A stretch of DNA of 64,000 bases from a virus. Its lineage: Duplodnaviria; Caudoviricetes. Below are positions 1 through 64,000 of this stretch, in pieces. The notes beneath the pieces are model-generated. The model was not told the origin of the DNA and did not search any database. It saw nothing but the letters and a program-made list of their open reading frames with translations. The DNA lies in the IMG/VR virus record IMGVR_UViG_3300032254_000001, positions 224,001-288,000 of that record, one strand, 5' to 3'. How positions within the stretch are numbered: the first letter of the stretch is position 1; each line of letters starts with the position of its first letter. The position numbers and the translations under genes are program-made.

Positions 1-200
1 GTTGACAAAACATGGCCTGGATTAGTAGGACTAAAGTAAACATGAAAAAGGAATTTTTGCTTTGGTGCTAACGCCATCCCGTCCGGGCGCATTAGCTTCG
101 AAGCATGTGAATAATCCTTTTGTATATTGGTCCCAAAGAACCCGCCAGCTGCTTGACTAAGAAGCTTCGACGGGTCCGTTAGATCATCTAAGATGCTCAA
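1..200 (-). CDS. Second tail-tube-like/baseplate protein, N-terminal part (runs off left edge)
   Basis: Not in ORF track. TTG at 200 reads MSILDDLTDPSKLLSQAAGGFFGTNIQKDYSHASKLMRPDGMALAPKQKFLFHVYF; lies directly after the gp19 stop. Confidence 0.6.
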   Translation of the reverse strand, partial: MSILDDLTDPSKLLSQAAGGFFGTNIQKDYSHASKLMRPDGMALAPKQKFLFHVYFSPTNPGHVLS

Positions 201-206
201 TGTCTA

Positions 207-824
207 TTAACCTGTAGTGTTAAGACCTAAAGTACGACCAACATCTGCACCAATACCACTTTCTAATGGAGTCTGTACTGCATTATCAAATGTGATTGTT
301 AACGCTAATGTTGCTGGATCGTTTGATGTATAATCTACATCACCGTAGTTAACGCCTTGTAGGTAGCAACCGTATATTTCCCAAGTTTCAAGAACGTTGG
401 CTTCGTGTGCTCCGTTACCACCGTCTAACATTTCTAAACGTGTAGTAAATTTGTAATCGATACCTGAAGCTGCTGATGCTTGCTCCATGAAATCGAATTG
501 CTTCTGCATTTGCTCACCAACTAGTTTAGCAACTGCGCCTGAGGCATCATCACGTAACGTACATGTTACATCAGCCCAACTTGGCTTACCAGCTAATTTA
601 ATTTTTGAGTTGTATACGTCGATTACAATTGGTTCGAACGAAGGATTCGGACGTGCAAAGTTCATAACTTGTTTAGTTAATTCTGTACGCGGAGTCGAAA
701 CACCTAGGTTTTCAAAAATAACGCGAAAACGATATTTTAATTTAGGCATTAACAAGCCTTGGCTTGTTGCACTCTGATCACTTGCTAACGGCGTGGTCAT
801 TCTTGTTAAAGATGAAACTGACAT
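207..824 (-). CDS. gp19: Tail tube protein
   Basis: MPKLKYRFRV..ELTKQV..RP..KLAGK..W..TLRDD..W..YGC pattern of T4-like tube proteins; downstream of sheath. Confidence 0.9.
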   Translation of the reverse strand: MSVSSLTRMTTPLASDQSATSQGLLMPKLKYRFRVIFENLGVSTPRTELTKQVMNFARPNPSFEPIVIDVYNSKIKLAGKPSWADVTCTLRDDASGAVAKLVGEQMQKQFDFMEQASAASGIDYKFTTRLEMLDGGNGAHEANVLETWEIYGCYLQGVNYGDVDYTSNDPATLALTITFDNAVQTPLESGIGADVGRTLGLNTTG

Positions 825-857
825 TTTATTTGTCTCCTGTTATATAATTCTTACTGT

Positions 858-864
858 TATTTAT
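858..864 (-). promoter_or_regulatory. T4-type late promoter ATAAATA
   Basis: GGATAAATAAC 34 nt upstream of gp19 start. Confidence 0.7.
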
Positions 865-895
865 CCTTTTATCATCGTGAAAAAATCGCCAAAAT

Positions 896-917
896 AAAAG
901 GGCCGTTAAGCCCTTTT
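896..917 (-). terminator. Intrinsic terminator after sheath gene
   Basis: AAAAGGGC-cgttaa-GCCCTTTT inverted repeat. Confidence 0.75.
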
Positions 918-938
918 AAATGTACAGCTCAAAAGTTA

Positions 939-3900
939 TTAACCGCCGCTAATTTCACCAGTGTTCTTAATTCTAACAGGAACATAAATAAATTCGCTTG
1001 CTTTAACTGGTTCTATTGCTATATCAACCCAAAGTTCGTTTCGATCAATACGATCATTAGTGTTGTTGCTCTTATCACATACAACAATGTAATCGTAAAT
1101 ACCACGTTTTGAAATTAAGTCATTAAGCATACGCTCCATTTGACCTTTGATTTCATCACGTGTTAACTTGTCGTTTGGTTCAAATACAAACTGCTTACCT
1201 AATGCATCAGCTTGTACACGAATGTGAGCAACCAAACGTGATACGTTAATACGATCTAACGCTGTTCCTGGCTTAGTAGTTTTGTTACCGTAGTTAACAA
1301 TACCTGCACCTGGAATGAATGTAATTGGGTTAACGTTGCTAGTGTACAGTACGTCGCGAATACCCTGGCGTGTTGCCATTTGCTGGAATTCACCTGTCTG
1401 TGCATCAATGTAACCAATTGCATTAACGTTATCAATTTGACCACGTCTAACACCAGCTGGAGCTAACCATGGGTATGATTGTTCGTCGCTGTGTATAATT
1501 GTACGTAGCATCATATGACTTGGTGGAACAACAATTGATGTACCTGATAAGTCATTAGTTCTACCCGATGGATAGAACACACCAAGGTATTCATCATTTG
1601 ATGCTAAGCCATCGCCAGTTGATGTGCCTAGTCCATCGTTGTTTGATGCCCATTCAACAAGTTCTGAACCTGTGTTAGGTAAACGTAATGGTGAATCACC
1701 AACAATAAATGCAGTGTTAGCACGTTCGTTATTTAATGCAACCATGTTAGGAATAAGTTCTGGATATCCCGGAGCTGCAATTAAGTTATACAGACGTTGT
1801 TCTTCACGTATGTCTGAGTTAGTATCAATTGCTGCTTTCATTGCTTCAACAACTAGTGCGCGTTGAGCTAAACGACCAAAGTTTGCACTTCCATCATCTT
1901 TAAGTCCTGATACTGTAACCCATGCATTTCTTTCTGTTGGAAGAACTGCTGAACCAAAGTCATCTGCGTTGAAATAGTTAACACGGAATTCTTTAACGTT
2001 ATAACCGCTTCTACGCATGTTGAATAATAACATACCGTCTGGGTATAAAGCTGGATCTGGCGCATCAATGTCTAAGTAATCGCTTGATAGTAAATCAGTA
2101 GTTGATGGCATGTCACCAGTAACTGGATCTGTGGTACCGTCTCCTGCCCAACGTGCGTCTGCAAATAATACACCGTCTGTTGTTGTTTGATCTGCATTGT
2201 CAATTAATACCCAACCATCAACTGCGTTCTGGTCTTGTTCCCAACGTCTTAGAACTGGATAGTTTTCTAAATCGCTTGTATCAATCCATAAGTCGCCATA
2301 CACCAATGGTGATGAATCTGACTGGAATTCAGGAGCTGTTGGTGAAACAGTTGGACCTGCTGGATCAGTTACTGATAAGTCTAGTCCACGGATATCGTTT
2401 GTAACATTCTTGTAGCCTTTCCAAGCACCACCATCGTGTATCATAATATCAATTTCGTCAATTACTGGGTAGTACCAACGTGTACCATTTAATGGATCTT
2501 GTCCTGGTACTGTAACATCTGCTGTGTAAGTTAATACATTCCAGTTACTTAAAACTAACTGACCTGCGTTATTGTTACGAACACTTTCTAATGCATTACT
2601 AATACCTGTTGCAGCAATCGCGCCACCTGCTGTATCTTCGAGAATAATAACACCACCACCTGTGTGTGAAATGTTTACTCGATTATTTGCAGTAACACTT
2701 GATGTAACGTTTGTAATACCTGCGGCAGTTAAGTCTGCAACAAAATCAGCTGGAGTAGTACCAGTCATTGTAACTGTTACCGCTGCTGTTAAAGCTGTGT
2801 CGTTTGTTACACTTGCTTGGATAGTAAACGCGTCGCCGCTATTAAATACTGGAGCTGTTGTAGCACCAGTAATTGATGTTTCGCCAAATGCACGTTCAAA
2901 GATTTTAAATGTGCCTGTGTTGTTTTCTTGTGTGTCGTACTGCACATATGTATCGCCAACTGCAATTGACTTACCACCAGTAGCTGGATCTAAGAACTTG
3001 TTAGCTGTTTGATCATTTGCATATACTGGAGCTGCTTGTTCAGCGAAAGTATCTGTTGATGAATTGTAACGTTTAATTACAATGTTTGTGCCTTCGTTAA
3101 CTGCTGTAGTCTTCTGCCATATTGAACCACTTGGGCGAGGAGTAACATCTGTTGCTCTCCAACGCGGAATGTTTACATGGCTTTCGTGTGCTACGATTGG
3201 ACCTGCATACGAACCTGCTGTAATACCAAGGTCAGCTAAGATAGTGCCAGTAGTACCATTTGCTAATGTTAATGTTACATCAATTGAACTGCTGTCTGAG
3301 CCTGCACCAGACTCGATGTAAAATTCGATTCTGTTGTTAACCTTTGCAGCGGTAACACCTGTGATACCTGCATTAGTGATATCAGTTACTAATGTATCAA
3401 TTGTAGTACCTGTACCAACAACTGTATTACCGTTGATAACAATGTCATCGCCGATGTTCAATGCCGGGCTAGTTTCTGTGCCAACTACTGTTGCAATACC
3501 TGCTTTCCAATCATCCGAACCGATAAGAACCCATTCGTTGTTATTGTTTTTCCAATATATTGGATTGTTGGCATTAGTTGTTACAATTGCATAAGAGTTA
3601 ATTGTACCAACACTTGCTAATGGAACGCCACCGACTGCTAATAAATCATCGTTGTCTGTGATAAGCATTGGAGTAATTAAGTTAAACGCATTCTGCGTTG
3701 AATTCCAAGCAAATAATCCATATGATGATTCTGCTAAATCAAACCAATAAGCGCCATTGTTTGGATCACCTTTCGGACGTGTTAGTTCAGCTTCTAGTTG
3801 AGTTAAGTCAACGTCAACACGCTGAATGTATGCTCTGTTAGTAGAACCCAAAACTGAGTATGCTGCCATTAATCCGTATTCGTTTAATTCATAACCGTTA

Positions 3901-4151
3901 ATGGCATCGCCACCTGCTGTTTTGTAAAACTCTGGATTACCAAACGTGTTCACAAGTTCACGCTGGCTAGTAATTAAATATATATCATCAACTGATGATG
4001 CTAGTGTACCTGGTGCAATTCCTGTGCCTGCTGGAGTTAATTTATTTTCCGCTGTGGCTAACAAGATGTACGGTACTGTATTCTGTCCTGCTGAAGAGTA
4101 CTGACTTTCGTCTATAATAGTTACTTCAACGCCCGGTGATACAAGTGCCAT
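939..4151 (-). CDS. gp18: Tail sheath protein
   Basis: MALVSPGVEV N-terminus; C-terminal PWLAPAG.RRG, VNPI, YGNKT, ALDRINV.RL, FVFEPND, IEPVKA.EFIY sheath motifs. Confidence 0.97.
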   Translation of the reverse strand: MALVSPGVEVTIIDESQYSSAGQNTVPYILLATAENKLTPAGTGIAPGTLASSVDDIYLITSQRELVNTFGNPEFYKTAGGDAINGYELNEYGLMAAYSVLGSTNRAYIQRVDVDLTQLEAELTRPKGDPNNGAYWFDLAESSYGLFAWNSTQNAFNLITPMLITDNDDLLAVGGVPLASVGTINSYAIVTTNANNPIYWKNNNNEWVLIGSDDWKAGIATVVGTETSPALNIGDDIVINGNTVVGTGTTIDTLVTDITNAGITGVTAAKVNNRIEFYIESGAGSDSSSIDVTLTLANGTTGTILADLGITAGSYAGPIVAHESHVNIPRWRATDVTPRPSGSIWQKTTAVNEGTNIVIKRYNSSTDTFAEQAAPVYANDQTANKFLDPATGGKSIAVGDTYVQYDTQENNTGTFKIFERAFGETSITGATTAPVFNSGDAFTIQASVTNDTALTAAVTVTMTGTTPADFVADLTAAGITNVTSSVTANNRVNISHTGGGVIILEDTAGGAIAATGISNALESVRNNNAGQLVLSNWNVLTYTADVTVPGQDPLNGTRWYYPVIDEIDIMIHDGGAWKGYKNVTNDIRGLDLSVTDPAGPTVSPTAPEFQSDSSPLVYGDLWIDTSDLENYPVLRRWEQDQNAVDGWVLIDNADQTTTDGVLFADARWAGDGTTDPVTGDMPSTTDLLSSDYLDIDAPDPALYPDGMLLFNMRRSGYNVKEFRVNYFNADDFGSAVLPTERNAWVTVSGLKDDGSANFGRLAQRALVVEAMKAAIDTNSDIREEQRLYNLIAAPGYPELIPNMVALNNERANTAFIVGDSPLRLPNTGSELVEWASNNDGLGTSTGDGLASNDEYLGVFYPSGRTNDLSGTSIVVPPSHMMLRTIIHSDEQSYPWLAPAGVRRGQIDNVNAIGYIDAQTGEFQQMATRQGIRDVLYTSNVNPITFIPGAGIVNYGNKTTKPGTALDRINVSRLVAHIRVQADALGKQFVFEPNDKLTRDEIKGQMERMLNDLISKRGIYDYIVVCDKSNNTNDRIDRNELWVDIAIEPVKASEFIYVPVRIKNTGEISGG

Positions 4152-4192
4152 TTTAAAATCTCCTATAAATGTAAGTTTATTTCTGTTACATC

Positions 4193-4199
4193 TATTTAT
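4193..4199 (-). promoter_or_regulatory. Late promoter ATAAATA for sheath
   Basis: TAATAAATAGA upstream of gp18 ATG. Confidence 0.7.
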
Positions 4200-4273
4200 T
4201 AGAAAACCCGGAATATAGGTGGTTAACGACGGTGGTTTTGAAACCTTTAAAGGACCGACTGCTAAATAAAGTT

Positions 4274-4624
4274 ATGAAAAGACCTATTTGTACTGCATGT
4301 AACCAACGTCATGCAGGAATAAACTATAAACGCAATGGGAAAACATACTATCGAAAGAAATGCGACACTTGTATAAGGGAGAGCCGTCAGGTTAGACCTG
4401 CTAAACCAAATTGGACCAAGTCCGGATACAAGAAAAAGATGCAATGTGACAAGTGTCACTTCAAAGCTAGGTGGGCAAAACAGATTATTGTGTTTTATGT
4501 TGATGGAGATTTGAACAACACCAAATTGAACAACTTAAAATCCATTTGTTTAAATTGTTCAATTGCTGTTGAAAAACAAGATATGCCTTGGGCTAAGGAC
4601 TTAGGGTTAAACGCTGATAATTAA
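4274..4624 (+). CDS. Zinc-finger protein with degenerate HNH-like motif
   Basis: CxxC pairs plus FYVDGDLNNTKLNNLKSICLNC (compare HHIDG..NN..NL..LC.NCH). Start moved to ATG 4274, after TAAATA at 4263-4268. Confidence 0.7.
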   Translation: MKRPICTACNQRHAGINYKRNGKTYYRKKCDTCIRESRQVRPAKPNWTKSGYKKKMQCDKCHFKARWAKQIIVFYVDGDLNNTKLNNLKSICLNCSIAVEKQDMPWAKDLGLNADN

Positions 4625-5142
4625 AGCTTAGTAATACCTAGCTGCTCTATTGATTTCTGTAGTACATCAATTTGGTTAACACAGTCAGCCAAAGCATTAT
4701 GGTTGTTACCAAGTGGCTTAGCACCTGTTAACTTGTATATAGTACGCGCATCCATAACCTGCCAGTATTTCCATGGGCAGCTAATACCGTATTGGCGCAT
4801 CGCATCTTCTAAAATTACCATATCAAAAGTAGTACCGTTAGCCCAGATGCGGCTATGCTTCCATGCTACTTTTGATAATTCCTTAAGACCTGTTTCAATA
4901 TCAACACGGTCTTCGCCGTCGCCTAGAGCTTCTTCCTGTGCATCTTCAGCTTGCTTACCCCACCATTCAACGGTATCATCGTTTACACTACGTTCGCTCT
5001 GAGAATCAATAGTTAAGCGTCTGTAATATGTTACGTCGGTGAATCTATCGCTAAAAGGATCAAAGCCCTGAGCACCTATTGTTAGTATAGTTGATGTAGG
5101 TGTGACATCAAGTGTTTCAATATCTATCATTAAATCTGACAT
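4621..5142 (-). CDS. DEDDh 3'-5' exoribonuclease (RNase AS/Rv2179c-like)
   Basis: MIDIET, WANG..FD..IL, W...D.RT, HNALAD motifs; SD GAGGA before ATG 5142. Confidence 0.85.
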   Translation of the reverse strand: MSDLMIDIETLDVTPTSTILTIGAQGFDPFSDRFTDVTYYRRLTIDSQSERSVNDDTVEWWGKQAEDAQEEALGDGEDRVDIETGLKELSKVAWKHSRIWANGTTFDMVILEDAMRQYGISCPWKYWQVMDARTIYKLTGAKPLGNNHNALADCVNQIDVLQKSIEQLGITKL

Positions 5143-5143
5143 G

Positions 5144-5416
5144 TTAATCCTCTGTTTTATTTCCCGGAAACTCAACTACATTATCTGTTGGCTTTGTAGG
5201 AGGTTCTTCCGTAGCTAAATCTTTCTTGTACACAAGATAAAAATTTAGTAAGATGCGTTGAGCTTCTGCTAACTCGTGACTTAAGTTTTGTATTTCATCC
5301 TCAGGAAGAGGAATATCCATTTTAAGCAGATCCAGCAAACCTTCGCATCGTCTGCGAGCGTCGTGGATTTTAATTTCTATATCGGTTAAGGTGTATTCGC
5401 CTGTTTCATAAGTCAT
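5144..5416 (-). CDS. Hypothetical protein
   Basis: 90-aa ORF directly after a sigma70-type promoter. Confidence 0.7.
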   Translation of the reverse strand: MTYETGEYTLTDIEIKIHDARRRCEGLLDLLKMDIPLPEDEIQNLSHELAEAQRILLNFYLVYKKDLATEEPPTKPTDNVVEFPGNKTED

Positions 5417-5422
5417 AAGGAT

Positions 5423-5451
5423 AGTATAATAGAAAACTGTAGGTTTGTCTA
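5423..5451 (-). promoter_or_regulatory. Sigma70-type promoter TAGACA-17-TATACT
   Basis: Hexamers with 17-nt spacer; predicted +1 falls on the ATG at 5416. Confidence 0.65.
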
Positions 5452-5462
5452 CCTACAGTTTT
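5433..5462 (-). terminator. Intrinsic terminator overlapping the -35 box
   Basis: AAAACTGTAGGT-ttgtct-ACCTACAGTTTT perfect 12-bp inverted repeat. Confidence 0.8.
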
Positions 5463-5467
5463 TCCAT

Positions 5468-6361
5468 TTACTTTGTAACGTGCGGATTGTTTATATTGTT
5501 GAACTCTTTTAGGAATGTATCTTTGTGCTTGTTAACTGCAACCGTGTAATGCCAGTCATTGTACTCGCTACCTAAAGCACCGCCAAGTCCACGATTGTAT
5601 GCTGTGATAGCAAAGTTAGTTGGGCGTACATAGTTACGCTTTTCGTTGCGGCCCATCATCCAAAGATACTTACTTGCAACTCGAATATTGAACTTCTTGT
5701 CCATAATCAAATGCGCAATGATTTCTTCATTGGTCTTTAGGTAAGCTGCTTTTTGGACTGTCTTCATTGTTCCATTAGCTTGCTTCTCTCTAATGCGAGG
5801 CTGATAAAAACCTGGGAAGTCATTAGGGAACCGTTTAAATACGTCCTGGGCTGCTGCTACTTTAATTTGACCTACACCGTAATAGCGTTTACCAAATTTT
5901 AAACCAGCTTCGTCGCCAGCTACTTCGTGTCCTTTGTATCCACCTGCTTTAGATTCTTGCCAAATAAGACCTTGTAGCACTGCTGGTTCACGATGACCAT
6001 CTGCTTTTGCTACATCGTATGCATACAATAGCATGTCTGCCTGCTCGCGGTCTATCGACCTAGGTAAGCTAACAATGTGACGTTCGCCTTTGTATGAATA
6101 TAGATTTTCTTGATATGATTCACCTTTGCCTATCATCATTAAGTTGAGTGGAGTCATTATTACTTCTGCATATGTACCGCAGTAAGAAATAGGCATAGGC
6201 TCAGTTGGTGCCATTACTGTTGGGCTAGCAGGCGCTGGTTTTGCCTGTGCTTCTTGTTCTAAATAGCCGAACTGCATAACAGCCAATGGTACTGCAATTA
6301 GTGTAAAAATTGCTATGGCGATGTGGTAACCGAAAGTTGAGTTACTTGTTTGCTTCTTCAT
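5468..6361 (-). CDS. Lytic transglycosylase (SLT/lysozyme-like fold) with N-terminal membrane segment
   Basis: IWQES catalytic Glu, YGVGQI, NI..A.KYL, AYNRG motifs; hydrophobic residues ~13-32. Confidence 0.75.
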   Translation of the reverse strand: MKKQTSNSTFGYHIAIAIFTLIAVPLAVMQFGYLEQEAQAKPAPASPTVMAPTEPMPISYCGTYAEVIMTPLNLMMIGKGESYQENLYSYKGERHIVSLPRSIDREQADMLLYAYDVAKADGHREPAVLQGLIWQESKAGGYKGHEVAGDEAGLKFGKRYYGVGQIKVAAAQDVFKRFPNDFPGFYQPRIREKQANGTMKTVQKAAYLKTNEEIIAHLIMDKKFNIRVASKYLWMMGRNEKRNYVRPTNFAITAYNRGLGGALGSEYNDWHYTVAVNKHKDTFLKEFNNINNPHVTK

Positions 6362-6385
6362 GTGGTGCCTCTAAATTAAAATGTG

Positions 6386-7135
6386 TTATCCAATTACCCA
6401 TGTTAACGGATCTGATCCATCTACAAAGTTCTTTAAATCTTCAAGTAGTTCTTTCATTAACTCGTTTGCTTCTGATTTCATTGTTGAACCGTTTAAGCTA
6501 GTGCCGCCATTCGGTCCTGCAATTTGTGCAAACTTTTCACGTGCTTCACCTTCCATGTACTTACAATTGGCATAGGTAAAGTCTTTAATCCACTGTGATA
6601 TCTGAAGTTCTGTTAACAACTGTACCTCAGGCTTCATGTTGTAAGTCCACAATAGTATAGTTTCACCTGAACTAGTAATGTTTCTAACTAACTTAATACG
6701 CTTGGTGCTTGGGTTAAATGTAAAGTTCATGTAACCACCAAACATTCTTGCAGCAAGTTCTAGCTTTTGTGTGTATAGTTCCCACGTTGCTAAACCGCCA
6801 GTACCACCTAAGTTTAAGATGTACGTATTAATAACAGCTGATGAGAATGGATCAAACGCTGAGTCGCCACCAATAGAACCAAATGTTCTACGGAATATCT
6901 GGCGGACTTCTGTTACTTCCTGAGGTAGTGTGTATTCATCTATATTTTCCTCAAGGTCCAACCAAACATACGCTTCTTCGTATGCATTTTGTGCCTTTTG
7001 CCTATACGTGCCAATTGCTCGTTTATAAGCTGTTTCGTAATGTATTGGATCAAGAGAAAGATCCACCATACCACTACCCATCAATGCTGATGCGTAGTCA
7101 AATACTTCTTGTTTCATTTCTTCTAAGTTAGCCAT
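6386..7135 (-). CDS. gp13: Neck protein
   Basis: WIKDFT.A.CK...GEAR.KF....GPNGG.SLNG..MK.EA T4 gp13-type C-terminus; late promoter at 7159-7165. Confidence 0.85.
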   Translation of the reverse strand: MANLEEMKQEVFDYASALMGSGMVDLSLDPIHYETAYKRAIGTYRQKAQNAYEEAYVWLDLEENIDEYTLPQEVTEVRQIFRRTFGSIGGDSAFDPFSSAVINTYILNLGGTGGLATWELYTQKLELAARMFGGYMNFTFNPSTKRIKLVRNITSSGETILLWTYNMKPEVQLLTELQISQWIKDFTYANCKYMEGEAREKFAQIAGPNGGTSLNGSTMKSEANELMKELLEDLKNFVDGSDPLTWVIG

Positions 7136-7150
7136 AAGTTTTCTCGCAGT

Positions 7151-7510
7151 CTATATGCTATTTATCCTATCCTGCTTGGCTAACTCTTCTACTTGAGGCA
7201 TTATGTTCTTGACACAAGGTCCTTTGATTTGTCCATCCGGACTAGATATTACTATTGTCGCACAATCCAACGGCCACGGATATTGAATTACAGTGACGTG
7301 GGACTTAGACAAGTCAAATATTTTAAGTCCTTCTGTCCCTTCGGGGCGATACATTAACACGCCACCTAAAAAGATGTCTTCATAATTATAAGCTGCAACC
7401 ATAGCATTACCTAAAAACATGCTGTATGCCTTTAAGGTTACTACGCCAAGTAATACCGAGCCAACTACTGTTCCAAGTAAAACTCGTTTTATGCTTATCT
7501 TAGTATTCAT
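7151..7510 (-). CDS. Hypothetical membrane-anchored protein
   Basis: Hydrophobic N-terminus; TAATG coupling to upstream gene sets the start at 7510. Confidence 0.6.
   Translation of the reverse strand: MNTKISIKRVLLGTVVGSVLLGVVTLKAYSMFLGNAMVAAYNYEDIFLGGVLMYRPEGTEGLKIFDLSKSHVTVIQYPWPLDCATIVISSPDGQIKGPCVKNIMPQVEELAKQDRINSI
7159..7165 (-). promoter_or_regulatory. Late promoter ATAAATA for gp13
   Basis: GGATAAATAGC. Confidence 0.7.
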
Positions 7511-8025
7511 TACCACCACCAATGGATTAAACATTTAGTTATGCCACGCGATTCTAAGAACTCAGCAATGACAGGATATTGTTCTTTATGCTCTTCGTGA
7601 TCAATCCAGGTATAGTAATAATGATCGTTACCAAACCCCATGTCGGACCAAAGTTTTCTAACTTCGTCTTCAACTTCAACAGGACAATTGCTCCACTGCA
7701 CTTCGAAAATATTATGTGCTTCTATGCATTCTGCGCCGTTTGTCTCGGCAGTTTTCCAAGCATCTTTACCGTGGCTATCTTTATGCTCGTAAGCTGTTGT
7801 TTCACCTGAGTACCTTGTATTATTCTTTAGTACTGAGAATGTTTTGTTGCCACCTTTCTTGTGTTTCTCAACACGGATATAGTGTGCAACCTGTTCTTCA
7901 GATAGCGTGTCAAGGAATCCGATAAGCTCGCGGCCTTCAGGAATACCCGGAACTTCAAGTCCAGTCCATTCGCCTTTATGAAACAGATTGATGCCGTCGT
8001 AATCTATTAGCGCAAAATTGCTCAC
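7510..8025 (-). CDS. Hypothetical protein
   Basis: 171-aa ORF in a coupled early operon. Confidence 0.7.
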   Translation of the reverse strand: MSNFALIDYDGINLFHKGEWTGLEVPGIPEGRELIGFLDTLSEEQVAHYIRVEKHKKGGNKTFSVLKNNTRYSGETTAYEHKDSHGKDAWKTAETNGAECIEAHNIFEVQWSNCPVEVEDEVRKLWSDMGFGNDHYYYTWIDHEEHKEQYPVIAEFLESRGITKCLIHWWW

Positions 8026-8249
8026 AAGTTACCTCCAATGGTAACATCATATGTTTTTGTAGACTCGAAGCCCCAGCTAACCAGATAACGTTTAACACTT
8101 TCAACATCGTCGGTGTTCTTAAACATTTCAGTCGCTTCTTTAGCAAGTTCTTTAGCAATCTTTTTAGACATACCGTCTGGCGCTTTCATAGTTAATGCAG
8201 TGCCTGGCATATCAAAGTCGCCGTATGTTTGTACATTAAAAGTAATCAT
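8022..8249 (-). CDS. Hypothetical protein
   Basis: SD GAGGA before ATG 8249 (MITFNVQTYG). Confidence 0.6.
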   Translation of the reverse strand: MITFNVQTYGDFDMPGTALTMKAPDGMSKKIAKELAKEATEMFKNTDDVESVKRYLVSWGFESTKTYDVTIGGNL

Positions 8250-8589
8250 GGTTTCCTCGGGGCCGAACTCGTGGCATTGGTGGAGCTGGAGGTGGTGGCG
8301 GACGGTTTGGCTTAAGTCGACCTGCATGATGTGAAGTGTCTTCAAACGTTACCTTGCCTGGGTTTTTAATTGTCATCCATAATGTTTCTTTAAGAAAGTT
8401 ACCGCTATTCCTAACATAGAAAAACAGTACTACCAACCAAACTATAGCATATAGATACCACGGGCCTCCGTCGACATTCGGGTTTATATCCATAATGATA
8501 CCGTATATTGCCGCTGCTTGCATACAACCAAGCCAAAAGGCTAACGTTAGACGTCGCTCTGGAGTCATTTTAAGCTTTTTAAACTTCAT
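8236..8589 (-). CDS. Hypothetical membrane protein with Pro-rich tail
   Basis: Two hydrophobic segments and RPPPPPAPP; start coupled to upstream stop. Confidence 0.6.
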   Translation of the reverse strand: MKFKKLKMTPERRLTLAFWLGCMQAAAIYGIIMDINPNVDGGPWYLYAIVWLVVLFFYVRNSGNFLKETLWMTIKNPGKVTFEDTSHHAGRLKPNRPPPPPAPPMPRVRPRGNHDYF

Positions 8590-8827
8590 GCTTTTCCTTT
8601 TGAAACGGCTCGACATCAAACCCGAGACGCTTCTTAACTAAGTCTTCTTCAGACTTTACATTTTCTTCCATTAGCGTCTTACATTGCTTAGGCATTGCAA
8701 TTGATCCTACTACTGCCATACACTTCCAGCAACGGTAAGAACAACCGCTAGCATCATCCCAATGGGCTTCACCACAAGGCAAGTCAATGGTTTCCGGTAC
8801 TACGGTACCATCAAATGCGCGTGGCAT
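8579..8827 (-). CDS. Hypothetical Cys-containing protein
   Basis: 82-aa ORF with CSYRCWKC; coupled operon. Confidence 0.6.
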   Translation of the reverse strand: MPRAFDGTVVPETIDLPCGEAHWDDASGCSYRCWKCMAVVGSIAMPKQCKTLMEENVKSEEDLVKKRLGFDVEPFQKEKHEV

Positions 8828-9108
8828 TACTCTGGGCCTTTTGGCTTGGTAAATGTGCTAATAAGATTCTCTAACATCCGAAGAGTTCTTTCTTCGTCGC
8901 TTAGTGATTCGTCAAGGTCAGCGTCAAAGTCAAAGGCGCCATGTAACATATCATACGCTTCTTTGTTTTCATCTAGCTCACACAGGTCTTCGCAGAACAT
9001 ACCGTACTCATTAGACACTGTAATTGGCTTGCCTGATATCTCGCATTCGCATTCGATATCAATCTGACCATTGCCGTTATCATTCGGCACTGCTTTAAAT
9101 CTACACAT
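8827..9108 (-). CDS. Hypothetical acidic protein
   Basis: 93-aa ORF, coupled. Confidence 0.6.
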   Translation of the reverse strand: MCRFKAVPNDNGNGQIDIECECEISGKPITVSNEYGMFCEDLCELDENKEAYDMLHGAFDFDADLDESLSDEERTLRMLENLISTFTKPKGPE

Positions 9109-9283
9109 CTTCTTTTATCTCCGTAAGTTTAAGGGCGTAAAAACTGTTATCTTCTTCAGCACGTTCCAAAAAGGCTTCATCAATAACAATTCTGCCATCC
9201 TCCTGGAACCAAGTTTCGTCAATGCTGTCAGCAGTAACATTTTCACCTAAATCAATTTCTACTCGTATTTTACACATTAGCAC
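9101..9283 (-). CDS. Hypothetical protein
   Basis: 60-aa ORF, coupled. Confidence 0.5.
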   Translation of the reverse strand: MLMCKIRVEIDLGENVTADSIDETWFQEDGRIVIDEAFLERAEEDNSFYALKLTEIKEDV

Positions 9284-9459
9284 TGTACCACATCAATTAT
9301 TGCCTCGGCATCACCAATTGAAACATTTGGAAAGTGACGCTTTACTATATCATCCGGGTCGCAGTCAAAGTCTGCAATTTCAGTATCAATCTCCGATTCA
9401 CAGTCTGTGATACGCATTGACTTGCTCGGATGGTCTACCATGAATGCTATCCAACACAT
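9277..9459 (-). CDS. Hypothetical protein
   Basis: 60-aa ORF, coupled. Confidence 0.5.
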   Translation of the reverse strand: MCWIAFMVDHPSKSMRITDCESEIDTEIADFDCDPDDIVKRHFPNVSIGDAEAIIDVVQC

Positions 9460-9460
9460 A

Positions 9461-10666
9461 TTAAAATACCTTCAGTATAACAATGTTATCGTTAAAGCGA
9501 CCGGACATCTTAGTCTCAACTGACTTCGTTTTCTCAAACAGCTTCCTGGTGTTTGGTCGGCTCGCTGCCATTAGTGCTTTAAGCTGCTCTGCTGGCTTAC
9601 GGACTGTCTTCTGCACGGACTTCGTTGTGTTAAAGCCTTCGATTGTGTTGTTCTTAATTGACAGGCCACCTGCGTACTCGTCTGCAATGAAATACATGAG
9701 CTTGCGCTTCTTAGCATCGTATGCGAACATTTCTTTAGCACCAATAATCTTAGCTGGCTTTTCACTAACAAGCTTTAAGGTATCTTCCTTAGGCATGAAC
9801 TTCAACTTACGTGCTAATTGATCAGGCGTCTTCACCTTACGTGCTCGCACTTTCTTAGTTGACTTCTTGTATGCCACATAGCTGTGGTAATCAGCAACAA
9901 CCATTTCAGCAAACTTAACTAGGTTGCGGAGTTGGATTTTAGTAAACTGACTGTAACCTTCTTTAAGATCAGCGTCTTCACCTGCATGAGCTTCTTTATA
10001 TTCTGCTGCAACCGCTTCCCAGTGTGCAATGCCTGCGCCTGCATGAGCTGGTAGGATGTTTGCAATCTTTAAAACATCAATTGGCTTGAAGTTGTGACTA
10101 GCTTTTGCGCCTGCTTTAATGTAATCATCAAGCAAGCCTTCTATTTCGCCTTCTGCTTCTGCTGCAATTTCTCGCATACGTTCCTGGATGTTAAATTTTG
10201 CTTTGGTTGCCTTAGCTTCCTTAGCTTCATCTGACTCAGGGTCAACTTCTGCTTTTTTAGCTGCTACTGATGCAATTGCTTTTTCAATTGCAGTGTCGAT
10301 GCGGTTTGTCTCATCTTCGTCCAGCACCCAACCCATCATAGTCATACGAGATAACCAGCCTAGTGCATTTGATACTGAATTGTCATGTGCGCGTTTAAGC
10401 TGCTTCGCTTCATCTTTGCGCTCATTAATAGTTAAGTACTCTTGCAGGAATGCATGAGCATCTTTTGAACCAAAATTATAGTTGTACCAGTTAAGTCCAG
10501 TTGATAAGTGGTGCTTGCGATTGTCTGCGGTTATTTCAACCCCTTCCCAAACTGGCTCATAGCCTGTGTACTTTGCTGCATCAACACTTACTTTAAGTGA
10601 CTTGGCTGCTGTGTTCAGTGGCGCTGGGTTCATTGCCCTTGCTCTACTTGTTTTAGCTTTAGCCAT
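9461..10666 (-). CDS. Large basic early protein of unknown function
   Basis: 401 aa; first gene after a strong early promoter; SD CAGGAG. Confidence 0.85.
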   Translation of the reverse strand: MAKAKTSRARAMNPAPLNTAAKSLKVSVDAAKYTGYEPVWEGVEITADNRKHHLSTGLNWYNYNFGSKDAHAFLQEYLTINERKDEAKQLKRAHDNSVSNALGWLSRMTMMGWVLDEDETNRIDTAIEKAIASVAAKKAEVDPESDEAKEAKATKAKFNIQERMREIAAEAEGEIEGLLDDYIKAGAKASHNFKPIDVLKIANILPAHAGAGIAHWEAVAAEYKEAHAGEDADLKEGYSQFTKIQLRNLVKFAEMVVADYHSYVAYKKSTKKVRARKVKTPDQLARKLKFMPKEDTLKLVSEKPAKIIGAKEMFAYDAKKRKLMYFIADEYAGGLSIKNNTIEGFNTTKSVQKTVRKPAEQLKALMAASRPNTRKLFEKTKSVETKMSGRFNDNIVILKVF

Positions 10667-10699
10667 ATTATGTGCTCCTGTTAATTAACTTATGTACGT

Positions 10700-10728
10700 A
10701 TTATATGATCATCTAGCCAAAAGGTCAA
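10700..10728 (-). promoter_or_regulatory. Early sigma70 promoter TTGACC-17-TATAAT
   Basis: GGTTGACCTTTTGGCTAGATGATCATATAATACGTACATA. Confidence 0.85.
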
Positions 10729-10768
10729 CCTATTTATATTGTGTTCTCCAGGGATTTTTGTATAATTT

Positions 10769-10951
10769 TGTAAGTCATTGATTTATATAGCTTTTTAGCA
10801 ACTCACAATATATTGGTACATTGCTGTAAGTCATTGATTTATATAGCATTAAAAATTAAATAGGCGGTTTTTAAAAAATAAGGTAGGGCAATGTATACAT
10901 TATATACGTGTAATACGCAAAAACCACGGTTATTTTGTAAGTCATTGATTT
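10769..10951 (+). repeat. Three direct repeats TGTAAGTCATTGATTT(ATATAGC)
   Basis: Identical 23-mers at 10769-10791 and 10825-10847; 16-nt copy at 10936-10951. Confidence 0.9.
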
Positions 10952-10967
10952 TAACTTAAAATAAAGG

Positions 10968-10996
10968 TTGACCTTTTACCAAAATAGTCATATAAT
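10968..10996 (+). promoter_or_regulatory. Early sigma70 promoter TTGACC-17-TATAAT
   Basis: GGTTGACCTTTTACCAAAATAGTCATATAATTAGTACATA; mirror of the leftward promoter. Confidence 0.85.
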
Positions 10997-11021
10997 TAGT
11001 ACATAGTTAGATAAAGAGACA

Positions 11022-11180
11022 ATGCACATGAACGTAACAGACGAGATGCTACAAGCTGCAATGAAAAAAGCAGTAGAATTAGGGTTACTTCCTGCATTTG
11101 CCGGTGAAGAACAATACTTAAAGAATTGGGATAATATGCAGCAAGTGTTAGAAGCTGCATTTGAGGAGATAGCGCAATGA
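11022..11180 (+). CDS. Small early hypothetical protein (52 aa)
   Basis: Not in track. MHMNVTDEMLQAAMKKAVELGLL...; ends in an ATGA overlap with the next gene. Confidence 0.6.
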   Translation: MHMNVTDEMLQAAMKKAVELGLLPAFAGEEQYLKNWDNMQQVLEAAFEEIAQ

Positions 11181-11428
11181 CTGTACCATACGATAGACCA
11201 GTACCAGGCGAATATGATGTTACTGTTGAAGCAGACGGTGAAATCACAATTGCTATTGATGGTGGTTACCATGGTGAGCAAGTTGATCGCGTTTTCACAG
11301 GCGAGCAGATGAAGACTATTGCTGCATACGCTGAACGCCACCGTGCTGCATACCAAGCATGGGTTGATGGTGATTACGAAGACGAACAAGTTTATTTTGA
11401 TGCAATGGGTGAAGAATGTCAAAAATAA
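11177..11428 (+). CDS. Hypothetical acidic protein
   Basis: SD GAGGAG; coupled early operon. Confidence 0.7.
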   Translation: MTVPYDRPVPGEYDVTVEADGEITIAIDGGYHGEQVDRVFTGEQMKTIAAYAERHRAAYQAWVDGDYEDEQVYFDAMGEECQK

Positions 11429-11757
11429 AAGTAGGCGAGCAATACTTTAATTGGTGGACTACCGGCTTTGTCGGTCCGTTCACTTATAAGGGTGGCGATA
11501 ACTTTGCGTTCAATTCAATGATACGCGGCGACATTGCTAAGTTAACACTTGCCCAAGAAGGCTTTAATTACATGTTCGACAATGCTTGGACATTAGATGC
11601 GTCTCGCGATTATGCGGGGCAGGTGCATGAGGTGTTTGCTGCTGAAGCAGTTGACGAGCAGATTGCACTTACTAATGATCCCCACGTTGTTGAAATCTTA
11701 GAAGCACTGAAAGAATGCACCGATGTTCTTTTGGAATCACTTGGAGTTACATTATGA
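11416..11757 (+). CDS. Hypothetical protein
   Basis: 113-aa ORF, coupled. Confidence 0.7.
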   Translation: MSKIKVGEQYFNWWTTGFVGPFTYKGGDNFAFNSMIRGDIAKLTLAQEGFNYMFDNAWTLDASRDYAGQVHEVFAAEAVDEQIALTNDPHVVEILEALKECTDVLLESLGVTL

Positions 11758-11918
11758 TGTTAGCCTCATTTTTAATTGGTGCGGTATGTGTTATATTGAT
11801 TATAGTTGGCGGTGTGTTTGTGTTTGGCGGCATGCTTGGCAATGACATTAGGGTATGTATTGGCGGGGGACTAATGATCGCCGCTGGTATTATCTTACCA
11901 ATATCGGTATTCCTATGA
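11754..11918 (+). CDS. Small two-helix membrane protein
   Basis: MMLASFLIGAVCVILIIVGG...; hydrophobic; ATGA coupling. Confidence 0.55.
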   Translation: MMLASFLIGAVCVILIIVGGVFVFGGMLGNDIRVCIGGGLMIAAGIILPISVFL

Positions 11919-12322
11919 AGTTTACTCCACTTGAAAAAAGCAGAGCTAAAGAGCTCGAAACTATAACTACATCCTATTTAAATGTATTGTCACATGATGA
12001 TTTGTTAGGCGTGGACCCAATGCTAGTACATCAATTCCATAACTGGGCTGATGATAGTACCACCGAACGTGCTAATCCAGATGGTATATTTTTTAAGGGC
12101 TTGTACGAGAAAGCTAGATACATCTCAGATAAGTTAGGAATGAAGACATCGTTTTGGGTAACCTACTATGTCAAACATGCTGTATGGGGTTTTGAATACA
12201 ACGGAAATGAATACCTGTTGTACTTTAGCAATGAAGGACTATCACTACAGATGCTGGACACCACGTCAGGCTATGAAGTGCTAGCTTGTATTTCAGAAAT
12301 AATCAAGAGGTGGAAATCATGA
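11915..12322 (+). CDS. Hypothetical protein
   Basis: Start reassigned to MKFTP (ATGA overlap). Confidence 0.65.
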   Translation: MKFTPLEKSRAKELETITTSYLNVLSHDDLLGVDPMLVHQFHNWADDSTTERANPDGIFFKGLYEKARYISDKLGMKTSFWVTYYVKHAVWGFEYNGNEYLLYFSNEGLSLQMLDTTSGYEVLACISEIIKRWKS

Positions 12323-12498
12323 AAGCACTATTCTTCTTACCAATGTTAATACTAAGTAACCTGCGCTTAATGCTGCCACGTCAAATGTTTGCAGCAACAT
12401 ACACACCAGCATCGGATGAGATGCGGGATGCAGAGCAGGAAATCCGTAACGTATCTAGACTAGCTGCTTACAAAGCAAAGAAACTTTTAGGAGAGTAA
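12319..12498 (+). CDS. Hypothetical protein
   Basis: SD GAGGTGG before MKALFF. Confidence 0.55.
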   Translation: MKALFFLPMLILSNLRLMLPRQMFAATYTPASDEMRDAEQEIRNVSRLAAYKAKKLLGE

Positions 12499-12499
12499 C

Positions 12500-12814
12500 A
12501 TGAAGTTCGCTGACATGTTAACGTTTTGGAAGATGAAGGGCATGATTGAAAATGATATCTGCATGACACGTGATAATGTGCATGGCAATGATCACAAGCA
12601 TGTTCTTTATTTAATGACAGTTAAAAGCACATTTGAAATAGCACAAATTGTATACCGCTATGACTTAGTTGATAACGTTAAGACCAAGTTTGCTTTAGTG
12701 TATGCCGACATATTATTCCCAGGCAACAACTTTGGGCAGAAGAAGCCTAACGAAGTGTTCATTAAAAATGCTAAGGTTAGTGACTTAGCCAGGTACCTAT
12801 GTGAGCGTACATGA
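12500..12814 (+). CDS. Hypothetical protein
   Basis: SD AGGAG. Confidence 0.7.
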   Translation: MKFADMLTFWKMKGMIENDICMTRDNVHGNDHKHVLYLMTVKSTFEIAQIVYRYDLVDNVKTKFALVYADILFPGNNFGQKKPNEVFIKNAKVSDLARYLCERT

Positions 12815-13077
12815 AGCCTGCTGAAGTACTCACATACGCCTTGCTTGCTGGAGAAGTGACTCTTAATAAACAGTTAAAAGACAACTCCGGCAAGTTGACC
12901 GATTTCTATATAGTTCAACTTACTGTACGCGGCAGCTCTATTGGCTTCCAATACCACAAAGATGGCGACGAATTAACCTTTGTCAAAGGTAGTAAACGTG
13001 AGTCTGATCCTACGCTGGGCACTACGCTATCTACAATCTACGGTTTTGATCATCTCTTAAAGACCCTTTCATTATGA
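12811..13077 (+). CDS. Hypothetical protein
   Basis: ATGA coupling. Confidence 0.65.
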   Translation: MKPAEVLTYALLAGEVTLNKQLKDNSGKLTDFYIVQLTVRGSSIGFQYHKDGDELTFVKGSKRESDPTLGTTLSTIYGFDHLLKTLSL

Positions 13078-13310
13078 AACTACCAGAATTTATAACGTAC
13101 TGCACACTTAAAGATCTTATTGTAGTGCATGAAAGGTTAGATAACGAGTGGTATGCTAATGCCACTAATATGCAGAAACTTGTAATAGAAAATGATAATT
13201 TCCTGGCTACAATCAAATATATCCATTTTGCAAACAAATACAGTATATTATATTCTGAACTATCTGAGTATTCACCAGATATGATACACTCCCTGTTCAC
13301 ACCGACTTAG
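13074..13310 (+). CDS. Hypothetical protein
   Basis: ATGA coupling. Confidence 0.6.
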   Translation: MKLPEFITYCTLKDLIVVHERLDNEWYANATNMQKLVIENDNFLATIKYIHFANKYSILYSELSEYSPDMIHSLFTPT

Positions 13311-13348
13311 ATATTATAATAAGCAAATTCGCGTAACAATTCTGCTCG

Positions 13349-13384
13349 TATACTTCTGCATAAATACATCAAAGCAGGAATATA
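13349..13384 (+). promoter_or_regulatory. RBS-sequestering hairpin with late promoter ATAAATA (13360-13366) in its loop
   Basis: TATACTTCTGC pairs with GCAGGAATATA (10 of 11 pairs) and covers the SD of the HNH gene. Confidence 0.7.
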
Positions 13385-13386
13385 CT

Positions 13387-14112
13387 ATGCAATTTACAGA
13401 AAATAAGTACACCAGATGGTATTTTAATATCATTTACAAAGCGGCAGATGTTCGCACAAAGGGCAAGACTGAGTTACACCATGTTTTGCCTAAATCGCTG
13501 TATCCTGAATTTAAAAATTTGAAAAAACATTCATGGAATGAAGTACACCTAACTGCACGTGAACATTTTATTTGTCATTGGCTACTAACTAAGATGTGTA
13601 CTAACCGTGCCAATATGCACAAAATGGTCTTTGCATTTAAAATGATGATGCACATGGAAAATCCAACACAAAATAGATACAAAATTAATTCACATGTGTA
13701 TCAAATTCTTAGAGAAAACTTGGCGCAAAAACTGAGTGATTTTAAGTTTACGGATCAACGCATTGCTAATATGAAAAAAGCCGCACAGAATAGGGCTGCT
13801 AACCTGACAGATGCCGAGCGCGAACAACGAAGTGAATGTCTAATTAAATTAAATAAAAGTAGAAGAGGTGAGAAGCGACCTTCCCAGTCTGGGAAGAATA
13901 ATGTTATGGCCGGACCAGGCGTATTAGCTAAATTTGTTGGAGAAAATAACCATTTCTATAACAAAACCCATACGTCAGAAACCAAACAGTCAATAGGCGA
14001 ATGCAGAAAGAAAGAAAAATGGATATGTCAGCACTGTCAAAAAGAAGGGGTAGGGTATGGCAACTATCACCGCTGGCATAATGAAAATTGCAAGGAGAAG
14101 ATACATGCCTAA
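13387..14112 (+). CDS. Free-standing HNH homing endonuclease with NUMOD3-like C-terminus
   Basis: ELHHVLPKS...LTAREHFICHWLL HNH motif; basic N.F..KTH..ETK C-terminal repeats. Confidence 0.85.
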   Translation: MQFTENKYTRWYFNIIYKAADVRTKGKTELHHVLPKSLYPEFKNLKKHSWNEVHLTAREHFICHWLLTKMCTNRANMHKMVFAFKMMMHMENPTQNRYKINSHVYQILRENLAQKLSDFKFTDQRIANMKKAAQNRAANLTDAEREQRSECLIKLNKSRRGEKRPSQSGKNNVMAGPGVLAKFVGENNHFYNKTHTSETKQSIGECRKKEKWICQHCQKEGVGYGNYHRWHNENCKEKIHA

Positions 14113-15310
14113 GTTATCATTGTGGCGCCAGGAAAAAACGAACGATTTTAAGTTTCTTGATAATATAATTAGGGAACAGTATGTAGTCGGGGGCCTTGAT
14201 ATCCACATACACAAGTACCTTGGCGTTAAAACTACCGCAGAACCATCAGGGGATGCAACTATCCCAACATACAACGAAACAAATCCTCTCTTTATAGAAG
14301 ATTTGTTATTGCTTGAAAACCGTAATCGCGATTACGAAGATGATGTGTACACAATGCGCGGTGTTTATCGCACACAAGATATCGACTTTGATTTAAGCCA
14401 ATTTGGACTTTTCCTCCAAAACGATACACTGTTTATTACCTTCCATTATAATGATATGATCGACCACCTTGGTCGAAAGCTAATGAATGGTGACGTACTT
14501 GAAATACCAAATTTACGTGATTATCATCCACTGGATGATTCTATCCCTAAAGCTTTACCAAAGTTCTACGTTATTAATGATGCGTCATTTGCAAGCGAAG
14601 GTTTCTCACAAACATGGTTACCTCACTTGTGGCGTGTAAAGGCTGTACCGTTAGTAGGCTCACAAGAGTACAACGATATTCTCGAAAACTACATAGACGA
14701 AGATGGCGGCATTGATGGTGATGACGGAGCCGGTAATGGAAGCGGAACGCTTGCGGATTACATGTGTCAACACAATAAAAACCTTGAACTAAATGATGCT
14801 ATTCTTACACAAGCCGAAGTTGAAGTTCCACTAAGTGGTTACGACATAAGTAACTTTTACATAGTTGAATATGACGAAGAAGGTTTACCCGTTGACACAT
14901 TCGGCTTACCAATAGATACAACATATATCACAGCTGATATAATTACTGTTACAGCTGACTTCGGTACTGCATCAACAAATACAAGAGGTGAGCTATCACT
15001 AGGGTACATGGACGGAGACGGACTTGCACCAAACGGTTGGCCTGTTTCACCAGGTACATCATTCCCAATTAATCCATCAATTGGCGATTATGTATTACGA
15101 CTAGACTACGCACCTAATAGATTGTTTAGATACAACGGTACCATTTGGGTTAAAGTAGAAGACAACATCAGAACTGATTTATACTTAGATGGCGATACTC
15201 AACGTAGTAACTTTGTTAACAACACAGATACCGTTAGCACTACCGACCGCGGTGATATACCAAGTAGACAATCACTTAGTGATTTACTTAAACCGTCATC
15301 TGATAATTAA
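14105..15310 (+). CDS. gp14: Neck protein (extended)
   Basis: MPKLSLWR..K.NDF.F.D..I.EQ...GG; LSQFGLFL.ND.LFITFH; LGRKLM.GDVLE; precedes gp15. Confidence 0.8.
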   Translation: MPKLSLWRQEKTNDFKFLDNIIREQYVVGGLDIHIHKYLGVKTTAEPSGDATIPTYNETNPLFIEDLLLLENRNRDYEDDVYTMRGVYRTQDIDFDLSQFGLFLQNDTLFITFHYNDMIDHLGRKLMNGDVLEIPNLRDYHPLDDSIPKALPKFYVINDASFASEGFSQTWLPHLWRVKAVPLVGSQEYNDILENYIDEDGGIDGDDGAGNGSGTLADYMCQHNKNLELNDAILTQAEVEVPLSGYDISNFYIVEYDEEGLPVDTFGLPIDTTYITADIITVTADFGTASTNTRGELSLGYMDGDGLAPNGWPVSPGTSFPINPSIGDYVLRLDYAPNRLFRYNGTIWVKVEDNIRTDLYLDGDTQRSNFVNNTDTVSTTDRGDIPSRQSLSDLLKPSSDN

Positions 15311-15311
15311 T

Positions 15312-15520
15312 ATGTACATATACCTAATCACAAATTTATCTAACAATAAAGTTTATGTTGGACAAACTGTACAGAAGAATCCAAAGATGCATTGGTATGT
15401 GCATTAGAAGGAAGGCCAAGCACTAAGTGGACAAAAGAAATGAAAGAAAAAGCCTATAAAATGTTTAAAAGGAAAACTCGGAAACTAATCATCGGCAAAC
15501 ATGTATGGATGGAGGTGTAA
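15312..15520 (+). pseudogene. Deleted GIY-YIG homing endonuclease remnant
   Basis: MYIYLITNLSNNKVYVGQT ends at TAG 15407; a different frame gives a basic ..RKLIIGKHVWMEV* tail. Confidence 0.75.
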
Positions 15521-15521
15521 C

Positions 15522-16913
15522 GTGGCTGCTTTTCATTATGATCAACAAATAAGACGCTTCCTTTTACAGTTTGCTAGAATGTTTAGTAACTTCGAAGTTG
15601 AAAGCGGACTTGACAATACCGGCAATGCGACTCTTATTCGTGTGCCAGTGCGCTATGGCGATGCGACTAGACAAGCTGAAACTATCTTGCAGGAAAACTC
15701 TCGCAATAGTATTCCGTGTGCTCCGACAATGTCTTTTTATATTGACTCGTTAAAATATGATCGTCCTCGTATGCAGGAACCATATCACATTGACAAGAAA
15801 CAAGTTAAACAACGTGAGTGGGACGAAGGTTCACAGACATATGAAACTACACAAGGTAACGCATTTAGTCTTGAACGTCAGATGCCAGTGCCGTACTTAC
15901 TTGGTTTAAAATTAGATGTATGGACATCTAGTACAAACATGAAGCTTCAGTTAATGGAGCAAATCTTAACACTATTCAATCCAGCACTTGAGATACAGTC
16001 AACAGACAATTACTTAGACTGGACAAGCTTAAGCGTAGTTGAGTTAGCCGATGTTAACTGGAGTTCTCGTCAAGTTCCAAACAATGACGATGCAATCGAT
16101 ATCGCTACACTAAAATTTAATCTTCCAATTTGGATTAGCCCGCCTGCTCGTGTTACAAAGCAAGGTGTTGTCCATAAGGTTATTGCTAGCATATACGACG
16201 AAGCTGGTGAATATGTCGATGCTATTGACGCAGATAATATACTACTAGGTACCAGAGTTAAAATTACTCCACACGGTTATCAAGTATTGTTACTAGGCAA
16301 CGAGTTGCGTATTTTACCGCAACCAACACCAGGCGATAACGGAGACATTCAAACAATTCCAGATCCGGCCGATAATAATATTTCGTGGAGAGCAGTAATT
16401 GATGAGTACGGTGCATTAAACGATGGTATATCACAAATTCGAATTGAACCAGAAGATGAAAGTGACTCTGATATTGTTGGCACCGTTGCGTTCCATCCTG
16501 CAGATCCTAGTTCGTTACTATTTACAGTAGACACTGATACGTTACCTAGCAACACAGAGCTACCAGTTGATGCTGTTATTGATCCACTAGACGATGGCCC
16601 AGGCGTTGGGTTACCCGCTGCGGCACTAGGCGCGAGATACTTATTAGTTGATGACATCGGTAACATAGATAATACTGATATTGCTGATGCTTGGCAAGGA
16701 CCAGGTGCTCCACTAGTCGCAGTTAAAAATGATATTGTCGAGTACAACGGAACTGATTGGGTTGTTGCATTTGACGCATCAGCACATAATACAGATGCTC
16801 CTGCTTATGTTGCTAACTTAACAACGTCTATACAATTTAAATTCGACGGTAACGACTGGAAGCGAAGCTACGAAGGAATATACCCTGGAGGTAGATGGGG
16901 TCTAGTTCTTTAA
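15522..16913 (+). CDS. gp15: Tail completion/sheath terminator protein
   Basis: YDQQIRRFL.QF.R.FSNF.V; VP.RYGD..R; MPVPY.L...LD.WT; GTG start after GGAGG. Confidence 0.85.
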   Translation: MAAFHYDQQIRRFLLQFARMFSNFEVESGLDNTGNATLIRVPVRYGDATRQAETILQENSRNSIPCAPTMSFYIDSLKYDRPRMQEPYHIDKKQVKQREWDEGSQTYETTQGNAFSLERQMPVPYLLGLKLDVWTSSTNMKLQLMEQILTLFNPALEIQSTDNYLDWTSLSVVELADVNWSSRQVPNNDDAIDIATLKFNLPIWISPPARVTKQGVVHKVIASIYDEAGEYVDAIDADNILLGTRVKITPHGYQVLLLGNELRILPQPTPGDNGDIQTIPDPADNNISWRAVIDEYGALNDGISQIRIEPEDESDSDIVGTVAFHPADPSSLLFTVDTDTLPSNTELPVDAVIDPLDDGPGVGLPAAALGARYLLVDDIGNIDNTDIADAWQGPGAPLVAVKNDIVEYNGTDWVVAFDASAHNTDAPAYVANLTTSIQFKFDGNDWKRSYEGIYPGGRWGLVL

Positions 16914-16915
16914 GA

Positions 16916-16944
16916 TTGACAAATCTTACAATACCTGTTATACT
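16916..16944 (+). promoter_or_regulatory. Sigma70 promoter TTGACA-17-TATACT
   Basis: Near-consensus; predicted +1 within 2 nt of ATG 16953. Confidence 0.75.
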
Positions 16945-16952
16945 GAATTGAT

Positions 16953-17654
16953 ATGAAATATCATTATACTTACTTAATAACAAATTTACACCCACTCTCG
17001 AGAGAACGCTATTATATTGGTGTGCATTCAGCAAGTAGCGATAGCAACAATTACATGGGCTCAAGTAAATATCTTACTAAGGACATCATTCAACTCGGAA
17101 AAGAAAACTTTGAAAAAATAATTATCGAAATTTGGCCAACTCGAAAATTAGCAGAAGCGCATGAAATATGGCTTCATGGGTGGTATAACGTAAAAAATAA
17201 TAATTTATTCTATAATAGGGCTAATCAACTAGATAACGGATTCACTTCGTATGGAAACGTAGAGGTCGCTAACAGACGCATTACATCAATTATTAAATGT
17301 TGGGCAAACAAATCACCAAACGACATACTAGCACATGCCACAGTCGCTTCGAAAATATCAGCTAACACATGGAGCAAAAAAACACAACAAGAAAAAGATG
17401 ATATTTTCAAAAAGGTGTCATTAGGTAATAAGTTACACTGGACGAAGAAATCAGTAGAAGATAAAGATAAGTGGTCAAATAAGTTCAAAGAGATTTACAA
17501 TAATAAATCGCCAGAAGAAAAGAATATTATTGCAATTTGTAATTCAAAAGCCACAAAAGGAACAAAATGGTACACCAATGGAAAAGTTCGCAAACGCTGT
17601 TTACCAGGCCGTGAACCTGACGGTTTTGTCCTAGGACATAAAATAAATGTCTAA
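16953..17654 (+). CDS. Free-standing GIY-YIG (Seg-like) homing endonuclease
   Basis: YTYLITNL..YYIGVH..YMGSS..GKENFEK..E; C-terminal KWYTNGK..PDGFVLG. Confidence 0.85.
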   Translation: MKYHYTYLITNLHPLSRERYYIGVHSASSDSNNYMGSSKYLTKDIIQLGKENFEKIIIEIWPTRKLAEAHEIWLHGWYNVKNNNLFYNRANQLDNGFTSYGNVEVANRRITSIIKCWANKSPNDILAHATVASKISANTWSKKTQQEKDDIFKKVSLGNKLHWTKKSVEDKDKWSNKFKEIYNNKSPEEKNIIAICNSKATKGTKWYTNGKVRKRCLPGREPDGFVLGHKINV

Positions 17655-18075
17655 AATAGAAGCAGTGGGTGTGTGGTTCTACAGTAAAGAAACTAACCGT
17701 CATCTTTACTTAATGCGCAATGACATAAAGTACAAAGGCCATTGGTCGCTCCCAGGTGGCAAGATCGAAGAAGGTGAAACATTACTTGAAGCAATCGAAC
17801 GTGAATGCACTGAAGAAATGGGTTTCATGCCCGAGTCTATTAAACTAATACCCATTGAAAAGTTTACTGCTAATGATGACTACTTTAGTTACCATACATT
17901 CTATTGCATTGTAGAAAAAGAATTCACACCAGAATTAAATCATGAGCATGTTGGATACGCTTGGATTAATTCAGATATTATCCCTAAGCCGTTACATCCG
18001 GGCTTGTGGGCTACATTAAAAATTGATGATATTTTTCAACGTATCAATACGTTAAAAGATTTGTACTTAAATTAG
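17647..18075 (+). CDS. NUDIX hydrolase
   Basis: Nudix box GGKIEEGETLLEAIERECTEEMG. Confidence 0.93.
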   Translation: MSKIEAVGVWFYSKETNRHLYLMRNDIKYKGHWSLPGGKIEEGETLLEAIERECTEEMGFMPESIKLIPIEKFTANDDYFSYHTFYCIVEKEFTPELNHEHVGYAWINSDIIPKPLHPGLWATLKIDDIFQRINTLKDLYLN

Positions 18076-18725
18076 ATATCACACTGTGAAACAAACTCAG
18101 CTCGCGGCATCATATTAAAATTAATACACCTGCGCCAAGAGTCTGGGCTATTAACATCACTTACATGATGGAAAGTCACATCGTTGTATGTTTGCATTAC
18201 CTTTGTAACTGCATGAATCGTTTTCATATCAGCATCAGTTAAATCATATCCAAACATATAGATATCTGTGTGTCCGTCGAAACATGCAAGCCACAATGCT
18301 GTTGCTGGTGACACCATTAATGTGCCATGCGGTATTAGATAAAACTTTCCTGGGTTAGCAATACACAAAGCACCTGACGTATAAACAACATTGTCGATGT
18401 GATACCCTTCGCTAATGATCTCATCTAACTCAGGCTGAGTTAATACTATAGAGAAGTCTGCATTCATTTCTTTCCATGAATCGTTAACGGCATATAGCTG
18501 CATCTTGTTGCGGCCTAGTAGACCTCCGCTGTGATTCTGAAGTTGCTTTAGTGATGGAGATTTTATTATCCCGTGTGGCATAATACAACATGCCCTACAG
18601 CTTGAGCTCGTAACTTCGATTGGATTATCCACCCACTCTCGTGTTTGATCTTTACCGCCTTTCTTAAAAACAGTATTGGTAATTACAAACTCGCCCGGAT
18701 ACTCCGACCTATAGAATTTTTGCAT
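18072..18725 (-). CDS. Hypothetical protein, DUF115/MAF-like family
   Basis: SPATALWLACFDGH.DIYMFGYD motif shared with 29151..29729; late promoter at 18757-18762. Confidence 0.55.
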   Translation of the reverse strand: MQKFYRSEYPGEFVITNTVFKKGGKDQTREWVDNPIEVTSSSCRACCIMPHGIIKSPSLKQLQNHSGGLLGRNKMQLYAVNDSWKEMNADFSIVLTQPELDEIISEGYHIDNVVYTSGALCIANPGKFYLIPHGTLMVSPATALWLACFDGHTDIYMFGYDLTDADMKTIHAVTKVMQTYNDVTFHHVSDVNSPDSWRRCINFNMMPRAEFVSQCDI

Positions 18726-18770
18726 GTCTTAATTGATTCCCTGGAATGTTCAGTTATATTTAGCCAAATA

Positions 18771-18790
18771 AAAAGGGCCGAAGCCCTTTT
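18771..18790 (-). terminator. Intrinsic terminator
   Basis: AAAAGGGC-cgaa-GCCCTTTT, near-copy of the 896-917 hairpin. Confidence 0.8.
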
Positions 18791-18811
18791 TACTATATAG
18801 CTATGTTAAAG

Positions 18812-20236
18812 TTAAACTACAACTTCAATAACTGCTTCGCCTTCAGAATCTTCTAAAGCCTTAGCAATTACAGCACCCATCATAGGGTTAGCTTCTGCTC
18901 TCGCTCCGCCGTTGCCGTCACTTACAAGCATGTCGCCTTTCTTGATGCTACCGCTTACCTTACATGGAACTCGTCCACGTAATGCTACTGCTACACCGTC
19001 TGCGTCACTGTTCATTAAGTAAGCTGGGTTTGTTGAAACAATACCTGCTACTCGTTGATCGTGATCGTGGCCACAAGCTGTAACTTCCTTAGCACCACCA
19101 AAACATACTACAGTACCTGGAGCAATTTCGGCATCAGCTTCATATATTTCAGCTAAATCCGCGTACTGAGCAGATGTTGATTCACCGTAGAATGTAGTTG
19201 CATACATTGCGTTGAATACGTTACCACTTGCACCAACTGTACGAGTGTTGTTTGCATCTGGAACTAAGTTACCAGCAATGCTGTCACCAGTGTTAGAAAC
19301 AAACGCATCATCAACACTAAAATCGTTACCAGTTAATGTTAAGTTTGTGCCTGCTGTGTAAGCTGGTAAACCCTGGAACTGTGAAAATGTTAATGCATCA
19401 GTATCAAGAACAGCTATTGCCGGTGAACCACCGCCTGATAAACCAGTTTCTAATAGTGTCCAACCAGAAAGACCATTTGCTGAACCTTCGTTAATGAATG
19501 CAAATGTACCAGCTGTTACTTCACCTGATGGGTTACCATCGTAGTCAGTTGCACGAGTTAATACAAACGCAACACCGGCAGTACCTAATGTTGTCATTTC
19601 GTATATACCGTTATCAGCACCAGCTGCCTGGTCTTTAACCATAATACGATCGCCTAATTCAACTGCAATAGTATCAACTGTTAATACACCAACTGCATTA
19701 GCTGTTAATGTTTTACCAATACCTGAGCCTGCTGCTGTCACTGCTGGAAGAGCTGCATCTGTAGCTACTCGACATGCATCTTTAACTAATAAACCAGCTT
19801 GGGCTGAGTCTAACTGATTCTTAGTAACTGCATCTTGAGATGATACGCCATCAGCCATGTTAGTAATACGCTGGCTACCCATGTTGATTAAGCCAGTCAT
19901 TGTAACTGTACCATCAGCTAAGAAGATAGCATTACCATGAATACCATCAACCATATCTGCATCAATGCCAGAACCTGAACCGTCAACAGTAATTAATGCT
20001 GCTAGTATCTCAGCTGCTGATTGATCAGCCGTTGCACTTGCTTCAATTGCTGCAAGCTTTGATTTTTCAGCATCAGTATAACGTATTGTTGCTACGTCAA
20101 TAACAGTGCCACCACTATCTTTCATATAGATAATGCCGTCTGCTGTGTTTAATGCGAGTTCACCAGCTGCTAAGTCGCCTGGATTAGGCACTGCACTTGC
20201 TGTCGAACTCCTTTTAAGTAATATTGTATTTGCCAT
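18812..20236 (-). CDS. Tail fibre protein with C-terminal intramolecular chaperone (peptidase G2-like)
   Basis: N-terminal ILLKRS...GELALNTADG; QDAVTKNQLD; C-terminal YADLAE.Y...VALRGRVPCKV. Confidence 0.8.
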   Translation of the reverse strand: MANTILLKRSSTASAVPNPGDLAAGELALNTADGIIYMKDSGGTVIDVATIRYTDAEKSKLAAIEASATADQSAAEILAALITVDGSGSGIDADMVDGIHGNAIFLADGTVTMTGLINMGSQRITNMADGVSSQDAVTKNQLDSAQAGLLVKDACRVATDAALPAVTAAGSGIGKTLTANAVGVLTVDTIAVELGDRIMVKDQAAGADNGIYEMTTLGTAGVAFVLTRATDYDGNPSGEVTAGTFAFINEGSANGLSGWTLLETGLSGGGSPAIAVLDTDALTFSQFQGLPAYTAGTNLTLTGNDFSVDDAFVSNTGDSIAGNLVPDANNTRTVGASGNVFNAMYATTFYGESTSAQYADLAEIYEADAEIAPGTVVCFGGAKEVTACGHDHDQRVAGIVSTNPAYLMNSDADGVAVALRGRVPCKVSGSIKKGDMLVSDGNGGARAEANPMMGAVIAKALEDSEGEAVIEVVV

Positions 20237-20330
20237 TTTTATAGTCTCCTATGAGAGGTCAAATTATTAATTGGCTTATTAATAATGCCTTGCGGGTCAG
20301 GTTAACTTTCGCTAACGCCCAGTGGGTCAA

Positions 20331-20352
20331 GACTGGGGCAAATGCCCCAGTC
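20331..20352. promoter_or_regulatory. GC-rich hairpin without U-tract between tail-fibre genes
   Basis: GACTGGGGC-aaat-GCCCCAGTC. Confidence 0.45.
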
Positions 20353-20362
20353 GCCCGTTCTA

Positions 20363-23300
20363 TTAGTACGAACCACCGTCTAAAGTGACATCTGGATCTA
20401 ATGTTGTACCTAAGTCTACTGGAGCTGGATCAACGCCATTTGACTGTAAGAATGTTACCGTACCTGCTACATTCTTAATCTTAACACCGCCTAAGTCAAT
20501 AGTTGTGCCTGATAAGTACAGATCTTTCCAACGATTAGTTAATGAACCTAAATCGTATGTTACGTCTGCTGATGGAATCATGTGTCCAGTTATATCAAAC
20601 TGTGTTGTGTTAGCTTGTATTGTAACACCACCGTCTGATACACCGTTAACACTTGTAGTAGTTGTTAACTCACGTACTTCAATAACATCGCCTGTTGCTG
20701 GAGCTTCAGTAAATGTTAATGTAGTACCAACAACACCGTAAGCTGTAGTTGGAAGCTGAACAACACCGTTAATGCTAACAATACATGAAGCAGTTGTTTG
20801 AGCACTTGCTAATGTAAATGCAGTTTCTAAATCATCACCTGCGAATGTTTCACTTGCAATGATTGTAAACTCTGTACCAAACGTTGCCCACACTGTGCCA
20901 TCAAAGAATTCATATTGATTAAACACTGTGTTATAACGCATCATACCAGCTATACCAACTGATGGACGTTCTAGTGTAGTACCAGTTGAAAGTATAGATG
21001 AAGTGTTGCCACCTACCTGGAACTCAACGTCTGTTAATATTGCTGCTGTACCAACGTTAACACTGTCTGAACCTGCATCAACAAATAATGCGTTAGCATT
21101 TCCGTTACCTTCAACGCGGAAGTTAAAATCACCGCCTGCATCGTTAATAGTAAGCTCTGTGCCCGCAGTTGCTGATATGTCATTACCATCAATAGTAACG
21201 TTATCAATTGCTGCTGAACCTGTTACAGTTACAACACCAGTCGCATTAATATCAGTTGTAGTTGTTAAACCAGTTACACCAAGTGTACCAGTTGTTGCAA
21301 CATTACCTGTTGTATCTGCTACTGTAAACGCACCAGCGTCTGCTGTAATACCACCGTTAAGTGTTGTTAAACCAGCTACTGTTAAAGTACCAGTAGATGC
21401 AACGTTACCAGTTGTATCTGCTACTGTAAACGCTGTTCCGTCTACTGCGATACCACCGTTAAGATTAGCTAGACCGCCAACTGTTGCTGTGCTTAATGTA
21501 GCCATTGCGCCAGTAGTACCATCAACTGTGAAGTTTGTACCATCTACTGCAATACCACCGTTAGCATTTAACAGAGCTGTCATTGTTGCTATACCAGTTA
21601 CACCAAGTGTACCAGCAATCTGAACGTTATCTGGTAAACCAATTGTTACTGTGTCTACACCTGTTACAACTTCAACTTCACTTGCTGTACCACTAAGTGT
21701 GAGTGTATCACCTCCTGATATTGTAGTTGGAGTAGTACCGTCTGTAAGTGTGAAACCAGTAGAAGCAGTTGCGTCTACGTATGCTTTAGTTGCTGCATCT
21801 TGTGCAAGTGCTGGATCTGCTAAGTTAGTAAGCTTGTTTGCGCCTGCATCAAATACTGAAAGTGCATCTAATGTTACTGCGCCAACTTGTAAGCCACCGT
21901 TTAAGTCAGTTAAACCAGTTACTGTTAATGTACCGTCTGTTGCAACATTACCTGTAACATCTGCTACAGTAAATGCAGTACCGTCTACAGCAATACCACC
22001 GTTTAGGCTAGCTAAACCAGCTGAGTCCATTGTACCAGCAACTACAGTATTACCGTTAGTTGTATCAACGCTAAATGTTGTGCCCGATGTGCCATCTTGT
22101 ATTAAGAATACATCACCTACGCCACCTGTTAATGTAACGTCGGCGCCAAATGTTACTGCACCGTCTGCGTTTAATGTACTTGCTGTGCTTACTGCACCAG
22201 TTGTACCGCTAACTGTAAAGTTTGAACTATCAACTGCAATACCACCGTCTAATGTTGCAAGACCAGCTGTATTTAAAGTACCAGCAATTGTTGTGTTACC
22301 TGTACCGTCTGCTACGATAAATGCATTTGTATCAACTGTGATGCCGCCGTTTAAAGCTGCGCCAGTTGTAACTGTTAATGCACCACCAATAGTAACGTCA
22401 TCTGGTAAACCAATTGTTAAAGTATCTGTTGCTGTTACCGCAACGTTAACTTCATTAGCTGTACCGTTTACTGTTAATGTATCACTACCAGCAATTACTT
22501 GTGGTGTAACACCATCTGTAATAGTCCAACCAGCTTCAACTAAGCTATCTACATAACCTTTGTTTGCTAAGTGTGCATCAAGTGATGGAGATGTTGCCCA
22601 TGATATAGAACCAATAGCTGCATCAACAGTGTAAGCACCGTCCATTGTATCGCCAGTGTTAAGTAACTTACCGTCTAATGCAGTTTGTAAACCATCTACG
22701 TTTGCAATGATATGTGCGTGACTATCGTCAACTACTGTTACCGTTAATGTGCCGCCAGCTAAGTCAGTCATTGTGATTGAACCAGTTGCGTCACCACCCA
22801 ATGTAATAACTGGATCTGGCTTATTAGTTGTGTTAGTCCAATCTAAGTAGTAAGTACCTTCTTGACCGTCTAATAAGTCTGCGTCTAAGAATGAGCCTGC
22901 ACCTTGTGGTGATACGTTTAAAGTATTACCGGCGTATTCTAAGTTAGTTCCTGCTGCAATACTGCCTGGACCAGTAATTTCTACCCAAGAATCTGTATCT
23001 GCGTTATACAAGTATGTGTGTCCATAATGCACTGAATCTGGATCAGAACATAAAACAGTAATACCTTGTACAATTTCTGTTTCGCCTGCTGCTAAACCAC
23101 TACGTCCTTCTGGGAAAGACCAACTTGCTGCTGTAGTTCCGTTACCTGTACCGGTGAACTCAATTAAATCGCCTTTCTTAATGTTATTTGTAACATCAAG
23201 CGCGGCACCGCTGCCAGCACCGCCGATGCCTGTTGCTACGAAGCTCACGCCAACTGTGTCAGCAGATGCGCCAATTGCTATAAAGTCTGTGGTACCAACT

Positions 23301-26227
23301 GTTGTAATTCTGTAAGTATCACCAACTACAAAGTTACCATCTGTTACAGTTGCATCATCAGCGCCAATATCAATTTGACCTAATGCACTATCTAGGATTC
23401 CTTGTGCTGTAATGTGTTCTGCACCAATGATGAATCTGTCGCCTGTTGATAATGGTGTTTCGATCAATGTGTAGTCACCATTGCCTGTGCTTGTAATTGT
23501 TAAGTTAACAATGTCGCCTGCAGATGTGCCAACTACTGTTGACCCTGTACCTAATGAGAATGTAATAGCTGCGGTTGCAATAAAGGAGCAATCTGAGCCT
23601 ACTGTTAAACCATAATCTGCTTCTGGTGTCGCTGGGTTTACACTAACAACGTCAGCTAAATCTGTGTCAGTAACTGGATCTTTCCATACTGTACTTGATG
23701 ATACTAAGTTGTCAACATATACTTTAGTTGCTGCATCTTGAGCTACTGTTGGATCAGCCATGTTAGTGACTTTATTAGCACCCATATCAAGTGTGCTTGC
23801 TGCATCAATTGTAACGTCTGCTAATGTAGTAATACCATCAACGTTCATTGTACCTGTTGTGCTTACATTACCAGTTGCGTCTGCTACCGTAAACACGCCA
23901 TCTACATCAATACCACCGTCTAAGCTAGCTAAACCAGTTGCATTAATTGCCGCTGCATTTGTAGCTCCAGTAATTGTTAAATCGTTACCAATTGTAACGT
24001 CATCTGGTAAACTAAATGTTATTTGGTCAGTAGCTGTAATAACAACATCAATTTCGTTTGCTGTGCTATTGAATGTAATTGTTTCACCACCTGATATAGG
24101 TTGTGAACCTACGCCATCATCAACGATAGTAAACGCTAGACCCGAAAGTCCTGCATCAACATATGCTTTAGATGTTGCATCTTGTGCTTGAGTTGGTTCT
24201 GCAATATTAGTAACACGGTTGCCGCCCATATCGACAGTACCAGCTAATTTAGCTGCACCAGTTGTACCCGTACCTGGACCAGTTGCTGTAAATATTACAC
24301 CTACTGTATTTGCACTTGCACCAATTAGTGTAAAGTCTGTATCACCAACTGTTGTAATTTCATATGTAACACCATTAACGAAGTTAGTTGTTGCAACAAT
24401 TGTTTCTGTTATAACAAGTTCCGAAATGTCTGCTTTTTCAAGTGTTGTATCACCAGTTACATCTAATGTACCGGTTGTGCTAATGTTACCACTAGTATCT
24501 GCTACTATAAATGCACCATCTACATCAATACCACCGTCTGCTGATAATACACCAGTAAGTGTAACTGCATCTGGTAAACCAATTGTTAATGTATCTACTG
24601 CTGTAAAGCCAACTTCAACTTCAAGTGCTGTACCCTGTATAACTAATGTATCACCACCTGATATAGTATCAGAAGATGTGCCATCGTTAAGTGTGAAACC
24701 AGTTGCTGCAACCGAATCAACGTATGCTTTAGTTGAAGCATCCTGTGGGTTAGATGGATCTGCAACATTTGTTAATGCATTTGCACCAGCGTCAAAAGTA
24801 GAAAGAGCGTCTAATGTTACATCGTTTAATGTTGAAAGACCGTCTACGTTTGCTGTACCAGTTGTACTAATATTACCAGTTGTGTTTGCTACTGTAAATG
24901 CACCGTCTACATCAATGCCACCGTCTAAACTAGCTAGGCCAGCTACGTCAAGTGTGCTTGCTGTTGCTACTGCACCAGTAGTACCGTTAACTGTAAAGTT
25001 TGAAGTATCAACTGCGATACCACCATCTGCATTTAAAATGCCAGTTAATGTTGTTGCACCAGTTACACCAAGTGTACCAGCTACCTGTACGTTTGTAGCA
25101 AGACCAACAACTAAAGTATCAACACCTGCGCCTGCTACTACTGTAGTTTCGCCTGCTGTACCAGTAACTGCTAATGTATCACCACCTGAAATAGTAGTTG
25201 AACCTGTATCACCTGTTAAAGTGAAACCGCTTCCTGCAATTGTATCAACATATGCTTTTGTAGCTGCATCTTGATCTAATGTTGGATCAGCAATATTTGT
25301 AATCTTGTTTGCGCCACCATCAATTGTGCTTAGTGCATCCCAAGTTGTATCTGCTACTGTTAAAAGACCGTTTAAGTCTGTTGTGCTGTTTGCTGTTATT
25401 GAACCGCCTGCTACAACATTACCAGTTAAGTCAGCTACTGTGAACACGCCATCTACATCAATACCACCATCTAGACTAGCTAGACCAGTTGCATTAATAA
25501 CACCAAGTGTTGATGTACCTGTTACGCCAAGTGTGCTTGTTGTGCTAACTGCACCAGTTGTACCATCTACAGTAAAGTTTGTACCGTCTACTGCAATGCC
25601 ACCGTTAAGATCTGAAAGACCATTAACTGTTAATGATGAAAGTGTTGTTGAGCCTGCGCCAAGTGTACCAGTTGTTAAAATGTTACCAGTTGTATCTGCT
25701 ACTGTAAATGCGCCATCTACATCAATACCACCGTCTAAACTTGAAAGACCAGTTACATTAAGTGCTGTAAGGTTAGTGTCGCCTACTGGAATATCTAATC
25801 CAGCTAGTGTAGTAGTACCAGTCGCTGTGAATGCAGCAACCTGCATGTCAGCACCTGCTGAAAATGTTACTACAGTATTTGATTCTGCTTCATTAACAAA
25901 GCCTGCTCTAAATTTTGATAAGCTTTCATCCCAAACGAAAGCAACGTTTGTGTCTGTGCCACGTTCACCAATGAAACCAATGTCAACCGCGCCGGCGCCT
26001 GTTTGCTGTGAAGCTAATACAAGGATCGGATCTTCTACGGTTGTGTTAGTTGAGTTGACGGTAGTCGTTGTACCGTTGACAGTCAAGTTACCTGTTACGG
26101 TAAGGTTTGACCCATATGTTAAATCATTTTCTAACAATCCAGACGTTACAGAAAGGCCAGAGACCTTTTCCGATGCAACGATTGTAGTGTCAGTAATCTG
26201 ATTATTTTTAATTCTTGTAATAGCCAT
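20363..26227 (-). CDS. Very long repetitive tail fibre/adhesin-like virion protein (1954 aa)
   Basis: Repeated ADPT..QDAATK.YVD, GGIDVDG.FTVAD.TGN and T/G/V-rich beta repeats; late promoter at 26242-26247. Confidence 0.85.
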   Translation of the reverse strand: MAITRIKNNQITDTTIVASEKVSGLSVTSGLLENDLTYGSNLTVTGNLTVNGTTTTVNSTNTTVEDPILVLASQQTGAGAVDIGFIGERGTDTNVAFVWDESLSKFRAGFVNEAESNTVVTFSAGADMQVAAFTATGTTTLAGLDIPVGDTNLTALNVTGLSSLDGGIDVDGAFTVADTTGNILTTGTLGAGSTTLSSLTVNGLSDLNGGIAVDGTNFTVDGTTGAVSTTSTLGVTGTSTLGVINATGLASLDGGIDVDGVFTVADLTGNVVAGGSITANSTTDLNGLLTVADTTWDALSTIDGGANKITNIADPTLDQDAATKAYVDTIAGSGFTLTGDTGSTTISGGDTLAVTGTAGETTVVAGAGVDTLVVGLATNVQVAGTLGVTGATTLTGILNADGGIAVDTSNFTVNGTTGAVATASTLDVAGLASLDGGIDVDGAFTVANTTGNISTTGTANVDGLSTLNDVTLDALSTFDAGANALTNVADPSNPQDASTKAYVDSVAATGFTLNDGTSSDTISGGDTLVIQGTALEVEVGFTAVDTLTIGLPDAVTLTGVLSADGGIDVDGAFIVADTSGNISTTGTLDVTGDTTLEKADISELVITETIVATTNFVNGVTYEITTVGDTDFTLIGASANTVGVIFTATGPGTGTTGAAKLAGTVDMGGNRVTNIAEPTQAQDATSKAYVDAGLSGLAFTIVDDGVGSQPISGGETITFNSTANEIDVVITATDQITFSLPDDVTIGNDLTITGATNAAAINATGLASLDGGIDVDGVFTVADATGNVSTTGTMNVDGITTLADVTIDAASTLDMGANKVTNMADPTVAQDAATKVYVDNLVSSSTVWKDPVTDTDLADVVSVNPATPEADYGLTVGSDCSFIATAAITFSLGTGSTVVGTSAGDIVNLTITSTGNGDYTLIETPLSTGDRFIIGAEHITAQGILDSALGQIDIGADDATVTDGNFVVGDTYRITTVGTTDFIAIGASADTVGVSFVATGIGGAGSGAALDVTNNIKKGDLIEFTGTGNGTTAASWSFPEGRSGLAAGETEIVQGITVLCSDPDSVHYGHTYLYNADTDSWVEITGPGSIAAGTNLEYAGNTLNVSPQGAGSFLDADLLDGQEGTYYLDWTNTTNKPDPVITLGGDATGSITMTDLAGGTLTVTVVDDSHAHIIANVDGLQTALDGKLLNTGDTMDGAYTVDAAIGSISWATSPSLDAHLANKGYVDSLVEAGWTITDGVTPQVIAGSDTLTVNGTANEVNVAVTATDTLTIGLPDDVTIGGALTVTTGAALNGGITVDTNAFIVADGTGNTTIAGTLNTAGLATLDGGIAVDSSNFTVSGTTGAVSTASTLNADGAVTFGADVTLTGGVGDVFLIQDGTSGTTFSVDTTNGNTVVAGTMDSAGLASLNGGIAVDGTAFTVADVTGNVATDGTLTVTGLTDLNGGLQVGAVTLDALSVFDAGANKLTNLADPALAQDAATKAYVDATASTGFTLTDGTTPTTISGGDTLTLSGTASEVEVVTGVDTVTIGLPDNVQIAGTLGVTGIATMTALLNANGGIAVDGTNFTVDGTTGAMATLSTATVGGLANLNGGIAVDGTAFTVADTTGNVASTGTLTVAGLTTLNGGITADAGAFTVADTTGNVATTGTLGVTGLTTTTDINATGVVTVTGSAAIDNVTIDGNDISATAGTELTINDAGGDFNFRVEGNGNANALFVDAGSDSVNVGTAAILTDVEFQVGGNTSSILSTGTTLERPSVGIAGMMRYNTVFNQYEFFDGTVWATFGTEFTIIASETFAGDDLETAFTLASAQTTASCIVSINGVVQLPTTAYGVVGTTLTFTEAPATGDVIEVRELTTTTSVNGVSDGGVTIQANTTQFDITGHMIPSADVTYDLGSLTNRWKDLYLSGTTIDLGGVKIKNVAGTVTFLQSNGVDPAPVDLGTTLDPDVTLDGGSY

Positions 26228-26305
26228 GATATTTGAGCTCCTATTTAGCTTACACGTATTTATATTTTTAAGCCAGATTTCGACTGTACGTATATTATCT
26301 TGGTA

Positions 26306-27694
26306 TTATATAGCTAGGAACCTTACTGATACGATATCAGTAACTAATAGGATAGATGTGAATGTTAAGGTTGTGCTGCTCACCGAATATACCGCGCCTC
26401 CTTGCGGATCTTGAACAAGACCATTAACACTAACGAGAATAGAATCCGTTGTTGCAGCTTTATTTAGCACAAAATCAAAGGAACTTGCTGTACCAGTACC
26501 AGTACCGATGCCTGTTGCTGTAAAGACTGTGCCCGGGTTGCTATCTGCTGCGCCAATAGTAGTGAAATCAGTTGTTCCAGTTGTGGCGATTTGATATGTA
26601 AATCCAATTGTGAAGAAACCAGCTGTGAGTGCTGCTGGAGTAATTTGCTGTGATGTAATTGCAAATGTTGTTGCGATGGTTCCCCAGAACGAACCATCAA
26701 AGTATTCAGGCTGGCCAGTTGTTTCATTCCAACGTGTCATACCAGCTACTGGAGTAACTGGACGTTCGCCTGTTGTGCCTGAAGGTAACTGCATTGCTGA
26801 CGAACTTTGTAGGTCGATGAGACCAGCACCTACAGAAACAGTTAAGTCACCGTCTGCTGTTGTTGTTAAACTCATGCCAGCTGTATTAGCTGTAATACCT
26901 GCGGCGTCTAATGTTAAATCGTCAACATTTAAAATACCTGTTAAATCAAATGTACTTGTGCCTGCTGTGTAATCAAATCCAGCTGTGCCATCTATGTGGC
27001 CTGCTGCATCTGTGAACAGAACTTTATTAGTTCCTGTTCCATTAACAAATACGTTACCTGTTAAATCTATATCGGCTGCATCGATAACTATTGTTGCACC
27101 AGTCGTGCCAATTGTGTCACCGGTTACTGTAATAGCACCTATTGTAGCTGTTGCGCCTGCAATGTCACCAGTTGCATTTAATGCAGGTACACTTAATAAT
27201 GTGCTTGTATATGTTCCGACTACTGCGCCATCAATTGTGTAATTAAAGTATCCAGCAGCGATGCCGTCGTCAATAACTTGTAAAGTTGTGTTGTCTAATG
27301 TGATGCGATCGTTTGTTAACGATCCTACTGTCGATGTAAGAGTCTGTAAGTTAACAACATCTAAAACCCCAACTGGGTCTAAGCAACCAAGTATTCTTTT
27401 GCTGTTAACGCTAACGTGGCCGCCTGTTGAAGTAAGTATTAAATCGCCTGTCGCTGCACTTACTGTATTACCTGATAATGTAATGTTACCTACGTCAGCT
27501 GTGTTAGCATCTAAGTTTAATGATATAGAAGCATTACCAACAACGTCTAATTGAGACGAAGGGGTCGCAGTGTTTATGCCAACACGCAATCCAGTGACGT
27601 CCATGTACAGTAAATTAGAATTAACACTAAGGTCAATCCCATCACGTTCTAAATCACTTTCTAACATTTTACCGCTTACTAAGTTAATAGCCAT
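26306..27694 (-). CDS. Tail fibre/baseplate-associated virion protein
   Basis: LQLPSGTT.ERP...GM.RWN; C-terminal VSVNG.VQ.P..Y.V..TTLTF domain shared with the 20363 gene. Confidence 0.75.
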   Translation of the reverse strand: MAINLVSGKMLESDLERDGIDLSVNSNLLYMDVTGLRVGINTATPSSQLDVVGNASISLNLDANTADVGNITLSGNTVSAATGDLILTSTGGHVSVNSKRILGCLDPVGVLDVVNLQTLTSTVGSLTNDRITLDNTTLQVIDDGIAAGYFNYTIDGAVVGTYTSTLLSVPALNATGDIAGATATIGAITVTGDTIGTTGATIVIDAADIDLTGNVFVNGTGTNKVLFTDAAGHIDGTAGFDYTAGTSTFDLTGILNVDDLTLDAAGITANTAGMSLTTTADGDLTVSVGAGLIDLQSSSAMQLPSGTTGERPVTPVAGMTRWNETTGQPEYFDGSFWGTIATTFAITSQQITPAALTAGFFTIGFTYQIATTGTTDFTTIGAADSNPGTVFTATGIGTGTGTASSFDFVLNKAATTDSILVSVNGLVQDPQGGAVYSVSSTTLTFTSILLVTDIVSVRFLAI

Positions 27695-27707
27695 TACATT
27701 TTATACC

Positions 27708-28145
27708 TTATAAATTTGGAACATCAAATACATTACCGCTCTCAACATACGTATCAAACAATCCGTGAATAATGGTAATGTCTAATCCTGTTGGCGGAAT
27801 TGATGTGAATACAATATCAAACCCTGACGTGTCGTAGTTACTTGCAGCACCTGGTGTTTGATAGATACCGTCAATAAACACTATTATGCTAGCGCGGTGT
27901 GATTCACGCGACATAGTAAATGATGCATTAATTCCGTCTGTCACTATCTTGTCAATACCAGGTGTTGTGAGTCCAGTCTTAGCCAGATCAACAAATGCTG
28001 TTCCGTTAAAGTATTCAAGACTTTCTGTGTCTGTGTTGTATCGCAAGGATGCTGTAATTGGAGTTACAGGACGCTCTGAAGTTGGTCCAGATGGTAGTAC
28101 CATTCCTTCATTACCGTGTTTACTCTTTTTAACAAAGTATCCCAT
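27708..28145 (-). CDS. Small virion structural protein
   Basis: LPSGPT.ERP...LRYN; VFIDGIYQ.P motif like neighbouring fibre genes. Confidence 0.7.
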   Translation of the reverse strand: MGYFVKKSKHGNEGMVLPSGPTSERPVTPITASLRYNTDTESLEYFNGTAFVDLAKTGLTTPGIDKIVTDGINASFTMSRESHRASIIVFIDGIYQTPGAASNYDTSGFDIVFTSIPPTGLDITIIHGLFDTYVESGNVFDVPNL

Positions 28146-28146
28146 G

Positions 28147-28461
28147 TTACACCGTCACATAACTTGTAATAACTGATACGACACTTGCTACCGACGAAAG
28201 TACTACAATCGAATCATTATTTTCCAGGACTAGTTTTTCACCACCTTGGTATAAAATATATGTGTCGCCTGCAATAATTTCAAGATCTGTTATTAACAGA
28301 TTGCCGGGGCCAGCTACGGCACCATCTGGTACAACGTGTATTTCACATGCTACCGCGGCGCCGCTAGTATTACACAGTGACATGAATGTTACCGCTGAAT
28401 CACCTGAACTTATATAAGTTGTTGCTGGTGCTGCGCCTACGCTTACTGTTGAAATTGCCAT
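28147..28461 (-). CDS. Small putative virion protein
   Basis: Beta-rich 104 aa in structural operon. Confidence 0.65.
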   Translation of the reverse strand: MAISTVSVGAAPATTYISSGDSAVTFMSLCNTSGAAVACEIHVVPDGAVAGPGNLLITDLEIIAGDTYILYQGGEKLVLENNDSIVVLSSVASVVSVITSYVTV

Positions 28462-28477
28462 TAATTAATAACCCTAT

Positions 28478-29137
28478 TTAAAATATTAAGCCATACAAGA
28501 TAGCTTTCTTTCTTGAAACTAATTCATCAGCATCTGTCGAGTTTGCAAAATACATACCCGATCCGCCTTTCCCAACAGTCTTAGCATAAAGTTTATTATA
28601 CCCTGCTGTTGGTGTTTCATCTGTTACTTGTTCTTTAAAAGACAAGTCCTGATCAAGTTTAACTAGACCAGTTGTGCCTGCTACTATTACAATGTCGCCG
28701 CCTGCGGCACTTGTAATTGAAAATCCGTTTACATCTAAATCGCCACCTAACTGCGGAGTTAAATCGCTAACTAAATTAAAGCTAGCTGCAATCGATGCAT
28801 TTAGTGGATACCAGTCACCAGGACTAGCAACATCAACATCGTTTGCTTCCCAGTAATCTAGTGTCTCGTTGTACCGTATACCTACATTTGCTGAACCGCC
28901 ACGATCTATTTCAATGCCTGATTCACCTTCAGATATGCCTGCGCCTAACTCTCCCGAGTTTAATACAATTTGGTTATCTACTATAGTTGTGTTAGTTGAT
29001 TGTATTAATGACGAAGCGCCTGTTACTATTAAGTCACCAGTAATTGTGATGCCACCTGCTTCGTGCAAAACAATTTTGTCGCCTGAATCTATTGATTCAA
29101 TTGTATAATCGCCTTTAACTCGTTTATTTAAACTCAT
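28478..29137 (-). CDS. Putative virion structural protein
   Basis: GIEIDRG, D.TPQLGGDLDVNG motifs; late promoter at 29159-29165. Confidence 0.7.
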   Translation of the reverse strand: MSLNKRVKGDYTIESIDSGDKIVLHEAGGITITGDLIVTGASSLIQSTNTTIVDNQIVLNSGELGAGISEGESGIEIDRGGSANVGIRYNETLDYWEANDVDVASPGDWYPLNASIAASFNLVSDLTPQLGGDLDVNGFSITSAAGGDIVIVAGTTGLVKLDQDLSFKEQVTDETPTAGYNKLYAKTVGKGGSGMYFANSTDADELVSRKKAILYGLIF

Positions 29138-29150
29138 TCAATGGTACTCC

Positions 29151-29729
29151 TTATACGTTATTTATGTGAATTAAGAATTCGTCAACAGATATAATTTCAA
29201 CATTTTCAAGTTCATTTAACGGTTCTGAGTACATTATCGCAGTTTCCGGGCCTGTAACTACCGTGAACTGTACATTTGGATTATGAATCATTACCGTTCT
29301 AATTTGATTATACCAATTTCCACCGTACGTAGGAGGATCATCTTTTGTCTTATAAAGTTCGTGGCCAGCATACACATTATTAAATTTATCGTTTGCACTT
29401 CCAAAATCAAACCCAAATAGGTAAAGATGGGTGTGTCCGTGCATAACTGCTAGCTGGACTGCATTAGGTCCGCTGCTCCAATTTGAATATGGTGCTTTTA
29501 GCTTCTTAGCACCTTTGTCTGCATATGGGCTTCTAGTATAAAACTCTCGGTGGTGTGCGTATCCTAAATCTTGGATCAGATGTGCCTGCTCATCGTCGGT
29601 TGCTACTAGAACATCCGGTGTTACTTCTTTGTAAATGTTATTGCACCCGTACAGCACACCTTTGCTGTTAACGAGTTTTAAACAAATACGGCGTCTACTG
29701 ATACCGTTTCCCGCTATATACACAGCCAT
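29151..29729 (-). CDS. DUF115/MAF-like nucleotide-sugar-related protein
   Basis: YIAGNG.SR, YGCN, LVATD, WSSGPNA, YLFGFDF motifs. Confidence 0.6.
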   Translation of the reverse strand: MAVYIAGNGISRRRICLKLVNSKGVLYGCNNIYKEVTPDVLVATDDEQAHLIQDLGYAHHREFYTRSPYADKGAKKLKAPYSNWSSGPNAVQLAVMHGHTHLYLFGFDFGSANDKFNNVYAGHELYKTKDDPPTYGGNWYNQIRTVMIHNPNVQFTVVTGPETAIMYSEPLNELENVEIISVDEFLIHINNV

Positions 29730-29734
29730 TAAAA

Positions 29735-29767
29735 AACCTCTTGTATGTAATTAGCACACAAGAGGTT
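29735..29767 (-). terminator. Intrinsic terminator
   Basis: AACCTCTTGT...ACAAGAGGTT, followed by a T-run on the minus strand. Confidence 0.6.
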
Positions 29768-29793
29768 AGTTAATAATTTAATTATAAATTAAA

Positions 29794-30354
29794 TTAGAAT
29801 GTATCACCTTCAGCGTCAGCTGTAGCGATAGCAGTTCCTGTTCCAGTACCAGCTGTTTCAGCAGTGAATGTGTCACCAGCTAAATCACCAGTTGCTGTAG
29901 CTGGATGCTCAGTAGTGAATGATGTTGTACCAGGTACAACAATTTCGTATTCGACACCAACTACAAAACTACCAGATGTAATAATGTTAGTTGAGTCACC
30001 AGCTTCTGGCATTTCAACACGGTCGTCGGATGTTGAATCATCAAATGACCAACCAATGCTTTCGCCTGTATCTACCGTCACTTTATGTGCCGCAACCTTA
30101 ATAACTTGCTTAACGTTTGCTGCATCGTCTTTAACTGAAATTGACATTTCGTTAGCTGCTAACGAGCCTGGTGCTACGTCAACTAACCAGCAAATTGCTT
30201 CGTTTGTACCATCTGAGCAGCGGAACTTTTTAGAGCCAAGCTGCTTAACAATCCAACCTGCTACTTCCGAAGTACCATTATGAAATCTTACTTTTATTTC
30301 GTTTCCACCAGCTGTTGGCTCACCGAAATATCTTTTATTTATAGGTCTACCCAT
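29794..30354 (-). CDS. Late structural protein
   Basis: MGRPINKRYFG..IVKQ.GSKKF; SD AGGAG; late promoter at 30440-30446. Confidence 0.75.
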   Translation of the reverse strand: MGRPINKRYFGEPTAGGNEIKVRFHNGTSEVAGWIVKQLGSKKFRCSDGTNEAICWLVDVAPGSLAANEMSISVKDDAANVKQVIKVAAHKVTVDTGESIGWSFDDSTSDDRVEMPEAGDSTNIITSGSFVVGVEYEIVVPGTTSFTTEHPATATGDLAGDTFTAETAGTGTGTAIATADAEGDTF

Positions 30355-30383
30355 TTGAATTCTCTCCTTTGTTTTTAAGAATT

Positions 30384-30446
30384 GCCGTTCTAAGGCTACG
30401 CGGTTGGTTCCGCATAAACTAGTTAACTAGCTGTAGTCTTATTTAT
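30384..30446 (-). promoter_or_regulatory. Late promoter plus structured 5' leader
   Basis: ATAAATA; palindrome CTAGTTAACTAG; hairpins TATGCGG/CCGCGTA and GCC/GGC. Confidence 0.5.
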
Positions 30447-30461
30447 GGAAAACAAAGGATT

Positions 30462-31286
30462 TTAGTCGATACCGTCAGCTTTATTTTGAGCTAAGATTTC
30501 ACGCTTGCGCATCATACGCTCAATTCTTGATTTTGACAGGTTGAAGAAATACTCTGCTACACGCTCATGCCAGTGATGGTCTGGGTGCATTCCATCACGT
30601 GCAAATGAATCTATCACAAATGGATTGTTATCGTGCATCTGAAAATTAGTCAGAGTTTCTATAACAGGATTAGAAAAGAATGTAGCAGCATGATTATTAT
30701 ACAAGCTCTCTACAAAGCTATAATTCTTGTTAAAGTTAAATGTTAAATAACTCTCATCTATCATAACCTTAGGAAAATGTTCGTTGTCAATAGCCGCTTG
30801 TATTACCTTATTATCGCCGTAAGGGGTTGGTAGTTCAAGTCTTGTAATTGGAGGCCAGTACACATACACTAAGTCAGGTTCCATATCCCTGTCTACTTTA
30901 TACAGTGTACGAGCAACATAATCTGTGCTTGCTCCGCTAGTTGCCAGGTTCCAGTTAGATGCAGTCTTACCTGTGAACTCTTGTATTTTAGCTTGTAGTC
31001 TAGCAGGCCATGTTTCTTCTTGCTTAACCCCAACACCAACTGTCATGCTGCATCCACATGCTACTATCCTAATGTCAGGCTCATCATAAAAACTATCGCC
31101 ACGATAACCATGTTCGTTGAATGTGTATGTAATGTCGCGCTCAAACTGTGCATGTTCTGGCTTATCTGTATCTAACCAATCCACTGTCATGTTAGGAGGA
31201 TACATTCCACTCATAGGAATCTCTTTTGCCCAGCCAGTTAATGCACTTGTGTTATGCAGGAATTGTCGTTGCTTCCATTTGCTCAT
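30462..31286 (-). CDS. SGNH/GDSL-hydrolase-like protein
   Basis: GCSMT.G.G block I, NLA.SGAS block II, DGMHP block V. Confidence 0.65.
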   Translation of the reverse strand: MSKWKQRQFLHNTSALTGWAKEIPMSGMYPPNMTVDWLDTDKPEHAQFERDITYTFNEHGYRGDSFYDEPDIRIVACGCSMTVGVGVKQEETWPARLQAKIQEFTGKTASNWNLATSGASTDYVARTLYKVDRDMEPDLVYVYWPPITRLELPTPYGDNKVIQAAIDNEHFPKVMIDESYLTFNFNKNYSFVESLYNNHAATFFSNPVIETLTNFQMHDNNPFVIDSFARDGMHPDHHWHERVAEYFFNLSKSRIERMMRKREILAQNKADGID

Positions 31287-31600
31287 ACACTAAAGCTCGT
31301 TCCACAACCGCATTGTGTTTTAGCTGCTGGATTTGATACAACAAATCGCTCGCCTTGTACATCTTTAGTGTAATCAAGTGTTGCCGTCTCAAGGTACTGA
31401 TAGCTCATTGGATCAATTAATACTACCGCACCTGTGTCATTAATAATGATATCGCCTTCGTCAATCTGTTCTGCGAATGCAAACACATAATTAAATCCAC
31501 TACAGCCACCGCCCGATATGCCAATTCGCATTGCCATTGCATTGTCTGTTTCATTAAGTAAATCAAATACTTTTTGTTCTGCTGCTTTTGTTAAATTCAT
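31283..31600 (-). CDS. iscA: A-type Fe-S cluster carrier (HesB/IscA/ErpA family)
   Basis: GGGCSGF.Y, NP.AK..CGCG.SF signature. Confidence 0.93.
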   Translation of the reverse strand: MNLTKAAEQKVFDLLNETDNAMAMRIGISGGGCSGFNYVFAFAEQIDEGDIIINDTGAVVLIDPMSYQYLETATLDYTKDVQGERFVVSNPAAKTQCGCGTSFSV

Positions 31601-31609
31601 AATATTTCT

Positions 31610-31810
31610 CTAGTTGTCACATGCGTTGTACGCTTTAATTAACGAGTCAAGTATTTCCTTATCGATCTCGTCTGCTATTCCCTTGGCCATTTGCTTGACT
31701 AAGATATCTCGAAAACTCATCGACATATCAAACTCGTCTTCGACCGGCGGTATGCCGTTCTTTAAACGGTCCCAAACTTCTGCTTTTTCTTTTGAAAGTT
31801 TCTTAGCCAT
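31610..31810 (-). CDS. WxxL-tagged small protein with major-capsid-like fragment
   Basis: EVWDRLK tag; MAKGIADEIDKEILDSL vs gp23 LAQEITAEIDQEILLSL. Confidence 0.75.
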   Translation of the reverse strand: MAKKLSKEKAEVWDRLKNGIPPVEDEFDMSMSFRDILVKQMAKGIADEIDKEILDSLIKAYNACDN

Positions 31811-31812
31811 AC

Positions 31813-32028
31813 TTATGATACTACTATCGGATCATCAGGAAATGCACTCACTAATTTCCATACTGTGCCAGTAAACACATATATCTGCGAATCGTCTTTA
31901 TTGTAAATCATTGCACCGGCTGCTGGCGGACCTGTCACTGAAGAATTCCAGCCGACTTCGGAAGTCTGCTTAATTCCGTTCTTTAAACGATCCCAAACTT
32001 CTGCTTGATCAGATGTTAGTTCTTTCAA
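31813..32028 (-). CDS. WxxL-tagged small protein with tail-fibre-like motif
   Basis: EVWDRLK tag; AGAMIYN....QIYVFTGTVW. Confidence 0.7.
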   Translation of the reverse strand: MKELTSDQAEVWDRLKNGIKQTSEVGWNSSVTGPPAAGAMIYNKDDSQIYVFTGTVWKLVSAFPDDPIVVS

Positions 32029-32404
32029 GTAGGTCTTCCTCTATTCTTTTCTGCTTATTCTCTTTACTAATATGATGAAGAAAGGCTGAGTGACTAACTT
32101 GCACTAAAAATCCAAATGGGTTATTGCTTTTAGTTGAGTCAAAATGCTGATATGAAATTAACATTTGCATAACCGCAGCTTGAACTAAATCATCTGCGTA
32201 CACTAGACTCTGATAATGTTTTCTGTGTAGTAGTCTATCCGCAAGTTCTATCATGTACTTGCCTAATGCTTGCGATACTTTGCCATCATTTTGTGCATAG
32301 TCTATAGCAATAAGCAAATCAGAATTGTTGTTGATTGGACCGTAATAGCCCCACGGGTCAACTAACTTATCCCATACTGCACGTTGGTCTTTATTCAACA
32401 GCAT
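32009..32404 (-). CDS. WxxL-tagged truncated gp55-like sigma factor paralogue
   Basis: AVWDKL tag; IELADR..HR.HY....YADDL..A......FDSTKSNNPFGF......AFL..I.KE.KQ aligns with the gp55 core at 60984..61961. Confidence 0.75.
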   Translation of the reverse strand: MLLNKDQRAVWDKLVDPWGYYGPINNNSDLLIAIDYAQNDGKVSQALGKYMIELADRLLHRKHYQSLVYADDLVQAAVMQMLISYQHFDSTKSNNPFGFLVQVSHSAFLHHISKENKQKRIEEDLLERTNI

Positions 32405-32711
32405 TGAGTTTGTCCCATATAGCTTCTTTCTCTAAGCGATCATGGAACTCAATCATTGCTGCTTTTCTTTCTTTCTTAAAAAGATCAAGTGCTATCTTGT
32501 GTGGGCAGTCCTCAGGGTACTCAGTTATGTTGTGTTCAGCTTCGCTTAAGCGACAAGAAACCCAAGTGTTGTCTGACTCGTAGTCCCTGCTGTGATCGCT
32601 TATGTGTAATGTTTCATCCCACTCGTAGTAATTTTTACATTCAAGTATATCTCTGCACATACTGTCATAATGTATTCTAAACATCTTTCCTCTGCTCTGC
32701 TGCAATTTCAC
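32391..32711 (-). CDS. Cys/His-containing WxxL-tagged protein
   Basis: ECK.Y.E.D..C..NI.EYPE.C.H; AIWDKL; paralogue of 33765..34031. Confidence 0.7.
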   Translation of the reverse strand: MKLQQSRGKMFRIHYDSMCRDILECKNYYEWDETLHISDHSRDYESDNTWVSCRLSEAEHNITEYPEDCPHKIALDLFKKERKAAMIEFHDRLEKEAIWDKLNAVE

Positions 32712-32937
32712 TAATTAATATATCAGCTAGTTCTTGTTCAACATCTATTCCGTGTAGGGACTCTAGGTCTTTAGCAACGTCAACAGTCCAACTAGCACGT
32801 AGCCTACGGGTCACAGGGCCAGTCTCCTTTAGGCGGTCCCAAACTTTTTCTTTCTCTCGTTGAATAGCTTCTTTCTGCTTCCGGATACCGTTGCGGATCT
32901 TTCGTTGGTTCACTTGTATTGCTGTCTCTTTCATCAA
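32677..32937 (-). CDS. WxxL-tagged small protein with major-capsid fragment
   Basis: KVWDRLK; TRRLRASWT..DLESLHGIDVEQE..EIAAE is 21/39 identical to gp23 residues 167-205. Confidence 0.8.
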   Translation of the reverse strand: MMKETAIQVNQRKIRNGIRKQKEAIQREKEKVWDRLKETGPVTRRLRASWTVDVAKDLESLHGIDVEQELADILISEIAAEQRKDV

Positions 32938-33166
32938 ACTTCCATTCTCCTAGTATATGTTTATTAAATTCTGTCATATCTTTAGTCAGACTGTCAATGT
33001 ATGCGTCTACTAAAGACCAATCGATCCCATACTTCTGGGGGAGTTGTGTTACCCCAGATAATTTCTTCCATATGGTCTCTTCTTCTTTTTGCAGCCGCTC
33101 TCTTTCTTTTCGCCTCTGCTCTTTTCTTTTTCCGCGGGTCCTGAAACGTTTCCGTCTTGAAGTCAA
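32804..33166 (-). CDS. Arg-rich WxxL-tagged protein
   Basis: TTG start with GGAGG SD; TIWKKL; N-terminus paralogous to the 33419 gene. Confidence 0.7.
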   Translation of the reverse strand: MTSRRKRFRTRGKRKEQRRKERERLQKEEETIWKKLSGVTQLPQKYGIDWSLVDAYIDSLTKDMTEFNKHILGEWKFDERDSNTSEPTKDPQRYPEAERSYSTRERKSLGPPKGDWPCDP

Positions 33167-33419
33167 AATGAAACCCTCCTACTGGTTCTATACCTGCTGT
33201 TTGTTCGCCCATTGGCTGTACACCAACTAAGTCGTCTGCAATCATTACAGGTGCTATGCGTCTCATTAACGGCATTAAAATAGCGCCAAGATCATCCCAA
33301 TCGTATTCAGGTGGTAGTGGCGGGCTAACATTTGTTAACTTGTTCCAAGTCTCTAACGACTCTTTCCTTAGTGCTTTACGCTTACCACGCTGCCTACGTC
33401 TGCGCCTGACACTAGTCAT
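32994..33419 (-). CDS. Arg-rich WxxL-tagged protein with Gol-like major-capsid fragment
   Basis: ETWNKL and EVWDRL tags; LGAILMPLMRRIAPVMIADDLVGVQPM is 14/27 identical to gp23 residues 57-83. Confidence 0.8.
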   Translation of the reverse strand: MTSVRRRRRQRGKRKALRKESLETWNKLTNVSPPLPPEYDWDDLGAILMPLMRRIAPVMIADDLVGVQPMGEQTAGIEPVGGFHFDFKTETFQDPRKKKRAEAKRKRAAAKRRRDHMEEIIWGNTTPPEVWDRLVFSRRIH

Positions 33420-33765
33420 CGTCGGTAATATCCTTAGGTTTAGGTTTCATTATTATAACATTATCATGCTCGTCGGACTTCTCGTATTTGTTCTTAATAC
33501 TATCTAACTTTTCTTCAAATGTGTCGCAGGCCCACTCGTTTAATTGATTGTATAAGTCAGCAGCACCAGGCGTCACAGTGTGTCTAAATGTTTCTGTTTT
33601 TGAATCATAATTGCTGATTATACGTTCTATTCGTATTACCCGCTTCCTGCGCCACCAAGACTTGAAATGAATAGTAAAAACATCATAAACCTTTGTGCCA
33701 ATCTTATGCTCCATTGTGTGCTCGAAGTATTCGATTTTATCAAAAAATTCTTTAGGTAGTATCAT
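33412..33765 (-). CDS. Hypothetical protein (no tag)
   Basis: 117-aa coupled ORF. Confidence 0.65.
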   Translation of the reverse strand: MILPKEFFDKIEYFEHTMEHKIGTKVYDVFTIHFKSWWRRKRVIRIERIISNYDSKTETFRHTVTPGAADLYNQLNEWACDTFEEKLDSIKNKYEKSDEHDNVIIMKPKPKDITDDD

Positions 33766-34031
33766 TATAGGACCTGTATATGTACTGGATCACGTAAAAG
33801 TGATTTTACTGTTCTATGGGGTTGATTCAATTTCTTCCACATTATATCTTGTTGCTTTGCTTTATCTTTCGCAATGGTAATATCTTCAAGGTGCAAACAA
33901 CCTTCTGGATATTTAATAATGTTAATCGTCACACCCATTACAATACAGGAATGACATTTACCAACCTGCATATCAAACTCTCTGTGGTACTTGCATTCCT
34001 TTGATTTACAAAATTCATTAAAGTTATACAT
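33765..34031 (-). CDS. Cys/His-containing WxxL-tagged protein
   Basis: ECKYH.EFD..C..NI.KYPEGC.H; IMWKKL. Confidence 0.7.
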   Translation of the reverse strand: MYNFNEFCKSKECKYHREFDMQVGKCHSCIVMGVTINIIKYPEGCLHLEDITIAKDKAKQQDIMWKKLNQPHRTVKSLLRDPVHIQVL

Positions 34032-35055
34032 GCTCTACAACTACTTTTACATTTGGAAACGGTGTTATAAACTGCCCACATGCAGACTGAATTTCAACTC
34101 CGGTTGAAATTTGTATCTTTAAATTATTGTGAAACTTTGCAAACTGCACAATAATTTCCTTAAAGCGATCGCTTTCTTCCATTTCGTTAGCATCACATCT
34201 GTTATAGCGTAGTACTCTGAACTCGTAGTCTTCTAGATTCCACTTAGTGATAAAATCAAACAATGCTTGCACTTCTTCTTCGCTATCGTTAACACCATCC
34301 ATAAACATATGATGGAATATTAAATTATGTTTGTTGTTGTCTGCGTACTTTAACAGCTTCGGCATTGCTTCTTCCAATGGCATAGCTCCAGGAATAATTT
34401 GATCCCTAGTCTCTTGTACTGCACTGTGCAACGAATAAAACAATCTAAATGGACTGCGCTGTATGTAATTGCCCATTGATGATTGTGCTTCACTATGCAC
34501 AACAACCTTGTTATTTGGATTAGTTCCAAATGATTTTAGGTCTTCATTGAGCTCGTGAAATATGTCAATCCAATCATCGTTTCTAATTTTAGGTAGCACT
34601 GTTGAAAGATCAACACCATCTAAGCCTGCTGCGTAGTTGTTATCTGTTACGTAGTTTAACACATCGTTGGTTGCTCTGTACACCCCTGCTGGGTTAAGAA
34701 TTGCTTCGCCCATGCCCATCCAGCATACTTTCATGTATCTGCTTGCTATGCTTGCATCGTGTTGCACTGCATGATCAATTGCATCAATAAGATTTGATTG
34801 CACTGTAGTAATTGGCAGCTTCTTGTAAGGCATTTCTTTCATTGTTAAGTAACAGAAGTCACACTGCATCGGGCATCCGCCGCTAATCGATGCGAACACT
34901 GAATACTTATTTCTGTTAATAGGATTCATTTCCAGTACACCAGTTACTGGATTTCTAATTGTGTCGCAGCTTGAAACAGTTTTTATTGCAGTTTCAGACG
35001 TGTCGCTATGCACATACTTTGTTACTAGTCCGTCATCTGATTCAAAAACTTCCAT
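34024..35055 (-). CDS. RlmN/Cfr-like radical SAM protein
   Basis: GCPMQCDFC, MGMGE, SLHSA, EI.SACGQ motifs. Confidence 0.85.
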   Translation of the reverse strand: MEVFESDDGLVTKYVHSDTSETAIKTVSSCDTIRNPVTGVLEMNPINRNKYSVFASISGGCPMQCDFCYLTMKEMPYKKLPITTVQSNLIDAIDHAVQHDASIASRYMKVCWMGMGEAILNPAGVYRATNDVLNYVTDNNYAAGLDGVDLSTVLPKIRNDDWIDIFHELNEDLKSFGTNPNNKVVVHSEAQSSMGNYIQRSPFRLFYSLHSAVQETRDQIIPGAMPLEEAMPKLLKYADNNKHNLIFHHMFMDGVNDSEEEVQALFDFITKWNLEDYEFRVLRYNRCDANEMEESDRFKEIIVQFAKFHNNLKIQISTGVEIQSACGQFITPFPNVKVVVEHV

Positions 35056-35290
35056 TGGTATTCCTCTTCAATGAGTCCGGGTGAATTATTTCGTTACGAA
35101 CTCTGTTGTTTTCTCTTTCCCTTGCTGCTTCCATCTCTGCTAGTATCTCGTCTTGGATGCGACGAACTGCTTCTTCCATACGTCCTACCATGTGTCGTAG
35201 CATCTCTTCCCATTCCGTGTCATGGATAGAAGGTTCTTCCTGCAGACCGTTCTTTAAGCGATCCCAGACTTCTTCTTGCTCTGTGTTCAT
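35042..35290 (-). CDS. WxxL-tagged small protein
   Basis: EEVWDRLKNG. Confidence 0.7.
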   Translation of the reverse strand: MNTEQEEVWDRLKNGLQEEPSIHDTEWEEMLRHMVGRMEEAVRRIQDEILAEMEAARERENNRVRNEIIHPDSLKRNTNGSF

Positions 35291-35472
35291 GCCGTTGTGT
35301 CCGATACTATTGTTATAGCCTTGTCAGCTCGAAGCACCTGTGTTGACCAATATATCGATCGATACATAAGTGGTTCAAATTTAACCTTAGGCTCTGGAAC
35401 ATGCTTAAGCTTTTCCCACACCAGTTCTTTATCACTGGGTTCTGCAGATGTTACTTTCTTGACTTTTGCCAC
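35287..35472 (-). CDS. WxxL-tagged small protein
   Basis: ELVWEKLKHVPEPK, shared with the 36567 gene. Confidence 0.65.
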   Translation of the reverse strand: MAKVKKVTSAEPSDKELVWEKLKHVPEPKVKFEPLMYRSIYWSTQVLRADKAITIVSDTTA

Positions 35473-35671
35473 TAAATTTTAATGCGAAAATTATCGCATC
35501 CTCCTTATACTCAAACCACCAACGTGTGTTAGTGTAATGGTGATAAAAACATCCACCATCTTGTTGTTCGACACACCACTTGTGAGCTTCTTTAATACAG
35601 TCACGACATGGTGGTGGAACAACAAACCATAATTCATTACGATGTTCCTTAGGTGGATTACACCACTTCAC
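35432..35671 (-). CDS. Small 'W.FE..DA..F.LK' family protein
   Basis: KWC...WWFEYKEDAIIFALKF. Confidence 0.7.
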   Translation of the reverse strand: MKWCNPPKEHRNELWFVVPPPCRDCIKEAHKWCVEQQDGGCFYHHYTNTRWWFEYKEDAIIFALKFSGKSQESNICRTQ

Positions 35672-35919
35672 TCATCTTTACCTACTACCACATACTCGAC
35701 GCTAGATACGCCGTCACCTAAATCTTTGTGTACTAATTTAGTTTCCACCTTACCTCCTCGCATATCAGCGAACAGTTGCGATGCTTTTTTAAGTTCTTCT
35801 TCTGTGTTCTCTACTTCTTTCCAATTCGAAGCCTTGCTCAGCTTTTCCCACATTAATTCCTTATCGTCATCTTCTGTAGTCTTGCCAAGAAGTATTCTTT
35901 TAAAACGTTCTAAGTTCAT
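35668..35919 (-). CDS. WxxL-tagged small protein
   Basis: ELMWEKLS. Confidence 0.7.
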   Translation of the reverse strand: MNLERFKRILLGKTTEDDDKELMWEKLSKASNWKEVENTEEELKKASQLFADMRGGKVETKLVHKDLGDGVSSVEYVVVGKDE

Positions 35920-36143
35920 TTGTCGATTGTACTCTCAATATCGAAATACATTGTTTTACCAGCTCCGCGTCGTGCTGCTATTACAACCAATTCACCTTTG
36001 CCAACACCACCACACAATGCTCTACCTAATTGCTGTTGGTACCATGTTAGGCCGTTGCCATTAAATGGTGGTACATACTCTGTGGATAACTTTTCCCACA
36101 TTAGTTCCTGCTCAGCGGCTTTTGAGGATTTTGATTGTGACAT
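35916..36143 (-). CDS. WxxL-tagged protein with isolated P-loop (Walker A) fragment
   Basis: ELMWEKLS; GG...GELVVIAARRGAGKT. Confidence 0.75.
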   Translation of the reverse strand: MSQSKSSKAAEQELMWEKLSTEYVPPFNGNGLTWYQQQLGRALCGGVGKGELVVIAARRGAGKTMYFDIESTIDK

Positions 36144-36567
36144 TATTTGGATCCACCTCTTCTTTAGAAATACTTAGTATAGTGTCCATCATGCTCGGAT
36201 ATAATGAACTAATGTCATTATCAAACGTGCTACCCTTAGGCTGTGGAACATGTTTAAGCTTTTCCCAAACTTCTGCCTTTTCCTCTTCGATCTTCTGTAA
36301 TAAAATTTTAGCTTTAACACGGGTACCAAACACAGGACTTTTTGCAGCTTCCTGCAAGTCTGCTATCTCCATGCGGATCCGGTTGTCATGCTCCTCATCA
36401 GTATCAGTAATCATCCTAAGTCTAGCTTTTGCTCGTAGCCTAATGCCCATTGAATCATCCTTACTAAGGATTTTAAGATATTCCGGGCCATTGTTCATTA
36501 GCTCTATCTTCTCAGCTTCAGACATTGCCATTATTCTAATTTGGTCAAACAGATCAACTTCACTCAT
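36112..36567 (-). CDS. WxxL-tagged protein with DNA polymerase B motif-A fragment
   Basis: EVWEKLK; DISSLYPSMM. Confidence 0.75.
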   Translation of the reverse strand: MSEVDLFDQIRIMAMSEAEKIELMNNGPEYLKILSKDDSMGIRLRAKARLRMITDTDEEHDNRIRMEIADLQEAAKSPVFGTRVKAKILLQKIEEEKAEVWEKLKHVPQPKGSTFDNDISSLYPSMMDTILSISKEEVDPNNVTIKILKSR

Positions 36568-36797
36568 TTAAATTTTAATGCAAACAATGTTGCATCCTCT
36601 TCGTTTTCAAAATACCAATATGTTTCTCTAAATTCCACGTCCGCTTTATTTTCTTTATACCTGCGATAATATTGCCCTGATGAATTATGTCCTGTGCACC
36701 ATGATCCTTCCGCAGTATACGATCTAGATGCATGTCTAACTAATGTCACTTTATTCCACGGGTGGCCGTTAACATCGCCTATATCTTTATATTCCAC
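36564..36797 (-). CDS. Small 'W.FE..DA..F.LK' family protein
   Basis: WC..WYFENEEDATLFALKF. Confidence 0.7.
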   Translation of the reverse strand: MEYKDIGDVNGHPWNKVTLVRHASRSYTAEGSWCTGHNSSGQYYRRYKENKADVEFRETYWYFENEEDATLFALKFK

Positions 36798-36805
36798 AGT
36801 ACACC

Positions 36806-37198
36806 TTATTCATCAAACTTCTCATTTTTCAATTTATAAAATGTTTCAACGCTTTCTTCTGTGAACGGAACAAAGGTACTAGCCAATGCATCTTTGCCAG
36901 AAGTAAAATAAAATATCCAACCGCCCGGTACACGTTCAGCACAGGTATCGTCGTGTATATCTAAGCGATCATAATGTGGCATGGTATACAGTTGCCTGCG
37001 ATTCTTAGCATAGACCACTTCCCTTACTGCGGCTTCTTTAGCAGCCTCATCCATTTCTGCCCTGTGTTTCGCCATTATTTTGTCAATGCGATCACGGCGT
37101 TCTAATTCTTCACGTAGGCCTTTTGCCTTAGCTGCGTCTTTAGCTTCTTGCTCTTTCTTTTCTTTTAGTAGCTGCCGGTCTGCTTTACTTTTCCACAT
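36806..37198 (-). CDS. Hypothetical protein
   Basis: Start at MWKSK after GAGGAG; RVPGGWIF C-terminal motif. Confidence 0.65.
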   Translation of the reverse strand: MWKSKADRQLLKEKKEQEAKDAAKAKGLREELERRDRIDKIMAKHRAEMDEAAKEAAVREVVYAKNRRQLYTMPHYDRLDIHDDTCAERVPGGWIFYFTSGKDALASTFVPFTEESVETFYKLKNEKFDE

Positions 37199-37508
37199 CG
37201 TGGTACTCCTCGGGAGGAGCTGCAATTGCTTCTAAGTCGTATACCACTCGTTTAATGTACTGGAACTTTGATTCCGGATCATCGCATAATGCCATCCATG
37301 CTAATTCCTTATTAAACTTGAATTTAAGTGTGTTAGCTACGCCATTGGTATAGCGATTGATACGGCTAAGTTCAGCTTCGTGGTCACGTTTAACCCGAAG
37401 GAACTGCTTTTCGCGGTAGTTAATATGCTGGGCTTGGCCTTTAGCCTTGTCTTCCAGATCCTTTATTTGCTGTTTAAGATCCTTAATTATATCGCGTTTT
37501 GATGCCAT
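37185..37508 (-). CDS. Hypothetical coiled-coil protein; first gene of the tagged operon
   Basis: Directly after the promoter at 37541-37569. Confidence 0.65.
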   Translation of the reverse strand: MASKRDIIKDLKQQIKDLEDKAKGQAQHINYREKQFLRVKRDHEAELSRINRYTNGVANTLKFKFNKELAWMALCDDPESKFQYIKRVVYDLEAIAAPPEEYHDVEK

Positions 37509-37540
37509 AACTACCACTGAGGTTAACGAATTGTGTAGTA

Positions 37541-37569
37541 ATTATAGCAAGTTTTGGAGGGATGGTCAA
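37541..37569 (-). promoter_or_regulatory. Early sigma70 promoter TTGACC-17-TATAAT
   Basis: Heads the coupled operon containing the tagged genes. Confidence 0.8.
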
Positions 37570-37808
37570 TCAGTTTTGGTGTCATCGAGTGTAATGTTAA
37601 CGCTTAAATAGGGGAATTCGGTGTCATCTACGTACTCAACATCGTACGGCTTTTCAATTGTGCAATCGGTACTTAAAAAGGCATCTACTGCCGTCTGTTC
37701 CTCTATGGATAATACCTCATCCTGGAAAAGCCATATATCCATAACCGATTCGAATCCACCGTGCTTAATAAGAAGCAGTGTCATTAGGTGTTCCTGTTCT
37801 GGAGTCAT
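37566..37808 (-). CDS. Small 'L.(L/I)K(Y/H)G' family protein
   Basis: TLLLIKHGGFE..MDIWL; promoter TTGACA-17-TAACAT at 37856-37884. Confidence 0.65.
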   Translation of the reverse strand: MTPEQEHLMTLLLIKHGGFESVMDIWLFQDEVLSIEEQTAVDAFLSTDCTIEKPYDVEYVDDTEFPYLSVNITLDDTKTD

Positions 37809-37880
37809 AAGTCAGACCTTTATGGGCTTCTGTGTTTGACGCTTTACAAGCCGTTATGTTAACACACTATTTTGGTGTTG

Positions 37881-38033
37881 TCAATGGCTGTTCTTTATAT
37901 GCACGTCAAAACCTTCTTTTTCATGCTCGTAATATACAGGAGTATTGTTCAAAATCTTTGCTATTGAATGTGCAAACTCTCTGTCTTCTGTCATTAGTCG
38001 TACGAATGTTGCTTTAAGCTCTTCGTCACTCAT
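37881..38033 (-). CDS. Small hypothetical protein (50 aa)
   Basis: Not in track. MSDEELKATFVRLMTEDREFAHSIAKIL... Confidence 0.5.
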   Translation of the reverse strand: MSDEELKATFVRLMTEDREFAHSIAKILNNTPVYYEHEKEGFDVHIKNSH

Positions 38034-38247
38034 CTTCATTATCTGTATCCTTTGGATTATCGTATAGTTTGTTAAACTCTTTCTTTACATCTAAAACAAG
38101 ATTTGGTAATATTTTTATTGCATGTTCACCTAGTACTTCCTTCTGGGCATCACTGAACTGTTCTTTATCGTACAACCATATACAGAATGCGTTCTCTATA
38201 CTGCCGTACTTCAAAATTAAAAATGTTTTAACATCATCTTCACTCAT
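38026..38247 (-). CDS. Small 'LILKYG' family protein
   Basis: TFLILKYGSIENAFCIWL. Confidence 0.7.
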   Translation of the reverse strand: MSEDDVKTFLILKYGSIENAFCIWLYDKEQFSDAQKEVLGEHAIKILPNLVLDVKKEFNKLYDNPKDTDNEDE

Positions 38248-38447
38248 TTGCGTCTGGTCTCTGCAAAGAATATATTAATAGCATCGTGCAAGTGAGCGGG
38301 CATTTTATCGTGTGTATTGATCCACATATGGAATGCTTTGTCCAAATTGCCGTATTTTAATATTAAATATGATTCTATATTATCCATAGTTATCGGTCCC
38401 GGGTGATACGCTGTTCGCGTTACTAGCGTAACACACTCGTCTACCAA
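38244..38447 (-). CDS. Small 'LILKYG' family protein (true start probably MDNIES)
   Basis: SYLILKYGNLDKAFHMWI. Confidence 0.65.
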   Translation of the reverse strand: MVDECVTLVTRTAYHPGPITMDNIESYLILKYGNLDKAFHMWINTHDKMPAHLHDAINIFFAETRRK

Positions 38448-38465
38448 AAGTCAACCTCAATCTGC

Positions 38466-38678
38466 TCATTTTAAGTCATCTTTTAGTGTAACACTTACTG
38501 GATATTTAATACCATCTTTGGTATGCTCTAATATCATGTGTGCTAGTTCGGATATAGTAGGATCTGGGTCGTTCTTAAATACATCAAGATGCTTACCATA
38601 ACGTACCATTATGAACTTTTCTTCAAACGGTAAGGAGTAGTACTTGATGTGATCAAATACATTTGATTCATTTGCCAT
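38466..38678 (-). CDS. Small hypothetical protein
   Basis: FIMVRYG, weakly like the LILKYG family. Confidence 0.6.
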   Translation of the reverse strand: MANESNVFDHIKYYSLPFEEKFIMVRYGKHLDVFKNDPDPTISELAHMILEHTKDGIKYPVSVTLKDDLK

Positions 38679-38847
38679 TATCTTTATCTCTTTGATCTAA
38701 ATAATCGTTAAGTGCTTTTACTGCTTCCGTTAAGTTGTCCTTATTTCTATCAGTATTGTATTTCTGGATTATATCCAATTTTTGTTCCGTTGTTAGGTAT
38801 TCCTTATTAAGGTTTTCCCATGTTTCTTCTTCAGGTGTTTTAGCCAT
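38668..38847 (-). CDS. Small WxxL-like tagged protein (59 aa)
   Basis: Not in track. MAKTPEEETWENLNKEY...; follows the promoter at 38886-38914. Confidence 0.6.
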   Translation of the reverse strand: MAKTPEEETWENLNKEYLTTEQKLDIIQKYNTDRNKDNLTEAVKALNDYLDQRDKDNGK

Positions 38848-38885
38848 AATTCGTGCTTCTATCTTGAGGGCGCTTTACAGCACTT

Positions 38886-38958
38886 AGTATAACAATTTAA
38901 AATGCGTTTGTCAACCTTATCGTAATATTTGACTTATACCCATTTTGCATGTTACACT
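38886..38958. promoter_or_regulatory. Back-to-back sigma70 promoters
   Basis: Minus: TTGACA-17-TATACT (38914-38886). Plus: TTGACT-18-TACACT (38929-38958). Confidence 0.7.
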
Positions 38959-38962
38959 CATC

Positions 38963-39035
38963 CTACGAAAGCGTAGAGCAGTTACACGCTTTTGGCCCAC
39001 TAGGGCCATCGAGGACGAAGTACTCGAGTAACTGC
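38963..39035 (+). ncRNA. Structured 5' leader (hairpin plus three-way junction)
   Basis: CTACG/CGTAG; GCAGTTAC/GTAACTGC encloses TGGCCC/GGGCCA and TCGAG/CTCGA. Confidence 0.55.
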
Positions 39036-39053
39036 GAAGAATAGGAACTTATT

Positions 39054-39284
39054 ATGAATGTAGTACCCGGAGCATCTATAACAGCTATTAAAGATTCGTA
39101 CTTTATGGTTGAAGCACGTACTCCTTTTGAGCGTGATGGCGAATTATATCCATGGTGTAAGAATCACGATAGCGAAGGATATTTCAATTATGCTAATCGC
39201 TACTCTAGTGGCGGTAACGTCCGACCACAGTTTTGGTTTGAGTTAGAAGCTGATGCTATGTTGTTTAAGTTGAAATTCGCATGA
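39054..39284 (+). CDS. Small 'W.FE..DA..F.LK' family protein
   Basis: WC...FWFELEADAMLFKLKF. Confidence 0.7.
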   Translation: MNVVPGASITAIKDSYFMVEARTPFERDGELYPWCKNHDSEGYFNYANRYSSGGNVRPQFWFELEADAMLFKLKFA

Positions 39285-39628
39285 GACTTATAATAGCTGG
39301 AAGCAGACACTTAACACTTGATGTAGAAGGCATACAGGCCTTTATTAACTATTTAGGTATTACAGATATAACCGAAGTAGTGTGTGGCATGGCGCCTGGT
39401 ATTGATGCTGCTGGAAAATTATGGGCAGAATCTAATAACATTCCAGTTGAGCCGTTTCCTGCAGAGTGGGAGACGTACGGCAAAGCTGCTGGGCATATAC
39501 GCAATAAGCAAATGGCAGACTACGGTGATGAACTACTAGTAATTTGGAACGGTAAGTCTCCGGGTTCTCGTAATATGAAGACCACAATGGAAAAATTGGG
39601 CAAAAAGGTACACGAAGGCACATTCTAA
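39281..39628 (+). CDS. SLOG-superfamily protein (DUF2493/YspA-like)
   Basis: IIAGSR, G.A.G.D, FPA.W..YGKAAG..RN.QM, W.G.S.G motifs. Confidence 0.8.
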   Translation: MRLIIAGSRHLTLDVEGIQAFINYLGITDITEVVCGMAPGIDAAGKLWAESNNIPVEPFPAEWETYGKAAGHIRNKQMADYGDELLVIWNGKSPGSRNMKTTMEKLGKKVHEGTF

Positions 39629-39810
39629 TGACAAACGATTACCCATACAAAGTTAGATTTAAATGGCGTTACGGTGAAATGCTAAAGGATCTTTCTGCAT
39701 GGTGTAATGAGAATTGCACCGGCGAATATCAGTATCAATACACTGCTTCAGTGTTTTGGTTTAAAGAGTCTAAGGATGCAATGATGTTTAAACTGGCTAA
39801 CAACTTATGA
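39628..39810 (+). CDS. Small 'W.F...DA..F.L' family protein
   Basis: WC...FWFKESKDAMMFKL. Confidence 0.65.
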   Translation: MTNDYPYKVRFKWRYGEMLKDLSAWCNENCTGEYQYQYTASVFWFKESKDAMMFKLANNL

Positions 39811-39992
39811 TACTAAGCATTCCAATCAAAGATTACTGCATTGGTTGTCGTATGAAGTCTGTCAGACCGCAGTTTAAACCTAGGCAAGACGACTTCAATT
39901 ATCTGTACTTTAGTATTAACGATGTTGTGTACTTTGAATGGAGTAAGGAATTTGAGCAAGCTTTACTATGGGAGGCACTGCAACGTGATTGA
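39807..39992 (+). CDS. Small hypothetical protein
   Basis: FEWSKEFEQALLWEAL; paralogue of the next gene. Confidence 0.6.
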   Translation: MILSIPIKDYCIGCRMKSVRPQFKPRQDDFNYLYFSINDVVYFEWSKEFEQALLWEALQRD

Positions 39993-40167
39993 ATACCAGC
40001 GACTAGACTATCCGTGGGAATGGTACGTACTTACTGAGAGGGATTTTATCTGTCGCCCTGATGACTTTAGGCGAATTATATTTAGAGTTGATGGTGCAGA
40101 ATTTATCGAGTGGAATGCAGAATTTGAACATGCTCTTTTAATAGAAAGGCTTAGCCGGTCTGCTTGA
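39922..40167 (+). CDS. Small hypothetical protein (true start likely GTG ~39985)
   Basis: IEWNAEFEHALLIERL. Confidence 0.55.
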   Translation: MLCTLNGVRNLSKLYYGRHCNVIEYQRLDYPWEWYVLTERDFICRPDDFRRIIFRVDGAEFIEWNAEFEHALLIERLSRSA

Positions 40168-40192
40168 CAAACTAAAATTTACATGTTATGCT
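40164..40192 (+). promoter_or_regulatory. Sigma70 promoter TTGACA-17-TATGCT with no downstream ORF
   Basis: Points into an ~80-nt noncoding stretch that ends at a terminator. Confidence 0.6.
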
Positions 40193-40279
40193 TAGTTCTG
40201 TCCAAGCAAGCGAGGTCAGTCGAACACGTTCGAGTCACCCGCAACAACAGAACCTACTTATCATGGATTACAACTCAAA

Positions 40280-40307
40280 AAAAAGCACTCTGTAAAGAGT
40301 GCTTTTT
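40280..40307. terminator. Bidirectional intrinsic terminator after gp23
   Basis: AAAAAGCACTCT-gtaa-AGAGTGCTTTTT. Confidence 0.85.
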
Positions 40308-40346
40308 AATTTTACTTCAAACTATCTAAGATAGTACAGTAACAAC

Positions 40347-41537
40347 TTAGCTAAAGCTTAAATTGCTGACTGCGACTTCCCCTAAATAATCTCCAGCATT
40401 ACCGAAAGATGATGCAGTATTCGTAAGCTCAATATAACCATAACGTGTCATAAAGCTTACAACTGGCTCAAATGTACTTGGATCAAGTACAACACCTGAA
40501 CTCATTAAAGGAACGTATGGGCAGTAGAACGCTGGTGCGTCTGCTTCGCTTGAACCTTTATAACCAACAAGTACTGGAGTAGTGTCGTTAGCATAGCTAT
40601 CAACGTAAACTTTCATTGCTGAGTTAAGAGTACCAACAAACTTAGTGTTTGTAGGAGCTTCAAATGTACCTTCAGTGGTACGTGCAAATGCAGAGGTAGT
40701 AGCTGACTGTAGTACAGTTAAAGAAGCTGGTGAAACAACTGCATAGTTACCAGCGCCACGACGTGTACGTGTAGCGATAAGGTTAGCTGTACGGTTGATA
40801 AGAACTGCTAATGCAGCATGTTCATCACCTACGAATGTAGCAGTACCTGAAACAAGTGACTGATCGTATGTGAATTCTGTGCTTGCTAATGAACGTAAAG
40901 ATAAAAGAATCTCTTGGTCAATTTCAGCAGTAATTTCTTGTGCTAAAGCAGCCATGATTTCAGCTTCAACATCAATGCCGTGCATTGACTGAGCATCTTG
41001 AGCAGCTTCAAAAGTCCAACGTGCTTGTAACTTACGTGTCTTAGCTTCAACAGCTTGCTTTAAGATCTGAACGGAAATGTTACGACCGCCTTCGCCTTCT
41101 AAGTTTGCTGTCTGTGCTGCACGGTAGTCAGCTTGTGTAGCGCCAACACCAGCTGAGTATGCTTGCGCAATCTTGAATGGTGATAGTGCTTCTTCGCCTG
41201 CTGCTGTACTAGTACTAGCTGCACTTGAATCAGTCATAGTAGAACCGTAACGTACACGAAGTGTATGAATCTGGCTTACAGGACCTGACATTGGCTGTAC
41301 ACCTACAAGTTCATTTGCAATGACTGTAGGCATAACACGTCGAATAACTGGTAAAATAACACGGTTTAATGTTGCAACGTTACCAGCGGCAGTAGCGCCA
41401 CTTGATGCAGATTCTGCTAAGTGGTTACGAGTGTTTTCCAAAATTACGCTCATTGTAGAACGTTTGGTACCGTCTAGACCTTCAAGCAATGCTTCTTTGG
41501 TCTCACCCCAACGGTTTTCTAATAGTGCTTGTGACAT
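40347..41537 (-). CDS. gp23: Major capsid protein
   Basis: IRR..P..IA..LVGVQPM, KTRKL.ARWT.E.AQD, EIDQEI, FYCPYVPL, MTRYG motifs. Confidence 0.98.
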   Translation of the reverse strand: MSQALLENRWGETKEALLEGLDGTKRSTMSVILENTRNHLAESASSGATAAGNVATLNRVILPVIRRVMPTVIANELVGVQPMSGPVSQIHTLRVRYGSTMTDSSAASTSTAAGEEALSPFKIAQAYSAGVGATQADYRAAQTANLEGEGGRNISVQILKQAVEAKTRKLQARWTFEAAQDAQSMHGIDVEAEIMAALAQEITAEIDQEILLSLRSLASTEFTYDQSLVSGTATFVGDEHAALAVLINRTANLIATRTRRGAGNYAVVSPASLTVLQSATTSAFARTTEGTFEAPTNTKFVGTLNSAMKVYVDSYANDTTPVLVGYKGSSEADAPAFYCPYVPLMSSGVVLDPSTFEPVVSFMTRYGYIELTNTASSFGNAGDYLGEVAVSNLSFS

Positions 41538-41558
41538 TATAATCTCCTATTTAACACT

Positions 41559-42659
41559 TTATTTTAAGCCAGCTAAAGTTTTAATATCAACGATATTGCT
41601 ATCATCGTTAGTATTTACTTTAGCTGTTTTATCACCAGTTACTTCTTTACGGCTTTCTGTTACTACGCGCTTCTTAGAAGGTGTAGCGTCATTGGCTTTA
41701 TTAGCAAGTACCGCTGGCAGATATTTCTCGAAAGCATTCGATAATCGACTTGTTTGAACGCTTTCTAATAAGTTTTGCATGATCTCACGCTTATCTTCGT
41801 TTAAAGGTGCTAACAAATCTGTCATAGCCTCATCACGTTGATTGCCTTCTTTTATCATACGAATTTCTTTGTTTTTACTTTCTGTAAGTGCTTCTAACTT
41901 AGTTGCTTTAGTAGCAGACTCTTTCAACTCTGTTTCCTTAGCTTCTAAACTATCTTTCAACTTACGGATTTCTGCATTTTCGTTTAAGTGTGTTGATGTA
42001 AACTCACTTGAAAAAGCTTCGAAAATACGTCGACCAAAGCTGTTCTCGCGAGCAGATTTGATGTCTTCTTGTAATGTTGTTAACTCTGTTGATAGTGTTG
42101 ACTTAACATGGTTCTGGACTTTAGCAGCACTTTCTTTAACGAAACGTGTTTTAAGTGCTTCTAGTTGTGTACGTGCTTCTGCAACAAGCTTAACCTTCGT
42201 TTCAACGACGTCTTGCTTATCTTTTGCAAATTCACGAACTTCTTTTGCTAACTGTTTAGCAACAAAAGATTCAACTGCTTCTAATCCTTCACTTTGGATT
42301 TGGCGGTCCTTACGTAGTTCTTTAATTTCTTCAGCTAACTTAGCAGTCATGAAATTATTAAACTTAGCACCGTTTTCAGCCATCTTCTTATTGAACTTAA
42401 CTCGATCTTCTGCTAATGCAGCTTTCTCTTCCTTAAATTCACTAATTTCAGACTGTAAACCTTCAGTAACCATTTTATCAAGAGCTTCGACCATTACTTT
42501 CTTGTCGTGATCGTAACGTTGTGCGAATTCCTCACGTAACTCAGTACGCAATTCTTCACGTGCTTCGTTTAACTTTGAATCCCAGGCTTCCATAATCTCT
42601 GAGCTGGTATCTTCGTTAATCACGTTACTGTCAAGCAATTGTTTGATTGCATCTAGCAT
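41559..42659 (-). CDS. gp22: Prohead core scaffold protein
   Basis: Acidic coiled coil between protease and capsid; FGR.IFEAF. Confidence 0.85.
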   Translation of the reverse strand: MLDAIKQLLDSNVINEDTSSEIMEAWDSKLNEAREELRTELREEFAQRYDHDKKVMVEALDKMVTEGLQSEISEFKEEKAALAEDRVKFNKKMAENGAKFNNFMTAKLAEEIKELRKDRQIQSEGLEAVESFVAKQLAKEVREFAKDKQDVVETKVKLVAEARTQLEALKTRFVKESAAKVQNHVKSTLSTELTTLQEDIKSARENSFGRRIFEAFSSEFTSTHLNENAEIRKLKDSLEAKETELKESATKATKLEALTESKNKEIRMIKEGNQRDEAMTDLLAPLNEDKREIMQNLLESVQTSRLSNAFEKYLPAVLANKANDATPSKKRVVTESRKEVTGDKTAKVNTNDDSNIVDIKTLAGLK

Positions 42660-42670
42660 TTTGTGGTCTC

Positions 42671-43303
42671 CTAAATTTTAAGATCTTTGATTAGGGCAAT
42701 TACGCCTTCTTTCAAATATCTTTGTACACGTTTGTTCTCGCTAGCTTCTTCTGCAATACCTAACAACTTCAATCCGCCTTTCATATTCATGATGCCTTCA
42801 TATATAGCTGTTGGGTACGCTTCAGGCGCACTAGGTTGAGCAACGATATCGACTGTGATTATCTCAAAGTCTGATACGTGTCCTGTAGCTTCGTTAACAT
42901 TACCGCTTCCTCTAGATGAAACGCCTAGCTTAACGCCTGCGCCTAACATCGTTTCAATGACTTTACCCATTGGAGTTGGAAGTATTTTTAACTTGCCATA
43001 ACCGTTAGCGCCTTCCATCCACATTTCTGTGATCATGTGCGACACGCGGTCTAAATTTATTTTTAAATCATCTGGGTGATCTATTTCGCCTAAAACGGAA
43101 TAGCCACCTGTGATTTGTTCGTTAAGTGTGCTAACGGCTGTGTTAATTTCTCTCACTGGATATATACGCTGATTAGCATTTCTCTGATCACCTTGGATGC
43201 AGATGCCTTTCATGTATAAATCTTTTCCGCCTTTACCGTCAGCAGCTTCTTCAAGCTGGACTTTAGCTGCGTCAAAGTTTAAATATTCTTGTAAGATACT
43301 CAT
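42671..43303 (-). CDS. gp21: Prohead core protease
   Basis: N.N.RIYP, GE.DHP, LGVSSRG.G, TVDIVAQPSAP.A motifs. Confidence 0.95.
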   Translation of the reverse strand: MSILQEYLNFDAAKVQLEEAADGKGGKDLYMKGICIQGDQRNANQRIYPVREINTAVSTLNEQITGGYSVLGEIDHPDDLKINLDRVSHMITEMWMEGANGYGKLKILPTPMGKVIETMLGAGVKLGVSSRGSGNVNEATGHVSDFEIITVDIVAQPSAPEAYPTAIYEGIMNMKGGLKLLGIAEEASENKRVQRYLKEGVIALIKDLKI

Positions 43304-43312
43304 AATCTAACC

Positions 43313-52296: not shown

Positions 52297-54099
52297 TTAT
52301 TTTTCGGTGTAATCTTTATTAAGCCACGACGTCACTTCTTCTATACAAGTGTTAGGGTGGCTGTCTAATATAAATTCTATTGTTTTAATAACATCTGCAC
52401 ACGGTGTTCCGTTGCCTGTCCAACTATCTCTGCTTCTGCTTAGTGGTGTATCAAGTCTGTCAAAGTTAATTAAAGATGTTTTAAACGGTACTAAGTTATC
52501 TTTGAATGCTCGTGTGCATTGTTTGCTGGCATGTTCTAGAGCTGCTTTACTAACACGATAACGTTCAAATGATGGGTCTGGCGCAACTATATCCTTAAGA
52601 CCTGTGCTGCCTATGTTTATAATATGCCCCTGCTTATTTGCTGCTTTCCATGCATCGTATACAGCAATTAACAAGTTGACTTGTGCGAAGTTACTATGCG
52701 CTTCGCCTGCAGGACCATCAAATGCATTATTAATGAATACATCGTAATTAAGTGATTCTTGCACTATACGATCTATGTCGTATGGGTTAGTAATGTCTGC
52801 TTGCATGTCGGAATCTTCAGAGCGAGAAACGTTTACGCCTCTGAAGTGATTAATTAGTTCTAACCCTAATCCTCTATTTCCGCCTGTGATTAAATATTTG
52901 TTGCCCTGTGGTTCCAATTGATCCCATACCTTGTAAAATTCTTTACCACAAGTTAAAGCACATTCAAATAAACGTCCTTCTCCTAGTGGCTTGTTAAAAC
53001 TGTCTGTGACTTCTGTCCAGAACGGCTGTTTCATTATGTCAGCTAGTGTGTTGTGCTGTATACTTAATGTATTAAATGCATCATGCCTATTAAACAGATC
53101 CCGTATTTGATTTTCACCATTAGGTAAGAATGCCATATCGCTAGCACCAGGGAGTATATCCCTGTCATGGAAGCGAGCATCGTATAAATTATGATTGAAA
53201 AAGTTGCACGGCATAACAAGCCCATTGGCTGTTACTAATAATTTGCTTTTCTGGTTCTCACCATTGCCGTGGTGCGTACATAATGCATCGCATGTAATTG
53301 GTGTGCTACTAAAATACTTATGTAGATCATCATTATACTTGTCTTTAAGCTTTGGTAAATGTACCATGCTCTTATTTCGGTGGTCAAGCTCAGCAGGGTA
53401 TTCGATGTTGTATTCAACGTTGCCTGCTTTATCTTCTTTAGGCCATTGCTTAAGCTCACTGAAGTTGTTATATTCTAGGAATCTACCTGTAGAACGTTGA
53501 TTAAAAGATTCGAAGCCTATTAATGCTGCAAGCATACTAGCTTCTGCTACTTGGTGTTCGTTGTGCTTAAACACAATGAAATTCCATGCAGCTTTACCAC
53601 CTGCACGAATAAACGCTTCTGCATTTGTTATAATCTTATCGAAATCTGTATTACAGCGATACAAGTGATTTGTATCTTTAAGCCCATCTATGTTAAATTC
53701 TACTTTACCGTGTTCGCCAATGATCTCTGCAAGTTCTGCCCACCATTCGGTTTTACGTGCGCCACCATTTGTGTGTATTAAGATCCACAATGTGGGGTTT
53801 TTAGCACGAAAATCACGTAAAATATCTAAGAACTCTGGGTGTACAATTGGATCACCGTACCCTCCGCAGAAGAATATCTGGCGTAAATTAGCACAGATCT
53901 CTTTAGTAAAAGCTGTGTCAATGCATTCACGTGACAAGTGTTCTTTAACGATATGTGGGTTTTCTTTGCCACCATTTAAGTTCCTTGGGCACTGCGGACA
54001 CGCCGCATTGCAGAAATTAGTAATCTCTAGCTGGAACTCATCTACATTGTCTAGTTTAAATTTCAGGGAGGTCACCATCGTCAAAGAAGTCTTTAGCAC
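52297..54099 (-). CDS. Radical SAM domain fused to a short-chain dehydrogenase/reductase
   Basis: CNAACPQC, F.GG.GDP, TNG; C-terminal ITGGNRGLG, NNA, YRVSK. Confidence 0.85.
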   Translation of the reverse strand: MLKTSLTMVTSLKFKLDNVDEFQLEITNFCNAACPQCPRNLNGGKENPHIVKEHLSRECIDTAFTKEICANLRQIFFCGGYGDPIVHPEFLDILRDFRAKNPTLWILIHTNGGARKTEWWAELAEIIGEHGKVEFNIDGLKDTNHLYRCNTDFDKIITNAEAFIRAGGKAAWNFIVFKHNEHQVAEASMLAALIGFESFNQRSTGRFLEYNNFSELKQWPKEDKAGNVEYNIEYPAELDHRNKSMVHLPKLKDKYNDDLHKYFSSTPITCDALCTHHGNGENQKSKLLVTANGLVMPCNFFNHNLYDARFHDRDILPGASDMAFLPNGENQIRDLFNRHDAFNTLSIQHNTLADIMKQPFWTEVTDSFNKPLGEGRLFECALTCGKEFYKVWDQLEPQGNKYLITGGNRGLGLELINHFRGVNVSRSEDSDMQADITNPYDIDRIVQESLNYDVFINNAFDGPAGEAHSNFAQVNLLIAVYDAWKAANKQGHIINIGSTGLKDIVAPDPSFERYRVSKAALEHASKQCTRAFKDNLVPFKTSLINFDRLDTPLSRSRDSWTGNGTPCADVIKTIEFILDSHPNTCIEEVTSWLNKDYTEK

Positions 54100-54580
54100 T
54101 GTTTAGCACGTCTTTACTTGTCTTGAATACAGTACCATCAAGATTAGGCCCGTTCTGCCTTGACTGTATCAGCCAATCGATAGCAGGGTAGAATATTTGT
54201 AGTTTCCACTGTCCGTTAAAGCCTAGGTACAAGTTAGGGGTAATAGATGCAGGATTCTCATCTGAGTTAAAATCGTATATTGGCCAAAACACACCGCTGT
54301 TAAGCTCTTCTAATGTAAGCTCGACATCGTCTAGCTTTATAGATTTAATGTATACGTGCTTATCTGCAATAACATTACCGATAGCATCGTATTCGTGATC
54401 GTGTATTGTTTTACCAAAGTGTGTAATAATTAAGTAGTGTTCGCCACTAACTAAATTAATGTCTGCTTCAATGTGATCAGGACAATCACCCTCACACAAT
54501 ACATCGTAGTCGCCTACTTGTATTTTAATTTTTGGGTTGCCGAGCTTACGCTCAACTGCAAAATCGATTTCAATTTTCAA
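54056..54580 (-). CDS. Hypothetical protein in the radical SAM operon
   Basis: 174 aa, coupled. Confidence 0.7.
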   Translation of the reverse strand: MKIEIDFAVERKLGNPKIKIQVGDYDVLCEGDCPDHIEADINLVSGEHYLIITHFGKTIHDHEYDAIGNVIADKHVYIKSIKLDDVELTLEELNSGVFWPIYDFNSDENPASITPNLYLGFNGQWKLQIFYPAIDWLIQSRQNGPNLDGTVFKTSKDVLNSAKDFFDDGDLPEI

Positions 54581-56091
54581 TGTATAACTCCGACTAGTTT
54601 ATCTAGTTGTGTAAGGCGCTTCTTGTATTGATCCATTAGTATCCTTAACTGGTCGTCGCCCTTCCAGAATGTATATCCTAAATCAACTGCTAATTCCTGT
54701 GCTTCGATTCTACGCTTAATGCGTTCTTTGTACGTTAGTGTAGGATTGCCTAAACAAATCCAATCTGGGCCGTGTGGGTGATTTCCATTTTTACCAATGA
54801 TATTCATCTTTTGGTGTTCTTCCCACAGCGGAGTGCCTTCTTCGATAGTTAATGTAGTGCCTAAGTTAACACCAATGATAGTGCCATCCGCTACGTACTT
54901 CTGATATCGCTTAAGCATGTTTAATGTATCTTCAAAGTCTTCACGTGTTTCTGTTGGCCATCCGACGATAATAAGGAAATAAATCGCAATGCGATGTTTA
55001 CTAAACATTTCCATAGTGTAGTCAAGGTCTTCGTTAGTGAATCCCTTTTTCATATCTTCTCTAACTTTATCGCTTCCAGTTTCGACACCTACTACCATAG
55101 TCTCGGCACCTGCCCTAGCCATCATTTCGTAATCTTCGTCTTTGAATTTACTAGCTGATCTAATAATGTAGTGGCTACTGTAGTTTAAGAATCGTTCTGG
55201 TAAGTTATTTTGTTCGTAGTACTCAACAAGTAACTTGTTAAACACTCTAAAATCTTTAAGGCTGCCATTGCATAACGCATCGTGGAAAAAGAAATCCTCG
55301 ACATCGTATTGATCGTAGTAATGAATCATTTCATCAAACAATTGCTGACCTGATTTAAATCTAAAGCCGCCTTGCATAAGTGGAATGTCGCAGAACTTAC
55401 AACGTCTGATACATCCACGTGATGTTTCAATAGGTAATACACCTTTATTGAAACCGCTGAAATATTTAGAAACGGGAACATCGTCGAAGTTCATAAAATT
55501 ATGTTCGGCTACATTACTGTACGGAGCAAGTGTATTGCTATCAATACCTTGTGCATCGAAGTTGCCGGCTACTATATGCTTTATAGTAGTTTCAGCTTCG
55601 CCACGCACCCAATGGGCTATAAGCCCTTTGTCTTTAAGTACTTGCATGTACGGAACTTCACTTGAATAGCTGCCGTGTTCTTCACGTTTTAATCCTTGCC
55701 CACCTATTATAACAGGAATGCCTTCTTCTTTTATCAACTTTAAGAAATCTCCAAGGAACTTATGACTTTGCCATGTAAATGCGCTAATCATTATGTACGT
55801 TGGGTTATGTGCTTTTATTTTATCAATCCACTGCGTCATCCACTCGGAGTAGCTAGCAGTTTCTTCATCAGTCAAAGCATTTAAGTCGTCAAAGAAGTAC
55901 TCGTCAACTTTCCAATATGTGTTATCGCCGTATGTTTTTCTAAACTCTACAGCAAAGTCTAAGTTCATATCGTATACTTGTGACTCTTGTCCTTCAGCTT
56001 TTAATAAACTCTTAATGATCGCAGGAGCAGCTTGCGGACGTACTGCCGCAAAGCGAGGCACTGATAAAATTACAGCATATACCTCTTTCAC
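54577..56091 (-). CDS. Cobalamin-binding (class B) radical SAM protein
   Basis: N-terminal B12-binding-like domain; IETSRGC.RRCKFC; GVETGS..VR.DM.KG. Confidence 0.85.
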   Translation of the reverse strand: MKEVYAVILSVPRFAAVRPQAAPAIIKSLLKAEGQESQVYDMNLDFAVEFRKTYGDNTYWKVDEYFFDDLNALTDEETASYSEWMTQWIDKIKAHNPTYIMISAFTWQSHKFLGDFLKLIKEEGIPVIIGGQGLKREEHGSYSSEVPYMQVLKDKGLIAHWVRGEAETTIKHIVAGNFDAQGIDSNTLAPYSNVAEHNFMNFDDVPVSKYFSGFNKGVLPIETSRGCIRRCKFCDIPLMQGGFRFKSGQQLFDEMIHYYDQYDVEDFFFHDALCNGSLKDFRVFNKLLVEYYEQNNLPERFLNYSSHYIIRSASKFKDEDYEMMARAGAETMVVGVETGSDKVREDMKKGFTNEDLDYTMEMFSKHRIAIYFLIIVGWPTETREDFEDTLNMLKRYQKYVADGTIIGVNLGTTLTIEEGTPLWEEHQKMNIIGKNGNHPHGPDWICLGNPTLTYKERIKRRIEAQELAVDLGYTFWKGDDQLRILMDQYKKRLTQLDKLVGVIH

Positions 56092-57995
56092 TCTACTGCA
56101 CCCTCGTAGTTCGTGAAGCCACCTTCTTTAACCACCTTCATAGTATTGTTTACGCGACTAATTAATTCGTCGCGATGTGAAACAAGCCACACACTCTTTC
56201 CACGCTCTCGGGCCATGCCCTTCATGATTTTAATTGCGGCTTCAACTCCATTAGAGTCTAGGCCGTTGTCGACAAGCTCATCCACAAACAATAAGTTTAT
56301 ATGGTTATATAGGCTTTCCCAAACGTCCCGGAAGGCCCAGCTTAATGATAATATGAGTCTGTTGCGTTCACCGCGAGACAAGTTGTCGAAGTCTAATTCT
56401 CGTCCCATGTCTGTAATTTCTACAGACAAATCGGACATAAAGCGTACCAGGTGAGGAAGACCAATTTCACGTAGGTAGTGTGTGAGTCGATTATTTAAAT
56501 AAGCTAAATTCTGCTCAATAATCTTTTTACGTATGAAGCTGTCTTTGCTTGTTAACAGCTTTAATAGGAATGCTTGATGTTCTTGTAAATCAACTAGTCT
56601 GTTCATTTCATCGTAGTCAACATCCTGCATGCCTTTGTCTTTCATATCATTTATTTGATCAATGTACGGATCTTCATCAGCTAATGCTGTTTCTAACTGT
56701 GATGATAACGTTTCAAGTGAACTCTTGTGTCCATGTGCTTCGTCGATCGTCTTATAAAATGTTGTATTGCCTTTGTATCGCTCAGGACTAAATGTACGAG
56801 GCTCAACCTTCATACCTTGTACTTCTGGCGGAGAGCCTAGTTCAGCAAGTGTTAACTTATGCTCTTCTATACGACCCTCATTTAGTATCAACTGTTCTGA
56901 ACATTCTAATAGTTCTTTTTCTTTAGCTGCAATATTTTCTTCTTGCTTTGAATCGTGTAATTCCTGACCGCATGAATGACACTTGTGATCTGCTAATAAG
57001 TCAATATCTTTCTGGATTGACTGCGAACGTCTTTCTTGTGTTGTGCTATCGCTTGTAATCTGTTTAATCCAGCGATTGCACTCTAATACAGCTGAATTAA
57101 ACTTATCAACGGCAGCTTTATCTTTGTCTGATTGTAGCTTTAGTTCAGCATTGAACTTGTCTACTTCGGCTTGTCCCTTAGCATTTACTTTATCAGTTTC
57201 GACACGCTTGTCGGCATTATTTTTGTGTTTGGTAATCTCATCTTCGATGTCAAGTTCCATTAACTTTTCAATAGCAGCAACATGGTCGCCGACAGTTTCA
57301 TCCTTCTTACGTTGCCACATACGCTGTCTACGCTCAAGCCCTTCGATCTGCTCTTCGATGTGTTCGTTAGCTTTGATAACTGCACTTAAGCGGAACTCTT
57401 CTTCTTTAATTTGGTCTTTAGCTGTTTTATTAATTGCTTTAAGTGCTTCTGCCTTCTCAGTAAGTACTGTAATACCAAGCAATTCTTCAATGATGTTCTT
57501 TTGTTCACCTGCCTTCATTGACAAGAACGGTGTTGTATATGTGTTTAATGCTATTGCATGTTTAAACATGTCGTGGCTAATGCCTAGTAGACTCGCAATC
57601 TCTTTCTGAGTCTCACGACCATCACCTTGCGCTTCATCATCTGCTTTTTGTTCTTTATTATCTTTATAGAACTTTAATACATTTGGTTTACGTCCACGCT
57701 CAATTCTGTATTGAGTTTGATCGATGTCAAATTCAACACTAACAAGCATGTTCGCTGCATTTGTTTTGTTAATAAGATTATTAACTTTAATGTCTGACAA
57801 TGCGCTACCGTATAGTCCATAGCTGAGCGCATTTATTAATGTGGTTTTACCTGTACCGTTCCTGGAACCATTGCTGCCTAAGTCGAGGTTCTCGCCGAGG
57901 ACTAGGGTTAAGTCGTCGCGGTTAAAATCGACAGCCTGTGTGGCATTGCCGATTGACATGAAATTTTTTACGGTTAAATTCTTTATTCTGATCAT
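56088..57995 (-). CDS. gp46: Recombination endonuclease ATPase subunit (Rad50/SbcC-like)
   Basis: Walker A GTGKTT, zinc hook CHSC, signature LSRGE, Walker B LLFVDE. Confidence 0.95.
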   Translation of the reverse strand: MIRIKNLTVKNFMSIGNATQAVDFNRDDLTLVLGENLDLGSNGSRNGTGKTTLINALSYGLYGSALSDIKVNNLINKTNAANMLVSVEFDIDQTQYRIERGRKPNVLKFYKDNKEQKADDEAQGDGRETQKEIASLLGISHDMFKHAIALNTYTTPFLSMKAGEQKNIIEELLGITVLTEKAEALKAINKTAKDQIKEEEFRLSAVIKANEHIEEQIEGLERRQRMWQRKKDETVGDHVAAIEKLMELDIEDEITKHKNNADKRVETDKVNAKGQAEVDKFNAELKLQSDKDKAAVDKFNSAVLECNRWIKQITSDSTTQERRSQSIQKDIDLLADHKCHSCGQELHDSKQEENIAAKEKELLECSEQLILNEGRIEEHKLTLAELGSPPEVQGMKVEPRTFSPERYKGNTTFYKTIDEAHGHKSSLETLSSQLETALADEDPYIDQINDMKDKGMQDVDYDEMNRLVDLQEHQAFLLKLLTSKDSFIRKKIIEQNLAYLNNRLTHYLREIGLPHLVRFMSDLSVEITDMGRELDFDNLSRGERNRLILSLSWAFRDVWESLYNHINLLFVDELVDNGLDSNGVEAAIKIMKGMARERGKSVWLVSHRDELISRVNNTMKVVKEGGFTNYEGAVE

Positions 57996-58001
57996 TTAGC
58001 T

Positions 58002-58030
58002 ATTATACTACCATTGTTGTGTTATATCAA
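58002..58030 (-). promoter_or_regulatory. Sigma70 promoter TTGATA-17-TATAAT
   Basis: Predicted +1 coincides with the gp46 ATG. Confidence 0.65.
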
Positions 58031-58044
58031 TTTATTTGAATCAT

Positions 58045-58578
58045 TTACCCTAAGGTTTCAATGAGTTGCGTGATTTCTTTGTCTTCCAATTCAGTTAGTG
58101 TTTGGAAGTTGTGATCTAATATATCTTTATTTTGATTTAGTAAAACCTGCACTTCTGATATATCCAGACCGCAGAATTTTATTATTTCTTTTTCTATCAT
58201 TAAAAATCTTTTTACAGGATCTAATTCTAGATCATATGACTCATCAATAAAATGGTCAAACGTTTTAAACCCGTTGTCATGCAACATAGCTAATGTTTTA
58301 GGTGCACCTACTACAATAAAGAAACGCTTTGCTGCTATTGGTCTTACTGTTTTTTCAGTAATAAACGGATACGGATAATCAAATACTGTTTCAGTTACAA
58401 TATCCAAACCGATCTTTTTATAAAATTCTGACTGGTACCAGCTGTCGTCCCATCCTGGAGGCTTATCAGCAATTAATGGATCCTTGATCTTTTCAAATCT
58501 ATTATTAACATCTAGACCCTTGCCTACAAGCCTATCGTATATCCGTGTCTGCGTCATTGTTTTAAGGAATTCATTCAT
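58045..58578 (-). CDS. Glycosyltransferase-like (GT10-type) C-terminal domain protein
   Basis: IVTET....FITEKT.RPI......G....L..L...GFKTF...IDESYD. Confidence 0.6.
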   Translation of the reverse strand: MNEFLKTMTQTRIYDRLVGKGLDVNNRFEKIKDPLIADKPPGWDDSWYQSEFYKKIGLDIVTETVFDYPYPFITEKTVRPIAAKRFFIVVGAPKTLAMLHDNGFKTFDHFIDESYDLELDPVKRFLMIEKEIIKFCGLDISEVQVLLNQNKDILDHNFQTLTELEDKEITQLIETLG

Positions 58579-59111
58579 GATGAAACTGCAATCTTATTTA
58601 ATAGGTTGTTGTCAGTGATGGAATTATACATTGCAATTCGATGCGACCTTGGAACCCCGCCCATCATACAAATAGCATTCTTCTCTACACGATCTGCGTC
58701 AATGTTGTAGTTTTCGTATCCGTTTGCATTTATTGTTAGATTAGTAATAAACGTTTCGATTACTGTAGGCATGGATTCAGTTTCGTGATTTGTCATTGCT
58801 GATATTTCTTCAGTGATACCAAAATTATTAGTAACTAGCACAACGACGCCCATTGATATATCGACTGTTCTAAAACATTCTATTAGGTTGTATATGTTAA
58901 GCCCATTCTTTAATATAGCCGGATTGTAATAATCTGTATCGAAGTGTTCGATTAAAATACGCTGATTTGGTAATATTGGTTGCTCTATTTTCTGGAGCTT
59001 GTCTATTAATACGTTAAAGTCTCTATCGAACTTTGTAAATTTATCAGCTAGTACTATATCGAATCTGTTGTACAATACATCTTTATACCGTTGTGATAAA
59101 AAGGATTTCAT
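58575..59111 (-). CDS. Hypothetical protein (possible N-terminal partner of the GT-like gene)
   Basis: Coupled; ends with R.HRI motif. Confidence 0.6.
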   Translation of the reverse strand: MKSFLSQRYKDVLYNRFDIVLADKFTKFDRDFNVLIDKLQKIEQPILPNQRILIEHFDTDYYNPAILKNGLNIYNLIECFRTVDISMGVVVLVTNNFGITEEISAMTNHETESMPTVIETFITNLTINANGYENYNIDADRVEKNAICMMGGVPRSHRIAMYNSITDNNLLNKIAVSS

Positions 59112-60121
59112 AAGCTATTGTAGATTTCCATTAACAAACCAATTTTATAAAAGTCACTTTCGATTGCTGCAATTTGCTCGCCAATTATAGTGTCTACACT
59201 ATTAAACGATACTTCAGCATCATTGTCCTGCTCAAATTCTTGATCCTTCATTGGAATCAAACTAATCTCACGCAAGTTGTAATCTGTTATAAAGGTTTCT
59301 TTAATAAAGTTAGCTTCTTCGTAGCTAACGTCAATGTCTAAGTTAACCTTAACATACATATTAGGACCAAGTAGATCTGGAGCATTGTCTAGTAGATTGC
59401 TTAAGTTTAATACTTTATATAACGGTTGATCTGGCCATGCATGGAATGTAGGGTCTTTATCCCACTCCAATACCATAGCACCACGCTGGTCATCTCCTGC
59501 ATCTGCAAAGTTATGTGGGAAGCAATTGCCTACATAGGTAACGTTACCACGCTCTTGTCGCATATGAAAGTGACCACTAAACACTTGGTCTACATTAGCC
59601 ATTTGCTCAGACTTAACAGTACCGTGGTCAGGCATTTCTACCAACGCATTCATTTTAAAATGCGGGAGCTCGAAATGTCCGAACATGTACTTGGCTTTGA
59701 TCTTTGTTAACTTTTTATAATCGTCTCCAACAAGCCACGGAACAATCGCAACATCATCTTGTTTAAACCAGTCATTACAAATCGTAATGTTAGGCAAGTG
59801 CTTTGCCCACTCAATCCCGTGTATGTCCCGCTTATCTCTATAGTAGAGGTCGTGATTTCCAGGGATAAAATAAAAATTTTCGAATGCATCATTTAGTTTC
59901 TCCAAACTTCTCAAACTATAGTTCAGAGTTTGGAGATTAATGGACGCCCTGTGGTGATGCCAATCGCCAAGAAACAGTCCAGTTTCGCAGCCTTGTTCTT
60001 TGGCCGTTGCTATGGCCCAATCGACGAATGCTTCGCAATCTTTATTATGTTGTTGACTATTTGATTTTAATCCAAAATGTATATCTGTAAATACTAATGC
60101 CTTATTAAAAAGCTGACCCAT
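59108..60121 (-). CDS. gp47: Recombination endonuclease nuclease subunit (Mre11/SbcD-like)
   Basis: TDIHFG, LGD..H, GNHD, FGHFE, SGHFH phosphoesterase motifs. Confidence 0.95.
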   Translation of the reverse strand: MGQLFNKALVFTDIHFGLKSNSQQHNKDCEAFVDWAIATAKEQGCETGLFLGDWHHHRASINLQTLNYSLRSLEKLNDAFENFYFIPGNHDLYYRDKRDIHGIEWAKHLPNITICNDWFKQDDVAIVPWLVGDDYKKLTKIKAKYMFGHFELPHFKMNALVEMPDHGTVKSEQMANVDQVFSGHFHMRQERGNVTYVGNCFPHNFADAGDDQRGAMVLEWDKDPTFHAWPDQPLYKVLNLSNLLDNAPDLLGPNMYVKVNLDIDVSYEEANFIKETFITDYNLREISLIPMKDQEFEQDNDAEVSFNSVDTIIGEQIAAIESDFYKIGLLMEIYNSL

Positions 60122-60140
60122 TTTTATTATTATCCTGTTC

Positions 60141-60983
60141 TTACGTATACTTCCACAGCTCTGCGGCTGTATTAGGGAATGTATCCCCTATTTCGTTGCA
60201 TCTTAGATCGAGTTGTAGTTTCTCGCGAAGATAATATTGAATATACGCTTCGTCTATTATACTACAATTGTCTGGTAATGCACAATCAATGCGGTTAACA
60301 AAGTTCGAAAGGAACTCAGTAACTACGTTATTCTTATTAAGATTACTTTGTAGTGCTAACATACTCTCGTGGTTATCTATTATAGTACTAATAGGTGCGG
60401 TTAGCTCTGTGTCTAAAAATTCAACTGTACTGGTTAACAAATCTTCAAAGTTGTAAAGTAAATCATACAGATCGATTGTTTTAATGTTCTCTGATTCGAA
60501 ATGATATATGTCTGGTGCATCGTAAAATAGTTTATAACTTAGTATTTCTCGTTGTTGAGAGATTTCAGTTACATCATTTAACTCAGATATACCAAACCAA
60601 TCTTTTCTTTTGTTGCGTGTTTTTTGCAACCAATTGTTTGCTGCTACTAGTTGCATATCCTGTGTGTATTTTATTGCTATAATTTTATTACACTTTGATA
60701 CAGCTTCTGTCATTAATGCATCTTCATCCATGCCCGTAGCTGGATCACCGTAGTGTATGCAAAAGAACGGATGGTGTGCATGTGTTGTGCTGTTAACCCA
60801 CTTAGACCAAAACGGCCCAGGACGAGGTCTCTCAAATTGAGAATGTGATCCGCCATCAGCATTAAACGGCAGCCCGGGGTGGTTGTGTAACCCCCGAGCT
60901 GTAAAGTTGTTTAATACCCAGTGTATATAATGGCCGTAACTACCGAGATTAAAAAAGATAGGAACACGATCTTTTAATAGCAC
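60141..60983 (-). CDS. Hypothetical protein (possibly sulfotransferase-like fold)
   Basis: I.F..GSYG.YI.W.L N-terminal loop; assignment weak. Confidence 0.5.
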   Translation of the reverse strand: MLLKDRVPIFFNLGSYGHYIHWVLNNFTARGLHNHPGLPFNADGGSHSQFERPRPGPFWSKWVNSTTHAHHPFFCIHYGDPATGMDEDALMTEAVSKCNKIIAIKYTQDMQLVAANNWLQKTRNKRKDWFGISELNDVTEISQQREILSYKLFYDAPDIYHFESENIKTIDLYDLLYNFEDLLTSTVEFLDTELTAPISTIIDNHESMLALQSNLNKNNVVTEFLSNFVNRIDCALPDNCSIIDEAYIQYYLREKLQLDLRCNEIGDTFPNTAAELWKYT

Positions 60984-61961
60984 TTATGAATCGTCAGTTT
61001 TCTTTTTGTTGGGGTTACACAAGTTATAATCGTATGCAAAGTCTTCTTTCTTGCCTTCGTTTGCAAACTGTCTAGTCCAACTAGGTGTTAGTCCGTTAGC
61101 TTCGAGAATATCATCACGTATATTTTGCATCTTCTTCTCAATGTTTAGTACACGAGTAAAGCTGTTAGTCACTGCGGCAGTGTAGTACGCAAATGGGTTC
61201 TGTGATTTAAGTTCATTAAACTGTAGCCCAATCTGTGATAGCTGCAATAACGCTTGTCCTTGCATCTCATCGTTATACGTATACCCACGCCAGTTACTAC
61301 GTGTGCCATAACGTTCGCATAGCTTTATGTACATCATAGCTAAGTTATTTGTAGTTCTGCCATGATCTTTGGTAAACTTGCCTTCTTCGATATCGCCCTT
61401 CCAGTGTGATTTACCTACTATTTCTGCAGATAGCTCACCATCTGTGTCTGTTACACGGTAATGGAAGAATGGAGGGAAGTTAACACGCATTGGTATCATT
61501 TCAACATCTGGATCAGTTGGTGATAATGATTGATCATCGTCAGTTTCGATTAGTTCGTCAAATACTGCGTTTGCTTTTGCTTGTTTCGCTGCTTTAGCTA
61601 ATGCCGCTTTTGATTTCTTCTTAGGCACTAGCGGAATGTGCTCATTGGTCATAACACGGAATACAACATCATGCAGTTCAACGTCTGCTACATCTGTCGG
61701 TATTTCTAACTTAGTGAGTCGTGTTGCTCGTGCTTGTCTAGCTAAATCAACGACGGGTACGTCTTTGAATGTAGGGTTACCGTTTTCGTCTTTGCCGACA
61801 TCAACGTTCTGTGTTCCCCAAATTTCTTCTAGTGATTCTACTATGAAGTCTTGCTGATTGTCCTCAACTTTATCTTTAAAGGAACAATATGATATTTTGC
61901 TTAGGTGTATTTCTTTAAGCATATCCTTATTATTTAAGTAATTCTTTTTTCTCTTAGCCAT
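60984..61961 (-). CDS. gp55: Late transcription sigma factor
   Basis: NYLNNKDML.EI; L.ERY..R.NWRGYTY.DEM; F.E.KS.NPFAYYT; start MAKRKK after GAGGA. Confidence 0.93.
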   Translation of the reverse strand: MAKRKKNYLNNKDMLKEIHLSKISYCSFKDKVEDNQQDFIVESLEEIWGTQNVDVGKDENGNPTFKDVPVVDLARQARATRLTKLEIPTDVADVELHDVVFRVMTNEHIPLVPKKKSKAALAKAAKQAKANAVFDELIETDDDQSLSPTDPDVEMIPMRVNFPPFFHYRVTDTDGELSAEIVGKSHWKGDIEEGKFTKDHGRTTNNLAMMYIKLCERYGTRSNWRGYTYNDEMQGQALLQLSQIGLQFNELKSQNPFAYYTAAVTNSFTRVLNIEKKMQNIRDDILEANGLTPSWTRQFANEGKKEDFAYDYNLCNPNKKKTDDS

Positions 61962-61987
61962 AAAATCCTCGTTGCTGTAGTGCATAC

Positions 61988-62015
61988 AGTATAACATGAT
62001 GTGCGTATTTGTCAA
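61988..62015 (-). promoter_or_regulatory. Sigma70 promoter TTGACA-16-TATACT for gp55
   Basis: Near-consensus hexamers. Confidence 0.65.
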
Positions 62016-62049
62016 CCTAAGTTATTATATTGGGTTATAATGACTATCC

Positions 62050-62056
62050 ATAAATA
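62050..62056 (+). promoter_or_regulatory. Late promoter ATAAATA
   Basis: CCATAAATAC upstream of baseplate genes. Confidence 0.7.
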
Positions 62057-62080
62057 CAACATTAGAATAGGAATATATTT

Positions 62081-63205
62081 ATGGCAACAGTTAGACAGAC
62101 AAATTCTACGTTAACAACTATTGAGTTTGACGAAGACGGCAATGAATCGTATTTCATCGACGGGAAACAGGTACAACGCGATGAGTATGTACAGTCTGGC
62201 GCTGATAATGTTGAGCTGACAGAAGGTGAATTAACAGCCCAGTACCAAGCTGAACTTAAATCTAACGGTTGGACTGACGAGCAGATTGAAGAGTACCAGG
62301 GTTATGAAGACGACGACGAGTTTGATCCAAACGATCCTGATAACTTAGTTGTAGACCCAGTAGGCAGCGGCCCTATTACACAGGGCGAACTTGATCTTAG
62401 ACAAGATGAAGAACGCTTTGATGAAGAATTAGAACGAAGAACAGCTGAAGGGCAATCTATTGCTGATAAGGAAAATGACTGGCGTGTACGTTTACACTTA
62501 GCACCATCAGCAGATTACTTGTATGCATCAAAAGATCCAGGTATATTAGCTCCATTAATGGAAACAAACGGTCTTATATTTCCGTACACTCCGCAAATTG
62601 CTATTCAGTACAATGCAGATTACGAAAACTATGATTTAGTTCATAGTAACTACCGAGGCTATTTTTATAAAGGAAGCCAAGTACAAAACATTCTTGTAAC
62701 AGCAACATTCACAGCTAATGACGCACAAGAAGCAAATTATATGCTAGCAGCAATGCATTTTTTACGTAGTGCTACTAAGATGTTTTACGGCCAGGACATA
62801 GAACGCGGCATGCCACCACCAGTTGTATTTTTAACTGGACTAGGTGAGTATCAATTTGATGGGCATCCGTGTGCTGTTACTATGATGAATTACAATTTAC
62901 CTAACGATGTTGATTATATTTCATGTGGTAAGCCTAGTGGTGTAAAGCCGTTGCCAACACCACGCGATAATCTTTCACCTTCTATTCCATCGACACGATT
63001 AGAAGCTGCAAACTTAGAGAAAGGTGCCAGAGAGGAAGTTGTTGAACGAGCTGAGACTGACACGTATCTAAAGGCAACATATGTGCCTACAAAAATTGAT
63101 TTTAACTTTACTATGATTCCAATTCAAACACGTGATCAAGTTAGTAAAGAATTTAGTCTGAAGGACTACGCATCAGGTAAATTACTTAAGAAGGGGTTCT
63201 GGTAA
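62081..63205 (+). CDS. Baseplate tail-tube cap/initiator (gp48/gp54-like)
   Basis: DWRVRL, G..FPYTP.I, HSNY, HF.RSATKMFYG, PPP..FL.G.G motifs. Confidence 0.7.
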   Translation: MATVRQTNSTLTTIEFDEDGNESYFIDGKQVQRDEYVQSGADNVELTEGELTAQYQAELKSNGWTDEQIEEYQGYEDDDEFDPNDPDNLVVDPVGSGPITQGELDLRQDEERFDEELERRTAEGQSIADKENDWRVRLHLAPSADYLYASKDPGILAPLMETNGLIFPYTPQIAIQYNADYENYDLVHSNYRGYFYKGSQVQNILVTATFTANDAQEANYMLAAMHFLRSATKMFYGQDIERGMPPPVVFLTGLGEYQFDGHPCAVTMMNYNLPNDVDYISCGKPSGVKPLPTPRDNLSPSIPSTRLEAANLEKGAREEVVERAETDTYLKATYVPTKIDFNFTMIPIQTRDQVSKEFSLKDYASGKLLKKGFW

Positions 63206-63510
63206 TGGCAATAACACAATATCCAAAGAAGAGTGCGTATGCATTAACGGTCACACATGATCACTATCTAGACTTGATGGTTAACAGAGACATACCAAAA
63301 TTAGATAGTGATGTGGAATTTACAATTACACAGACGTACAATTTACGCCCGGATCTACTAGCGTTTGACTTGTACGACGATTCAGAGTTATGGTGGGTAT
63401 TTGCCCAACGTAACCCAGACGTATTGAAAAATCCTTTACTTGATTTTAGCACAGGCACAACAATACGTTTACCTAACATAGACACATTGCGAGATACACT
63501 GGGCTTCTAA
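63205..63510 (+). CDS. gp53: Baseplate wedge subunit (gp53/LysM-like)
   Basis: Y.LRPDLLA.DLY....LWWVFA.RNP. Confidence 0.8.
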   Translation: MAITQYPKKSAYALTVTHDHYLDLMVNRDIPKLDSDVEFTITQTYNLRPDLLAFDLYDDSELWWVFAQRNPDVLKNPLLDFSTGTTIRLPNIDTLRDTLGF

Positions 63511-64000
63511 TGGCAGAGTTAACTGGACCAATTCCAAATCCTTTCCGCGCATTCAATACAATGACGTATAGTATGTCATTGTATTTGCAAGATCCTAAAG
63601 AATACGCAAGCATGATGGCCACTGGTAAAAAGGATGTAAGCAAATTAGAACTACTAGTACAAAGTGGTGGCATAAGTAGCGACACAACTAAAACCGGTGG
63701 CAACTTTGGTGCGACACGAAACAAGTTTTTCACACGTGACTTTTACTTAGACGACATTCAGCTTTCTAGCTATATTGCAGGAACATCAACAGGCGGCCCG
63801 CAAAACAGTTTCGAAATGAATTTTACAGTAACAGAACCGATGGGCTTAACGTTCATGGATCGTTTATATAATGCTGCAACTGATTTTGCTGAGAGGAAAG
63901 GGTATCAAAACTTTAACCCAATTAACCAAATCTACTTAGCTGTTATTCGTTTTTACGGATACGATGAAAATGGTAAGCAGGTTATAAACGGAAAGTTCAA
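63510..64000 (+). CDS. Baseplate hub protein, N-terminal part (runs off right edge)
   Basis: TAATG coupling; MAELTGPIPNPF..F....Y..SLY..DF..DDI.L...F.VTEP.G..F..RL. Confidence 0.65.
   Translation, partial: MAELTGPIPNPFRAFNTMTYSMSLYLQDPKEYASMMATGKKDVSKLELLVQSGGISSDTTKTGGNFGATRNKFFTRDFYLDDIQLSSYIAGTSTGGPQNSFEMNFTVTEPMGLTFMDRLYNAATDFAERKGYQNFNPINQIYLAVIRFYGYDENGKQVINGKF

Follow-up and report, generated by a model that had tools for sequence, protein, structure and literature searches.

A tandem array of tagged mini-genes

The stretch of DNA analysed here (the window, 64 kb) belongs to the 344-kb genome of a jumbo phage with a distant T4-type core, with a microbial mat as its source; the phage is uncultured and turned up in no RNA runs. 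About 1.5 kb from its head-gene cluster (portal, protease, scaffold and gp23) lies an array that, read from its sequence, is a row of tiny genes, each joining a shared short helix (the tag) to a small piece (the payload) of the phage's own protein. Downstream follow an ErpA-like gene and then a GDSL/SGNH-like gene. From upstream to downstream, the features of the operon are:

38886..38914, minus strand: sigma70-like promoter (TTGACA-17-TATACT with TG; 11/12 matches), upstream of the first operon gene
38668..38847, minus strand: first operon gene, with the outlier tag-like motif E-E-T-W-E-N-L (tag HMM E=1.2e-4)
37541..37569, minus strand: second sigma70-like promoter (TTGACC-17-TATAAT with TG extension; 11/12 matches)
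36112..36567, minus strand: 151-aa gene; N-terminal part of unassigned kind, internal tag (W 36265-36267), PolB motif-A-like piece, tail
35916..36143, minus strand: 75-aa gene; tag and DnaB-type Walker A segment (35946-36038)
35668..35919, minus strand: 83-aa gene; tag and parentless payload
35287..35472, minus strand: 61-aa gene; tag and parentless payload
35042..35290, minus strand: 82-aa gene; N-terminal tag and charged, probably helical, parentless payload
33765..34031, minus strand: 88-aa gene; four-Cys zinc-ribbon-like domain, long C-terminal helix ending in the tag
32994..33419, minus strand: 141-aa gene; N-terminus rich in Arg/Lys, then the tag and a counterpart of the Gol region of T4 gp23 (33192-33290)
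32804..33166, minus strand: 120-aa gene; basic N-terminus as in the 141-aa gene, tag, parentless payload
32677..32937, minus strand: 86-aa gene; tag at the end of a long basic helix, then a flexible linker and a gp23 segment (32680-32811)
32391..32711, minus strand: 106-aa gene; zinc-ribbon-like paralogue that carries the tag at its extreme C-terminus
32009..32404, minus strand: 131-aa gene; N-terminal tag and gp55-type sigma region 2 core (32021-32293)
31813..32028, minus strand: 71-aa gene; tag and tail-fibre-type motif (31849-31917)
31610..31810, minus strand: 66-aa gene; tag and gp23 helix segment with an E-I-D-x-E-I-L motif (31634-31720); final array gene, directly before the ErpA-like gene

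The tag core, W-[DEKN]-[RK]-L, has 14 matches in the six frames of the window, all on the minus strand at 31774-36267, and every copy listed in a preliminary description of this DNA was found at the gene named there. That the clustering goes beyond chance, as had been claimed, is borne out across the 344-kb genome, where 34 matches stand against 13.3 in shuffles and 14 of the 34 fall inside the 4.5-kb array; with a 21-column tag profile (E<=0.005), 13 of the 15 genome sites detected lie in the array. The adaptor (fuller consensus L-x-K-[ED]-[KQ]-[ED]-x-[VIM]-W-[DE]-[RK]-L-K-[NH]-[GV]-x-P) is a charged helix of about 12-18 residues that ends in [VIM]-W-[DE]-[KR]-L-K and is usually followed by a proline-containing linker. 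Because the codons encoding it vary at synonymous sites, the tag is a protein motif under selection and not a DNA repeat. It stands 8-100 residues from the N-terminus or, in two families, at the C-terminus, and never at the extreme N-terminus. A protein encoded at genome position 20880-21266, with an N-terminus that by eye resembles a DNA-binding domain, carries it too, and orthologues of the first operon gene (38668..38847) in L005 and L023 retain W-x-x-L.

The promoter-like site at 37541-37569 had been recognised before; the one at 38886..38914 sits within a 206-nt divergent intergenic region, and the two occupy the only gaps upstream in the operon. Structural genes carry ..TAAATAGGAG.. leaders, and no TATAAATA-type late-promoter motif occurs from 30.4 to 39 kb. 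Two sigma70-like promoters together with this lack of a late-promoter motif suggest that the array is probably expressed early.

Payloads and their parent proteins

Payloads measure 10-100 residues, with one piece per gene. Profiles built from the payloads alone and searched against the phage's own proteins land on their parents exactly at conserved motifs, i.e. on several segments of gp23, the P-loop of a DnaB-like helicase, motif A of PolB, the core of a gp55-type sigma factor and a tail-fibre repeat, to which relatives add the repeat domain of a 4373-aa structural protein. They find these parents because payload orthologues over six lineages retain exactly the residues conserved in the parent families.

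The capsid protein is represented most richly, with three segments in this phage and one more known from relatives (payload-profile E 7.5e-14 to 6e-4), four different gp23 blocks being kept independently. The three proposed initially are all matched by Pfam Gp23. In the 86-aa gene (5e-12) the payload corresponds to gp23 profile positions 147-190, matching T4 gp23 residues 262-303. That of the 141-aa gene (5e-6, profile positions 6-37) aligns to T4 gp23 residues 91-123, and its payload profile hits residues 58-96 of the phage's own gp23 at 7.5e-14. The 66-aa gene gives only 0.027 with Pfam, but its orthologue profile raises this to 3.4e-5 (own gp23, residues 189-219).

The sigma core of the 131-aa gene was likewise identified correctly (Sigma70_r2 1e-6; PHROG late sigma 1e-16); compared with the genuine late sigma (60984-62015) it is missing both terminal parts, and it shares 24% identity with the phage's own gp55-like protein and 31-32% with cyanophage gp55. 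The P-loop of the 75-aa gene, described earlier as of helicase/terminase type, proved to be DnaB-type and not terminase-type (PHROG DnaB-like helicase 4.8e-5; Pfam DnaB_C 0.009): its payload profile hits residues 161-191 of the phage's own DnaB-like helicase at 8.9e-6, a parent whose identity is confirmed by DnaB_C (4e-21). The claimed tail-fibre motif of the 71-aa gene, G-x-x-[YF]-[FN]-...-Y-x-[FY]-[DT]-G-x-x-W (DUF2793 0.006), holds up through its payload profile, which matches a 486-aa fibre-like protein at 3.6e-6, itself with a weak Peptidase_G2 chaperone-domain match. For the 151-aa gene, the best local match of the piece D-I-S-S-L-Y-P-S (36193-36216) is indeed the phage's own PolB motif A (390-397), as proposed, at a weak payload-profile E of 0.016; a conserved V-T-I-K-[IV]-L-K tail follows, and in relatives the counterpart of this gene starts at the tag.

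As a control, 3 of the 13 small array genes match a same-genome protein of at least 300 aa at E<1e-3, as against 4 of 313 other small genes; the similarities beat both shuffles and the genome-wide control. The sequences indicate that the payloads were copied long ago from the lineage's own late or replication proteins. Their identity to any parent, own or foreign, is only 24-55%, and precise mimicry is putative. Nor is 'fragment' a universal description of the array, because four tagged genes (35287-35472, 35668-35919, 35042-35290 and 32804-33166) have no detectable parent and two (33765-34031 and 32391-32711) carry a zinc-ribbon-like domain instead. Among the former, the 82-aa gene has no tblastn match in phage records, and the 120-aa gene is a paralogue of the 141-aa gene with an L005 orthologue (41% identity, E=2.6e-23). 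Among the latter, the 88-aa protein is modelled by AF2 at pLDDT 90 with the tag within helix 48-68, and this model has no match in a fold search; its family comprises 83 clusters at 50% identity, of which 12 end in the tag (by eye, a looser reading gives about 20). The 106-aa gene has orthologues in L008, L024 and L005.

Conservation across relatives

The same array is present in five or six uncultured relatives. Synteny extends over array, ErpA-like gene and GDSL/SGNH-like gene in L005-7, L008-10, L024, L023 and L056-57; L059 keeps tagged genes with the GDSL/SGNH-like gene directly next. The array is absent from Vibrio phage 2.275.O, PA5oct, Munch or Phosso. Tag-fragment fusions are orthologous across lineages, and in-frame ORFs with the tag are kept over six of them at 35-70% amino-acid identity. 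The 66- and 71-aa genes both have orthologues in six lineages; tagged orthologues of the 131-aa gene occur in L023 (tblastn 1e-27) and L056, with one in L024 seen by eye only, and the 86-aa gene has eight metagenomic homologues at 60-82% identity. Nor do the fragments evolve neutrally: whole-gene dN/dS is 0.10-0.36 in seven of nine L008/L024 pairs, and 0.095 for the 66-aa gene. By these measures, the array family is a conserved one, subject to purifying selection. Between relatives, a conserved N-terminal tag module can be followed by different payloads (L023_9772, L008_8001, L008_8613), swaps that a modular, fast-turning repertoire would lead one to expect.

Thus, the modular anatomy first described—tag, linker and one short core-protein segment—is supported and now extended by conservation and purifying selection, while the sensor-bait function attached to it is a candidate reading only. 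On its AF2 model (helix 5-37, disordered 38-50, helices 51-60 and 65-83), the 86-aa member is a displayed peptide, i.e. helix, disordered linker and loose payload, rather than a globular protein.

Candidate functions and known counterparts

An important question is what such an array could do. It has the look of a library of protein-fragment mimics made by nature, and the explanation we favour, though tentatively, is an early-transcribed operon of modular microproteins, whose fragments, borne on a common adaptor helix, would be competitive mimics. Each piece would take the place of its parent, full-length or nascent, at the site of any factor that recognises the conserved element, and the shared tag, for which no partner emerged, would couple all mini-proteins to a single common partner or fate. 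Since the mini-proteins would be made before the parents, the likeliest targets would be host factors or abortive-infection sensors reading immutable motifs, the model case being Lit/EF-Tu, which reads gp23 at its Gol segment. A role as sensor bait would fit with the probable early expression and with payloads that represent the least mutable motifs, one of them the counterpart of the T4 Gol peptide, the Lit activator. However, most payloads are buried core elements (P-loop, polymerase palm motif, capsid helix segment), which a short peptide cannot reproduce as a folded surface and which a fold-sensing receptor would miss in a 30-residue peptide. Moreover, the Gol region, 29 residues long and the best-conserved segment of gp23, binds EF-Tu and triggers Lit, and in T4 its expression activates Lit (PMC3014915), so that a mimic true to Gol should set Lit off and not block it. 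The low payload-parent identity, the parentless genes and the zinc-ribbon-like members also speak against mimicry.

Sensor decoys and dominant-negative poisons may be equally possible as candidate functions. As a complete account, dominant-negative interference seems unlikely, if well worth weighing: fragments would insert into or cap the parent assemblies of co-infecting or resident related phages (capsid lattice, helicase hexamer, fibre trimer, sigma-RNA polymerase) or, in a variant, delay the phage's own late functions until operon shut-off, with the tag setting turnover or location. Every identified parent works in an oligomer or complex, and fragments of essential proteins, including oligomeric ones, are known to inhibit their parents in vivo (PMC9245647, PMC10769210). 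Probable early expression and a mini-sigma that keeps region 2 without the rest would suit this account too, and the lineage-specific fibre and giant-protein repeats among the payloads would point to kin phages or self as targets rather than host sensors. Yet the phage's own proteins share these motifs, and timing would have to protect them from poisoning; payload identity is similarly low to own and foreign parents, and several payloads are intramolecular core elements and not interfaces.

Alternatively, and more doubtfully, the tag itself could be the working part, a short motif that docks onto a single protein of host or phage, and the pieces exapted recombination leftovers serving as variable bodies, whose resemblance to core proteins would reflect origin and not function. 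In the 86-aa family the tag and preceding helix are indeed better conserved than the payload, payloads are swapped between relatives, and the tag also sits on zinc-ribbon-like domains, the 20880-21266 protein and parentless payloads. Against this stand the retention of exactly the parent-conserved residues in six lineages, the low whole-gene dN/dS and the four independently retained gp23 blocks.

That the tag is a capsid-targeting sequence, by which mini-proteins enter the prohead through the scaffold and reach the next host along with the injected DNA, is improbable and disfavoured. The nearby head-gene cluster and a loose likeness to the T4 gp23 propeptide, with its W-x-x-L-x-x-G, speak for it, but the tag lies 8-100 residues in or C-terminally, no consistent [LI]-x-E cleavage site follows it in the array genes, its profile matches neither the T4 gp23 N-terminus nor the phage's own gp23 or scaffold, and the promoters are sigma70-type with no late motif.

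Many small genes in tandem that conserve a leader-like motif but vary at their ends, in an array that embeds a radical-SAM gene (34024-35055), also recall RiPP precursors, the tag being the leader for this enzyme and the ends the cores to be modified; this is very improbable and disfavoured as well, since the enzyme is Cfr/RlmN-like (NCBIfam 1e-17) and neither L005 nor L056 has its gene in the array, two families bear the tag at the C-terminus, the supposed cores are homologous to core phage proteins, and no protease or exporter was found near the array. The least credible reading, non-functional debris of duplicated core genes decaying in a hyperplastic region, could appeal to short, overlapping ORFs with weak ribosome-binding sites, three adjacent ones overlapping by 133-172 nt (172 nt between the tail of the 141-aa gene and the next gene), but is refuted by in-frame conservation in six lineages at dN/dS well below 1, and the fragments are not collinear with any parent gene.

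Among known systems, eukaryotic microProteins (LITTLE ZIPPER, Id proteins) and dominant-negative fragments are likewise small and related to one piece of a larger protein, for whose interactions they compete, as proposed or shown (PMC7584889, PMC9245647, PMC10769210). Here, in contrast, a dozen stand in one phage operon, their payloads go back to five or more parents and are all joined to a single common adaptor helix, and inhibitory action is a candidate only.

T4 Srh and Srd are small early proteins that resemble segments of host sigma32 and sigma70 and are proposed mimics; their nearest counterpart is the 131-aa tagged sigma core. Yet each is a lone gene with no tag in common, the likeness is to host and not phage proteins, and they are not known to be accompanied by capsid, polymerase, helicase or fibre fragments. 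The T4 internal proteins (IPI, IPII, IPIII, Alt) are similar in that otherwise unrelated small proteins share one short address peptide and the repertoire differs between relatives. Their capsid-targeting sequence, however, is at the extreme N-terminus and cut after [LI]-x-E, and the proteins are located in the head, whereas the array tag is internal or C-terminal with no cleavage motif behind it, the promoters are early-type, and the bodies are fragments of the phage's own core proteins.

Finally, the 141-aa gene invites comparison with Gol, EF-Tu and Lit of e14, as its payload aligns to a stretch of T4 gp23 (91-123) that covers the Gol region, which we take to be residues about 93-122. In T4, Gol is a segment inside gp23 that triggers host suicide via the Lit protease of e14; in the array, its counterpart is a free-standing, tagged and probably early protein, for which EF-Tu binding is a candidate property only.

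Genomic setting and layout of the array

The source record runs to 344,483 bp with direct terminal repeats, and its positions 224001-288000 encode a T4-type portal, prohead protease, scaffold, gp23, sheath and long fibres. Because its gp23 is 62-67% identical to the proteins of Sinorhizobium phage Phosso, Vibrio phage 2.275.O, PA5oct, Salmonella phage Munch and Serratia phage BF, this is a jumbo phage whose T4 core is distant. The public runs that contain the region are microbial-mat metagenomes only, with no RNA runs among them, and phage records yielded neither near-identical DNA nor a tblastn match to the 82-aa array gene (35042-35290). The array itself is a minus-strand row of small genes that share a tag, i.e. 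a predicted helix with a W-[DEKN]-[RK]-L core, and join it to various other pieces, here called payloads.

Features of the array and its surroundings (window positions)
30462-31286, minus strand: GDSL/SGNH-like hydrolase (weak), directly after the ErpA-type gene
31283-31600, minus strand: ErpA-type Fe-S insertion protein (NCBIfam 1.4e-40, above cut-off)
32677-33419, minus strand: three successive tagged genes in different frames, overlapping by 172 and 133 nt inside purine-rich Lys/Arg-coding stretches
34024-35055, minus strand: radical-SAM gene in mid-array, Cfr/RlmN-like RNA methyltransferase (NCBIfam CfrAB 1e-17, RlmN 1e-16, C-terminal half only)
35432-35671 and 36564-36797, minus strand; 39054-39284 and 39628-39810, plus strand: second small-gene family (about 60-80 aa), interleaved with and adjoining the array
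37541-37569, minus strand: sigma70-like promoter, 11/12 matches, TG extension
37566-37808, 38026-38247 and 38244-38447, minus strand: three small paralogues in the array operon, ahead of the tagged genes
38886-38914, minus strand: sigma70-like promoter, 11/12 matches, TG extension
39281-39628, plus strand: SLOG-family protein (YAcAr, Pfam 1.2e-8) in the divergent cluster between array and gp23
52297-54099, minus strand: second radical-SAM protein, 600 aa, C-terminal part weakly short-chain dehydrogenase-like, amid replication and recombination genes
60984-62015: genuine late sigma, 343 aa

The array genes abut or overlap, as the preliminary description had it, and have weak Shine-Dalgarno sequences or none. 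A second E-V-W-D-R-L, encoded by the tail of the 141-aa reading frame (32994-33419), does not share the frame of the following gene and may be a relic, a chance match or a sign of recoding. Both sigma70-like sites, one of which (37541-37569) had already been proposed as the operon's host-type promoter, occupy the only two upstream gaps; the TATAAATA-type motif is absent between 30.4 and 39 kb of the window, and structural genes carry ..TAAATAGGAG.. leaders, which the array genes lack. Since the gaps hold sigma70-like promoters and neither TATAAATA nor ..TAAATAGGAG.. leaders are found, it is reasonable to infer that the array is expressed early.

Members of the second small-gene family share the C-terminal end [FW]-[WY]-F-E-x-x-E-D-A-x-x-F-x-L-K-F (pairwise E 1e-6 to 2e-4) and have no match in Pfam or PHROG. 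The three paralogues have a core of their own, [IL]-L-K-Y-G-[SN]-[IL]-[ED]-x-A-F-x-[IM]-W-[LI], which is clear in 38026-38247 and 38244-38447 and looser in 37566-37808.

The tag: sequence, structure and possible partner

All tag copies listed in the preliminary description were found again at their positions. In six frames of the window the W-[DEKN]-[RK]-L core occurs 14 times, always on the minus strand and between 31774 and 36267; the whole genome has 34 core matches versus 13.3 in shuffles, and 14 of the 34 lie within these 4.5 kb. The codons beneath the motif differ synonymously (gaccgttta, gatcgctta, gataagtta, gaaaagctt and others), and thus selection acts on the peptide rather than on a DNA repeat; a DNA-level recombination cassette was dropped on the same variation of synonymous sites. 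Alignment of 38 instances from three genomes extends the consensus to L-x-K-[ED]-[KQ]-[ED]-x-[VIM]-W-[DE]-[RK]-L-K-[NH]-[GV]-x-P, with prolines common at +8 to +10. A 21-column profile of the tag finds 15 sites in the phage's own genome, 13 of them inside the array. A few tagged proteins beyond the array lie outside the window, at genome positions 20880-21266, 92936-93262 and 53866-54111 (all minus strand). One such non-array protein has 128 aa, a C-terminal tag and an N-terminus that by eye resembles a DNA-binding domain; another has 108 aa and keeps its tag in a relative known from a 250-kb contig.

Within the proteins the placement of the tag varies, its Trp lying at residues 8-101 or 8-24 residues ahead of the C-terminus. 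In the AF2 model of the 86-aa member (32677-32937) a confident helix (residues 5-37) with the tag at its end is followed by a disordered linker and two looser helices, and because pTM is 0.35 this member is predicted not to be globular. The zinc-ribbon member (33765-34031) is modelled at pLDDT 90, with the tag closing a long C-terminal helix; fold searches of the PDB and AFDB clusters with this model gave nothing below E=1. Its zinc-ribbon-like family comprises 83 clusters, and in 12 of these (about 20 if judged more loosely by eye) the sequence closes with the same K/E-rich [IVM]-W-x-[KR]-L tail. Because the tag of the shortest members spans just some ten helical residues, a docking motif that binds a folded partner is a likelier reading than a coiled coil. 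Phylogenetic profiling for such a partner was uninformative, leaving 207 candidate genes that are common to the phage and the 250-kb relative and absent from Vibrio phage 2.275.O.

Several more specific roles of the tag fared badly. A clamp-binding motif was rejected, the phage's own PolB ending in ..F-G-N-L-F-E-F, and a ribosome-arrest peptide was dropped because the distance from tag to stop or to the prolines is not constant; an N-degron and a split-gene or frameshift fusion found no support. The tag profile matched neither the phage's own gp23 nor its scaffold nor the N-terminus of T4 gp23, and its one match in PDB sequences, which include full-length T4 gp23, was at chance level and so gives no support to the tag as a copy of the gp23 propeptide.

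Payloads and their conservation among relatives

Homology to one segment of a larger protein, a hallmark of microProteins and dominant-negative fragments, is detectable for seven of the 14 tagged array genes of this phage. As a control, 3 of 13 small array genes versus 4 of 313 other small genes matched a protein of at least 300 aa of the same genome at E<1e-3. Three array genes match Pfam Gp23 (5e-12, 5e-6 and 0.027), and PHROGs returned major head (2e-11 and 7.5e-6) and DnaB-like helicase (4.8e-5). The 131-aa gene (32009-32404) contains a sigma region 2 core (Sigma70_r2 1e-6; phrog_234 late sigma 1e-16, profile positions 35-125 of 181) but is not a complete gp55-type late sigma, as the match stops at position 125 and the C-terminal part is missing; a word-based homologue search with this mini-sigma recovered only itself.

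To look at payloads alone, tags were removed, profiles were built from orthologous payloads and all 1895 six-frame ORFs of the genome were searched.

Best non-self match of each payload family in the phage's own genome
Gol-type payload: gp23 residues 58-96, E 7.5e-14
Helix with E-I-D: gp23 residues 189-219, E 3.4e-5
F-Y-C-P-Y-x-P payload (relatives only): gp23 residues 331-346, E 5.7e-4
P-loop payload: DnaB-like helicase residues 161-191, E 8.9e-6
Fibre-motif payload: 486-aa fibre-like protein, E 3.6e-6
Beta-rich payload (relatives only): repeats of the 4373-aa FG-GAP protein, E 5.6e-9
PolB-A payload: PolB residues 389-400, E 0.016

For four tagged genes this search found no parent, i.e. no full-length phage protein that the payload resembles. 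PolB parentage is the least supported of the proposed origins; in local alignments four of five PolB-A-type payloads, from two families, fall on motif A, and one alignment covers 35 residues with a score that none of 300 shuffles equals. The 4373-aa protein (genome 295462-308583, plus strand, outside the window) contains FG-GAP repeats as well as beta domains in tandem, each about 65 aa long, and a single such domain forms a tagged mini-protein in the relatives L008, L024, L056 and L023, though it is absent from this phage's array.

On T4 gp23, the 141-aa gene aligns to residues 91-123, a stretch which we take to be the Gol region, and the 86-aa family to residues 262-303. The Gol region is 29 residues long, binds EF-Tu, triggers Lit and is conserved more strongly than any other part of gp23 (PMC3014915). 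The payloads are old, with 24-52% identity to the parent proteins of this phage and 31-55% identity to the closest foreign ones.

For the 86-aa gene, metagenomes gave eight homologues (79-108 aa, identity 60-82%); a related-locus search with its family returned genuine gp23 genes only. The same kind of array stands on the homologues' contigs and on contigs reached via the zinc-ribbon member (L005-7, L008-10, L024, L056-57 and L023, the 250-kb contig). In most of them, and in all the longer ones, ErpA-like and then GDSL/SGNH-like genes form the downstream end, and in a further contig, L059, tagged genes are kept with the GDSL/SGNH-like gene directly next. Two of the related records have 10 and 8 sites by the tag profile. 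Because the profile has no site in Vibrio 2.275.O, Phosso, PA5oct and Munch, cultured relatives by gp23, while the own-genome control gives 15, the array system belongs to a narrower uncultured clade.

Across lineages, orthologous fusions join the tag to a gp23 helix, the fibre motif, gp23 147-190, the Gol-type segment, the P-loop, PolB-A, sigma and the zinc ribbon. L008 and L024 share about 82% nucleotide identity, and in seven of the nine pairs compared dN/dS is 0.10-0.36, with dS partly saturated. Payloads have also been swapped between relatives behind one conserved N-terminal module (L023_9772, L008_8001, L008_8613). The family is conserved, under selection and modular, built from an adaptor, a linker and a self-derived fragment.

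Candidate functions and comparison with known systems

As to function, the fragments may act as competitive mimics. It is possible, if rather doubtful, that a jumbo-phage clade keeps a modular library in which one adaptor helix carries brief imitations of those motifs in the phage's own capsid, replisome, late-transcription and fibre proteins that can mutate least. Such proteins would be made early and would pre-empt host sensors of these motifs or sabotage the assemblies of rival phages. The tag would bring each bound target to a single partner (for example a protease, a hub for sequestration or a location), while payload swapping would turn over the repertoire.

The mimic reading has two versions. 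Mimicry of host sensors' targets, the decoy idea of the preliminary description, agrees with the presumed early timing and with the choice of immutable motifs, but has two questions to answer: how sensors would be engaged by peptides from buried elements, and what would keep a Gol mimic from setting off Lit. Dominant-negative interference with parent-protein assemblies is consistent with every parent being oligomeric and some payloads being lineage-specific, yet needs a way for the phage to escape poisoning itself. Third, the tag alone might matter, but payloads that keep parent-conserved residues argue against this.

Other classes failed specific tests, non-functional debris among them. An array of RiPP precursors is disfavoured because the radical-SAM protein in mid-array resembles Cfr/RlmN and, though present in the L008/L024 lineage, does not occur in the L005 and L056 arrays; moreover, in two families the tag sits not in an N-terminal leader ahead of a C-terminal core but at the C-terminal end of a folded zinc-ribbon-like domain. 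The radical-SAM protein is dispensable to the array. Cargo targeted to the capsid as in T4 is disfavoured as well, since the tag is not at the extreme N-terminus and is followed by K-[NH]-[GV]-x-P and by no recurrent [LI]-x-E prohead-protease site; within the tag itself, position +1 is D, E, K or N. Such cargo would be expressed late and be present in virions; the promoters observed upstream are sigma70-like only, with no TATAAATA-type motif.

If the mimic reading is true, the array would be the first natural virus-borne panel of fragment-based inhibitors or decoys on one adaptor, and would reveal which core-protein motifs of phages host immunity or competitors ‘read’ in the infected cell. It would also supply ready-made peptide probes for capsid, polymerase, helicase, sigma and fibre interactions, as well as a natural model for designed fragment inhibitors and an evolvable system akin to fragment-inhibitor and targeted-degradation designs. 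Whatever the function, a conserved short helical tag is common to a dozen presumably early proteins and to a widespread zinc-ribbon-like family, and several separate gp23 blocks have been kept independently. Our literature search found no comparable system, and neither the shared tag nor these gp23 blocks seem to be accounted for by any system described so far. The nearest concepts are microProteins, fragment inhibitors, Srh/Srd of T4 and the T4 capsid-targeting sequence.

Follow-up and report, generated by a model that had tools for sequence, protein, structure and literature searches.

The late sigma factor gp55 serves as the textbook example of a minimal sigma factor, and the question raised by this locus is why a phage that encodes a canonical copy should carry a second, even smaller one. 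The gene lies in the 344-kb genome of an uncultured T4-like phage, of which a stretch of 64,000 nucleotides (the window) was analysed. A first-pass annotation of the window had proposed a 131-aa ORF at 32009–32404, and the ORF was recovered at exactly this position on the minus strand (Table 1). Only two gp55-like genes were found in the genome, a long gp55 and this one, hereafter the mini-sigma. The ATG of the mini-sigma shares 14 nt with the upstream ORF, whose 97-aa product has a 38%-identical homologue at the same position in a related locus (L016), with the cysteines and the C-terminal tag retained. The N-terminus of the mini-sigma, MLLNKDQR, fits the consensus xxL[ST]KxQ[RK]xxWxxLK of the family described below.

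Table 1. Features of the mini-sigma locus and of the long gp55 gene (positions are those of the window).
Feature	Position	Strand	Description
Mini-sigma CDS (P0001)	32009..32404	-	131 aa, starts MLLNKDQRAVWDKL; ATG at 32404, stop 32011-32009
Upstream 97-aa protein	32391..32684	-	Translationally coupled; four conserved Cys; C-terminal tag copy EAIWDKLNAVE*
Downstream 71-aa tagged ORF	31813..32028	-	AEVWDRLKNG; TTG start, +1 frame; overlaps mini-sigma
Tag helix	32360..32392	-	Residues 5-15, KDQRAVWDKLV; W11 32372-32374, L14 32363-32365
Sigma region-2 homology domain	32012..32335	-	Residues 24-131 = gp55 helices H1-H4, T4 residues 10-128
Helix H3, predicted beta-prime clamp-helix contact	32144..32197	-	Residues 70-87; D72 = T4 E70
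H3-H4 loop, pocket for the -10-like element	32108..32143	-	FDSTKSNNPFGF, residues 88-99
Pocket equivalents			F88 = T4 F86, F97 = H95, F99 = Y97; V101 (32102-32104) = T99
Sigma-70-type early promoter	38886..38916	-	GGTTGACA-17-TATACT; heads minus-strand block with tagged array; 11/12 consensus positions
Second sigma-70-type promoter-like site	37541..37569	-	TTGACC-17-TATAAT, with TG; inside tagged-array block
First downstream intrinsic-terminator-like hairpin	29735..29767	-	13-bp stem, then T run
Long gp55 (P0002)	60984..61961	-	325 aa, canonical late sigma; adjoins gp47-like gene

The relationship to gp55 was evident at the level of sequence. In a single BLASTP comparison the mini-sigma and the long gp55 were 25% identical across 92 aa (E 2e-11), which reproduced the alignment with the core of the late sigma claimed in the first-pass annotation; in a third small aligned segment NNSDLLIAI pairs with NNKDMLKEI. 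The Pfam Sigma70_r2 model (PF04542) matched residues 61–116 with 28.9 bits against a curated gathering score of 24, and nowhere else in the genome was this cut-off passed. The ‘late sigma transcription factor’ profile phrog_234 matched residues 38–128 (E 1.1e-16), the match to phrog_12791 was confined to profile positions 157–259 of 286, and the best sequence match in the PDB was T4 gp55 (7d7c_F, E 0.0024). A word-indexed homologue search at near lengths returned the query itself only, so that an exhaustive search was needed, and phmmer then gave 859 relatives at E ≤ 1e-3. Megablast with the 10 kb around the gene matched zero phage records, and a search of viral contigs for related loci with the mini-sigma protein alone found nothing. 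The sequencing runs listed as containing the stretch were two DNA runs from microbial-mat metagenomes and no RNA run. One of the two may be where this DNA came from; the other covered the stretch in parts with zero differing letters, leaving no polymorphism for a selection test.

The AlphaFold2 model of the mini-sigma reached a pLDDT of 94.3 and a pTM of 0.82. T4 gp55 (7d7c_F) was the top structural match in Foldseek (TM 0.73, rmsd 1.7 Å, prob 1.0), and VIA-align superposed 107 residues, model 24–131 on chain 10–128, with a Z-score of 13.0 and an rmsd of 1.7 Å. The sigma-2 domains of SigB, sigma-S, sigma-70, sigma-E and SigC followed over ~90 residues, with Z-scores of 8.4–11.2 and rmsd values of 1.9–2.8 Å. 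The resemblance to sigma domain 2, on which the earlier proposal depended, is thus borne out for gp55 and for bacterial sigma factors alike, and the mini-sigma is confirmed as a real gene with a sigma region-2/gp55 fold.

The two regions that had been described as lacking were found to differ in kind. The large N-terminal part is specific to the jumbo-phage gp55 of phrog_12791 and lies outside classical gp55, which is 185 aa long in T4 and 155 aa in Syn9; to say that the mini-sigma lacks it is misleading, given that this part is a lineage-specific addition to the long gene and that the mini-sigma possesses gp55 helix H1. The absence of the C-terminal tail, on the other hand, is genuine. The mini-sigma ends right after H4, a long helix (residues 96–130) with the basic patch KENKQK, and with the protein ending at residue 131 there is no H5. 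The helix-loop-helix formed by the long H4 and H5 is therefore incomplete, and the sliding-clamp-binding motif is missing. In T4 gp55, truncation of the helix-loop-helix leaves polymerase binding intact and impairs open-complex formation and transcription, while open complexes and basal transcription persist when the clamp-binding region is removed (PMC7892883).

The mini-sigma belongs to a family of at least 22 metagenomic clusters, whose proteins of 126–145 aa align with it from end to end at 27–43% identity. The 22 members considered here are representatives of 50%-identity clusters, and a Sigma70_r2 match was present in 20 of them. The order of genes is conserved, running from a gp23-fragment gene through the mini-sigma and tagged ORFs to an IscA-like gene. 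Every member (22/22) ends 1–18 residues past T4 position 125; in 132 untagged gp55s the median is 45 residues. A tree in which the tagged group was kept together had a lnL 59 above the free quick tree and was not rejected (p-AU 0.89). In a weakly resolved tree, the group with the tagged family adjoins the long-gp55 clade (SH-aLRT 76).

Most of the constraint on the TAAATA-reading residues has been lost in the tagged family. With residue roles taken from PMC7892883, the pocket positions of the tagged proteins had a mean entropy of 1.95 bits and the remainder of their core 2.19 (ratio 0.89); the corresponding values in the 132 untagged gp55s were 0.78 and 2.00 (ratio 0.39, with 0.49 the highest value among 200 subsamples of 22). 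The position of T4 T99 is threonine or serine in 122/132 untagged sequences and in only 7/22 tagged ones, most of which carry V, I, K, M or E, and asparagine at the N93 position falls from 130/132 to 14/22. The copy studied here still has most of the canonical residues. For the T4 pocket set N13, L54, R57, F86, H95, Y97 and T99 it has N, L, R, F, F, F and V, and eight of ten canonical pocket and DNA-contact residues are kept (N27, L58, R61, F88, N95, P96, F97 and F99), the only changes being T99 to V and R114 to N.

The part that did not vary is the tag. The ORF carries the tag, as the first-pass annotation had stated; AVWDKL occupies residues 9–14, and W11 and L14 within it are the sole invariant columns of the 22-member family. 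The tag helix (residues 5–15) was modelled with a pLDDT of ~92 and falls outside the region that superposes on T4 gp55. About a dozen neighbouring mini-proteins carry the same short tag; at least 14 copies of the motif lie within 4.5 kb in co-oriented small genes, with synonymous codon variety and a conserved row. Tags also occur at C-termini, and this C-terminal placement is conserved between relatives. The tag is a portable peptide module common to neighbouring mini-proteins. The array sits just downstream of the head genes gp21-gp22-gp23, both here and in a related locus (L015), and includes neighbours with pieces of gp23: an 86-aa ORF matches phrog_138 (E 2e-11), and PF07068 matches at three places. 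A tblastn search of 50,697 phage records with a 66-aa tagged neighbour returned no match.

Two possible roles for the tag were considered and set aside. Binding to the sliding clamp was dropped as unlikely, VWDKL being unlike the T4 clamp-binding motif SLDFLY. The Pfam gp45 families had no match in the genome; a 222-aa ORF upstream of a gp44-like gene is at most a candidate sliding clamp. A sigma region 1.2 helix was likewise rejected, with 0/22 members matching PF00140 and the only hint being an Atlas feature at 0.78, below the level at which it is meaningful.

The promoter context of the array suggests when the mini-sigma would be made. The GGTTGAC...TAnnnT family, to which the site heading the minus-strand block belongs, numbers 31 copies in the genome. 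On the minus strand no ATAAATA late promoter was found from 38916 to 30446, and no other terminator-like site between 38916 and 29767. Expression of the mini-sigma is thus probably early and driven by host sigma-70-type promoters, together with that of the other tagged mini-proteins, a timing that rests on matches to promoter and terminator consensus only. Late promoters of the form NTAAATA are present elsewhere in the genome, where 40/88 copies of ATAAATA lie just upstream of genes. The motif occurs in A-, C- and T-TAAATA variants, which do not split into obvious regulons because it is the T-variant, GTTAAATA, that serves the gp23 gene itself. When the early and late promoters were masked, no third enriched upstream motif appeared genome-wide.

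The clamp helices of beta-prime are the site used by every sigma factor, and the mini-sigma is predicted to sit there. Complex prediction with E. coli beta-prime 250–330, as a stand-in for that of the phage's host, scored 0.81, while the best of three controls scored 0.10; by rough counts, with our own alignment used, the 0.81 mark is reached by 58/80 solved complexes and 2/110 mismatched pairs. The three complex runs agreed in at least 86% of contacts, with a partner pLDDT of at least 81. The predicted interface comprises mini-sigma residues 42–52, 68–83 and 118–126, of which 68–83 lie against E. coli beta-prime 263–298. In T4 the contacts to beta-prime are made by E70, D74 and E77 (PMC7892883), and the E70 position is acidic (D/E) throughout the tagged family (22/22) and in all but one of the untagged gp55s (131/132). 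This prediction, which had been suggested in the first-pass annotation, returned a gp55-like seat on the clamp helices via H3; given that a like complex has already been solved (7d7c), it may simply echo that known structure and shows likeness rather than binding. Positions of the beta-prime interface showed no higher conservation than the remaining domain positions, in the tagged and untagged families alike, and conservation alone therefore does not mark polymerase binding as the selected function.

Taken together, the reading we favour, at a probability of roughly 45%, is that the mini-sigma mimics a sigma factor early in infection, binding the polymerase core so as to modulate transcription or to compete for core, much as has been proposed for T4 Srd and Srh. 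A folded gp55 paralogue consisting of sigma region 2 only, with H1–H4 behind an extra N-terminal tag helix, would be expressed early from the sigma-70-type promoters alongside the other tagged mini-proteins and would bind host core at the beta-prime clamp helices via H3. Occupancy of the core would shift the competition among the host sigma, the long gp55 and the mini-sigma, and the outcome may be shut-off of sigma-70 transcription, an effect on the timing of late transcription, or both. Because H5 and the clamp tail are missing and the promoter-reading constraint is lost, the mini-sigma would not be a normal clamp-activated late sigma. Three options had been put forward in the first-pass annotation, namely an alternative sigma, an anti-sigma or blocker, and a decoy. 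Their shared premise of a gp55-like protein stands, and the evidence leans towards a competitor or mimic over a conventional sigma, given the lack of H5 and tail, the pocket ratio of 0.89 against 0.39 and the want of a third promoter class. Against the mimic, this copy keeps most of the canonical pocket residues and so might still read a TAAATA-like element. Blocking the sigma site would, moreover, impede early and late transcription of the phage itself unless the blocker were tuned or removed, and the mimic model leaves unexplained the tag, which is the best-conserved part.

A working alternative sigma, that is, a minimal clamp-independent gp55 with its own promoter class or a role in a pre-replication TAAATA ‘middle’ phase, is a serious contender that we hold to be doubtful. 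The eight retained pocket and DNA-contact residues speak for it, as do the presence of a long H4 bearing the basic patch and the status of the gene as the only stretch of the genome over the Sigma70_r2 cut-off; T4 gp55 still gives basal transcription without its clamp-binding region (PMC7892883), and the A-, C- and T-TAAATA variants could in principle serve two sigmas. The tag helix might even replace the missing H5 structurally. Such a function fits poorly, however, with pocket constraint that has nearly gone family-wide, with the varied residues at the T99 equivalent, and with the loss of H5, given that truncation of the helix-loop-helix in T4 impairs open-complex formation; neither a third motif nor a regulon split among the promoter variants was apparent. 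Alternatively, every tagged mini-protein may display part of a core phage protein as bait, in this case the sigma domain, which would absorb a host defence sensor or poison the machinery of a co-infecting relative and would not regulate transcription of the phage itself. The small co-oriented genes with their conserved series of at least 14 tags and the neighbours that bear gp23 pieces agree with this, the invariant part is the tag and not the sigma residues, and a relaxed pocket suits a protein that needs only the appearance of gp55. We nevertheless judge it unlikely, given that the full fold, the invariant acid at the beta-prime contact and the confident predicted interface suggest engagement of the polymerase, that the data point to no sensor or rival phage, and that gp55 is not known to be sensed by any defence system.

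The location of the array, just downstream of gp21-gp22-gp23 here and in the related locus, and the sharing of one short tag by small, unrelated proteins of a hyperplastic region also call to mind the capsid-targeting sequence of T4 internal proteins, in which case the mini-sigma would be packed, injected and able to act on the host polymerase at once. The T4 sequence is an N-terminal leader of ~10 residues that ends in an L/I-x-E prohead-protease site and is borne by late, packaged proteins. The tags studied here are found at C-termini also, in positions conserved between relatives, and no conserved L/I-x-E follows them, though the gp23 of this phage has HLAE|S; sigma-70-type promoters serve the array, which lacks a late promoter, and the confidently modelled tag helix is unlike a free flexible leader. 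We consider this reading very improbable. A decaying, functionless duplicate of gp55 would account for the truncation relative to ordinary gp55s and for the relaxed pocket, but is scarcely credible for a protein with so confident a model and at least 22 divergent clusters with an intact ORF, constant length, invariant tag residues and conserved gene order; this family-wide conservation already contradicts decay.

Beyond the mimic itself, the mini-sigma could be the polymerase-directed member of an undescribed early system, in which a tag that follows a charged helix and has the pattern [VIM]-W-x-[KR]-L is placed at either end of binding-competent pieces of the phage's own core proteins (a sigma domain, capsid-protein segments and others), brings these dominant-negative or decoy modules under common control, and so holds back or protects late functions, late transcription among them. 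We offer this as a speculative proposal that is on the unlikely side; if true, control would operate until the right moment, for instance through a shared docking partner or a timed removal. The conserved natural family pares gp55 down further, keeping the polymerase-binding domain while the pockets drift and a foreign tag stays invariant, and amounts to a natural experiment on the capacity of a sigma-2 domain without promoter recognition. It may represent a new route by which large phages time or shield late transcription. Because it links a well-understood partner, polymerase beta-prime, to the tagged array, the mini-sigma is the most tractable entry to the function of the tag.

The closest known systems are the gp55 proteins themselves. 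The long gp55 of this genome (phrog_12791, E 6e-76) shares 38–39% identity with its counterparts in RaK2-type jumbo phages and Sinorhizobium phage Phosso, and a sigma-70-type promoter of its own lies at about 62017. Its core is homologous to the mini-sigma, which is without the ~170 extra residues that separate an H1-like N-terminal segment from the core in this group and without its ~40-residue tail bearing GLTPSWTRQ (G..PS[YWF] motif). The cultured relatives RaK2, Phosso and XbC2 were found to have the long gp55 only, and no mini-sigma. With T4 gp55, which directs initiation at TATAAATA-type late promoters, the mini-sigma shares H1–H4, the H3 acid, the FD..K..NP.AY loop and the length and basic patch of H4. 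It differs in its N-terminal tag helix (residues 1–23), which has no gp55 counterpart, and in being a second, probably early copy beside a canonical gp55.

Tagless mini gp55 paralogues are present in other jumbo-phage contigs. An example comes from a phage of ~360 kb (locus L027), where a tagless mini gp55 of 108 aa (P0023) directly follows a canonical gp55 of 205 aa. The pair was considered as a split gp55 and this was rejected, the sequences being those of two paralogues in tandem, of which only the first is full-length. Like the mini-sigma, P0023 consists of H1–H4 only, ends just after H4 and coexists with a full-length gp55; unlike it, P0023 has neither a tag nor a tagged array at its locus and sits at the canonical gp55-gp47-gp46 site. 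In function, the nearest parallels would be the early T4 proteins Srh and Srd, listed as decoys of sigma-32 and of sigma-70/sigma-38, respectively, from the polymerase core (PMC3594737). These are likewise small sigma-like phage proteins thought to occupy core and not to direct initiation, and the mini-sigma, with its putatively early timing, is likened to them by size, sigma likeness and promoter context. Srd is similar to segments of host sigma-70/38 and Srh to segments of sigma-32, whereas the mini-sigma is a whole sigma-2 domain of the phage gp55 lineage to which a tag has been joined.

The complete phage record (344,483 bp, direct terminal repeats, 40% G+C), of which the window covers bases 224001–288000, contains exactly two gp55-like genes: P0002, the long canonical late sigma, and P0001, the mini-sigma, which is the only place in the genome above the Pfam Sigma70_r2 cut-off (28.9 bits against 24). 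P0001 shares 25% identity with P0002 across 92 aa (E 2e-11, BLASTP, for that single comparison) and matches both PHROG 234, the classical late sigma (E 1.1e-16), and PHROG 12791, the long jumbo type (1.9e-10). Its best tblastn matches in the phage collection were cyanophage gp55s (31–32% identity, E ~1e-11), and T4 gp55 was its best sequence match in the PDB. An AlphaFold2 model from a 70-row alignment (pLDDT 94.3, pTM 0.82) places helices at residues 5–15, 17–21, 27–40, 45–59, 70–87 and 96–130. Foldseek ranked T4 gp55 (7d7c_F) first for this model (TM 0.73, rmsd 1.7 Å, prob 1.0), and VIA-align superposed residues 24–131 on residues 10–128 of the same chain (Z 13.0, rmsd 1.7 Å, 107 residues), followed by the sigma-2 domains of many sigma factors (Z 8–11). 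The first-pass annotation had called P0001 a gp55-like sigma factor, a reading that a lack of likeness to sigma domain 2 would contradict; the likeness was found, and the observation therefore stands.

A 14-nt overlap joins the ATG of P0001 to the stop of the upstream ORF, and the stop of P0001 in turn lies within the next ORF; these genes therefore look translationally coupled. The 97-aa four-Cys protein encoded directly upstream is conserved at the equivalent position in contig loci L016 and L017 and absent from L003, L005 and L015; the L016 homologue retains the Cys residues and the C-terminal tag. Fe–S biogenesis genes, conserved across relatives, also lie inside or beside the array of tagged small genes, comprising an IscA-like gene, a gene for a 343-aa Fe–S/radical-SAM-like protein and, in relatives, NifU_N. 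Elsewhere in the genome, many intergenic stretches with tRNA-like sequence (GGTTCGAACC-type arms) suggest a large tRNA gene cluster.

Features of the mini-sigma region and related sites (window coordinates unless a locus is named)
Feature	Position	Strand	Remarks
Mini-sigma P0001	32009–32404	(−)	131 aa; N-terminus MLLNKDQRAVWDKL bears tag
Four-Cys protein (CRDILEC...VSC...CPH)	32391–32684	(−)	97 aa; C-terminal tag EAIWDKLNAVE
Long gp55 P0002	60984–61961	(−)	PHROG 12791 member, E 6e-76
P0002 C-terminus	60984–61100	(−)	ends EDFAYDY, faintly like T4 clamp-binding SLDFLY
gp23 gene	40347–41537		array lies downstream of head genes, as in 250-kb contig
Fe–S biogenesis gene	31283–31600	(−)	
Fe–S biogenesis gene	34024–35055	(−)	
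Fe–S biogenesis gene, relative	L016:9411–10154		
Tag pair	32363–32434		AIWDKL closes one ORF, AVWDKL opens mini-sigma
Tag pair	33018–33087		TIWKKL opens one ORF, EVWDRL closes overlapping ORF
Early-type promoter	10730	(−)	
Early-type promoter	10966	(+)	
Early-type promoter	37569	(−)	second site in array block
Early-type promoter	38916	(−)	start of minus-strand block containing array
Early-type promoter	62017	(−)	promoter of long gp55
NTAAATA 12 nt before ATG	44456	(−)	
NTAAATA 12 nt before ATG	4262	(+)	
NTAAATA 12 nt before ATG	G000 111749, 116940, 131562		outside window
Late-type motif of gp23	41554		leader with GGAG
Full and tagless mini gp55 pair	L027:7387–8327		362-kb metagenomic phage contig
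tRNA-like stretches	G000:C1 ~36000–49500		outside window

An exhaustive search returned 859 relatives of P0001, including 21 further representatives of 50%-identity clusters (126–145 aa) that align with it end to end at 27–43% identity. The alignment of this tagged family has only W11 and L14 as invariant columns, with A55, D72 and F88 almost invariant, and an N-terminal consensus of xxL[ST]KxQ[RK]xxWxxLK[DY]P[YW]. A tree constrained to unite the 22 tagged proteins scored 59 lnL above the quick free tree and was not rejected (p-AU 0.89); the smallest split of the free tree to contain them takes in 16 others too and adjoins the long jumbo-type clade (support 76). In member contigs a small Gp23-fragment gene comes first, followed in some by a 106-aa gene, then by the mini-sigma, further small genes and the IscA-like gene; in the 250-kb contig the array follows the gp21-gp22-gp23 head genes. 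Tags are abundant in all member loci compared. Cultured phages RaK2, Phosso and XbC2 have the long gp55 alone and no mini gene. In another large contig, L027, a full 205-aa gp55 at the canonical gp55-gp47-gp46 position is followed, with a 4-nt overlap, by P0023, a tagless 108-aa copy of H1–H4 only. Judged by sequence, this pair represents a separate instance of a mini-sigma paralogue and shows that truncated gp55 paralogues arose on more than one occasion in large phages. The literature searched describes no second, truncated or tagged gp55.

The genome has 21 instances of the tag pattern [VIMTL]W[DEKN][RK]L; 14 of them fall within 31777–36270, all of these on the minus strand. The tag can sit at either the N- or the C-terminus of the protein. 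Its codons vary synonymously, which indicates selection on the peptide. The tag was also considered as a T4-like leader for capsid targeting, as a motif for clamp binding and as the helix of sigma region 1.2; all three ideas were set aside. In two places, a pair of tags in different reading frames is separated by 41–43 nt. This arrangement looks like the trace of a duplication or recombination event at the tags, or like the outcome of selection for neighbouring genes to be tagged at both ends.

Most prominent in upstream regions are two motif families: the sigma-70-type early promoter (AAAGGTTGACCTTT...TATAATTAGTACATAG, 31 copies in the whole genome) and the late ATAAATA, of which 40 of 88 copies lie just upstream of genes and C/T-TAAATA variants occur. 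The 31 early promoters are strikingly uniform: in them the −35 is extended (AAAGGTTGACCTTT) and a stretch past the −10 (TATAATTAGTACATAGTTAGATAA) is conserved. On the minus strand from 38916, there is no ATAAATA before 30446 and no terminator-like hairpin before 29767. Early production of the mini-sigma is inferred from these promoter and terminator consensus matches alone. Many late-type NTAAATA motifs stand exactly 12 nt before an ATG (TAAATA, 5 nt, ATG) and lack a Shine-Dalgarno sequence, suggesting leaderless or near-leaderless late mRNAs; others precede a leader with GGAG.

The first-pass annotation had proposed structure prediction with beta-prime. With the family alignment and E. coli beta-prime 250–330, the complex prediction scored 0.81; the best of three controls scored 0.10. 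Among 80 solved complexes 58 attained the mark of the prediction, as did 2 among 110 mismatched pairs; these counts are only approximate because our own alignment was used. Runs agreed in at least 86% of contacts, with partner pLDDT of at least 81. The predicted interface joins P0001 residues 42–52, 68–83 (H3, including D72) and 118–126 to beta-prime 263–298 and 316–319; the confident contacts do not include the tag. A gp55–polymerase complex is already solved, so the score may reflect that known structure; it indicates likeness rather than binding, with E. coli beta-prime standing in for the host's own.

In T4 gp55, contacts to the beta-prime clamp helices come from E70, D74 and E77, the pockets for the −10-like element from N13, L54, R57, F86, H95, Y97 and T99, and the contact to the template strand from R114 (PMC7892883). 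When the 22 tagged proteins and 132 untagged gp55s were compared in a single alignment, the E70 position was D/E in 22/22 and 131/132, respectively, and F86 and Y97 were kept in both. T/S at T99 was found in 7/22 tagged against 122/132 untagged proteins and N at N93 in 14/22 against 130/132; the H95 position is aromatic in 14/22 and F in 129/132, and L54 is scattered in the former and hydrophobic in the latter. Mean column entropy in the tagged family was 1.95 bits at ten pocket and DNA-contact positions against 2.19 across the remaining core (ratio 0.89), compared with 0.78 against 2.00 (ratio 0.39, maximum 0.49) when 22 untagged gp55s were drawn at random 200 times. Together, these values indicate that the promoter-reading constraint of ordinary gp55s is largely gone in the tagged family.

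The annotation had offered an alternative sigma, a competitive anti-sigma or a decoy. Its sigma-domain premise holds, and a competitor is favoured, with the others remaining as rivals. P0001 is a folded sigma-2 domain that, on the modelling, probably still docks on the polymerase core; its family lacks H5 and the clamp tether and has largely shed the constraint on promoter reading. The most economical model, at a probability of roughly 0.45, is an early sigma mimic occupying the core, which would shift the competition among host sigma, long gp55 and mini-sigma; a published account (PMC3594737) lists Srd and Srh of T4 as decoys of host sigmas from the polymerase core. A clamp-independent alternative sigma is a serious if less likely rival for the P0001 copy, which is among the more canonical tagged members, with T99→V and R114→N as its sole differences; relaxed promoter-reading positions characterize the family as a whole. 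Less likely again is that P0001 serves as a decoy or bait in the tagged array.

Helices H1–H4 of T4 gp55 form the sigma-R2 homology domain (Shi et al., PMC7892883); the long H4 and H5 make a helix-loop-helix, and binding to the sliding clamp is through a motif at the C-terminus (PMC7892883). Truncation of the helix-loop-helix leaves polymerase binding intact and impairs open-complex formation (PMC7892883). Because P0001 24–131 corresponds to T4 10–128, it has H1–H4, including the long H4, and differs from T4 gp55 in ending before H5 and the C-terminal tail. All tagged proteins end 1–18 residues past T4 position 125, against a median of 45 residues for untagged ones. The tail loss noted in the annotation is thus borne out; the large N-terminal part also said to be missing is a jumbo-type addition in P0002, absent from T4 gp55 (185 aa) and Syn9 gp55 (155 aa). 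Immediately past H4, P0002 has a motif in common with many non-T4 gp55s, IRDxLLxxxG..PS[YWF]..Q, which 31/132 untagged sequences carry in its strict form; unlike these, the mini family stops just short of it. Relative to the solved gp55 structure, residues 1–23 of P0001, the tag helix, are an addition without counterpart.

Follow-up and report, generated by a model that had tools for sequence, protein, structure and literature searches.

Cleavage of EF-Tu by Lit falls between Gly59 and Ile60. In T4 the cut is enabled by Gol, 29 residues of gp23 that bind domains II-III of EF-Tu, and the isolated 29-residue peptide is active alone (PMC3014915). In the unexpanded T4 head the N-terminal region of gp23, as far as residue 105, is turned toward the scaffold, and the same region carries the length mutations A94V and G97S and the portal-anchoring residue M98 (PMC9546572). 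The I domain of T4 gp23 is inserted in the E loop (PMC9958956).

We analysed a 64,000-nucleotide stretch of phage DNA (hereafter the window) from a viral record of 344,483 bp with terminal repeats, which was obtained from a microbial mat metagenome. An original prediction, made from the letters of the window, had flagged one small open reading frame (ORF) as a stand-alone Gol-like capsid fragment. P-numbers below denote proteins, with P0001 the product of the flagged ORF, and L-numbers denote contigs. The genuine major capsid protein of the phage, gp23 (40347..41537, minus strand), is 396 aa long, matches Pfam Gp23 at E 5e-96 and represents the parent type of the fragments described here. Capsid proteins 62-67% identical to it are found in Sinorhizobium phage Phosso, Vibrio phage 2.275.O, Pseudomonas phage PA5oct and the Rak2-like group, and from the gp23 match and these capsid relatives we conclude that the phage is a T4-superfamily jumbo phage. 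Genes for Lit (Peptidase_U49) and EF-Tu were not found in the phage's own genome, nor were tRNA genes found in the window.

The P0001 gene (32994..33419) is located ~7 kb downstream of gp23 on the same minus strand and encodes a protein of 141 aa with a pI of 10.7. Its residues 44-70, which are encoded by 33210-33290 exactly as predicted, are homologous to residues 57-83 of the phage's own gp23 and to residues 94-120 of T4 gp23. BLASTP of P0001 47-70 against window gp23 60-83 gave 13/24 identities and 22/24 positives at a pairwise E of 1e-8, and adding L44 reproduced the predicted 14 identities in 27 residues. Pfam Gp23 (PF07068) matched P0001 residues 46-77 at profile positions 6-37 with 26.6 bits (E 5e-6), exceeding the curated cut-off of 24.4 bits; PHROG 138 'major head protein' matched P0001 at E 7.5e-6, and a six-frame scan of the whole 344-kb genome recovered the site at E 9e-7. 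The phage's own gp23 57-86 aligns gap-free with the stretch of the solved T4 gp23* structure that corresponds to precursor residues 94-122, bearing out the claim that the matching T4 region is the Gol peptide, and the T4 Gol string given in the prediction agrees with the PDB chain. The claim that no other capsid sequence is attached stood for the P0001 ORF but needed correction on two counts, as the family alignment adds ~15 residues reaching into the first E-loop strand and the second gene downstream (32677-32937) carries gp23 167-210. At the DNA level the two Gol copies are only 60% identical, with the same codon at 8 of the 14 shared residues, and recent gene conversion between P0001 and gp23 is therefore excluded. 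Of the HK97-type body, which in full has P and A domains, ~376 profile positions and 390-520 aa, P0001 matched positions 6-37 only. We conclude that P0001 matches the Gp23 model locally, lacks the full fold and is not a capsid protein or subunit.

The Gol-equivalent core of P0001 is acidic (pI 4.6) and is set between very basic flanks. Ahead of it are an Arg-rich helix (residues 4-19, 33363..33410), near-invariant in close homologues, and a Trp tag, E-T-W-N-K-L (residues 21-28, 33336..33359), which is a motif of the surrounding gene array and whose codons vary synonymously. Behind the core, residues 71-92 (33144..33209) align with the first E-loop strand of gp23, a stretch that reads GIEPV..RY in the family and is degenerate here (AF2 pLDDT ~50), and residues 93-141 (32994..33143) form a basic C-terminal tail that is dual-coded with the next gene; all of these features are on the minus strand. 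A second tag-like string near the C-terminus, EVWDRL, is not conserved in homologues and is an alternative frame of the neighbour's K-Y-G-I-D-W, and given both observations we regard it as incidental. An AF2 model built from a 27-row alignment placed three long helices at residues 4-29, 41-64 and 93-125 without a compact fold (pTM 0.31); pLDDT was 94-97 for the helix at 4-29 and the stretch 65-92 was of low confidence. The model suggests that P0001 is an extended protein and likely partner-dependent. Modeling of P0001 38-95 in complex with E. coli EF-Tu gave no answer (score 0.00) and weighs neither in favour of binding nor against it, and look-alike searches of the ESM Atlas returned nothing usable. 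The T4-type cleavage motif [LI]-x-E does not occur in P0001 residues 1-43, and the protease of this clade may have a specificity other than that of T4.

A word-indexed search returned five small homologues of P0001, and an exhaustive profile search of 1.84 billion representatives returned at least 27 clusters at <=50% identity, all of metagenomic proteins, with lengths of 90-142 aa, full-length matches and E-values down to 1e-43. The members have a common plan in which an N-terminal Arg-rich helix (RRKRRQRGKRK) is followed by T-W-x-x-L, a Pro-rich linker, the Gol-like core, the GIEPV..RY stretch and a basic tail. Across the family R53, P57, A61 and P69 never vary, and P50, I60, V65, V67, Q68 and M70 are at least 90% conserved. 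The original prediction had been staked on conservation of the segment in homologous ORFs, and the Gol-like core is in fact the best-conserved part of these at least 27 diverged proteins. The same 28-residue core is the most conserved stretch of the major capsid protein, and its site-wise entropy in 27 mini-proteins followed that in 120 gp23 cluster representatives drawn from the same profile search (Spearman rho 0.87, p 2e-9), with 4 of the 28 positions partly fixed by the anchor used to extract the segment and the remaining positions independent of it. The two core consensus sequences differ at 7/28 positions. The mini-protein consensus has Pro, Met, Asn and Val residues that are typical of gp23 in this clade, unlike those of T4, which indicates that P0001 originated in an old partial duplication within the lineage.

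Based on these family data, which exclude both chance and decay, we conclude that the P0001 family is a real, selected stand-alone module. The same site-wise constraint in the absence of the HK97 fold is most easily explained by a partner that reads the linear segment. Put more generally, residues that are kept when the Gol segment stands alone would either be read by an outside partner or allow the free copies to rebuild the local environment of gp23. No described family of stand-alone Gol or N-arm proteins was found in Pfam, PHROGs, NCBIfam, cultured-phage records or the literature searched, and judged by sequence the stand-alone Gol-segment proteins are a previously undescribed small-protein family.

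The profile search also returned complete small proteins that carry the Gol segment on at least two unrelated other scaffolds. In one type a ~90-aa N-domain is joined to Gol (P0038, P0058, P0138 and P0031) and in the other a ~95-aa C-domain is joined to Gol (P0033, P0044 and P0166); singleton architectures exist as well, and P0071 has the Trp tag without the Arg-rich helix. Two of these genes are complete and far from any capsid gene: P0044 (L105 4001-4441, plus strand, on a 128-kb contig), which adjoins UvdE, MotA/ExbB-like and trypsin-PDZ genes and has non-structural surroundings, and P0138 (L104 145-720, plus strand). Counting P0001, the Gol segment, which within gp23 belongs to the N-arm and P-domain, retains its residues as a free-standing module on three or more scaffolds. 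The N-domain of the second architecture ends in D-A-x-L-F-K-M-F-F, similar to a C-terminal 'FALKF' motif of small proteins in the array described below; a link between the two found no support, with nothing returned by BLASTP and a probability of 15% from hhalign.

Among 50,697 cultured-phage records, full-length relatives of P0001, P0044 and P0138 were absent and only capsid genes were recovered, and a DNA search of cultured phages with the P0001 region gave no match. Five related jumbo-phage records searched whole contained gp23 and no member of the P0001 family, and the P0001 gene is therefore accessory. In an IMG/VR scan that used the alignment of the P0001 family, each of the best 80 loci proved to be a genuine gp23 gene, in some cases truncated at the end of a contig.

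P0001 overlaps its downstream neighbour P0003 (32804..33166, minus strand) by 173 nt in the +1 frame. P0003, an ORF with homologues in related contigs, has a TTG start preceded at 8 nt by GGAGG and opens with an Arg-rich, Trp-tagged module like that of P0001; no capsid piece was detected in it. It in turn overlaps the 32677-32937 gene by 134 nt. The same +1 overlap was found in at least six related contigs (L085, L087, L088, L094, L096 and L100). Read one base out of frame, the basic tail that is conserved in the P0001 family gives the Arg-rich beginning of the neighbour gene, so that conservation of the tail is probably, and most simply, a by-product of the overlap.

The 32677..32937 gene (minus strand) is a second capsid mini-gene, whose 86-aa product consists of a basic leader, a Trp tag and gp23 167-210 (Pfam Gp23 E 5e-12, profile positions 147-190). 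The gp23 piece is 47.7% identical to gp23 and comprises the return E-loop strand and the start of the spine helix, and homologues fall into 8 clusters. The gene order, with the +1 overlapping neighbour and the spine-helix mini-gene, recurs in at least four other contigs. Given the position at which the T4 I domain is inserted, the two flanks of the E loop are divided between P0001 and the 86-aa protein, and from HK97 topology the two proteins may pair with each other. The L098 array contains a second Gol half. The C-terminal motif of gp23, VGY.G....FYCPYVP, is present in a mini-protein encoded on L100 (4524-4778, plus strand), which is Arg-rich and Trp-tagged, is 52% identical to window gp23 324-348 over 25 aa (E 5e-8) and has no counterpart in the window.

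These genes belong to an array of ~14 translationally coupled mini-genes (31610-36567, minus strand) that have in common the tag [VILMT]-W-[DEKN]-[KR]-L. The tag occurs 20 times in the genome against 1.4 expected, with 14 of the occurrences in minus-strand ORFs at 31.6-36.6 kb. It is present on non-basic mini-proteins of the array too, and the synonymous variation of its codons indicates selection at the protein level. Tagged ORFs on the minus strand show short matches to the core of the gp55 late sigma factor (32009-32404, PHROG E 1e-16), the DnaB Walker A motif (35916-36143, PHROG E 5e-5) and a primase zinc finger (33765-34031, PHROG E 2e-3), and a further minus-strand ORF matches a tail-fibre-like DUF2793 motif (31813-32028, E 6e-3), several of these core-protein matches being weak. 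Homologous arrays were found in L094, L100, L101 and L102. Interleaved with the tagged mini-genes are genes for paralogous proteins of ~70-80 aa that end in W-x-F-E-x-x-E-D-A-x-L-F-A-L-K-F, the 'FALKF' proteins mentioned above (35432-35671 and 36564-36797 on the minus strand of the window; 631-840, 3869-4114 and 5222-5431 in L100). Small paralogous ORFs with L-I-L-K-Y-G-S...W are present just upstream of the tagged array (37566-38447, minus strand) and in L100 (786-2598, plus strand).

The array also contains a gene for a radical SAM protein (34024-35055, minus strand) that is a distant relative of Cfr/RlmN (NCBIfam E 1e-17, far below the family cut-offs). Its best matches are Cfr/RlmN RNA methyltransferases, with the C-terminal part included (PDB Cfr 2e-8), and it retains the CxxxCxxC cluster and the C-terminal ACGQ motif; judged by eye, it has Phe where RlmN has the first methyl-carrying Cys. 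No SPASM-type domain was detected in the protein, and the matches to maturase models, none better than E 1e-3, were confined to the generic core. The array ends with a gene for an ErpA/IscA-type iron-sulfur insertion protein (31283-31600, minus strand, E 1e-40), which has a homologue at the same place in L102. Both genes are in the same gap-free run as P0001.

A strong terminator-like hairpin just past gp23 (40280..40307, minus strand) separates the late capsid operon from the small-gene region. A sigma70-like promoter with an 11/12 match and a TG extension (37541..37569, minus strand) heads the gap-free run of small genes that contains P0001, and a second one, also 11/12, is located further upstream (38886..38914, minus strand). 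The two 11/12 sites fall in the only intergenic gaps upstream, against 0.2 such sites in shuffles (P ~0.007), and no gaps or terminators were found between the promoter and P0001. The T4 late-promoter word TATAAATA was not enriched (5 seen, 6.9 expected), and no Rfam family was found in 31.0-40.4 kb. A search of RNA sequencing runs returned none that covers the region. P0001 is thus likely transcribed early by the host polymerase, ahead of gp23, a timing suggested by matches to the promoter consensus only. In the ~1.5 kb past the gp23 terminator (38848-40346) neither strand has a convincing ORF, tRNA genes and Rfam matches are absent as well, and this ORF-poor stretch ends at a strong sigma70-like promoter (38914-38886).

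As a tentative first choice we propose that P0001 acts in trans by imitating the Gol segment that gp23 exposes and would bind a host factor recognising this segment, possibly EF-Tu by analogy with T4. We rank this reading first because EF-Tu binding in T4 is the only known activity of the isolated segment and because the conserved block has the same boundaries. It further draws on the homology, the family of at least 27 clusters, the matching entropy, the other scaffolds, the extended AF2 model and the early-type setting, as well as on the relative of Cfr/RlmN rRNA methyltransferases in the same operon. For the time of expression, the partner and the effect of P0001 we infer the following. In an ancestor of this jumbo-phage subclade, a copy restricted to the Gol-equivalent segment of gp23 (its N-arm and first E-loop strand) would have been joined to the end of an Arg-rich helix that terminates in the Trp tag of the array. 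Produced ahead of gp23 from a sigma70-like promoter of the host type, P0001 would then mimic in trans the exposed Gol segment of nascent or unassembled gp23. The acidic 28-residue core would occupy the site on a factor that recognises the linear segment, most likely, by the T4 precedent, EF-Tu domains II-III, and the basic helix may anchor P0001 to nucleic acid or to a partner common to the tagged mini-proteins. As an outcome, a Gol-sensing abortive-infection system might be intercepted or translation modulated. EF-Tu is very abundant, and simple titration is therefore implausible.

The other gp23 pieces in the arrays, namely the spine helix and, in L100, FYCPYVP, are not known to have any connection with EF-Tu and suggest a capsid- or sensor-directed logic, and their occurrence in neighbouring mini-genes makes capsid-directed readings serious rivals. 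P0001 and its 86-aa neighbour could pair as they do inside gp23, making a split mini-gp23, or each could dock on gp23, scaffold or portal, so that the phage would control how its own heads assemble or would poison head assembly in co-infecting T4-like phages or satellites. We rank such an interface mimic only slightly below the Gol mimic. It would account for two colinear gp23 pieces in genes two apart with a spacing near that of the parent, for recurrence of the pair in L085, L087, L094, L095 and L100, for the third, C-terminal piece in the L100 array, and for the fact that the two pieces flank the E loop, the site of the T4 I domain (PMC9958956); the scaffold contact, length mutations and portal anchoring of the T4 N-terminal region agree with it (PMC9546572). 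However, the invariant GVQPM strand is folded in cis in both capsid states of gp23, which leaves no obvious vacant site in trans, free Gol modules occur on other scaffolds with no spine-helix partner in view, and the promoter-like sites suggest expression before the capsid genes. That early timing would instead suit a decoy or antagonist placed ahead of gp23 to act on an abortive-infection sensor that reads capsid peptides, either Lit-like through EF-Tu or CapRel-like by direct contact, with P0001 belonging to a tagged library that imitates the best-conserved motifs of core phage proteins. Gol and Lit are a precedent for a sensor that reads exactly this segment, and the arrays do carry conserved motifs (gp23 pieces, DnaB Walker A, primase zinc finger and gp55 core), yet a mimic of the trigger would normally activate a sensor on binding and not block it, no sensor is known for the host of this phage, several of the matches are weak, and only fragments with conserved motifs are recognisable in the first place, which biases detection. 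On balance we hold a sensor decoy to be unlikely.

It is still less probable that P0001 is a packaged internal head protein, in which the N-arm copy would be a capsid-targeting handle on the scaffold and the Arg/Lys-rich helices would bind packaged DNA and travel along into the next cell. The very basic flanks around the acidic core would fit such a protein, the N-terminal region of T4 gp23 is inside the prohead beside the scaffold (PMC9546572), and the variety of domains to which the module is fused is reminiscent of cargo tagging; but P0001 has no T4-type [LI]-x-E near its N-terminus, the overlapping gene probably accounts for its basic C-tail, and its gene lies past a terminator and is not part of the operon of head genes. 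Gene fragments do accumulate in the hyperplastic small-ORF regions of T4-like phages, and five related jumbo phages are without the P0001 gene, as would be expected if P0001 were non-functional debris, either a decaying partial duplicate of gp23 or a chance match. The E-values exclude chance, however, and the ORF has been retained in at least 27 diverged homologues together with its architecture and invariant residues, with the synteny and the +1 overlap also conserved, so that we regard debris as very improbable; a decayed gp24-like pseudogene is ruled out by the family conservation. We give the least credence to a RiPP-like precursor in which the W-x-[KR] tag would be cross-linked by the radical SAM enzyme of the array. 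That gene (34024-35055) does sit within an array of ~14 small ORFs sharing W-x-K/R, but the enzyme is closest to Cfr/RlmN and has no SPASM-type domain, matches to cyclophane maturases cover the generic core only, and the L100 array of ~30 genes has no such enzyme. Its affinity to Cfr/RlmN in particular makes a RiPP precursor unlikely.

We also entertain, as a more speculative and rather improbable extension, that Gol is an autonomous portable handle that has repeatedly been cut from the capsid gene. T4-like phages would mount the excised segment on different scaffolds, and here it would be part of an early Trp-tagged library that blunts host sensors, in which each mini-protein would display the most conserved linear motif of capsid, helicase, primase or late sigma, and Lit-type sensing of Gol would be among the targets. 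If this reading of the array is true, tagged mimics of a phage's own conserved motifs would be a new phage strategy, and the array would provide a list of candidate peptide patterns that are read by bacterial immunity. Returning to the Gol mimic, a free-standing and selected copy of the segment suggests that its constraint corresponds at least partly to an interaction outside the folded subunit, and P0001 would be a small, soluble and testable reagent for interactions of the Gol segment.

Compared with known systems, P0001 is most directly related to the T4 Gol peptide (gp23 94-122), with which it is homologous over the same boundaries and keeps the Arg, the two Pro, Ile-Ala and GVQPM. In T4, Gol exists inside the capsid protein only and is a liability, whereas P0001 is a separate product with an Arg-rich, Trp-tagged leader that has been selected in many phages. 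The vertex protein gp24 of T4-like phages likewise arose by duplication of the major capsid gene; it is a full-length HK97-fold subunit, in contrast to P0001, which keeps ~30-45 residues (Pfam profile positions 6-37 of 376). Like the T4 internal proteins IPI, IPII and IPIII, P0001 is small, basic and phage-encoded and could ride in the head, but it has no similarity to their targeting sequence and no [LI]-x-E, so that any targeting would be through the capsid-protein copy. Its N-terminal Arg-rich helix followed by Trp presumably resembles the arginine-rich motif peptides of the phage lambda N type, from which the array differs in that its Trp tag is also found on non-basic mini-proteins. MicroProteins are small, originate from a single interaction part of a larger protein and act through non-productive binding, and to our knowledge none have been described for phages. 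P0001 is like the microProteins of plants and animals in being small, in deriving from a fragment of a larger, assembly-forming protein and in being plausibly competitive; it differs from them in that fragments of the P0001 type carry a common tag and form arrays of a dozen or more genes.

Follow-up and report, generated by a model that had tools for sequence, protein, structure and literature searches.

The 75-residue protein P0001, encoded on the minus strand, is very probably a four-part, non-enzymatic mini-protein from a genuine gene that is conserved and belongs to a T4-like jumbo phage of 344 kb. Its N-terminal helix (the tag), short and amphipathic and present also in the products of about a dozen nearby mini-genes, is joined by a proline-rich linker to a long-diverged copy of the first strand and Walker A loop of the phage's own SF4 replicative helicase, after which the chain ends in a short tail. 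The window, the 64,000-nucleotide stretch of DNA analysed here, covers bases 224001-288000 of an IMG/VR virus record that is 344,483 bp long and has direct terminal repeats. Among its products are a T4-type portal, major capsid protein and tail sheath, and by capsid protein the closest cultured phages (63-67% identity) are the jumbo phages Sinorhizobium Phosso, Vibrio 2.275.O and Pseudomonas PA5oct. One microbial-mat metagenome run, probably its source, contains the DNA of the window within a 177-kb contig covered to ~400x, and identical short contigs are present in one run of a second study. Between the prohead-protease-like and portal genes lies the gene of a 255-residue, extremely acidic protein with tandem M-G-M-E-P-E-M-G repeats (43313-44080, minus strand), possibly a scaffold or core component.

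Gene structure of P0001

The features of the gene and of its two neighbours, with the evidence for each in brackets, are as follows.

36112-36567, minus strand: upstream partner gene, 151 residues, the C-terminal third of which is a tagged mini-protein with DNA-polymerase-B motif A (core profile, synteny)
36154-36159, minus strand: Shine-Dalgarno-like GAGGTG, 10 nt 5' of the P0001 ATG (read from the sequence)
35916-36143, minus strand: gene of the 75-residue tagged mini-protein P0001, stop codon included (ORF list and translation; ~20 homologues; core dN/dS)
36081-36110, minus strand: N-terminal tag QELMWEKLST, residues 12-21, predicted helix (motif count; AlphaFold2 helix of low confidence)
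35934-36047, minus strand: helicase-derived core, residues 33-70 (hhalign and six-frame profile scan)
35952-35975, minus strand: Walker A, AxxxxGKT, residues 57-64 (read directly from the sequence)
35668-35919, minus strand: downstream tagged mini-gene, 83 residues, with an ATGA overlap and without an ATPase remainder or ATPase motifs

A sequence-only reading of this locus had described an isolated Walker A fragment, of DnaB/gp41 or terminase type, on a tagged protein. The 22 residues that it quoted are found exactly in the translation of 35952-36017 (minus strand), where they form residues 43-64 of P0001, and its further details hold as well: LTWYQ stands before the motif, the stop codon falls 11 residues past GKT, and no hhhhD/E Walker B follows. 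The start of P0001 overlaps the upstream 151-residue ORF by 32 nt, out of frame, while its stop codon and the ATG of the next gene overlap as ATGA.

Conservation and selection

Exhaustive HMMER searching over 1.8 billion representatives recovered four small homologues of 63-79 residues (E 1e-9 to 5e-5), and a profile of these first matches extended the family to 20 proteins of 60-119 residues from several JGI, ENA and Logan metagenomes, 31-54% identical to P0001 and similar to it in length and build. In the family alignments (A2 and A3) a strongly conserved N-terminus ending in K-E-L-M-W-K-K-L-S-T leads into a proline-containing linker; an aromatic pair then precedes Q-Q (W/Y-x-Q-Q) and is followed by L-G-R-x-L-R, and the conserved part closes with G-E-h-x-V-h-A-A-x4-G-K-S/T-M before a short variable tail. 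GK[ST] is present in 18 of the 20 members and lost in two, so that the motif, on whose conservation the sequence-only reading had staked its case, is a conserved one. Two database proteins from outside the window (P0005 and P0006, 440-456 residues) contain 7-8 tandem RecA/Rad51-type Walker A segments and are probably oddities of repetition or assembly that have no relation to the phage family.

Searches with P0001 alone recovered only itself (word-indexed protein search, IMG/VR pattern scan and metagenome pattern scan), and tblastn against cultured phages gave only non-significant DnaB matches. Neither Pfam nor PHROG has an entry for the family itself, and full-text searching of the literature turned up no account of proteins of this kind. 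Twenty-nine relatives whose capsid protein is 80-85% identical, each with 5 kb or more of sequence downstream of the capsid gene, lack the family there; it is therefore an accessory gene of one sub-clade, not a core gene. Likewise, 80 loci with an 80-89% identical capsid protein contained neither a family member nor a tag cluster.

Within the core, dN/dS is 0.11-0.36 at a dS of 0.6-1.4 (Nei-Gojobori, three close homologues: L087, L093 and L096). The first 21 codons have a lower dS, as expected, because the first ~11 of them co-encode the conserved C-terminus of the upstream gene in the other frame. These values bear on the possibility, which we judge very unlikely, that P0001 is a selectively neutral leftover: a piece of a helicase gene, captured or in decay within a hyperplastic region, or else a functionless, chance P-loop-like string. 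The locus does lie amid many small, fast-changing ORFs, its single-sequence database matches are weak, the pattern scans gave no close homologue, and the loss of GK[ST] in two members points the same way. However, the ~20 members share one length and build at 31-54% identity to P0001, the core is under the constraint given above at a dS of up to 1.4, and the place beside the polymerase mini-gene is conserved; the start codon, the Shine-Dalgarno sequence and the coupling to the next gene are all intact, and no remnants of the remaining helicase gene lie nearby. Judged on neutrality, parental remnants and want of homologues, none of which was found, a neutral remnant is largely excluded.

Origin of the Walker A core

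As a single sequence P0001 matches Pfam DnaB_C (PF03796) at E 0.0089 (15.9 bits, below the cut-off of 27) and, among the PHROG families, 19 (DnaB-like helicase, E 4.8e-5), 239 (DNA primase/helicase, 0.0034) and 38 (terminase large subunit, 0.012). Three of five tested members match the PHROG DnaB-like and primase/helicase families, and one of the five matches PHROG 38. When the 17-member core alignment with the tag removed (A3) was compared by hhalign with an alignment of 21 helicases of the phage group that are 67-89% identical (A4), 37 columns were aligned at a probability of 96.3% (E 1.5e-9), pairing P0001 residues 33-70 with helicase residues 157-193. The phage's own helicase as a single sequence (P0024, 458 residues, gp41/DnaB-type) gave 95.3% (E 2.3e-8), whereas the like-for-like single-sequence control with its own TerL gave 0.18% (E 0.33) and left the TerL Walker A unaligned. 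A search of the genome's 1895 ORFs with A3 placed the helicase first (E 2.2e-6) and a UvsX/RecA-like protein second (7.7e-5), with nothing else below 0.5 and TerL unlisted at E < 20 in hmmsearch. The same two proteins ranked first and second among the 18 long Walker-A ORFs of the genome and were the only ones above 60% probability. Among PDB sequences the best match was the T7 gp4 helicase (E 0.006), and a designed 'phosphate-loop protein' (6c2u) came fifth (E 0.037). The matched segment 157-193 contains the longest invariant run across the 21 helicases (28 residues, L166-L193), and in P0001, as in SF4 helicases, Walker A is preceded by a G-G-x-x-x-G-x-L strand (strand and Walker A together, residues 45-64). 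On these profile comparisons the core is derived from an SF4 helicase, with a RecA-type recombinase a close second, and a terminase origin is rejected; of the two origins offered by the sequence-only reading, the DnaB/gp41 type (RecA-fold, SF4) is thus the one borne out.

The other, a terminase-ATPase-like Q-motif/P-loop serving as a bait for Avs-type TerL sensors, is extremely unlikely. The spacing from Y/F-Q-Q to Walker A superficially resembles that of the terminase and DEAD-box Q-motif/motif I, and the PHROG 38 match of one member (E 0.012) would agree with such an origin, but the alignment with the phage's own TerL falls off the Walker A, BLASTP returned no match, and no terminase appears in the PDB list. 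Avs sensors recognise folded ATPase/nuclease domains of terminase, which a 40-residue piece could not reproduce. The proposed link to Avs sensors is unsupported because the terminase origin on which it depended is not supported. A DEAD-box Q-motif/motif I origin was considered for the alike spacing in short members and set aside, as SF2 helicases are missing from all four rankings (Pfam, PHROG, PDB and own genome).

Over 25 core residues P0001 shares 36% identity with the helicase. Its DNA and that of the matching helicase segment agree at 51% of nucleotides, and codons are identical at 3 of the 9 identical residues; the core is therefore an old copy, maintained at the protein level. A DNA-level decoy or recombination substrate was rejected, given only 51% nucleotide identity to the helicase gene. 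A second alignment, of the C-terminal half with helicase residues 367-398, was not significant (E 9.4).

The rest of the ATPase is missing from the locus. A scan of all six frames of 33000-39000 with the 21-helicase profile, stops read through, gave a sole match at 35943-36035 (minus strand, profile positions 160-190), and Pfam DnaB_C, run over six frames of the whole genome, found the full helicase and, at the P0001 locus, only profile positions 12-35. An ATPase remainder in an adjacent frame, which the earlier reading had named as the mark of a simple pseudogene, is thus absent within +/-3 kb. P0001 has no Walker B, H3/H4 motifs, arginine finger or any other part of the RecA fold, and its 75 residues leave room for one strand and a short helix, too few for an active ATPase, as had been supposed. 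Because only one strand and the Walker A loop are retained, P0001 as translated cannot hydrolyse NTP in the manner of a helicase. An AlphaFold2 model calculated with the family alignment is of low confidence (pLDDT 62.6); it has helices at the tag (residues 8-19) and over W-Y-Q-Q-Q-L-G-R-A-L (residues 29-44), and the P-loop is flanked by two short strands that form a hairpin. P0001 probably needs a partner or oligomerisation to fold.

Organization of the row of tagged mini-genes

The tag motif E-x-[VMIT]-W-[EDKN]-[KR]-L occurs in 13 copies within 31.8-38.85 kb, against ~15 loose matches in the other 337 kb of the genome. Its copies differ by synonymous codons and are positioned 4-20 residues from the N-terminus, sometimes 45-98. 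P0001, a small protein encoded downstream of the capsid gene and carrying the motif at residues 13-19, belongs to this row. Tag-like K-V-W-K-K-L, E-V-W-N-K-L and T-I-W-D-R-L are found in three distant ORFs (genome coordinates 53866-54111, 92936-93262 and 199128-199694, all minus strand), and the tag may accordingly extend beyond the row.

Parent proteins are detectable for 5-6 of the 13 tagged genes and for none of the rest, so that the label 'library of pieces' may not suit the row as a whole. By phmmer an 86-residue ORF (32677-32937) matches residues 166-207 of the phage's own capsid protein (E 1.4e-8), a 141-residue ORF (32994-33419) matches capsid residues 57-89 (E 1.9e-5), and a 131-residue ORF of the row matches the C-terminal part of a 343-residue gp55-like protein (E 5.4e-8); a pattern scan with the gp55 mini-protein gave no match. 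The mini-protein encoded directly upstream of P0001 has as the best non-self match of its core profile a 918-residue ORF, presumably the DNA polymerase, at motif A (D-x-x-S-L-Y-P-S, E 0.0072).

This polymerase-motif-A mini-gene lies directly upstream of, and overlaps, the Walker-A mini-gene in five lineages (the window, L087, L088, L093 and L096), which are all of the checked lineages that have an upstream mini-gene. L093 is syntenic with the window over ~13 kb and includes one gene with a Gp23 Pfam match, and the row is syntenic in L089 also. In each of the five the Walker-A mini-gene starts 32-62 nt within the end of the polymerase mini-gene, in the other frame (36112-36143 in the window). 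The same bases encode M-S-Q-S-K-S-L-K at the N-terminus of the Walker-A mini-protein and V-T-I-K-V-L-K-N-R at the C-terminus of the polymerase mini-protein, both conserved termini sharing bases because of the out-of-frame overlap. In the homologue P0012 a V-L-N-G-R-R-like stretch is in frame with S-Q-S-K-S-L-K.

Two further sets of paralogues are found in the window. Four genes of ~60-80 residues end in W-W/Y-F-E-x-x-E-D-A-x-x-F-A-L-K-F, and such genes occur also in the rows of L087, L088 and L093; their positions in the window are:

35432-35671, minus strand: W-W/Y-F-E paralogue
36564-36797, minus strand: W-W/Y-F-E paralogue
39054-39284, plus strand: W-W/Y-F-E paralogue
39628-39810, plus strand: W-W/Y-F-E paralogue

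The second set consists of three adjacent genes (67-80 residues, 37566-38447, minus strand) sharing L-I-L-K-Y-G-x-h-x-x-A-F-x-x-W, several copies of which are found in L089-L093.

The row also encodes a 343-residue radical-SAM protein (34024-35055, minus strand; Pfam Radical_SAM E 2.4e-5; PHROG 27142) with CxxxCxxC and a C-terminal A-C-G-Q-F, which by its motifs we take to resemble RlmN/Cfr-type RNA methyltransferases. A 48%-identical homologue is encoded in an unrelated 33-kb viral contig (L003) at a locus that is not syntenic. The idea that the tagged proteins are RiPP leader peptides for this enzyme was dropped, their cores being long, charged and not rich in Cys, Ser or Thr and the enzyme presumably RlmN/Cfr-like. 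Elsewhere in the window (52297-57995, minus strand) two more radical-SAM enzymes, of which one has a B12-binding domain, are encoded in a cluster beside an SbcC/SMC-like ATPase.

Expression signals

Two signals delimit the row on the side of the head genes.

38886-38914, minus strand: sigma-70-like promoter, TTGACA-17-TATACT with TG, a short way 5' of the gene that opens the row (consensus match)
40280-40307, minus strand: terminator with a 12-bp stem, after the capsid gene and between the late head operon and the row

The two best sigma-70-like sites of the region (38914-38886 and 37569-37541; 11 of 12 matches each, with TG) are on the coding strand a short way upstream of row genes. Both are consensus matches, and promoter-like sites are no commoner in the region than in shuffled sequence. 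The T4 late-promoter word TATAAATA is absent from the row and occurs at two sites directly upstream of structural genes elsewhere in the window. This pattern of motifs suggests early expression of the row.

The same signals weigh on a reading in which the tag is an address, either for capsid targeting as in T4 internal proteins or for degradation, and the C-terminal piece is an injected payload or a proteolytically timed regulator. The row adjoins the head module (capsid gene 40347-41537, portal gene 44453-46156), and one N-terminal motif is common to many different small proteins, as such cargo would have it. We nevertheless regard this as quite improbable: between the late head operon and the row stands a strong terminator, the promoter motifs are sigma-70-like and not of T4-late type, and the distance of the motif from the N-terminus varies from 4-20 to, in some genes, 45-98 residues. 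The T4 prohead protease cleaves at the pattern L/I-x-E, and the tag does not contain it.

Proposed function

We favour, tentatively and at rather less than even confidence, the reading that P0001 is a peptide mimic or competitor, in effect a decoy, of the NTP-site segment of the helicase. The polymerase-motif-A and Walker-A mini-proteins would be made together from the early-type promoters, and the common handle would present the strand-loop of the helicase NTP site, which could then compete for whatever normally engages that segment of the helicase. What engages it might be a defence sensor or modifying enzyme of the host, or else a component of the replisome of the phage or of a rival phage, whether a partner of the helicase or an adjacent subunit. 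The tag may give every member of the row a shared property, for example docking, oligomerisation or removal at a set time. In preferring this reading we counted the context as favouring a design that displays pieces of core proteins, namely the mini-proteins of the row with capsid, gp55 and polymerase pieces and the preserved order of polymerase and Walker-A mini-genes.

Strict epitope mimicry is poorly fitted by the family alignment. Positions that are invariant in the helicases vary in the family, four residues inside the P-loop among them, and the part that is kept, a hydrophobic strand with AxxxxGK[ST], is a generic phosphate-binding signature; the two sit uneasily with a copied epitope. 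Most members are also basic (pI 9-10.3 in 13 of 17), and generic signature and basic pI together fit ligand binding at least as well as mimicry.

P0001 might instead be an autonomous minimal P-loop protein, in which a tag-oligomerised strand, P-loop and short helix bind NTPs, signalling nucleotides, polyphosphate or single-stranded nucleic acid and so act as a small sponge or as a DNA/RNA binder. We consider this unlikely, while placing it second in order of preference after the peptide mimic or competitor. Beyond the drift of helicase-specific positions and the basic character of most members, the conserved positions amount to a generic Walker A (hydrophobic strand and A/S-x4-G-K-S/T) together with two arginines and the upstream Gln pair, and the designed protein 6c2u is among the first five PDB matches. 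Designed beta-(P-loop)-alpha prototypes of 40-55 residues bind NTPs and ssDNA in vitro as oligomers (Vyas et al., bioRxiv 10.1101/2020.07.30.228619). The translationally coupled upstream mini-protein moreover contains another nucleotide-binding loop, polymerase motif A. On the other hand, the helix after the P-loop has only ~11 residues and is unconserved across the family, the monomer model is poorly defined at the pLDDT given above, and the capsid and sigma-factor pieces have no nucleotide-binding role, so that phosphate binding would leave the row unexplained.

The preferred reading, that of a mimic or competitor, can be widened to the row, in a form that we hold to be rather doubtful. The row would then be a phage-encoded 'self-mimic' set in which the most invariant loops of core phage proteins (the P-loop of the helicase, motif A of the polymerase, two segments of the capsid protein and a domain of the sigma factor), all on one handle and made early, would occupy host sensors or modifying enzymes directed at just those unalterable sites; in a variant, P0001 would act as a minimal P-loop protein of natural origin and take up nucleotide ligands. 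Were the row composed of mimics of invariant sites, it would embody a new counter-defence principle, in which parts that cannot mutate are shielded by a surplus of their own copies in the cell. Each mini-protein would in that case mark a site in a core protein that some host system reads or attacks, and the genome could be read as a map of defence targets, here the NTP site of the helicase. If P0001 is a phosphate binder in its own right, the laboratory P-loop prototypes that model the origin of NTPases would have in it their first counterpart from nature. Whatever its function, a 40-residue fragment of a catalytic core can persist under selection as a separate gene.

Comparison with known systems

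P0001 resembles the SF4 helicases (T4 gp41, DnaB, T7 gp4 and the phage's own P0024) from TGW...D...L-x-G-G-F-x-x-G-E-L through the first strand and Walker A. It differs in having ~37 of the ~460 positions and no N-terminal domain, in its foreign tag, and in a P-loop interior that is free to vary. With the designed P-loop prototypes (6c2u) it shares a single strand, P-loop and helix within a few dozen residues; those, however, are laboratory constructs with a full helix and demonstrated ligand binding, whereas P0001 represents a natural family with a truncated, variable tail that is known from sequence. T4 gp17-type TerL, a known trigger of Avs1-3, similarly has a Gln motif ~20-27 residues N-terminal to its Walker A, which ends in GKT, but the mini-protein lacks profile similarity to TerL, a Walker B and the nuclease domain, and the TerL fold cannot be present.

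The T4 internal proteins are likewise diverse small proteins with a common short N-terminal motif, encoded in a variable region of a T4-like genome, although the motif of the row differs from theirs in sequence and position and the signals in the row are of early and not late type. MicroProteins and truncated dominant-negative paralogues usually retain a whole interaction domain. P0001 is comparable to microProteins as a small protein that retains one piece of a multimeric protein and could interfere with it, but unlike them it retains one strand and loop of the catalytic core only. In the recognition of the Gol peptide of T4 gp23 by the Lit protease, a short conserved stretch of a core phage protein is read by a host defence. 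Gol lies within the full capsid protein and triggers the defence, whereas the mini-protein is the product of a separate gene and helicase-derived; the likeness is that Gol and Lit provide a precedent for recognition of a conserved stretch and that the row of P0001 likewise contains pieces of the capsid protein.

Follow-up and report, generated by a model that had tools for sequence, protein, structure and literature searches.

The window analyzed here is a 64,000-nucleotide stretch of DNA corresponding to positions 224001 to 288000 of a 344,483-bp virus record, which has direct terminal repeats and carries the T4-type genes for tail sheath, portal gp20, capsid gp23, and prohead protease. The public runs with matching DNA are microbial-mat metagenomes, and the phage is a giant, uncultured, T4-like phage of microbial-mat origin. 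DNA identical to window positions 35000 to 37300 is present in contigs from two microbial-mat metagenome studies, with a coverage of about 400x in one, possibly the source, and of 2 to 4x in the other. In the source run, the stretch containing the ORF under study, P0001, was assembled at about 400x, and variants were absent; in the second study, the pieces are identical, and the fusion junction of P0001 is not spanned by the contigs. The features at the locus are as follows.

31610..36567, minus strand: array of tagged mini-proteins including P0001 (tag scan, sequence matches, and synteny with contigs L090/L097)
36112..36567, minus strand: P0001, 151-aa ORF joining a helical N-module and a tagged mini-protein in a natural fusion (separate homologs for residues 1-95 and 91-151 by exhaustive HMMER)
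36283..36567, minus strand: N-module of P0001, residues 1-95, predicted to be all-helical, with two D.S..VR.RAK..L HEAT-like repeats (family alignment and AF2)
36253..36273, minus strand: tag EVWEKLK, residues 99-105 (residues 8-13 of the mini-protein part are EVWEKL)
36235..36252, minus strand: linker HVPQPK, residues 106-111, with V and the second P unchanged throughout the family (family alignment)
36187..36228, minus strand: block TFDNDISSLYPSMM, residues 114-127, resembling motif A of family-B DNA polymerase, PolB (translation, profile HMMs, hhalign, and motif expectation)
36187..36216, minus strand: polymerase motif-A decamer DISSLYPSMM (translation)
36115..36141, minus strand: VTIKILKSR at the C terminus, the best-conserved stretch of the tail and the predicted last beta-hairpin strand (alignment and AF2)
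35916..36143, minus strand: 75-aa tagged mini-protein with a DnaB-type Walker A, the next gene after P0001 (phrog_19 at E 4.8e-5; the phage's own helicase at E 0.014)
35287..35472, minus strand: 61-aa tagged paralog with the tail RSIYWS in place of SSLYPS (blastp E 4e-5 to residues 85-111 of P0001; mini-protein family HMM E 4.6e-7)
38886..38914, minus strand: strongest sigma-70-like promoter candidate (11 of 12, TG present), in the gap between divergent genes that precedes the small-gene cluster of the minus strand

The row consists of co-oriented, overlapping, tightly packed small genes with a common tag. The tag is found in 14 copies on the minus strand between 31777 and 36270, and its synonymous codons vary freely, which indicates that it is conserved at the protein level and is not a DNA repeat. 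It follows the pattern E-x(0-2)-[VMIT]-W-[EDKN]-[KR]-L near the start of products of 50 to 90 aa; the mini-protein part of P0001 conforms to this pattern, and in its stand-alone homologs the tag occupies residues 8 to 14. A role of the tag as a prohead-protease site or a capsid-targeting signal was considered and dropped, since several ORFs have the tag at an internal position and the residue after the Trp varies (E, D, K, or N). Several members carry sequences of core phage proteins. The Walker-A mini-protein gene lies directly 3' of the motif-A mini-protein gene in every contig (the window, L087, L089, L090/L097, L093, L095, L096, L098, and L100), two other tagged ORFs match the phage's own capsid protein (E values of 5e-10 and 1e-5), and a tagged ORF matches, at an E value of 2.5e-9, a 343-aa protein encoded at 60984..62015, which has been described as gp55-like (sigma). 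From the Trp codon of the tag through the linker, P0001 and the 61-aa paralog at 35287..35472 are identical at 34 of 36 nt (window 36270 versus 35421), and the other tag copies differ synonymously, a pattern that indicates recent gene conversion or duplication between the two. Untagged small paralogs are interleaved in the row (36564-36797 and 35432-35671, minus strand; L100:5650-5895) and share the C-terminal pattern W-[YW]-F-E-x-[EK]-E-D-A-x-[LI]-F-A-L-K-F; the 79-aa untagged paralog, rich in Cys, is better conserved than any other gene of the row, with about 70% identity to other contigs. The phage also carries three radical SAM genes and a gene for an ErpA/IscA-type Fe-S insertion protein (34024-35055, 31283-31600, 52297-54099, and 54577-56091, all on the minus strand). 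The radical SAM proteins comprise an RlmN/Cfr-like type without a clear equivalent of the first methyl-carrier Cys, a twitch/SPASM-like type fused to an SDR-like part, and a B12-binding type, and NifU is additionally encoded in the syntenic contig L090.

The region from 38678 to 27708 is syntenic with L090/L097, with protein identities of 25 to 70%. In a comparison with 80 loci around capsid genes whose capsid protein is 80 to 89% identical, covering 914 kb, neither the tag nor any homolog of a row member was found, and five large related genomes, one of which is 100% complete at 374 kb, lack P0001 and do not contain the tag pattern in excess. The absence of the row from close capsid relatives indicates that it is an accessory, patchily distributed module. 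A word-indexed protein search with P0001 returned only P0001 itself, scans of viral contigs returned nothing with P0001 and one locus with the family alignment, and a blastn search with 2.6 kb against 50,697 phage records gave no match. The best sigma-70-like promoter match lies upstream of the small-gene cluster, and such sites in total are not more frequent than in shuffles, giving a weak hint that the cluster may be transcribed early; among public runs, no RNA run matching this DNA was found.

Two small genes that lie side by side as separate genes in related phage contigs are naturally fused in P0001. By exhaustive HMMER, eight cluster representatives of 83 to 103 aa match residues 1 to 98 only, and seven cluster representatives of 60 to 64 aa match residues 91 to 151 only. 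In contig L098, the stop of a gene of about 98 aa is followed on the very next base by the start of a 62-aa mini-protein gene, and in contig L100, the gene of about 98 aa and the mini-protein gene overlap by 11 nt. The frame of P0001 is uninterrupted, and ATG, GTG, and TTG are all absent between V78 and the tag. The original prediction, made from the window alone, gave the length of 151 aa correctly but took the protein as a single unit, which it is not: a helical module of about 95 aa is joined to a tagged mini-protein of about 60 aa. The N-module was modeled by AF2 as five helices with a pLDDT of 88. HEAT families are its nearest Atlas clusters (0.82 to 0.87), Pfam HEAT touches one of nine N-module members, at an E value of 0.096, and a Foldseek search against the PDB gave no significant fold match (best E value, 1.1); the designation HEAT-like is a lead only. 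A complex prediction for the N-module and the mini-protein, run without controls, scored 0.00. No catalogued family was found for the mini-protein or the N-module in Pfam, PHROG, NCBIfam, or PADLOC. A 70-aa ORF at window positions 38466-38678 on the minus strand is similar to the HEAT-like N-module over the first half of the latter (VFDHIKYYSLPFEEKF...GKHLDVFKNDPDP) and has an ortholog in L090 with 60% identity.

Translation of the minus strand confirmed that the 151-aa tagged protein contains DISSLYPSMM at 36187-36216, as had been predicted. The distance from the tag EVWEKLK to this decamer is 13 residues, and DISSLYPS occupies residues 118 to 125, with D118 as the equivalent of the catalytic Asp. 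When all six frames of the 344-kb genome are translated, D..SLYPS is found at two places, the true PolB and P0001, compared with 0.02 occurrences expected by composition in six frames and 0.005 in ORFs of at least 100 aa. The true PolB is a 918-aa protein encoded at genome positions 108229-110985 and is the sole PF00136 match across the whole genome. Motif A (D-x-x-S-L-Y-P-S), one of the features by which a family-B polymerase (PF00136 / PF03104) is recognized, is present in P0001, whereas motif B (K-x3-N-S-x-Y-G), motif C (Y-G-D-T-D-S), and the exonuclease motifs are absent, and the protein has 151 aa compared with about 600 to 900 aa for a family-B polymerase. Since motif A is its sole polymerase motif, P0001 was ruled out as a polymerase. 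Sequence searches of P0001 against Pfam, PHROGs, PADLOC, and the PDB gave no polymerase match, and the claim that the protein has no other polymerase features was thus borne out. A second motif-A-like stretch, IGVVDINVLYPSA, followed in register by ..MA, was found outside the window at L086:2485-2550 on the plus strand (genome positions 204984-205049) and matches the PolB HMM of the clade at an E value of 1.3e-4. It lies antisense within a 409-aa ORF and immediately upstream of a homing endonuclease of the HNH+NUMOD3 type (L086:1798-2397, minus strand); a mobile element that targets polymerase genes may have carried it there as a remnant. The PolB proteins of six related phages (P0016, P0018, P0036, P0047, P0060, and P0097) carry an intein in motif C, between YGD and S, near residue 630, and the phage's own PolB has no intein.

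The mini-protein family has 10 members that are 32 to 67% identical. Conservation was counted on eight aligned members that are 40 to 53% identical to P0001, and two more, from L098 and L100, were read from the contigs. The layout is a predicted tag helix (E-x-W-[ED]-[KR]-L), an HVP.P linker, the motif-A block of about 14 residues, and a short predicted C-terminal hairpin ending in VTIKVLKNR. All eight members have the same W and L in the tag, V and P in the linker, D, S, and Y in the motif, and C-terminal V, K, K, and R. The motif reads D-[IV]-[NS]-S-[LM]-Y in the eight aligned members, and the next Pro is present in four of the eight and the final Ser in two. The original prediction depended on homologs conserving the SLYPS residues, which held for most of the motif (D, S, and Y invariant and Leu kept as Leu or Met) but not for its last two residues. 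The L098 member reads DINSLY; the L100 member has lost D..S and contains FYPSAI, which may be compared with LYPSAI of the clade PolB; together, the members spell DINSLY, SLYPS, and YPSAI. Homologs of the mini-protein gene occur in at least nine other contigs, and the gene is intact. In all 28 pairs of mini-proteins, pN is lower than pS, and dN/dS is 0.36 in the least saturated pair, indicating that, as judged from codon comparisons, the family is under purifying selection.

HVP is also present in a third tagged family, and the HVPQPK linker is probably an extension of the tag rather than derived from a polymerase. At window positions 36112-36143, the same 32 nt encode NVTIKILKSR and the stop of P0001 in one frame and MSQSKSSK, the start of the Walker-A mini-protein, in another; this overlap is kept in L087, L089, L090, and L095, with both peptides conserved, and the C-terminal conservation of the mini-protein may partly be imposed by the overlapping frame of the next gene. 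AF2 modeled the mini-protein with the tag in an N-terminal helix, a C-terminal hairpin, and the motif-A block as coil, at a pLDDT of 62, which is too weak for a fold search.

The relation of the block to polymerase motif A was assessed with profiles. With a clade motif-A HMM built from 94 distinct PolB sequences, P0001 ranks third of the 1896 ORFs of the genome (E value of 0.11), with DiNSLYPSair aligned to DISSLYPSMMD. The reverse search gave stronger evidence: the family HMM scores the phage's own PolB above everything else outside the array (E value of 0.017). An hhalign comparison of the ten-member family with the clade PolB alignment gave a score of 40.2 (P of 1.7e-5) on the motif-A columns, which none of 200 column shuffles reached (maximum, 26.1). 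With the tag and the HVP.P linker removed, the tail alone scored 39.8 (P of 7e-6) over 14 columns, and again none of 200 shuffles reached the score (maximum, 22.4); the linker is therefore not the driver of the match. The family consensus fDvnSlYp.q agrees with FDVNSLYPAQM of the phi29 polymerase at 9 to 10 of 11 positions, indicating a motif A of generic type, without adaptation to the phage's own enzyme. The polymerase likeness was not seen in Pfam or PHROGs or in phmmer and hmmsearch searches of the PDB with the tail and the family profile at E values up to 10. The block is very probably related to motif A, by descent or by functional convergence, and the family conservation together with the profile-profile match supports the original view of an isolated motif A kept under selection.

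The mini-protein may be a noncatalytic mimic of the polymerase active-site loop and possibly a competitive antagonist or decoy, a reading that is put forward tentatively, at somewhat less than an even chance. The block would have been derived from, or have converged on, the polymerase loop, with its metal-binding Asp, Ser, Leu/Met, and steric-gate Tyr, and would be kept because it mimics this invariant loop without catalysis. The mimic might be made early in infection and occupy whatever recognizes the loop, which might be a host protein that senses phage replication proteins, a factor that acts on the nascent polymerase, or an Mg-nucleotide-like ligand. The common tag would serve as a shared handle for all row members, and the fused HEAT-like module could be a dedicated partner or adaptor of the motif-A member. 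A decoy role, proposed originally as bait for defenses that sense the replisome, is made plausible by documented defense systems that sense phage polymerase, helicase-primase, SSB, and structural proteins (10.1101/2022.08.27.505566). Motif A is buried at the base of the polymerase cleft, so that it is no obvious surface for protein binding and would be hard to reach for a sensor that reads the folded enzyme, and to our knowledge no defense system reads motif A. For Borvo, a documented polymerase-sensing system, the escape mutations map to the proofreading (exonuclease) cleft of family-A polymerases, not to motif A (10.1101/2022.08.27.505566). Also against the mimic reading, the likeness covers about 14 columns, the L100 member lacks D..S, and the paralog has SIYWS; the last two facts indicate that the exact motif is not indispensable. 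The mini-protein could also be a trigger-like fragment that activates a sensor rather than blocking it.

Several other explanations account for part of these observations. The block could be an exapted scrap, that is, a leftover or convergent motif that aids folding, with the function residing in the tag, which might target RNA polymerase, the ribosome, or a chaperone, for example, and being unrelated to polymerases and to any sensor of them. In its favor, conservation of the tag and of the C-terminal VTIKVLKNR equals or exceeds that of the motif, one member is without D..S and the paralog has SIYWS, the last two residues of SLYPS drift, and no polymerase is seen in database-wide searches. However, D, S, and Y, exactly the residues that matter in polymerases, are invariant among sequences otherwise 40 to 53% identical, and several row members keep the most conserved stretch of different core proteins, a coincidence across the row that is hard to credit; this explanation is rather unlikely. 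That the family is real and its similarity to motif A is due to chance would fit the short alignment of about 14 columns, the marginal in-genome HMM E values (0.017 to 0.11), and the lack of any database-wide match. It is distinctly improbable in view of the hhalign P of about 1e-5 with 0 of 200 shuffles and the expectation of 0.005 to 0.02 for the exact octamer, and, in addition, the phage's own PolB is the top match outside the array, the members independently spell parts of DINSLYPSAI, and other row members contain clearly significant fragments of other proteins. A dominant-negative or regulatory peptide, docking on or co-folding with the family-B polymerase of a rival or of the phage itself and thereby poisoning or timing replication, is improbable. 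Fragments of a protein often bind the parent protein, the consensus is as close to the phi29-type motif A as to that of its own clade and so is not tuned to the phage's own enzyme, and the neighboring mini-proteins hold oligomerization-prone capsid and helicase pieces, but motif A lies in the central palm sheet, where a swap in trans needs co-folding with the parent enzyme.

The motif-A and Walker-A genes are always adjacent and overlapping, and they keep the phosphate- and metal-contacting residues (D-x-x-S-L-Y and G-x-G-K-[ST]), which would suit minimal nucleotide- or metal-binding loops, such as a sponge for immune signals or dNTPs; phage sponge proteins are an established anti-defense class. 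However, the capsid and sigma members of the row have no nucleotide loop, the 60-aa fold, modeled at low confidence, offers no pocket, and no similarity to known sponges was found, making such a role highly improbable. Two further explanations are, even when taken together, remote. The shared N-terminal motif, the variable tails, and the many small genes resemble multiprecursor RiPP clusters; on this view, the tag would correspond to the leader and the tail to the core peptide, which the row's radical SAM enzyme would modify. A radical SAM gene (34024..35055) does lie mid-row, with the ErpA-type Fe-S protein at the row end. That enzyme is, however, a relative of RlmN/Cfr-type RNA methyltransferases and not a peptide maturase, its position in the syntenic L090/L097 is taken by a different gene of 319 aa, and the one relative of it found among viral contigs (L004) is not accompanied by tagged genes. 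With no conserved cognate maturase, the RiPP precursor is largely refuted by synteny and is extremely improbable. Inert debris from a polymerase-targeting intein, intron, or homing endonuclease is brought to mind by the second motif-A-like stretch elsewhere in the genome, which adjoins an HNH-NUMOD homing endonuclease, and by the inteins in the PolB proteins of relatives. Those inteins are in motif C and not in motif A, P0001 contains no endonuclease or intein domain by Pfam or PHROGs, and the mini-protein gene is intact, evolves under purifying selection, and is present in at least nine other contigs. For the gene as it now stands, debris is refuted and barely credible; a mobile element may nevertheless be the origin of the motif-A raw material, though not of the present nature of the gene.

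Extended from the motif-A member to the whole row, the mimic reading becomes doubtful: the row could be a phage-encoded library of tagged epitope mimics, each presenting the least mutable stretch of a core protein and blunting host sensors or rival phages. The pieces of such a library would be the Gol region and the spine helix of the capsid protein, motif A of the polymerase, the Walker A of the helicase, and the core of the late sigma factor, and the tag and dedicated helical adaptors might deliver or assemble the mimics early in infection. Immunity often recognizes conserved phage proteins, which are hard for the phage to mutate, and if the reading is true, detached tagged copies of invariant stretches would be a new counterstrategy or interphage weapon and would point to the epitopes that matter. 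A 60-aa protein that keeps a polymerase metal and dNTP loop under selection is a compact and testable object, and the natural fusion points to the HEAT-like module as its probable partner. Should the decoy idea prove wrong, the family still illustrates how phages make new small genes by capturing pieces of their own core genes and placing them after a shared N-terminal motif. Full-text literature searches turned up no account of such rows of tagged core-protein fragments.

The mini-protein family shares Asp, Ser, Leu/Met, and Tyr with motif A of family-B polymerases, including gp43 of T4 and RB69, p2 of phi29, and the phage's own PolB, of which the clade form is VDINSLYPSAI. Unlike these enzymes, it has 60 aa, is without an exonuclease domain, motif B, or motif C, and cannot polymerize, and the match spans about 14 residues and is undetectable database-wide. 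The Gol region of T4 gp23 acts with the e14 Lit protease and EF-Tu and is likewise a short stretch of a core protein that is active once detached, and a row neighbor of the motif-A mini-protein carries the capsid stretch equivalent to Gol. However, Gol is an experimental fragment of a full-length gene, whereas the fragments of the row are separate, conserved genes with a common tag, and the one studied here is of the polymerase type. DSAD1, which acts against DSR2, is a phage anti-defense protein that blocks a sensor of a conserved phage protein (PMC11087589). Inhibitors of the DSAD1 type and Borvo offer a parallel in that small, probably early proteins of accessory regions are likewise involved and conserved phage proteins are what immunity recognizes; in contrast to the row mini-proteins, no sensor inhibitor is known to be a detached piece of the sensed protein. 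Polymorphic toxins and polyvalent proteins combine a conserved N-terminal module with swappable C-terminal cassettes, and the row resembles this architecture in its shared N-terminal handle, unrelated tails, and tandem arrays, but differs in that its tails are nonenzymatic fragments of the phage's own kind of core proteins and its handle is about 7 residues long.
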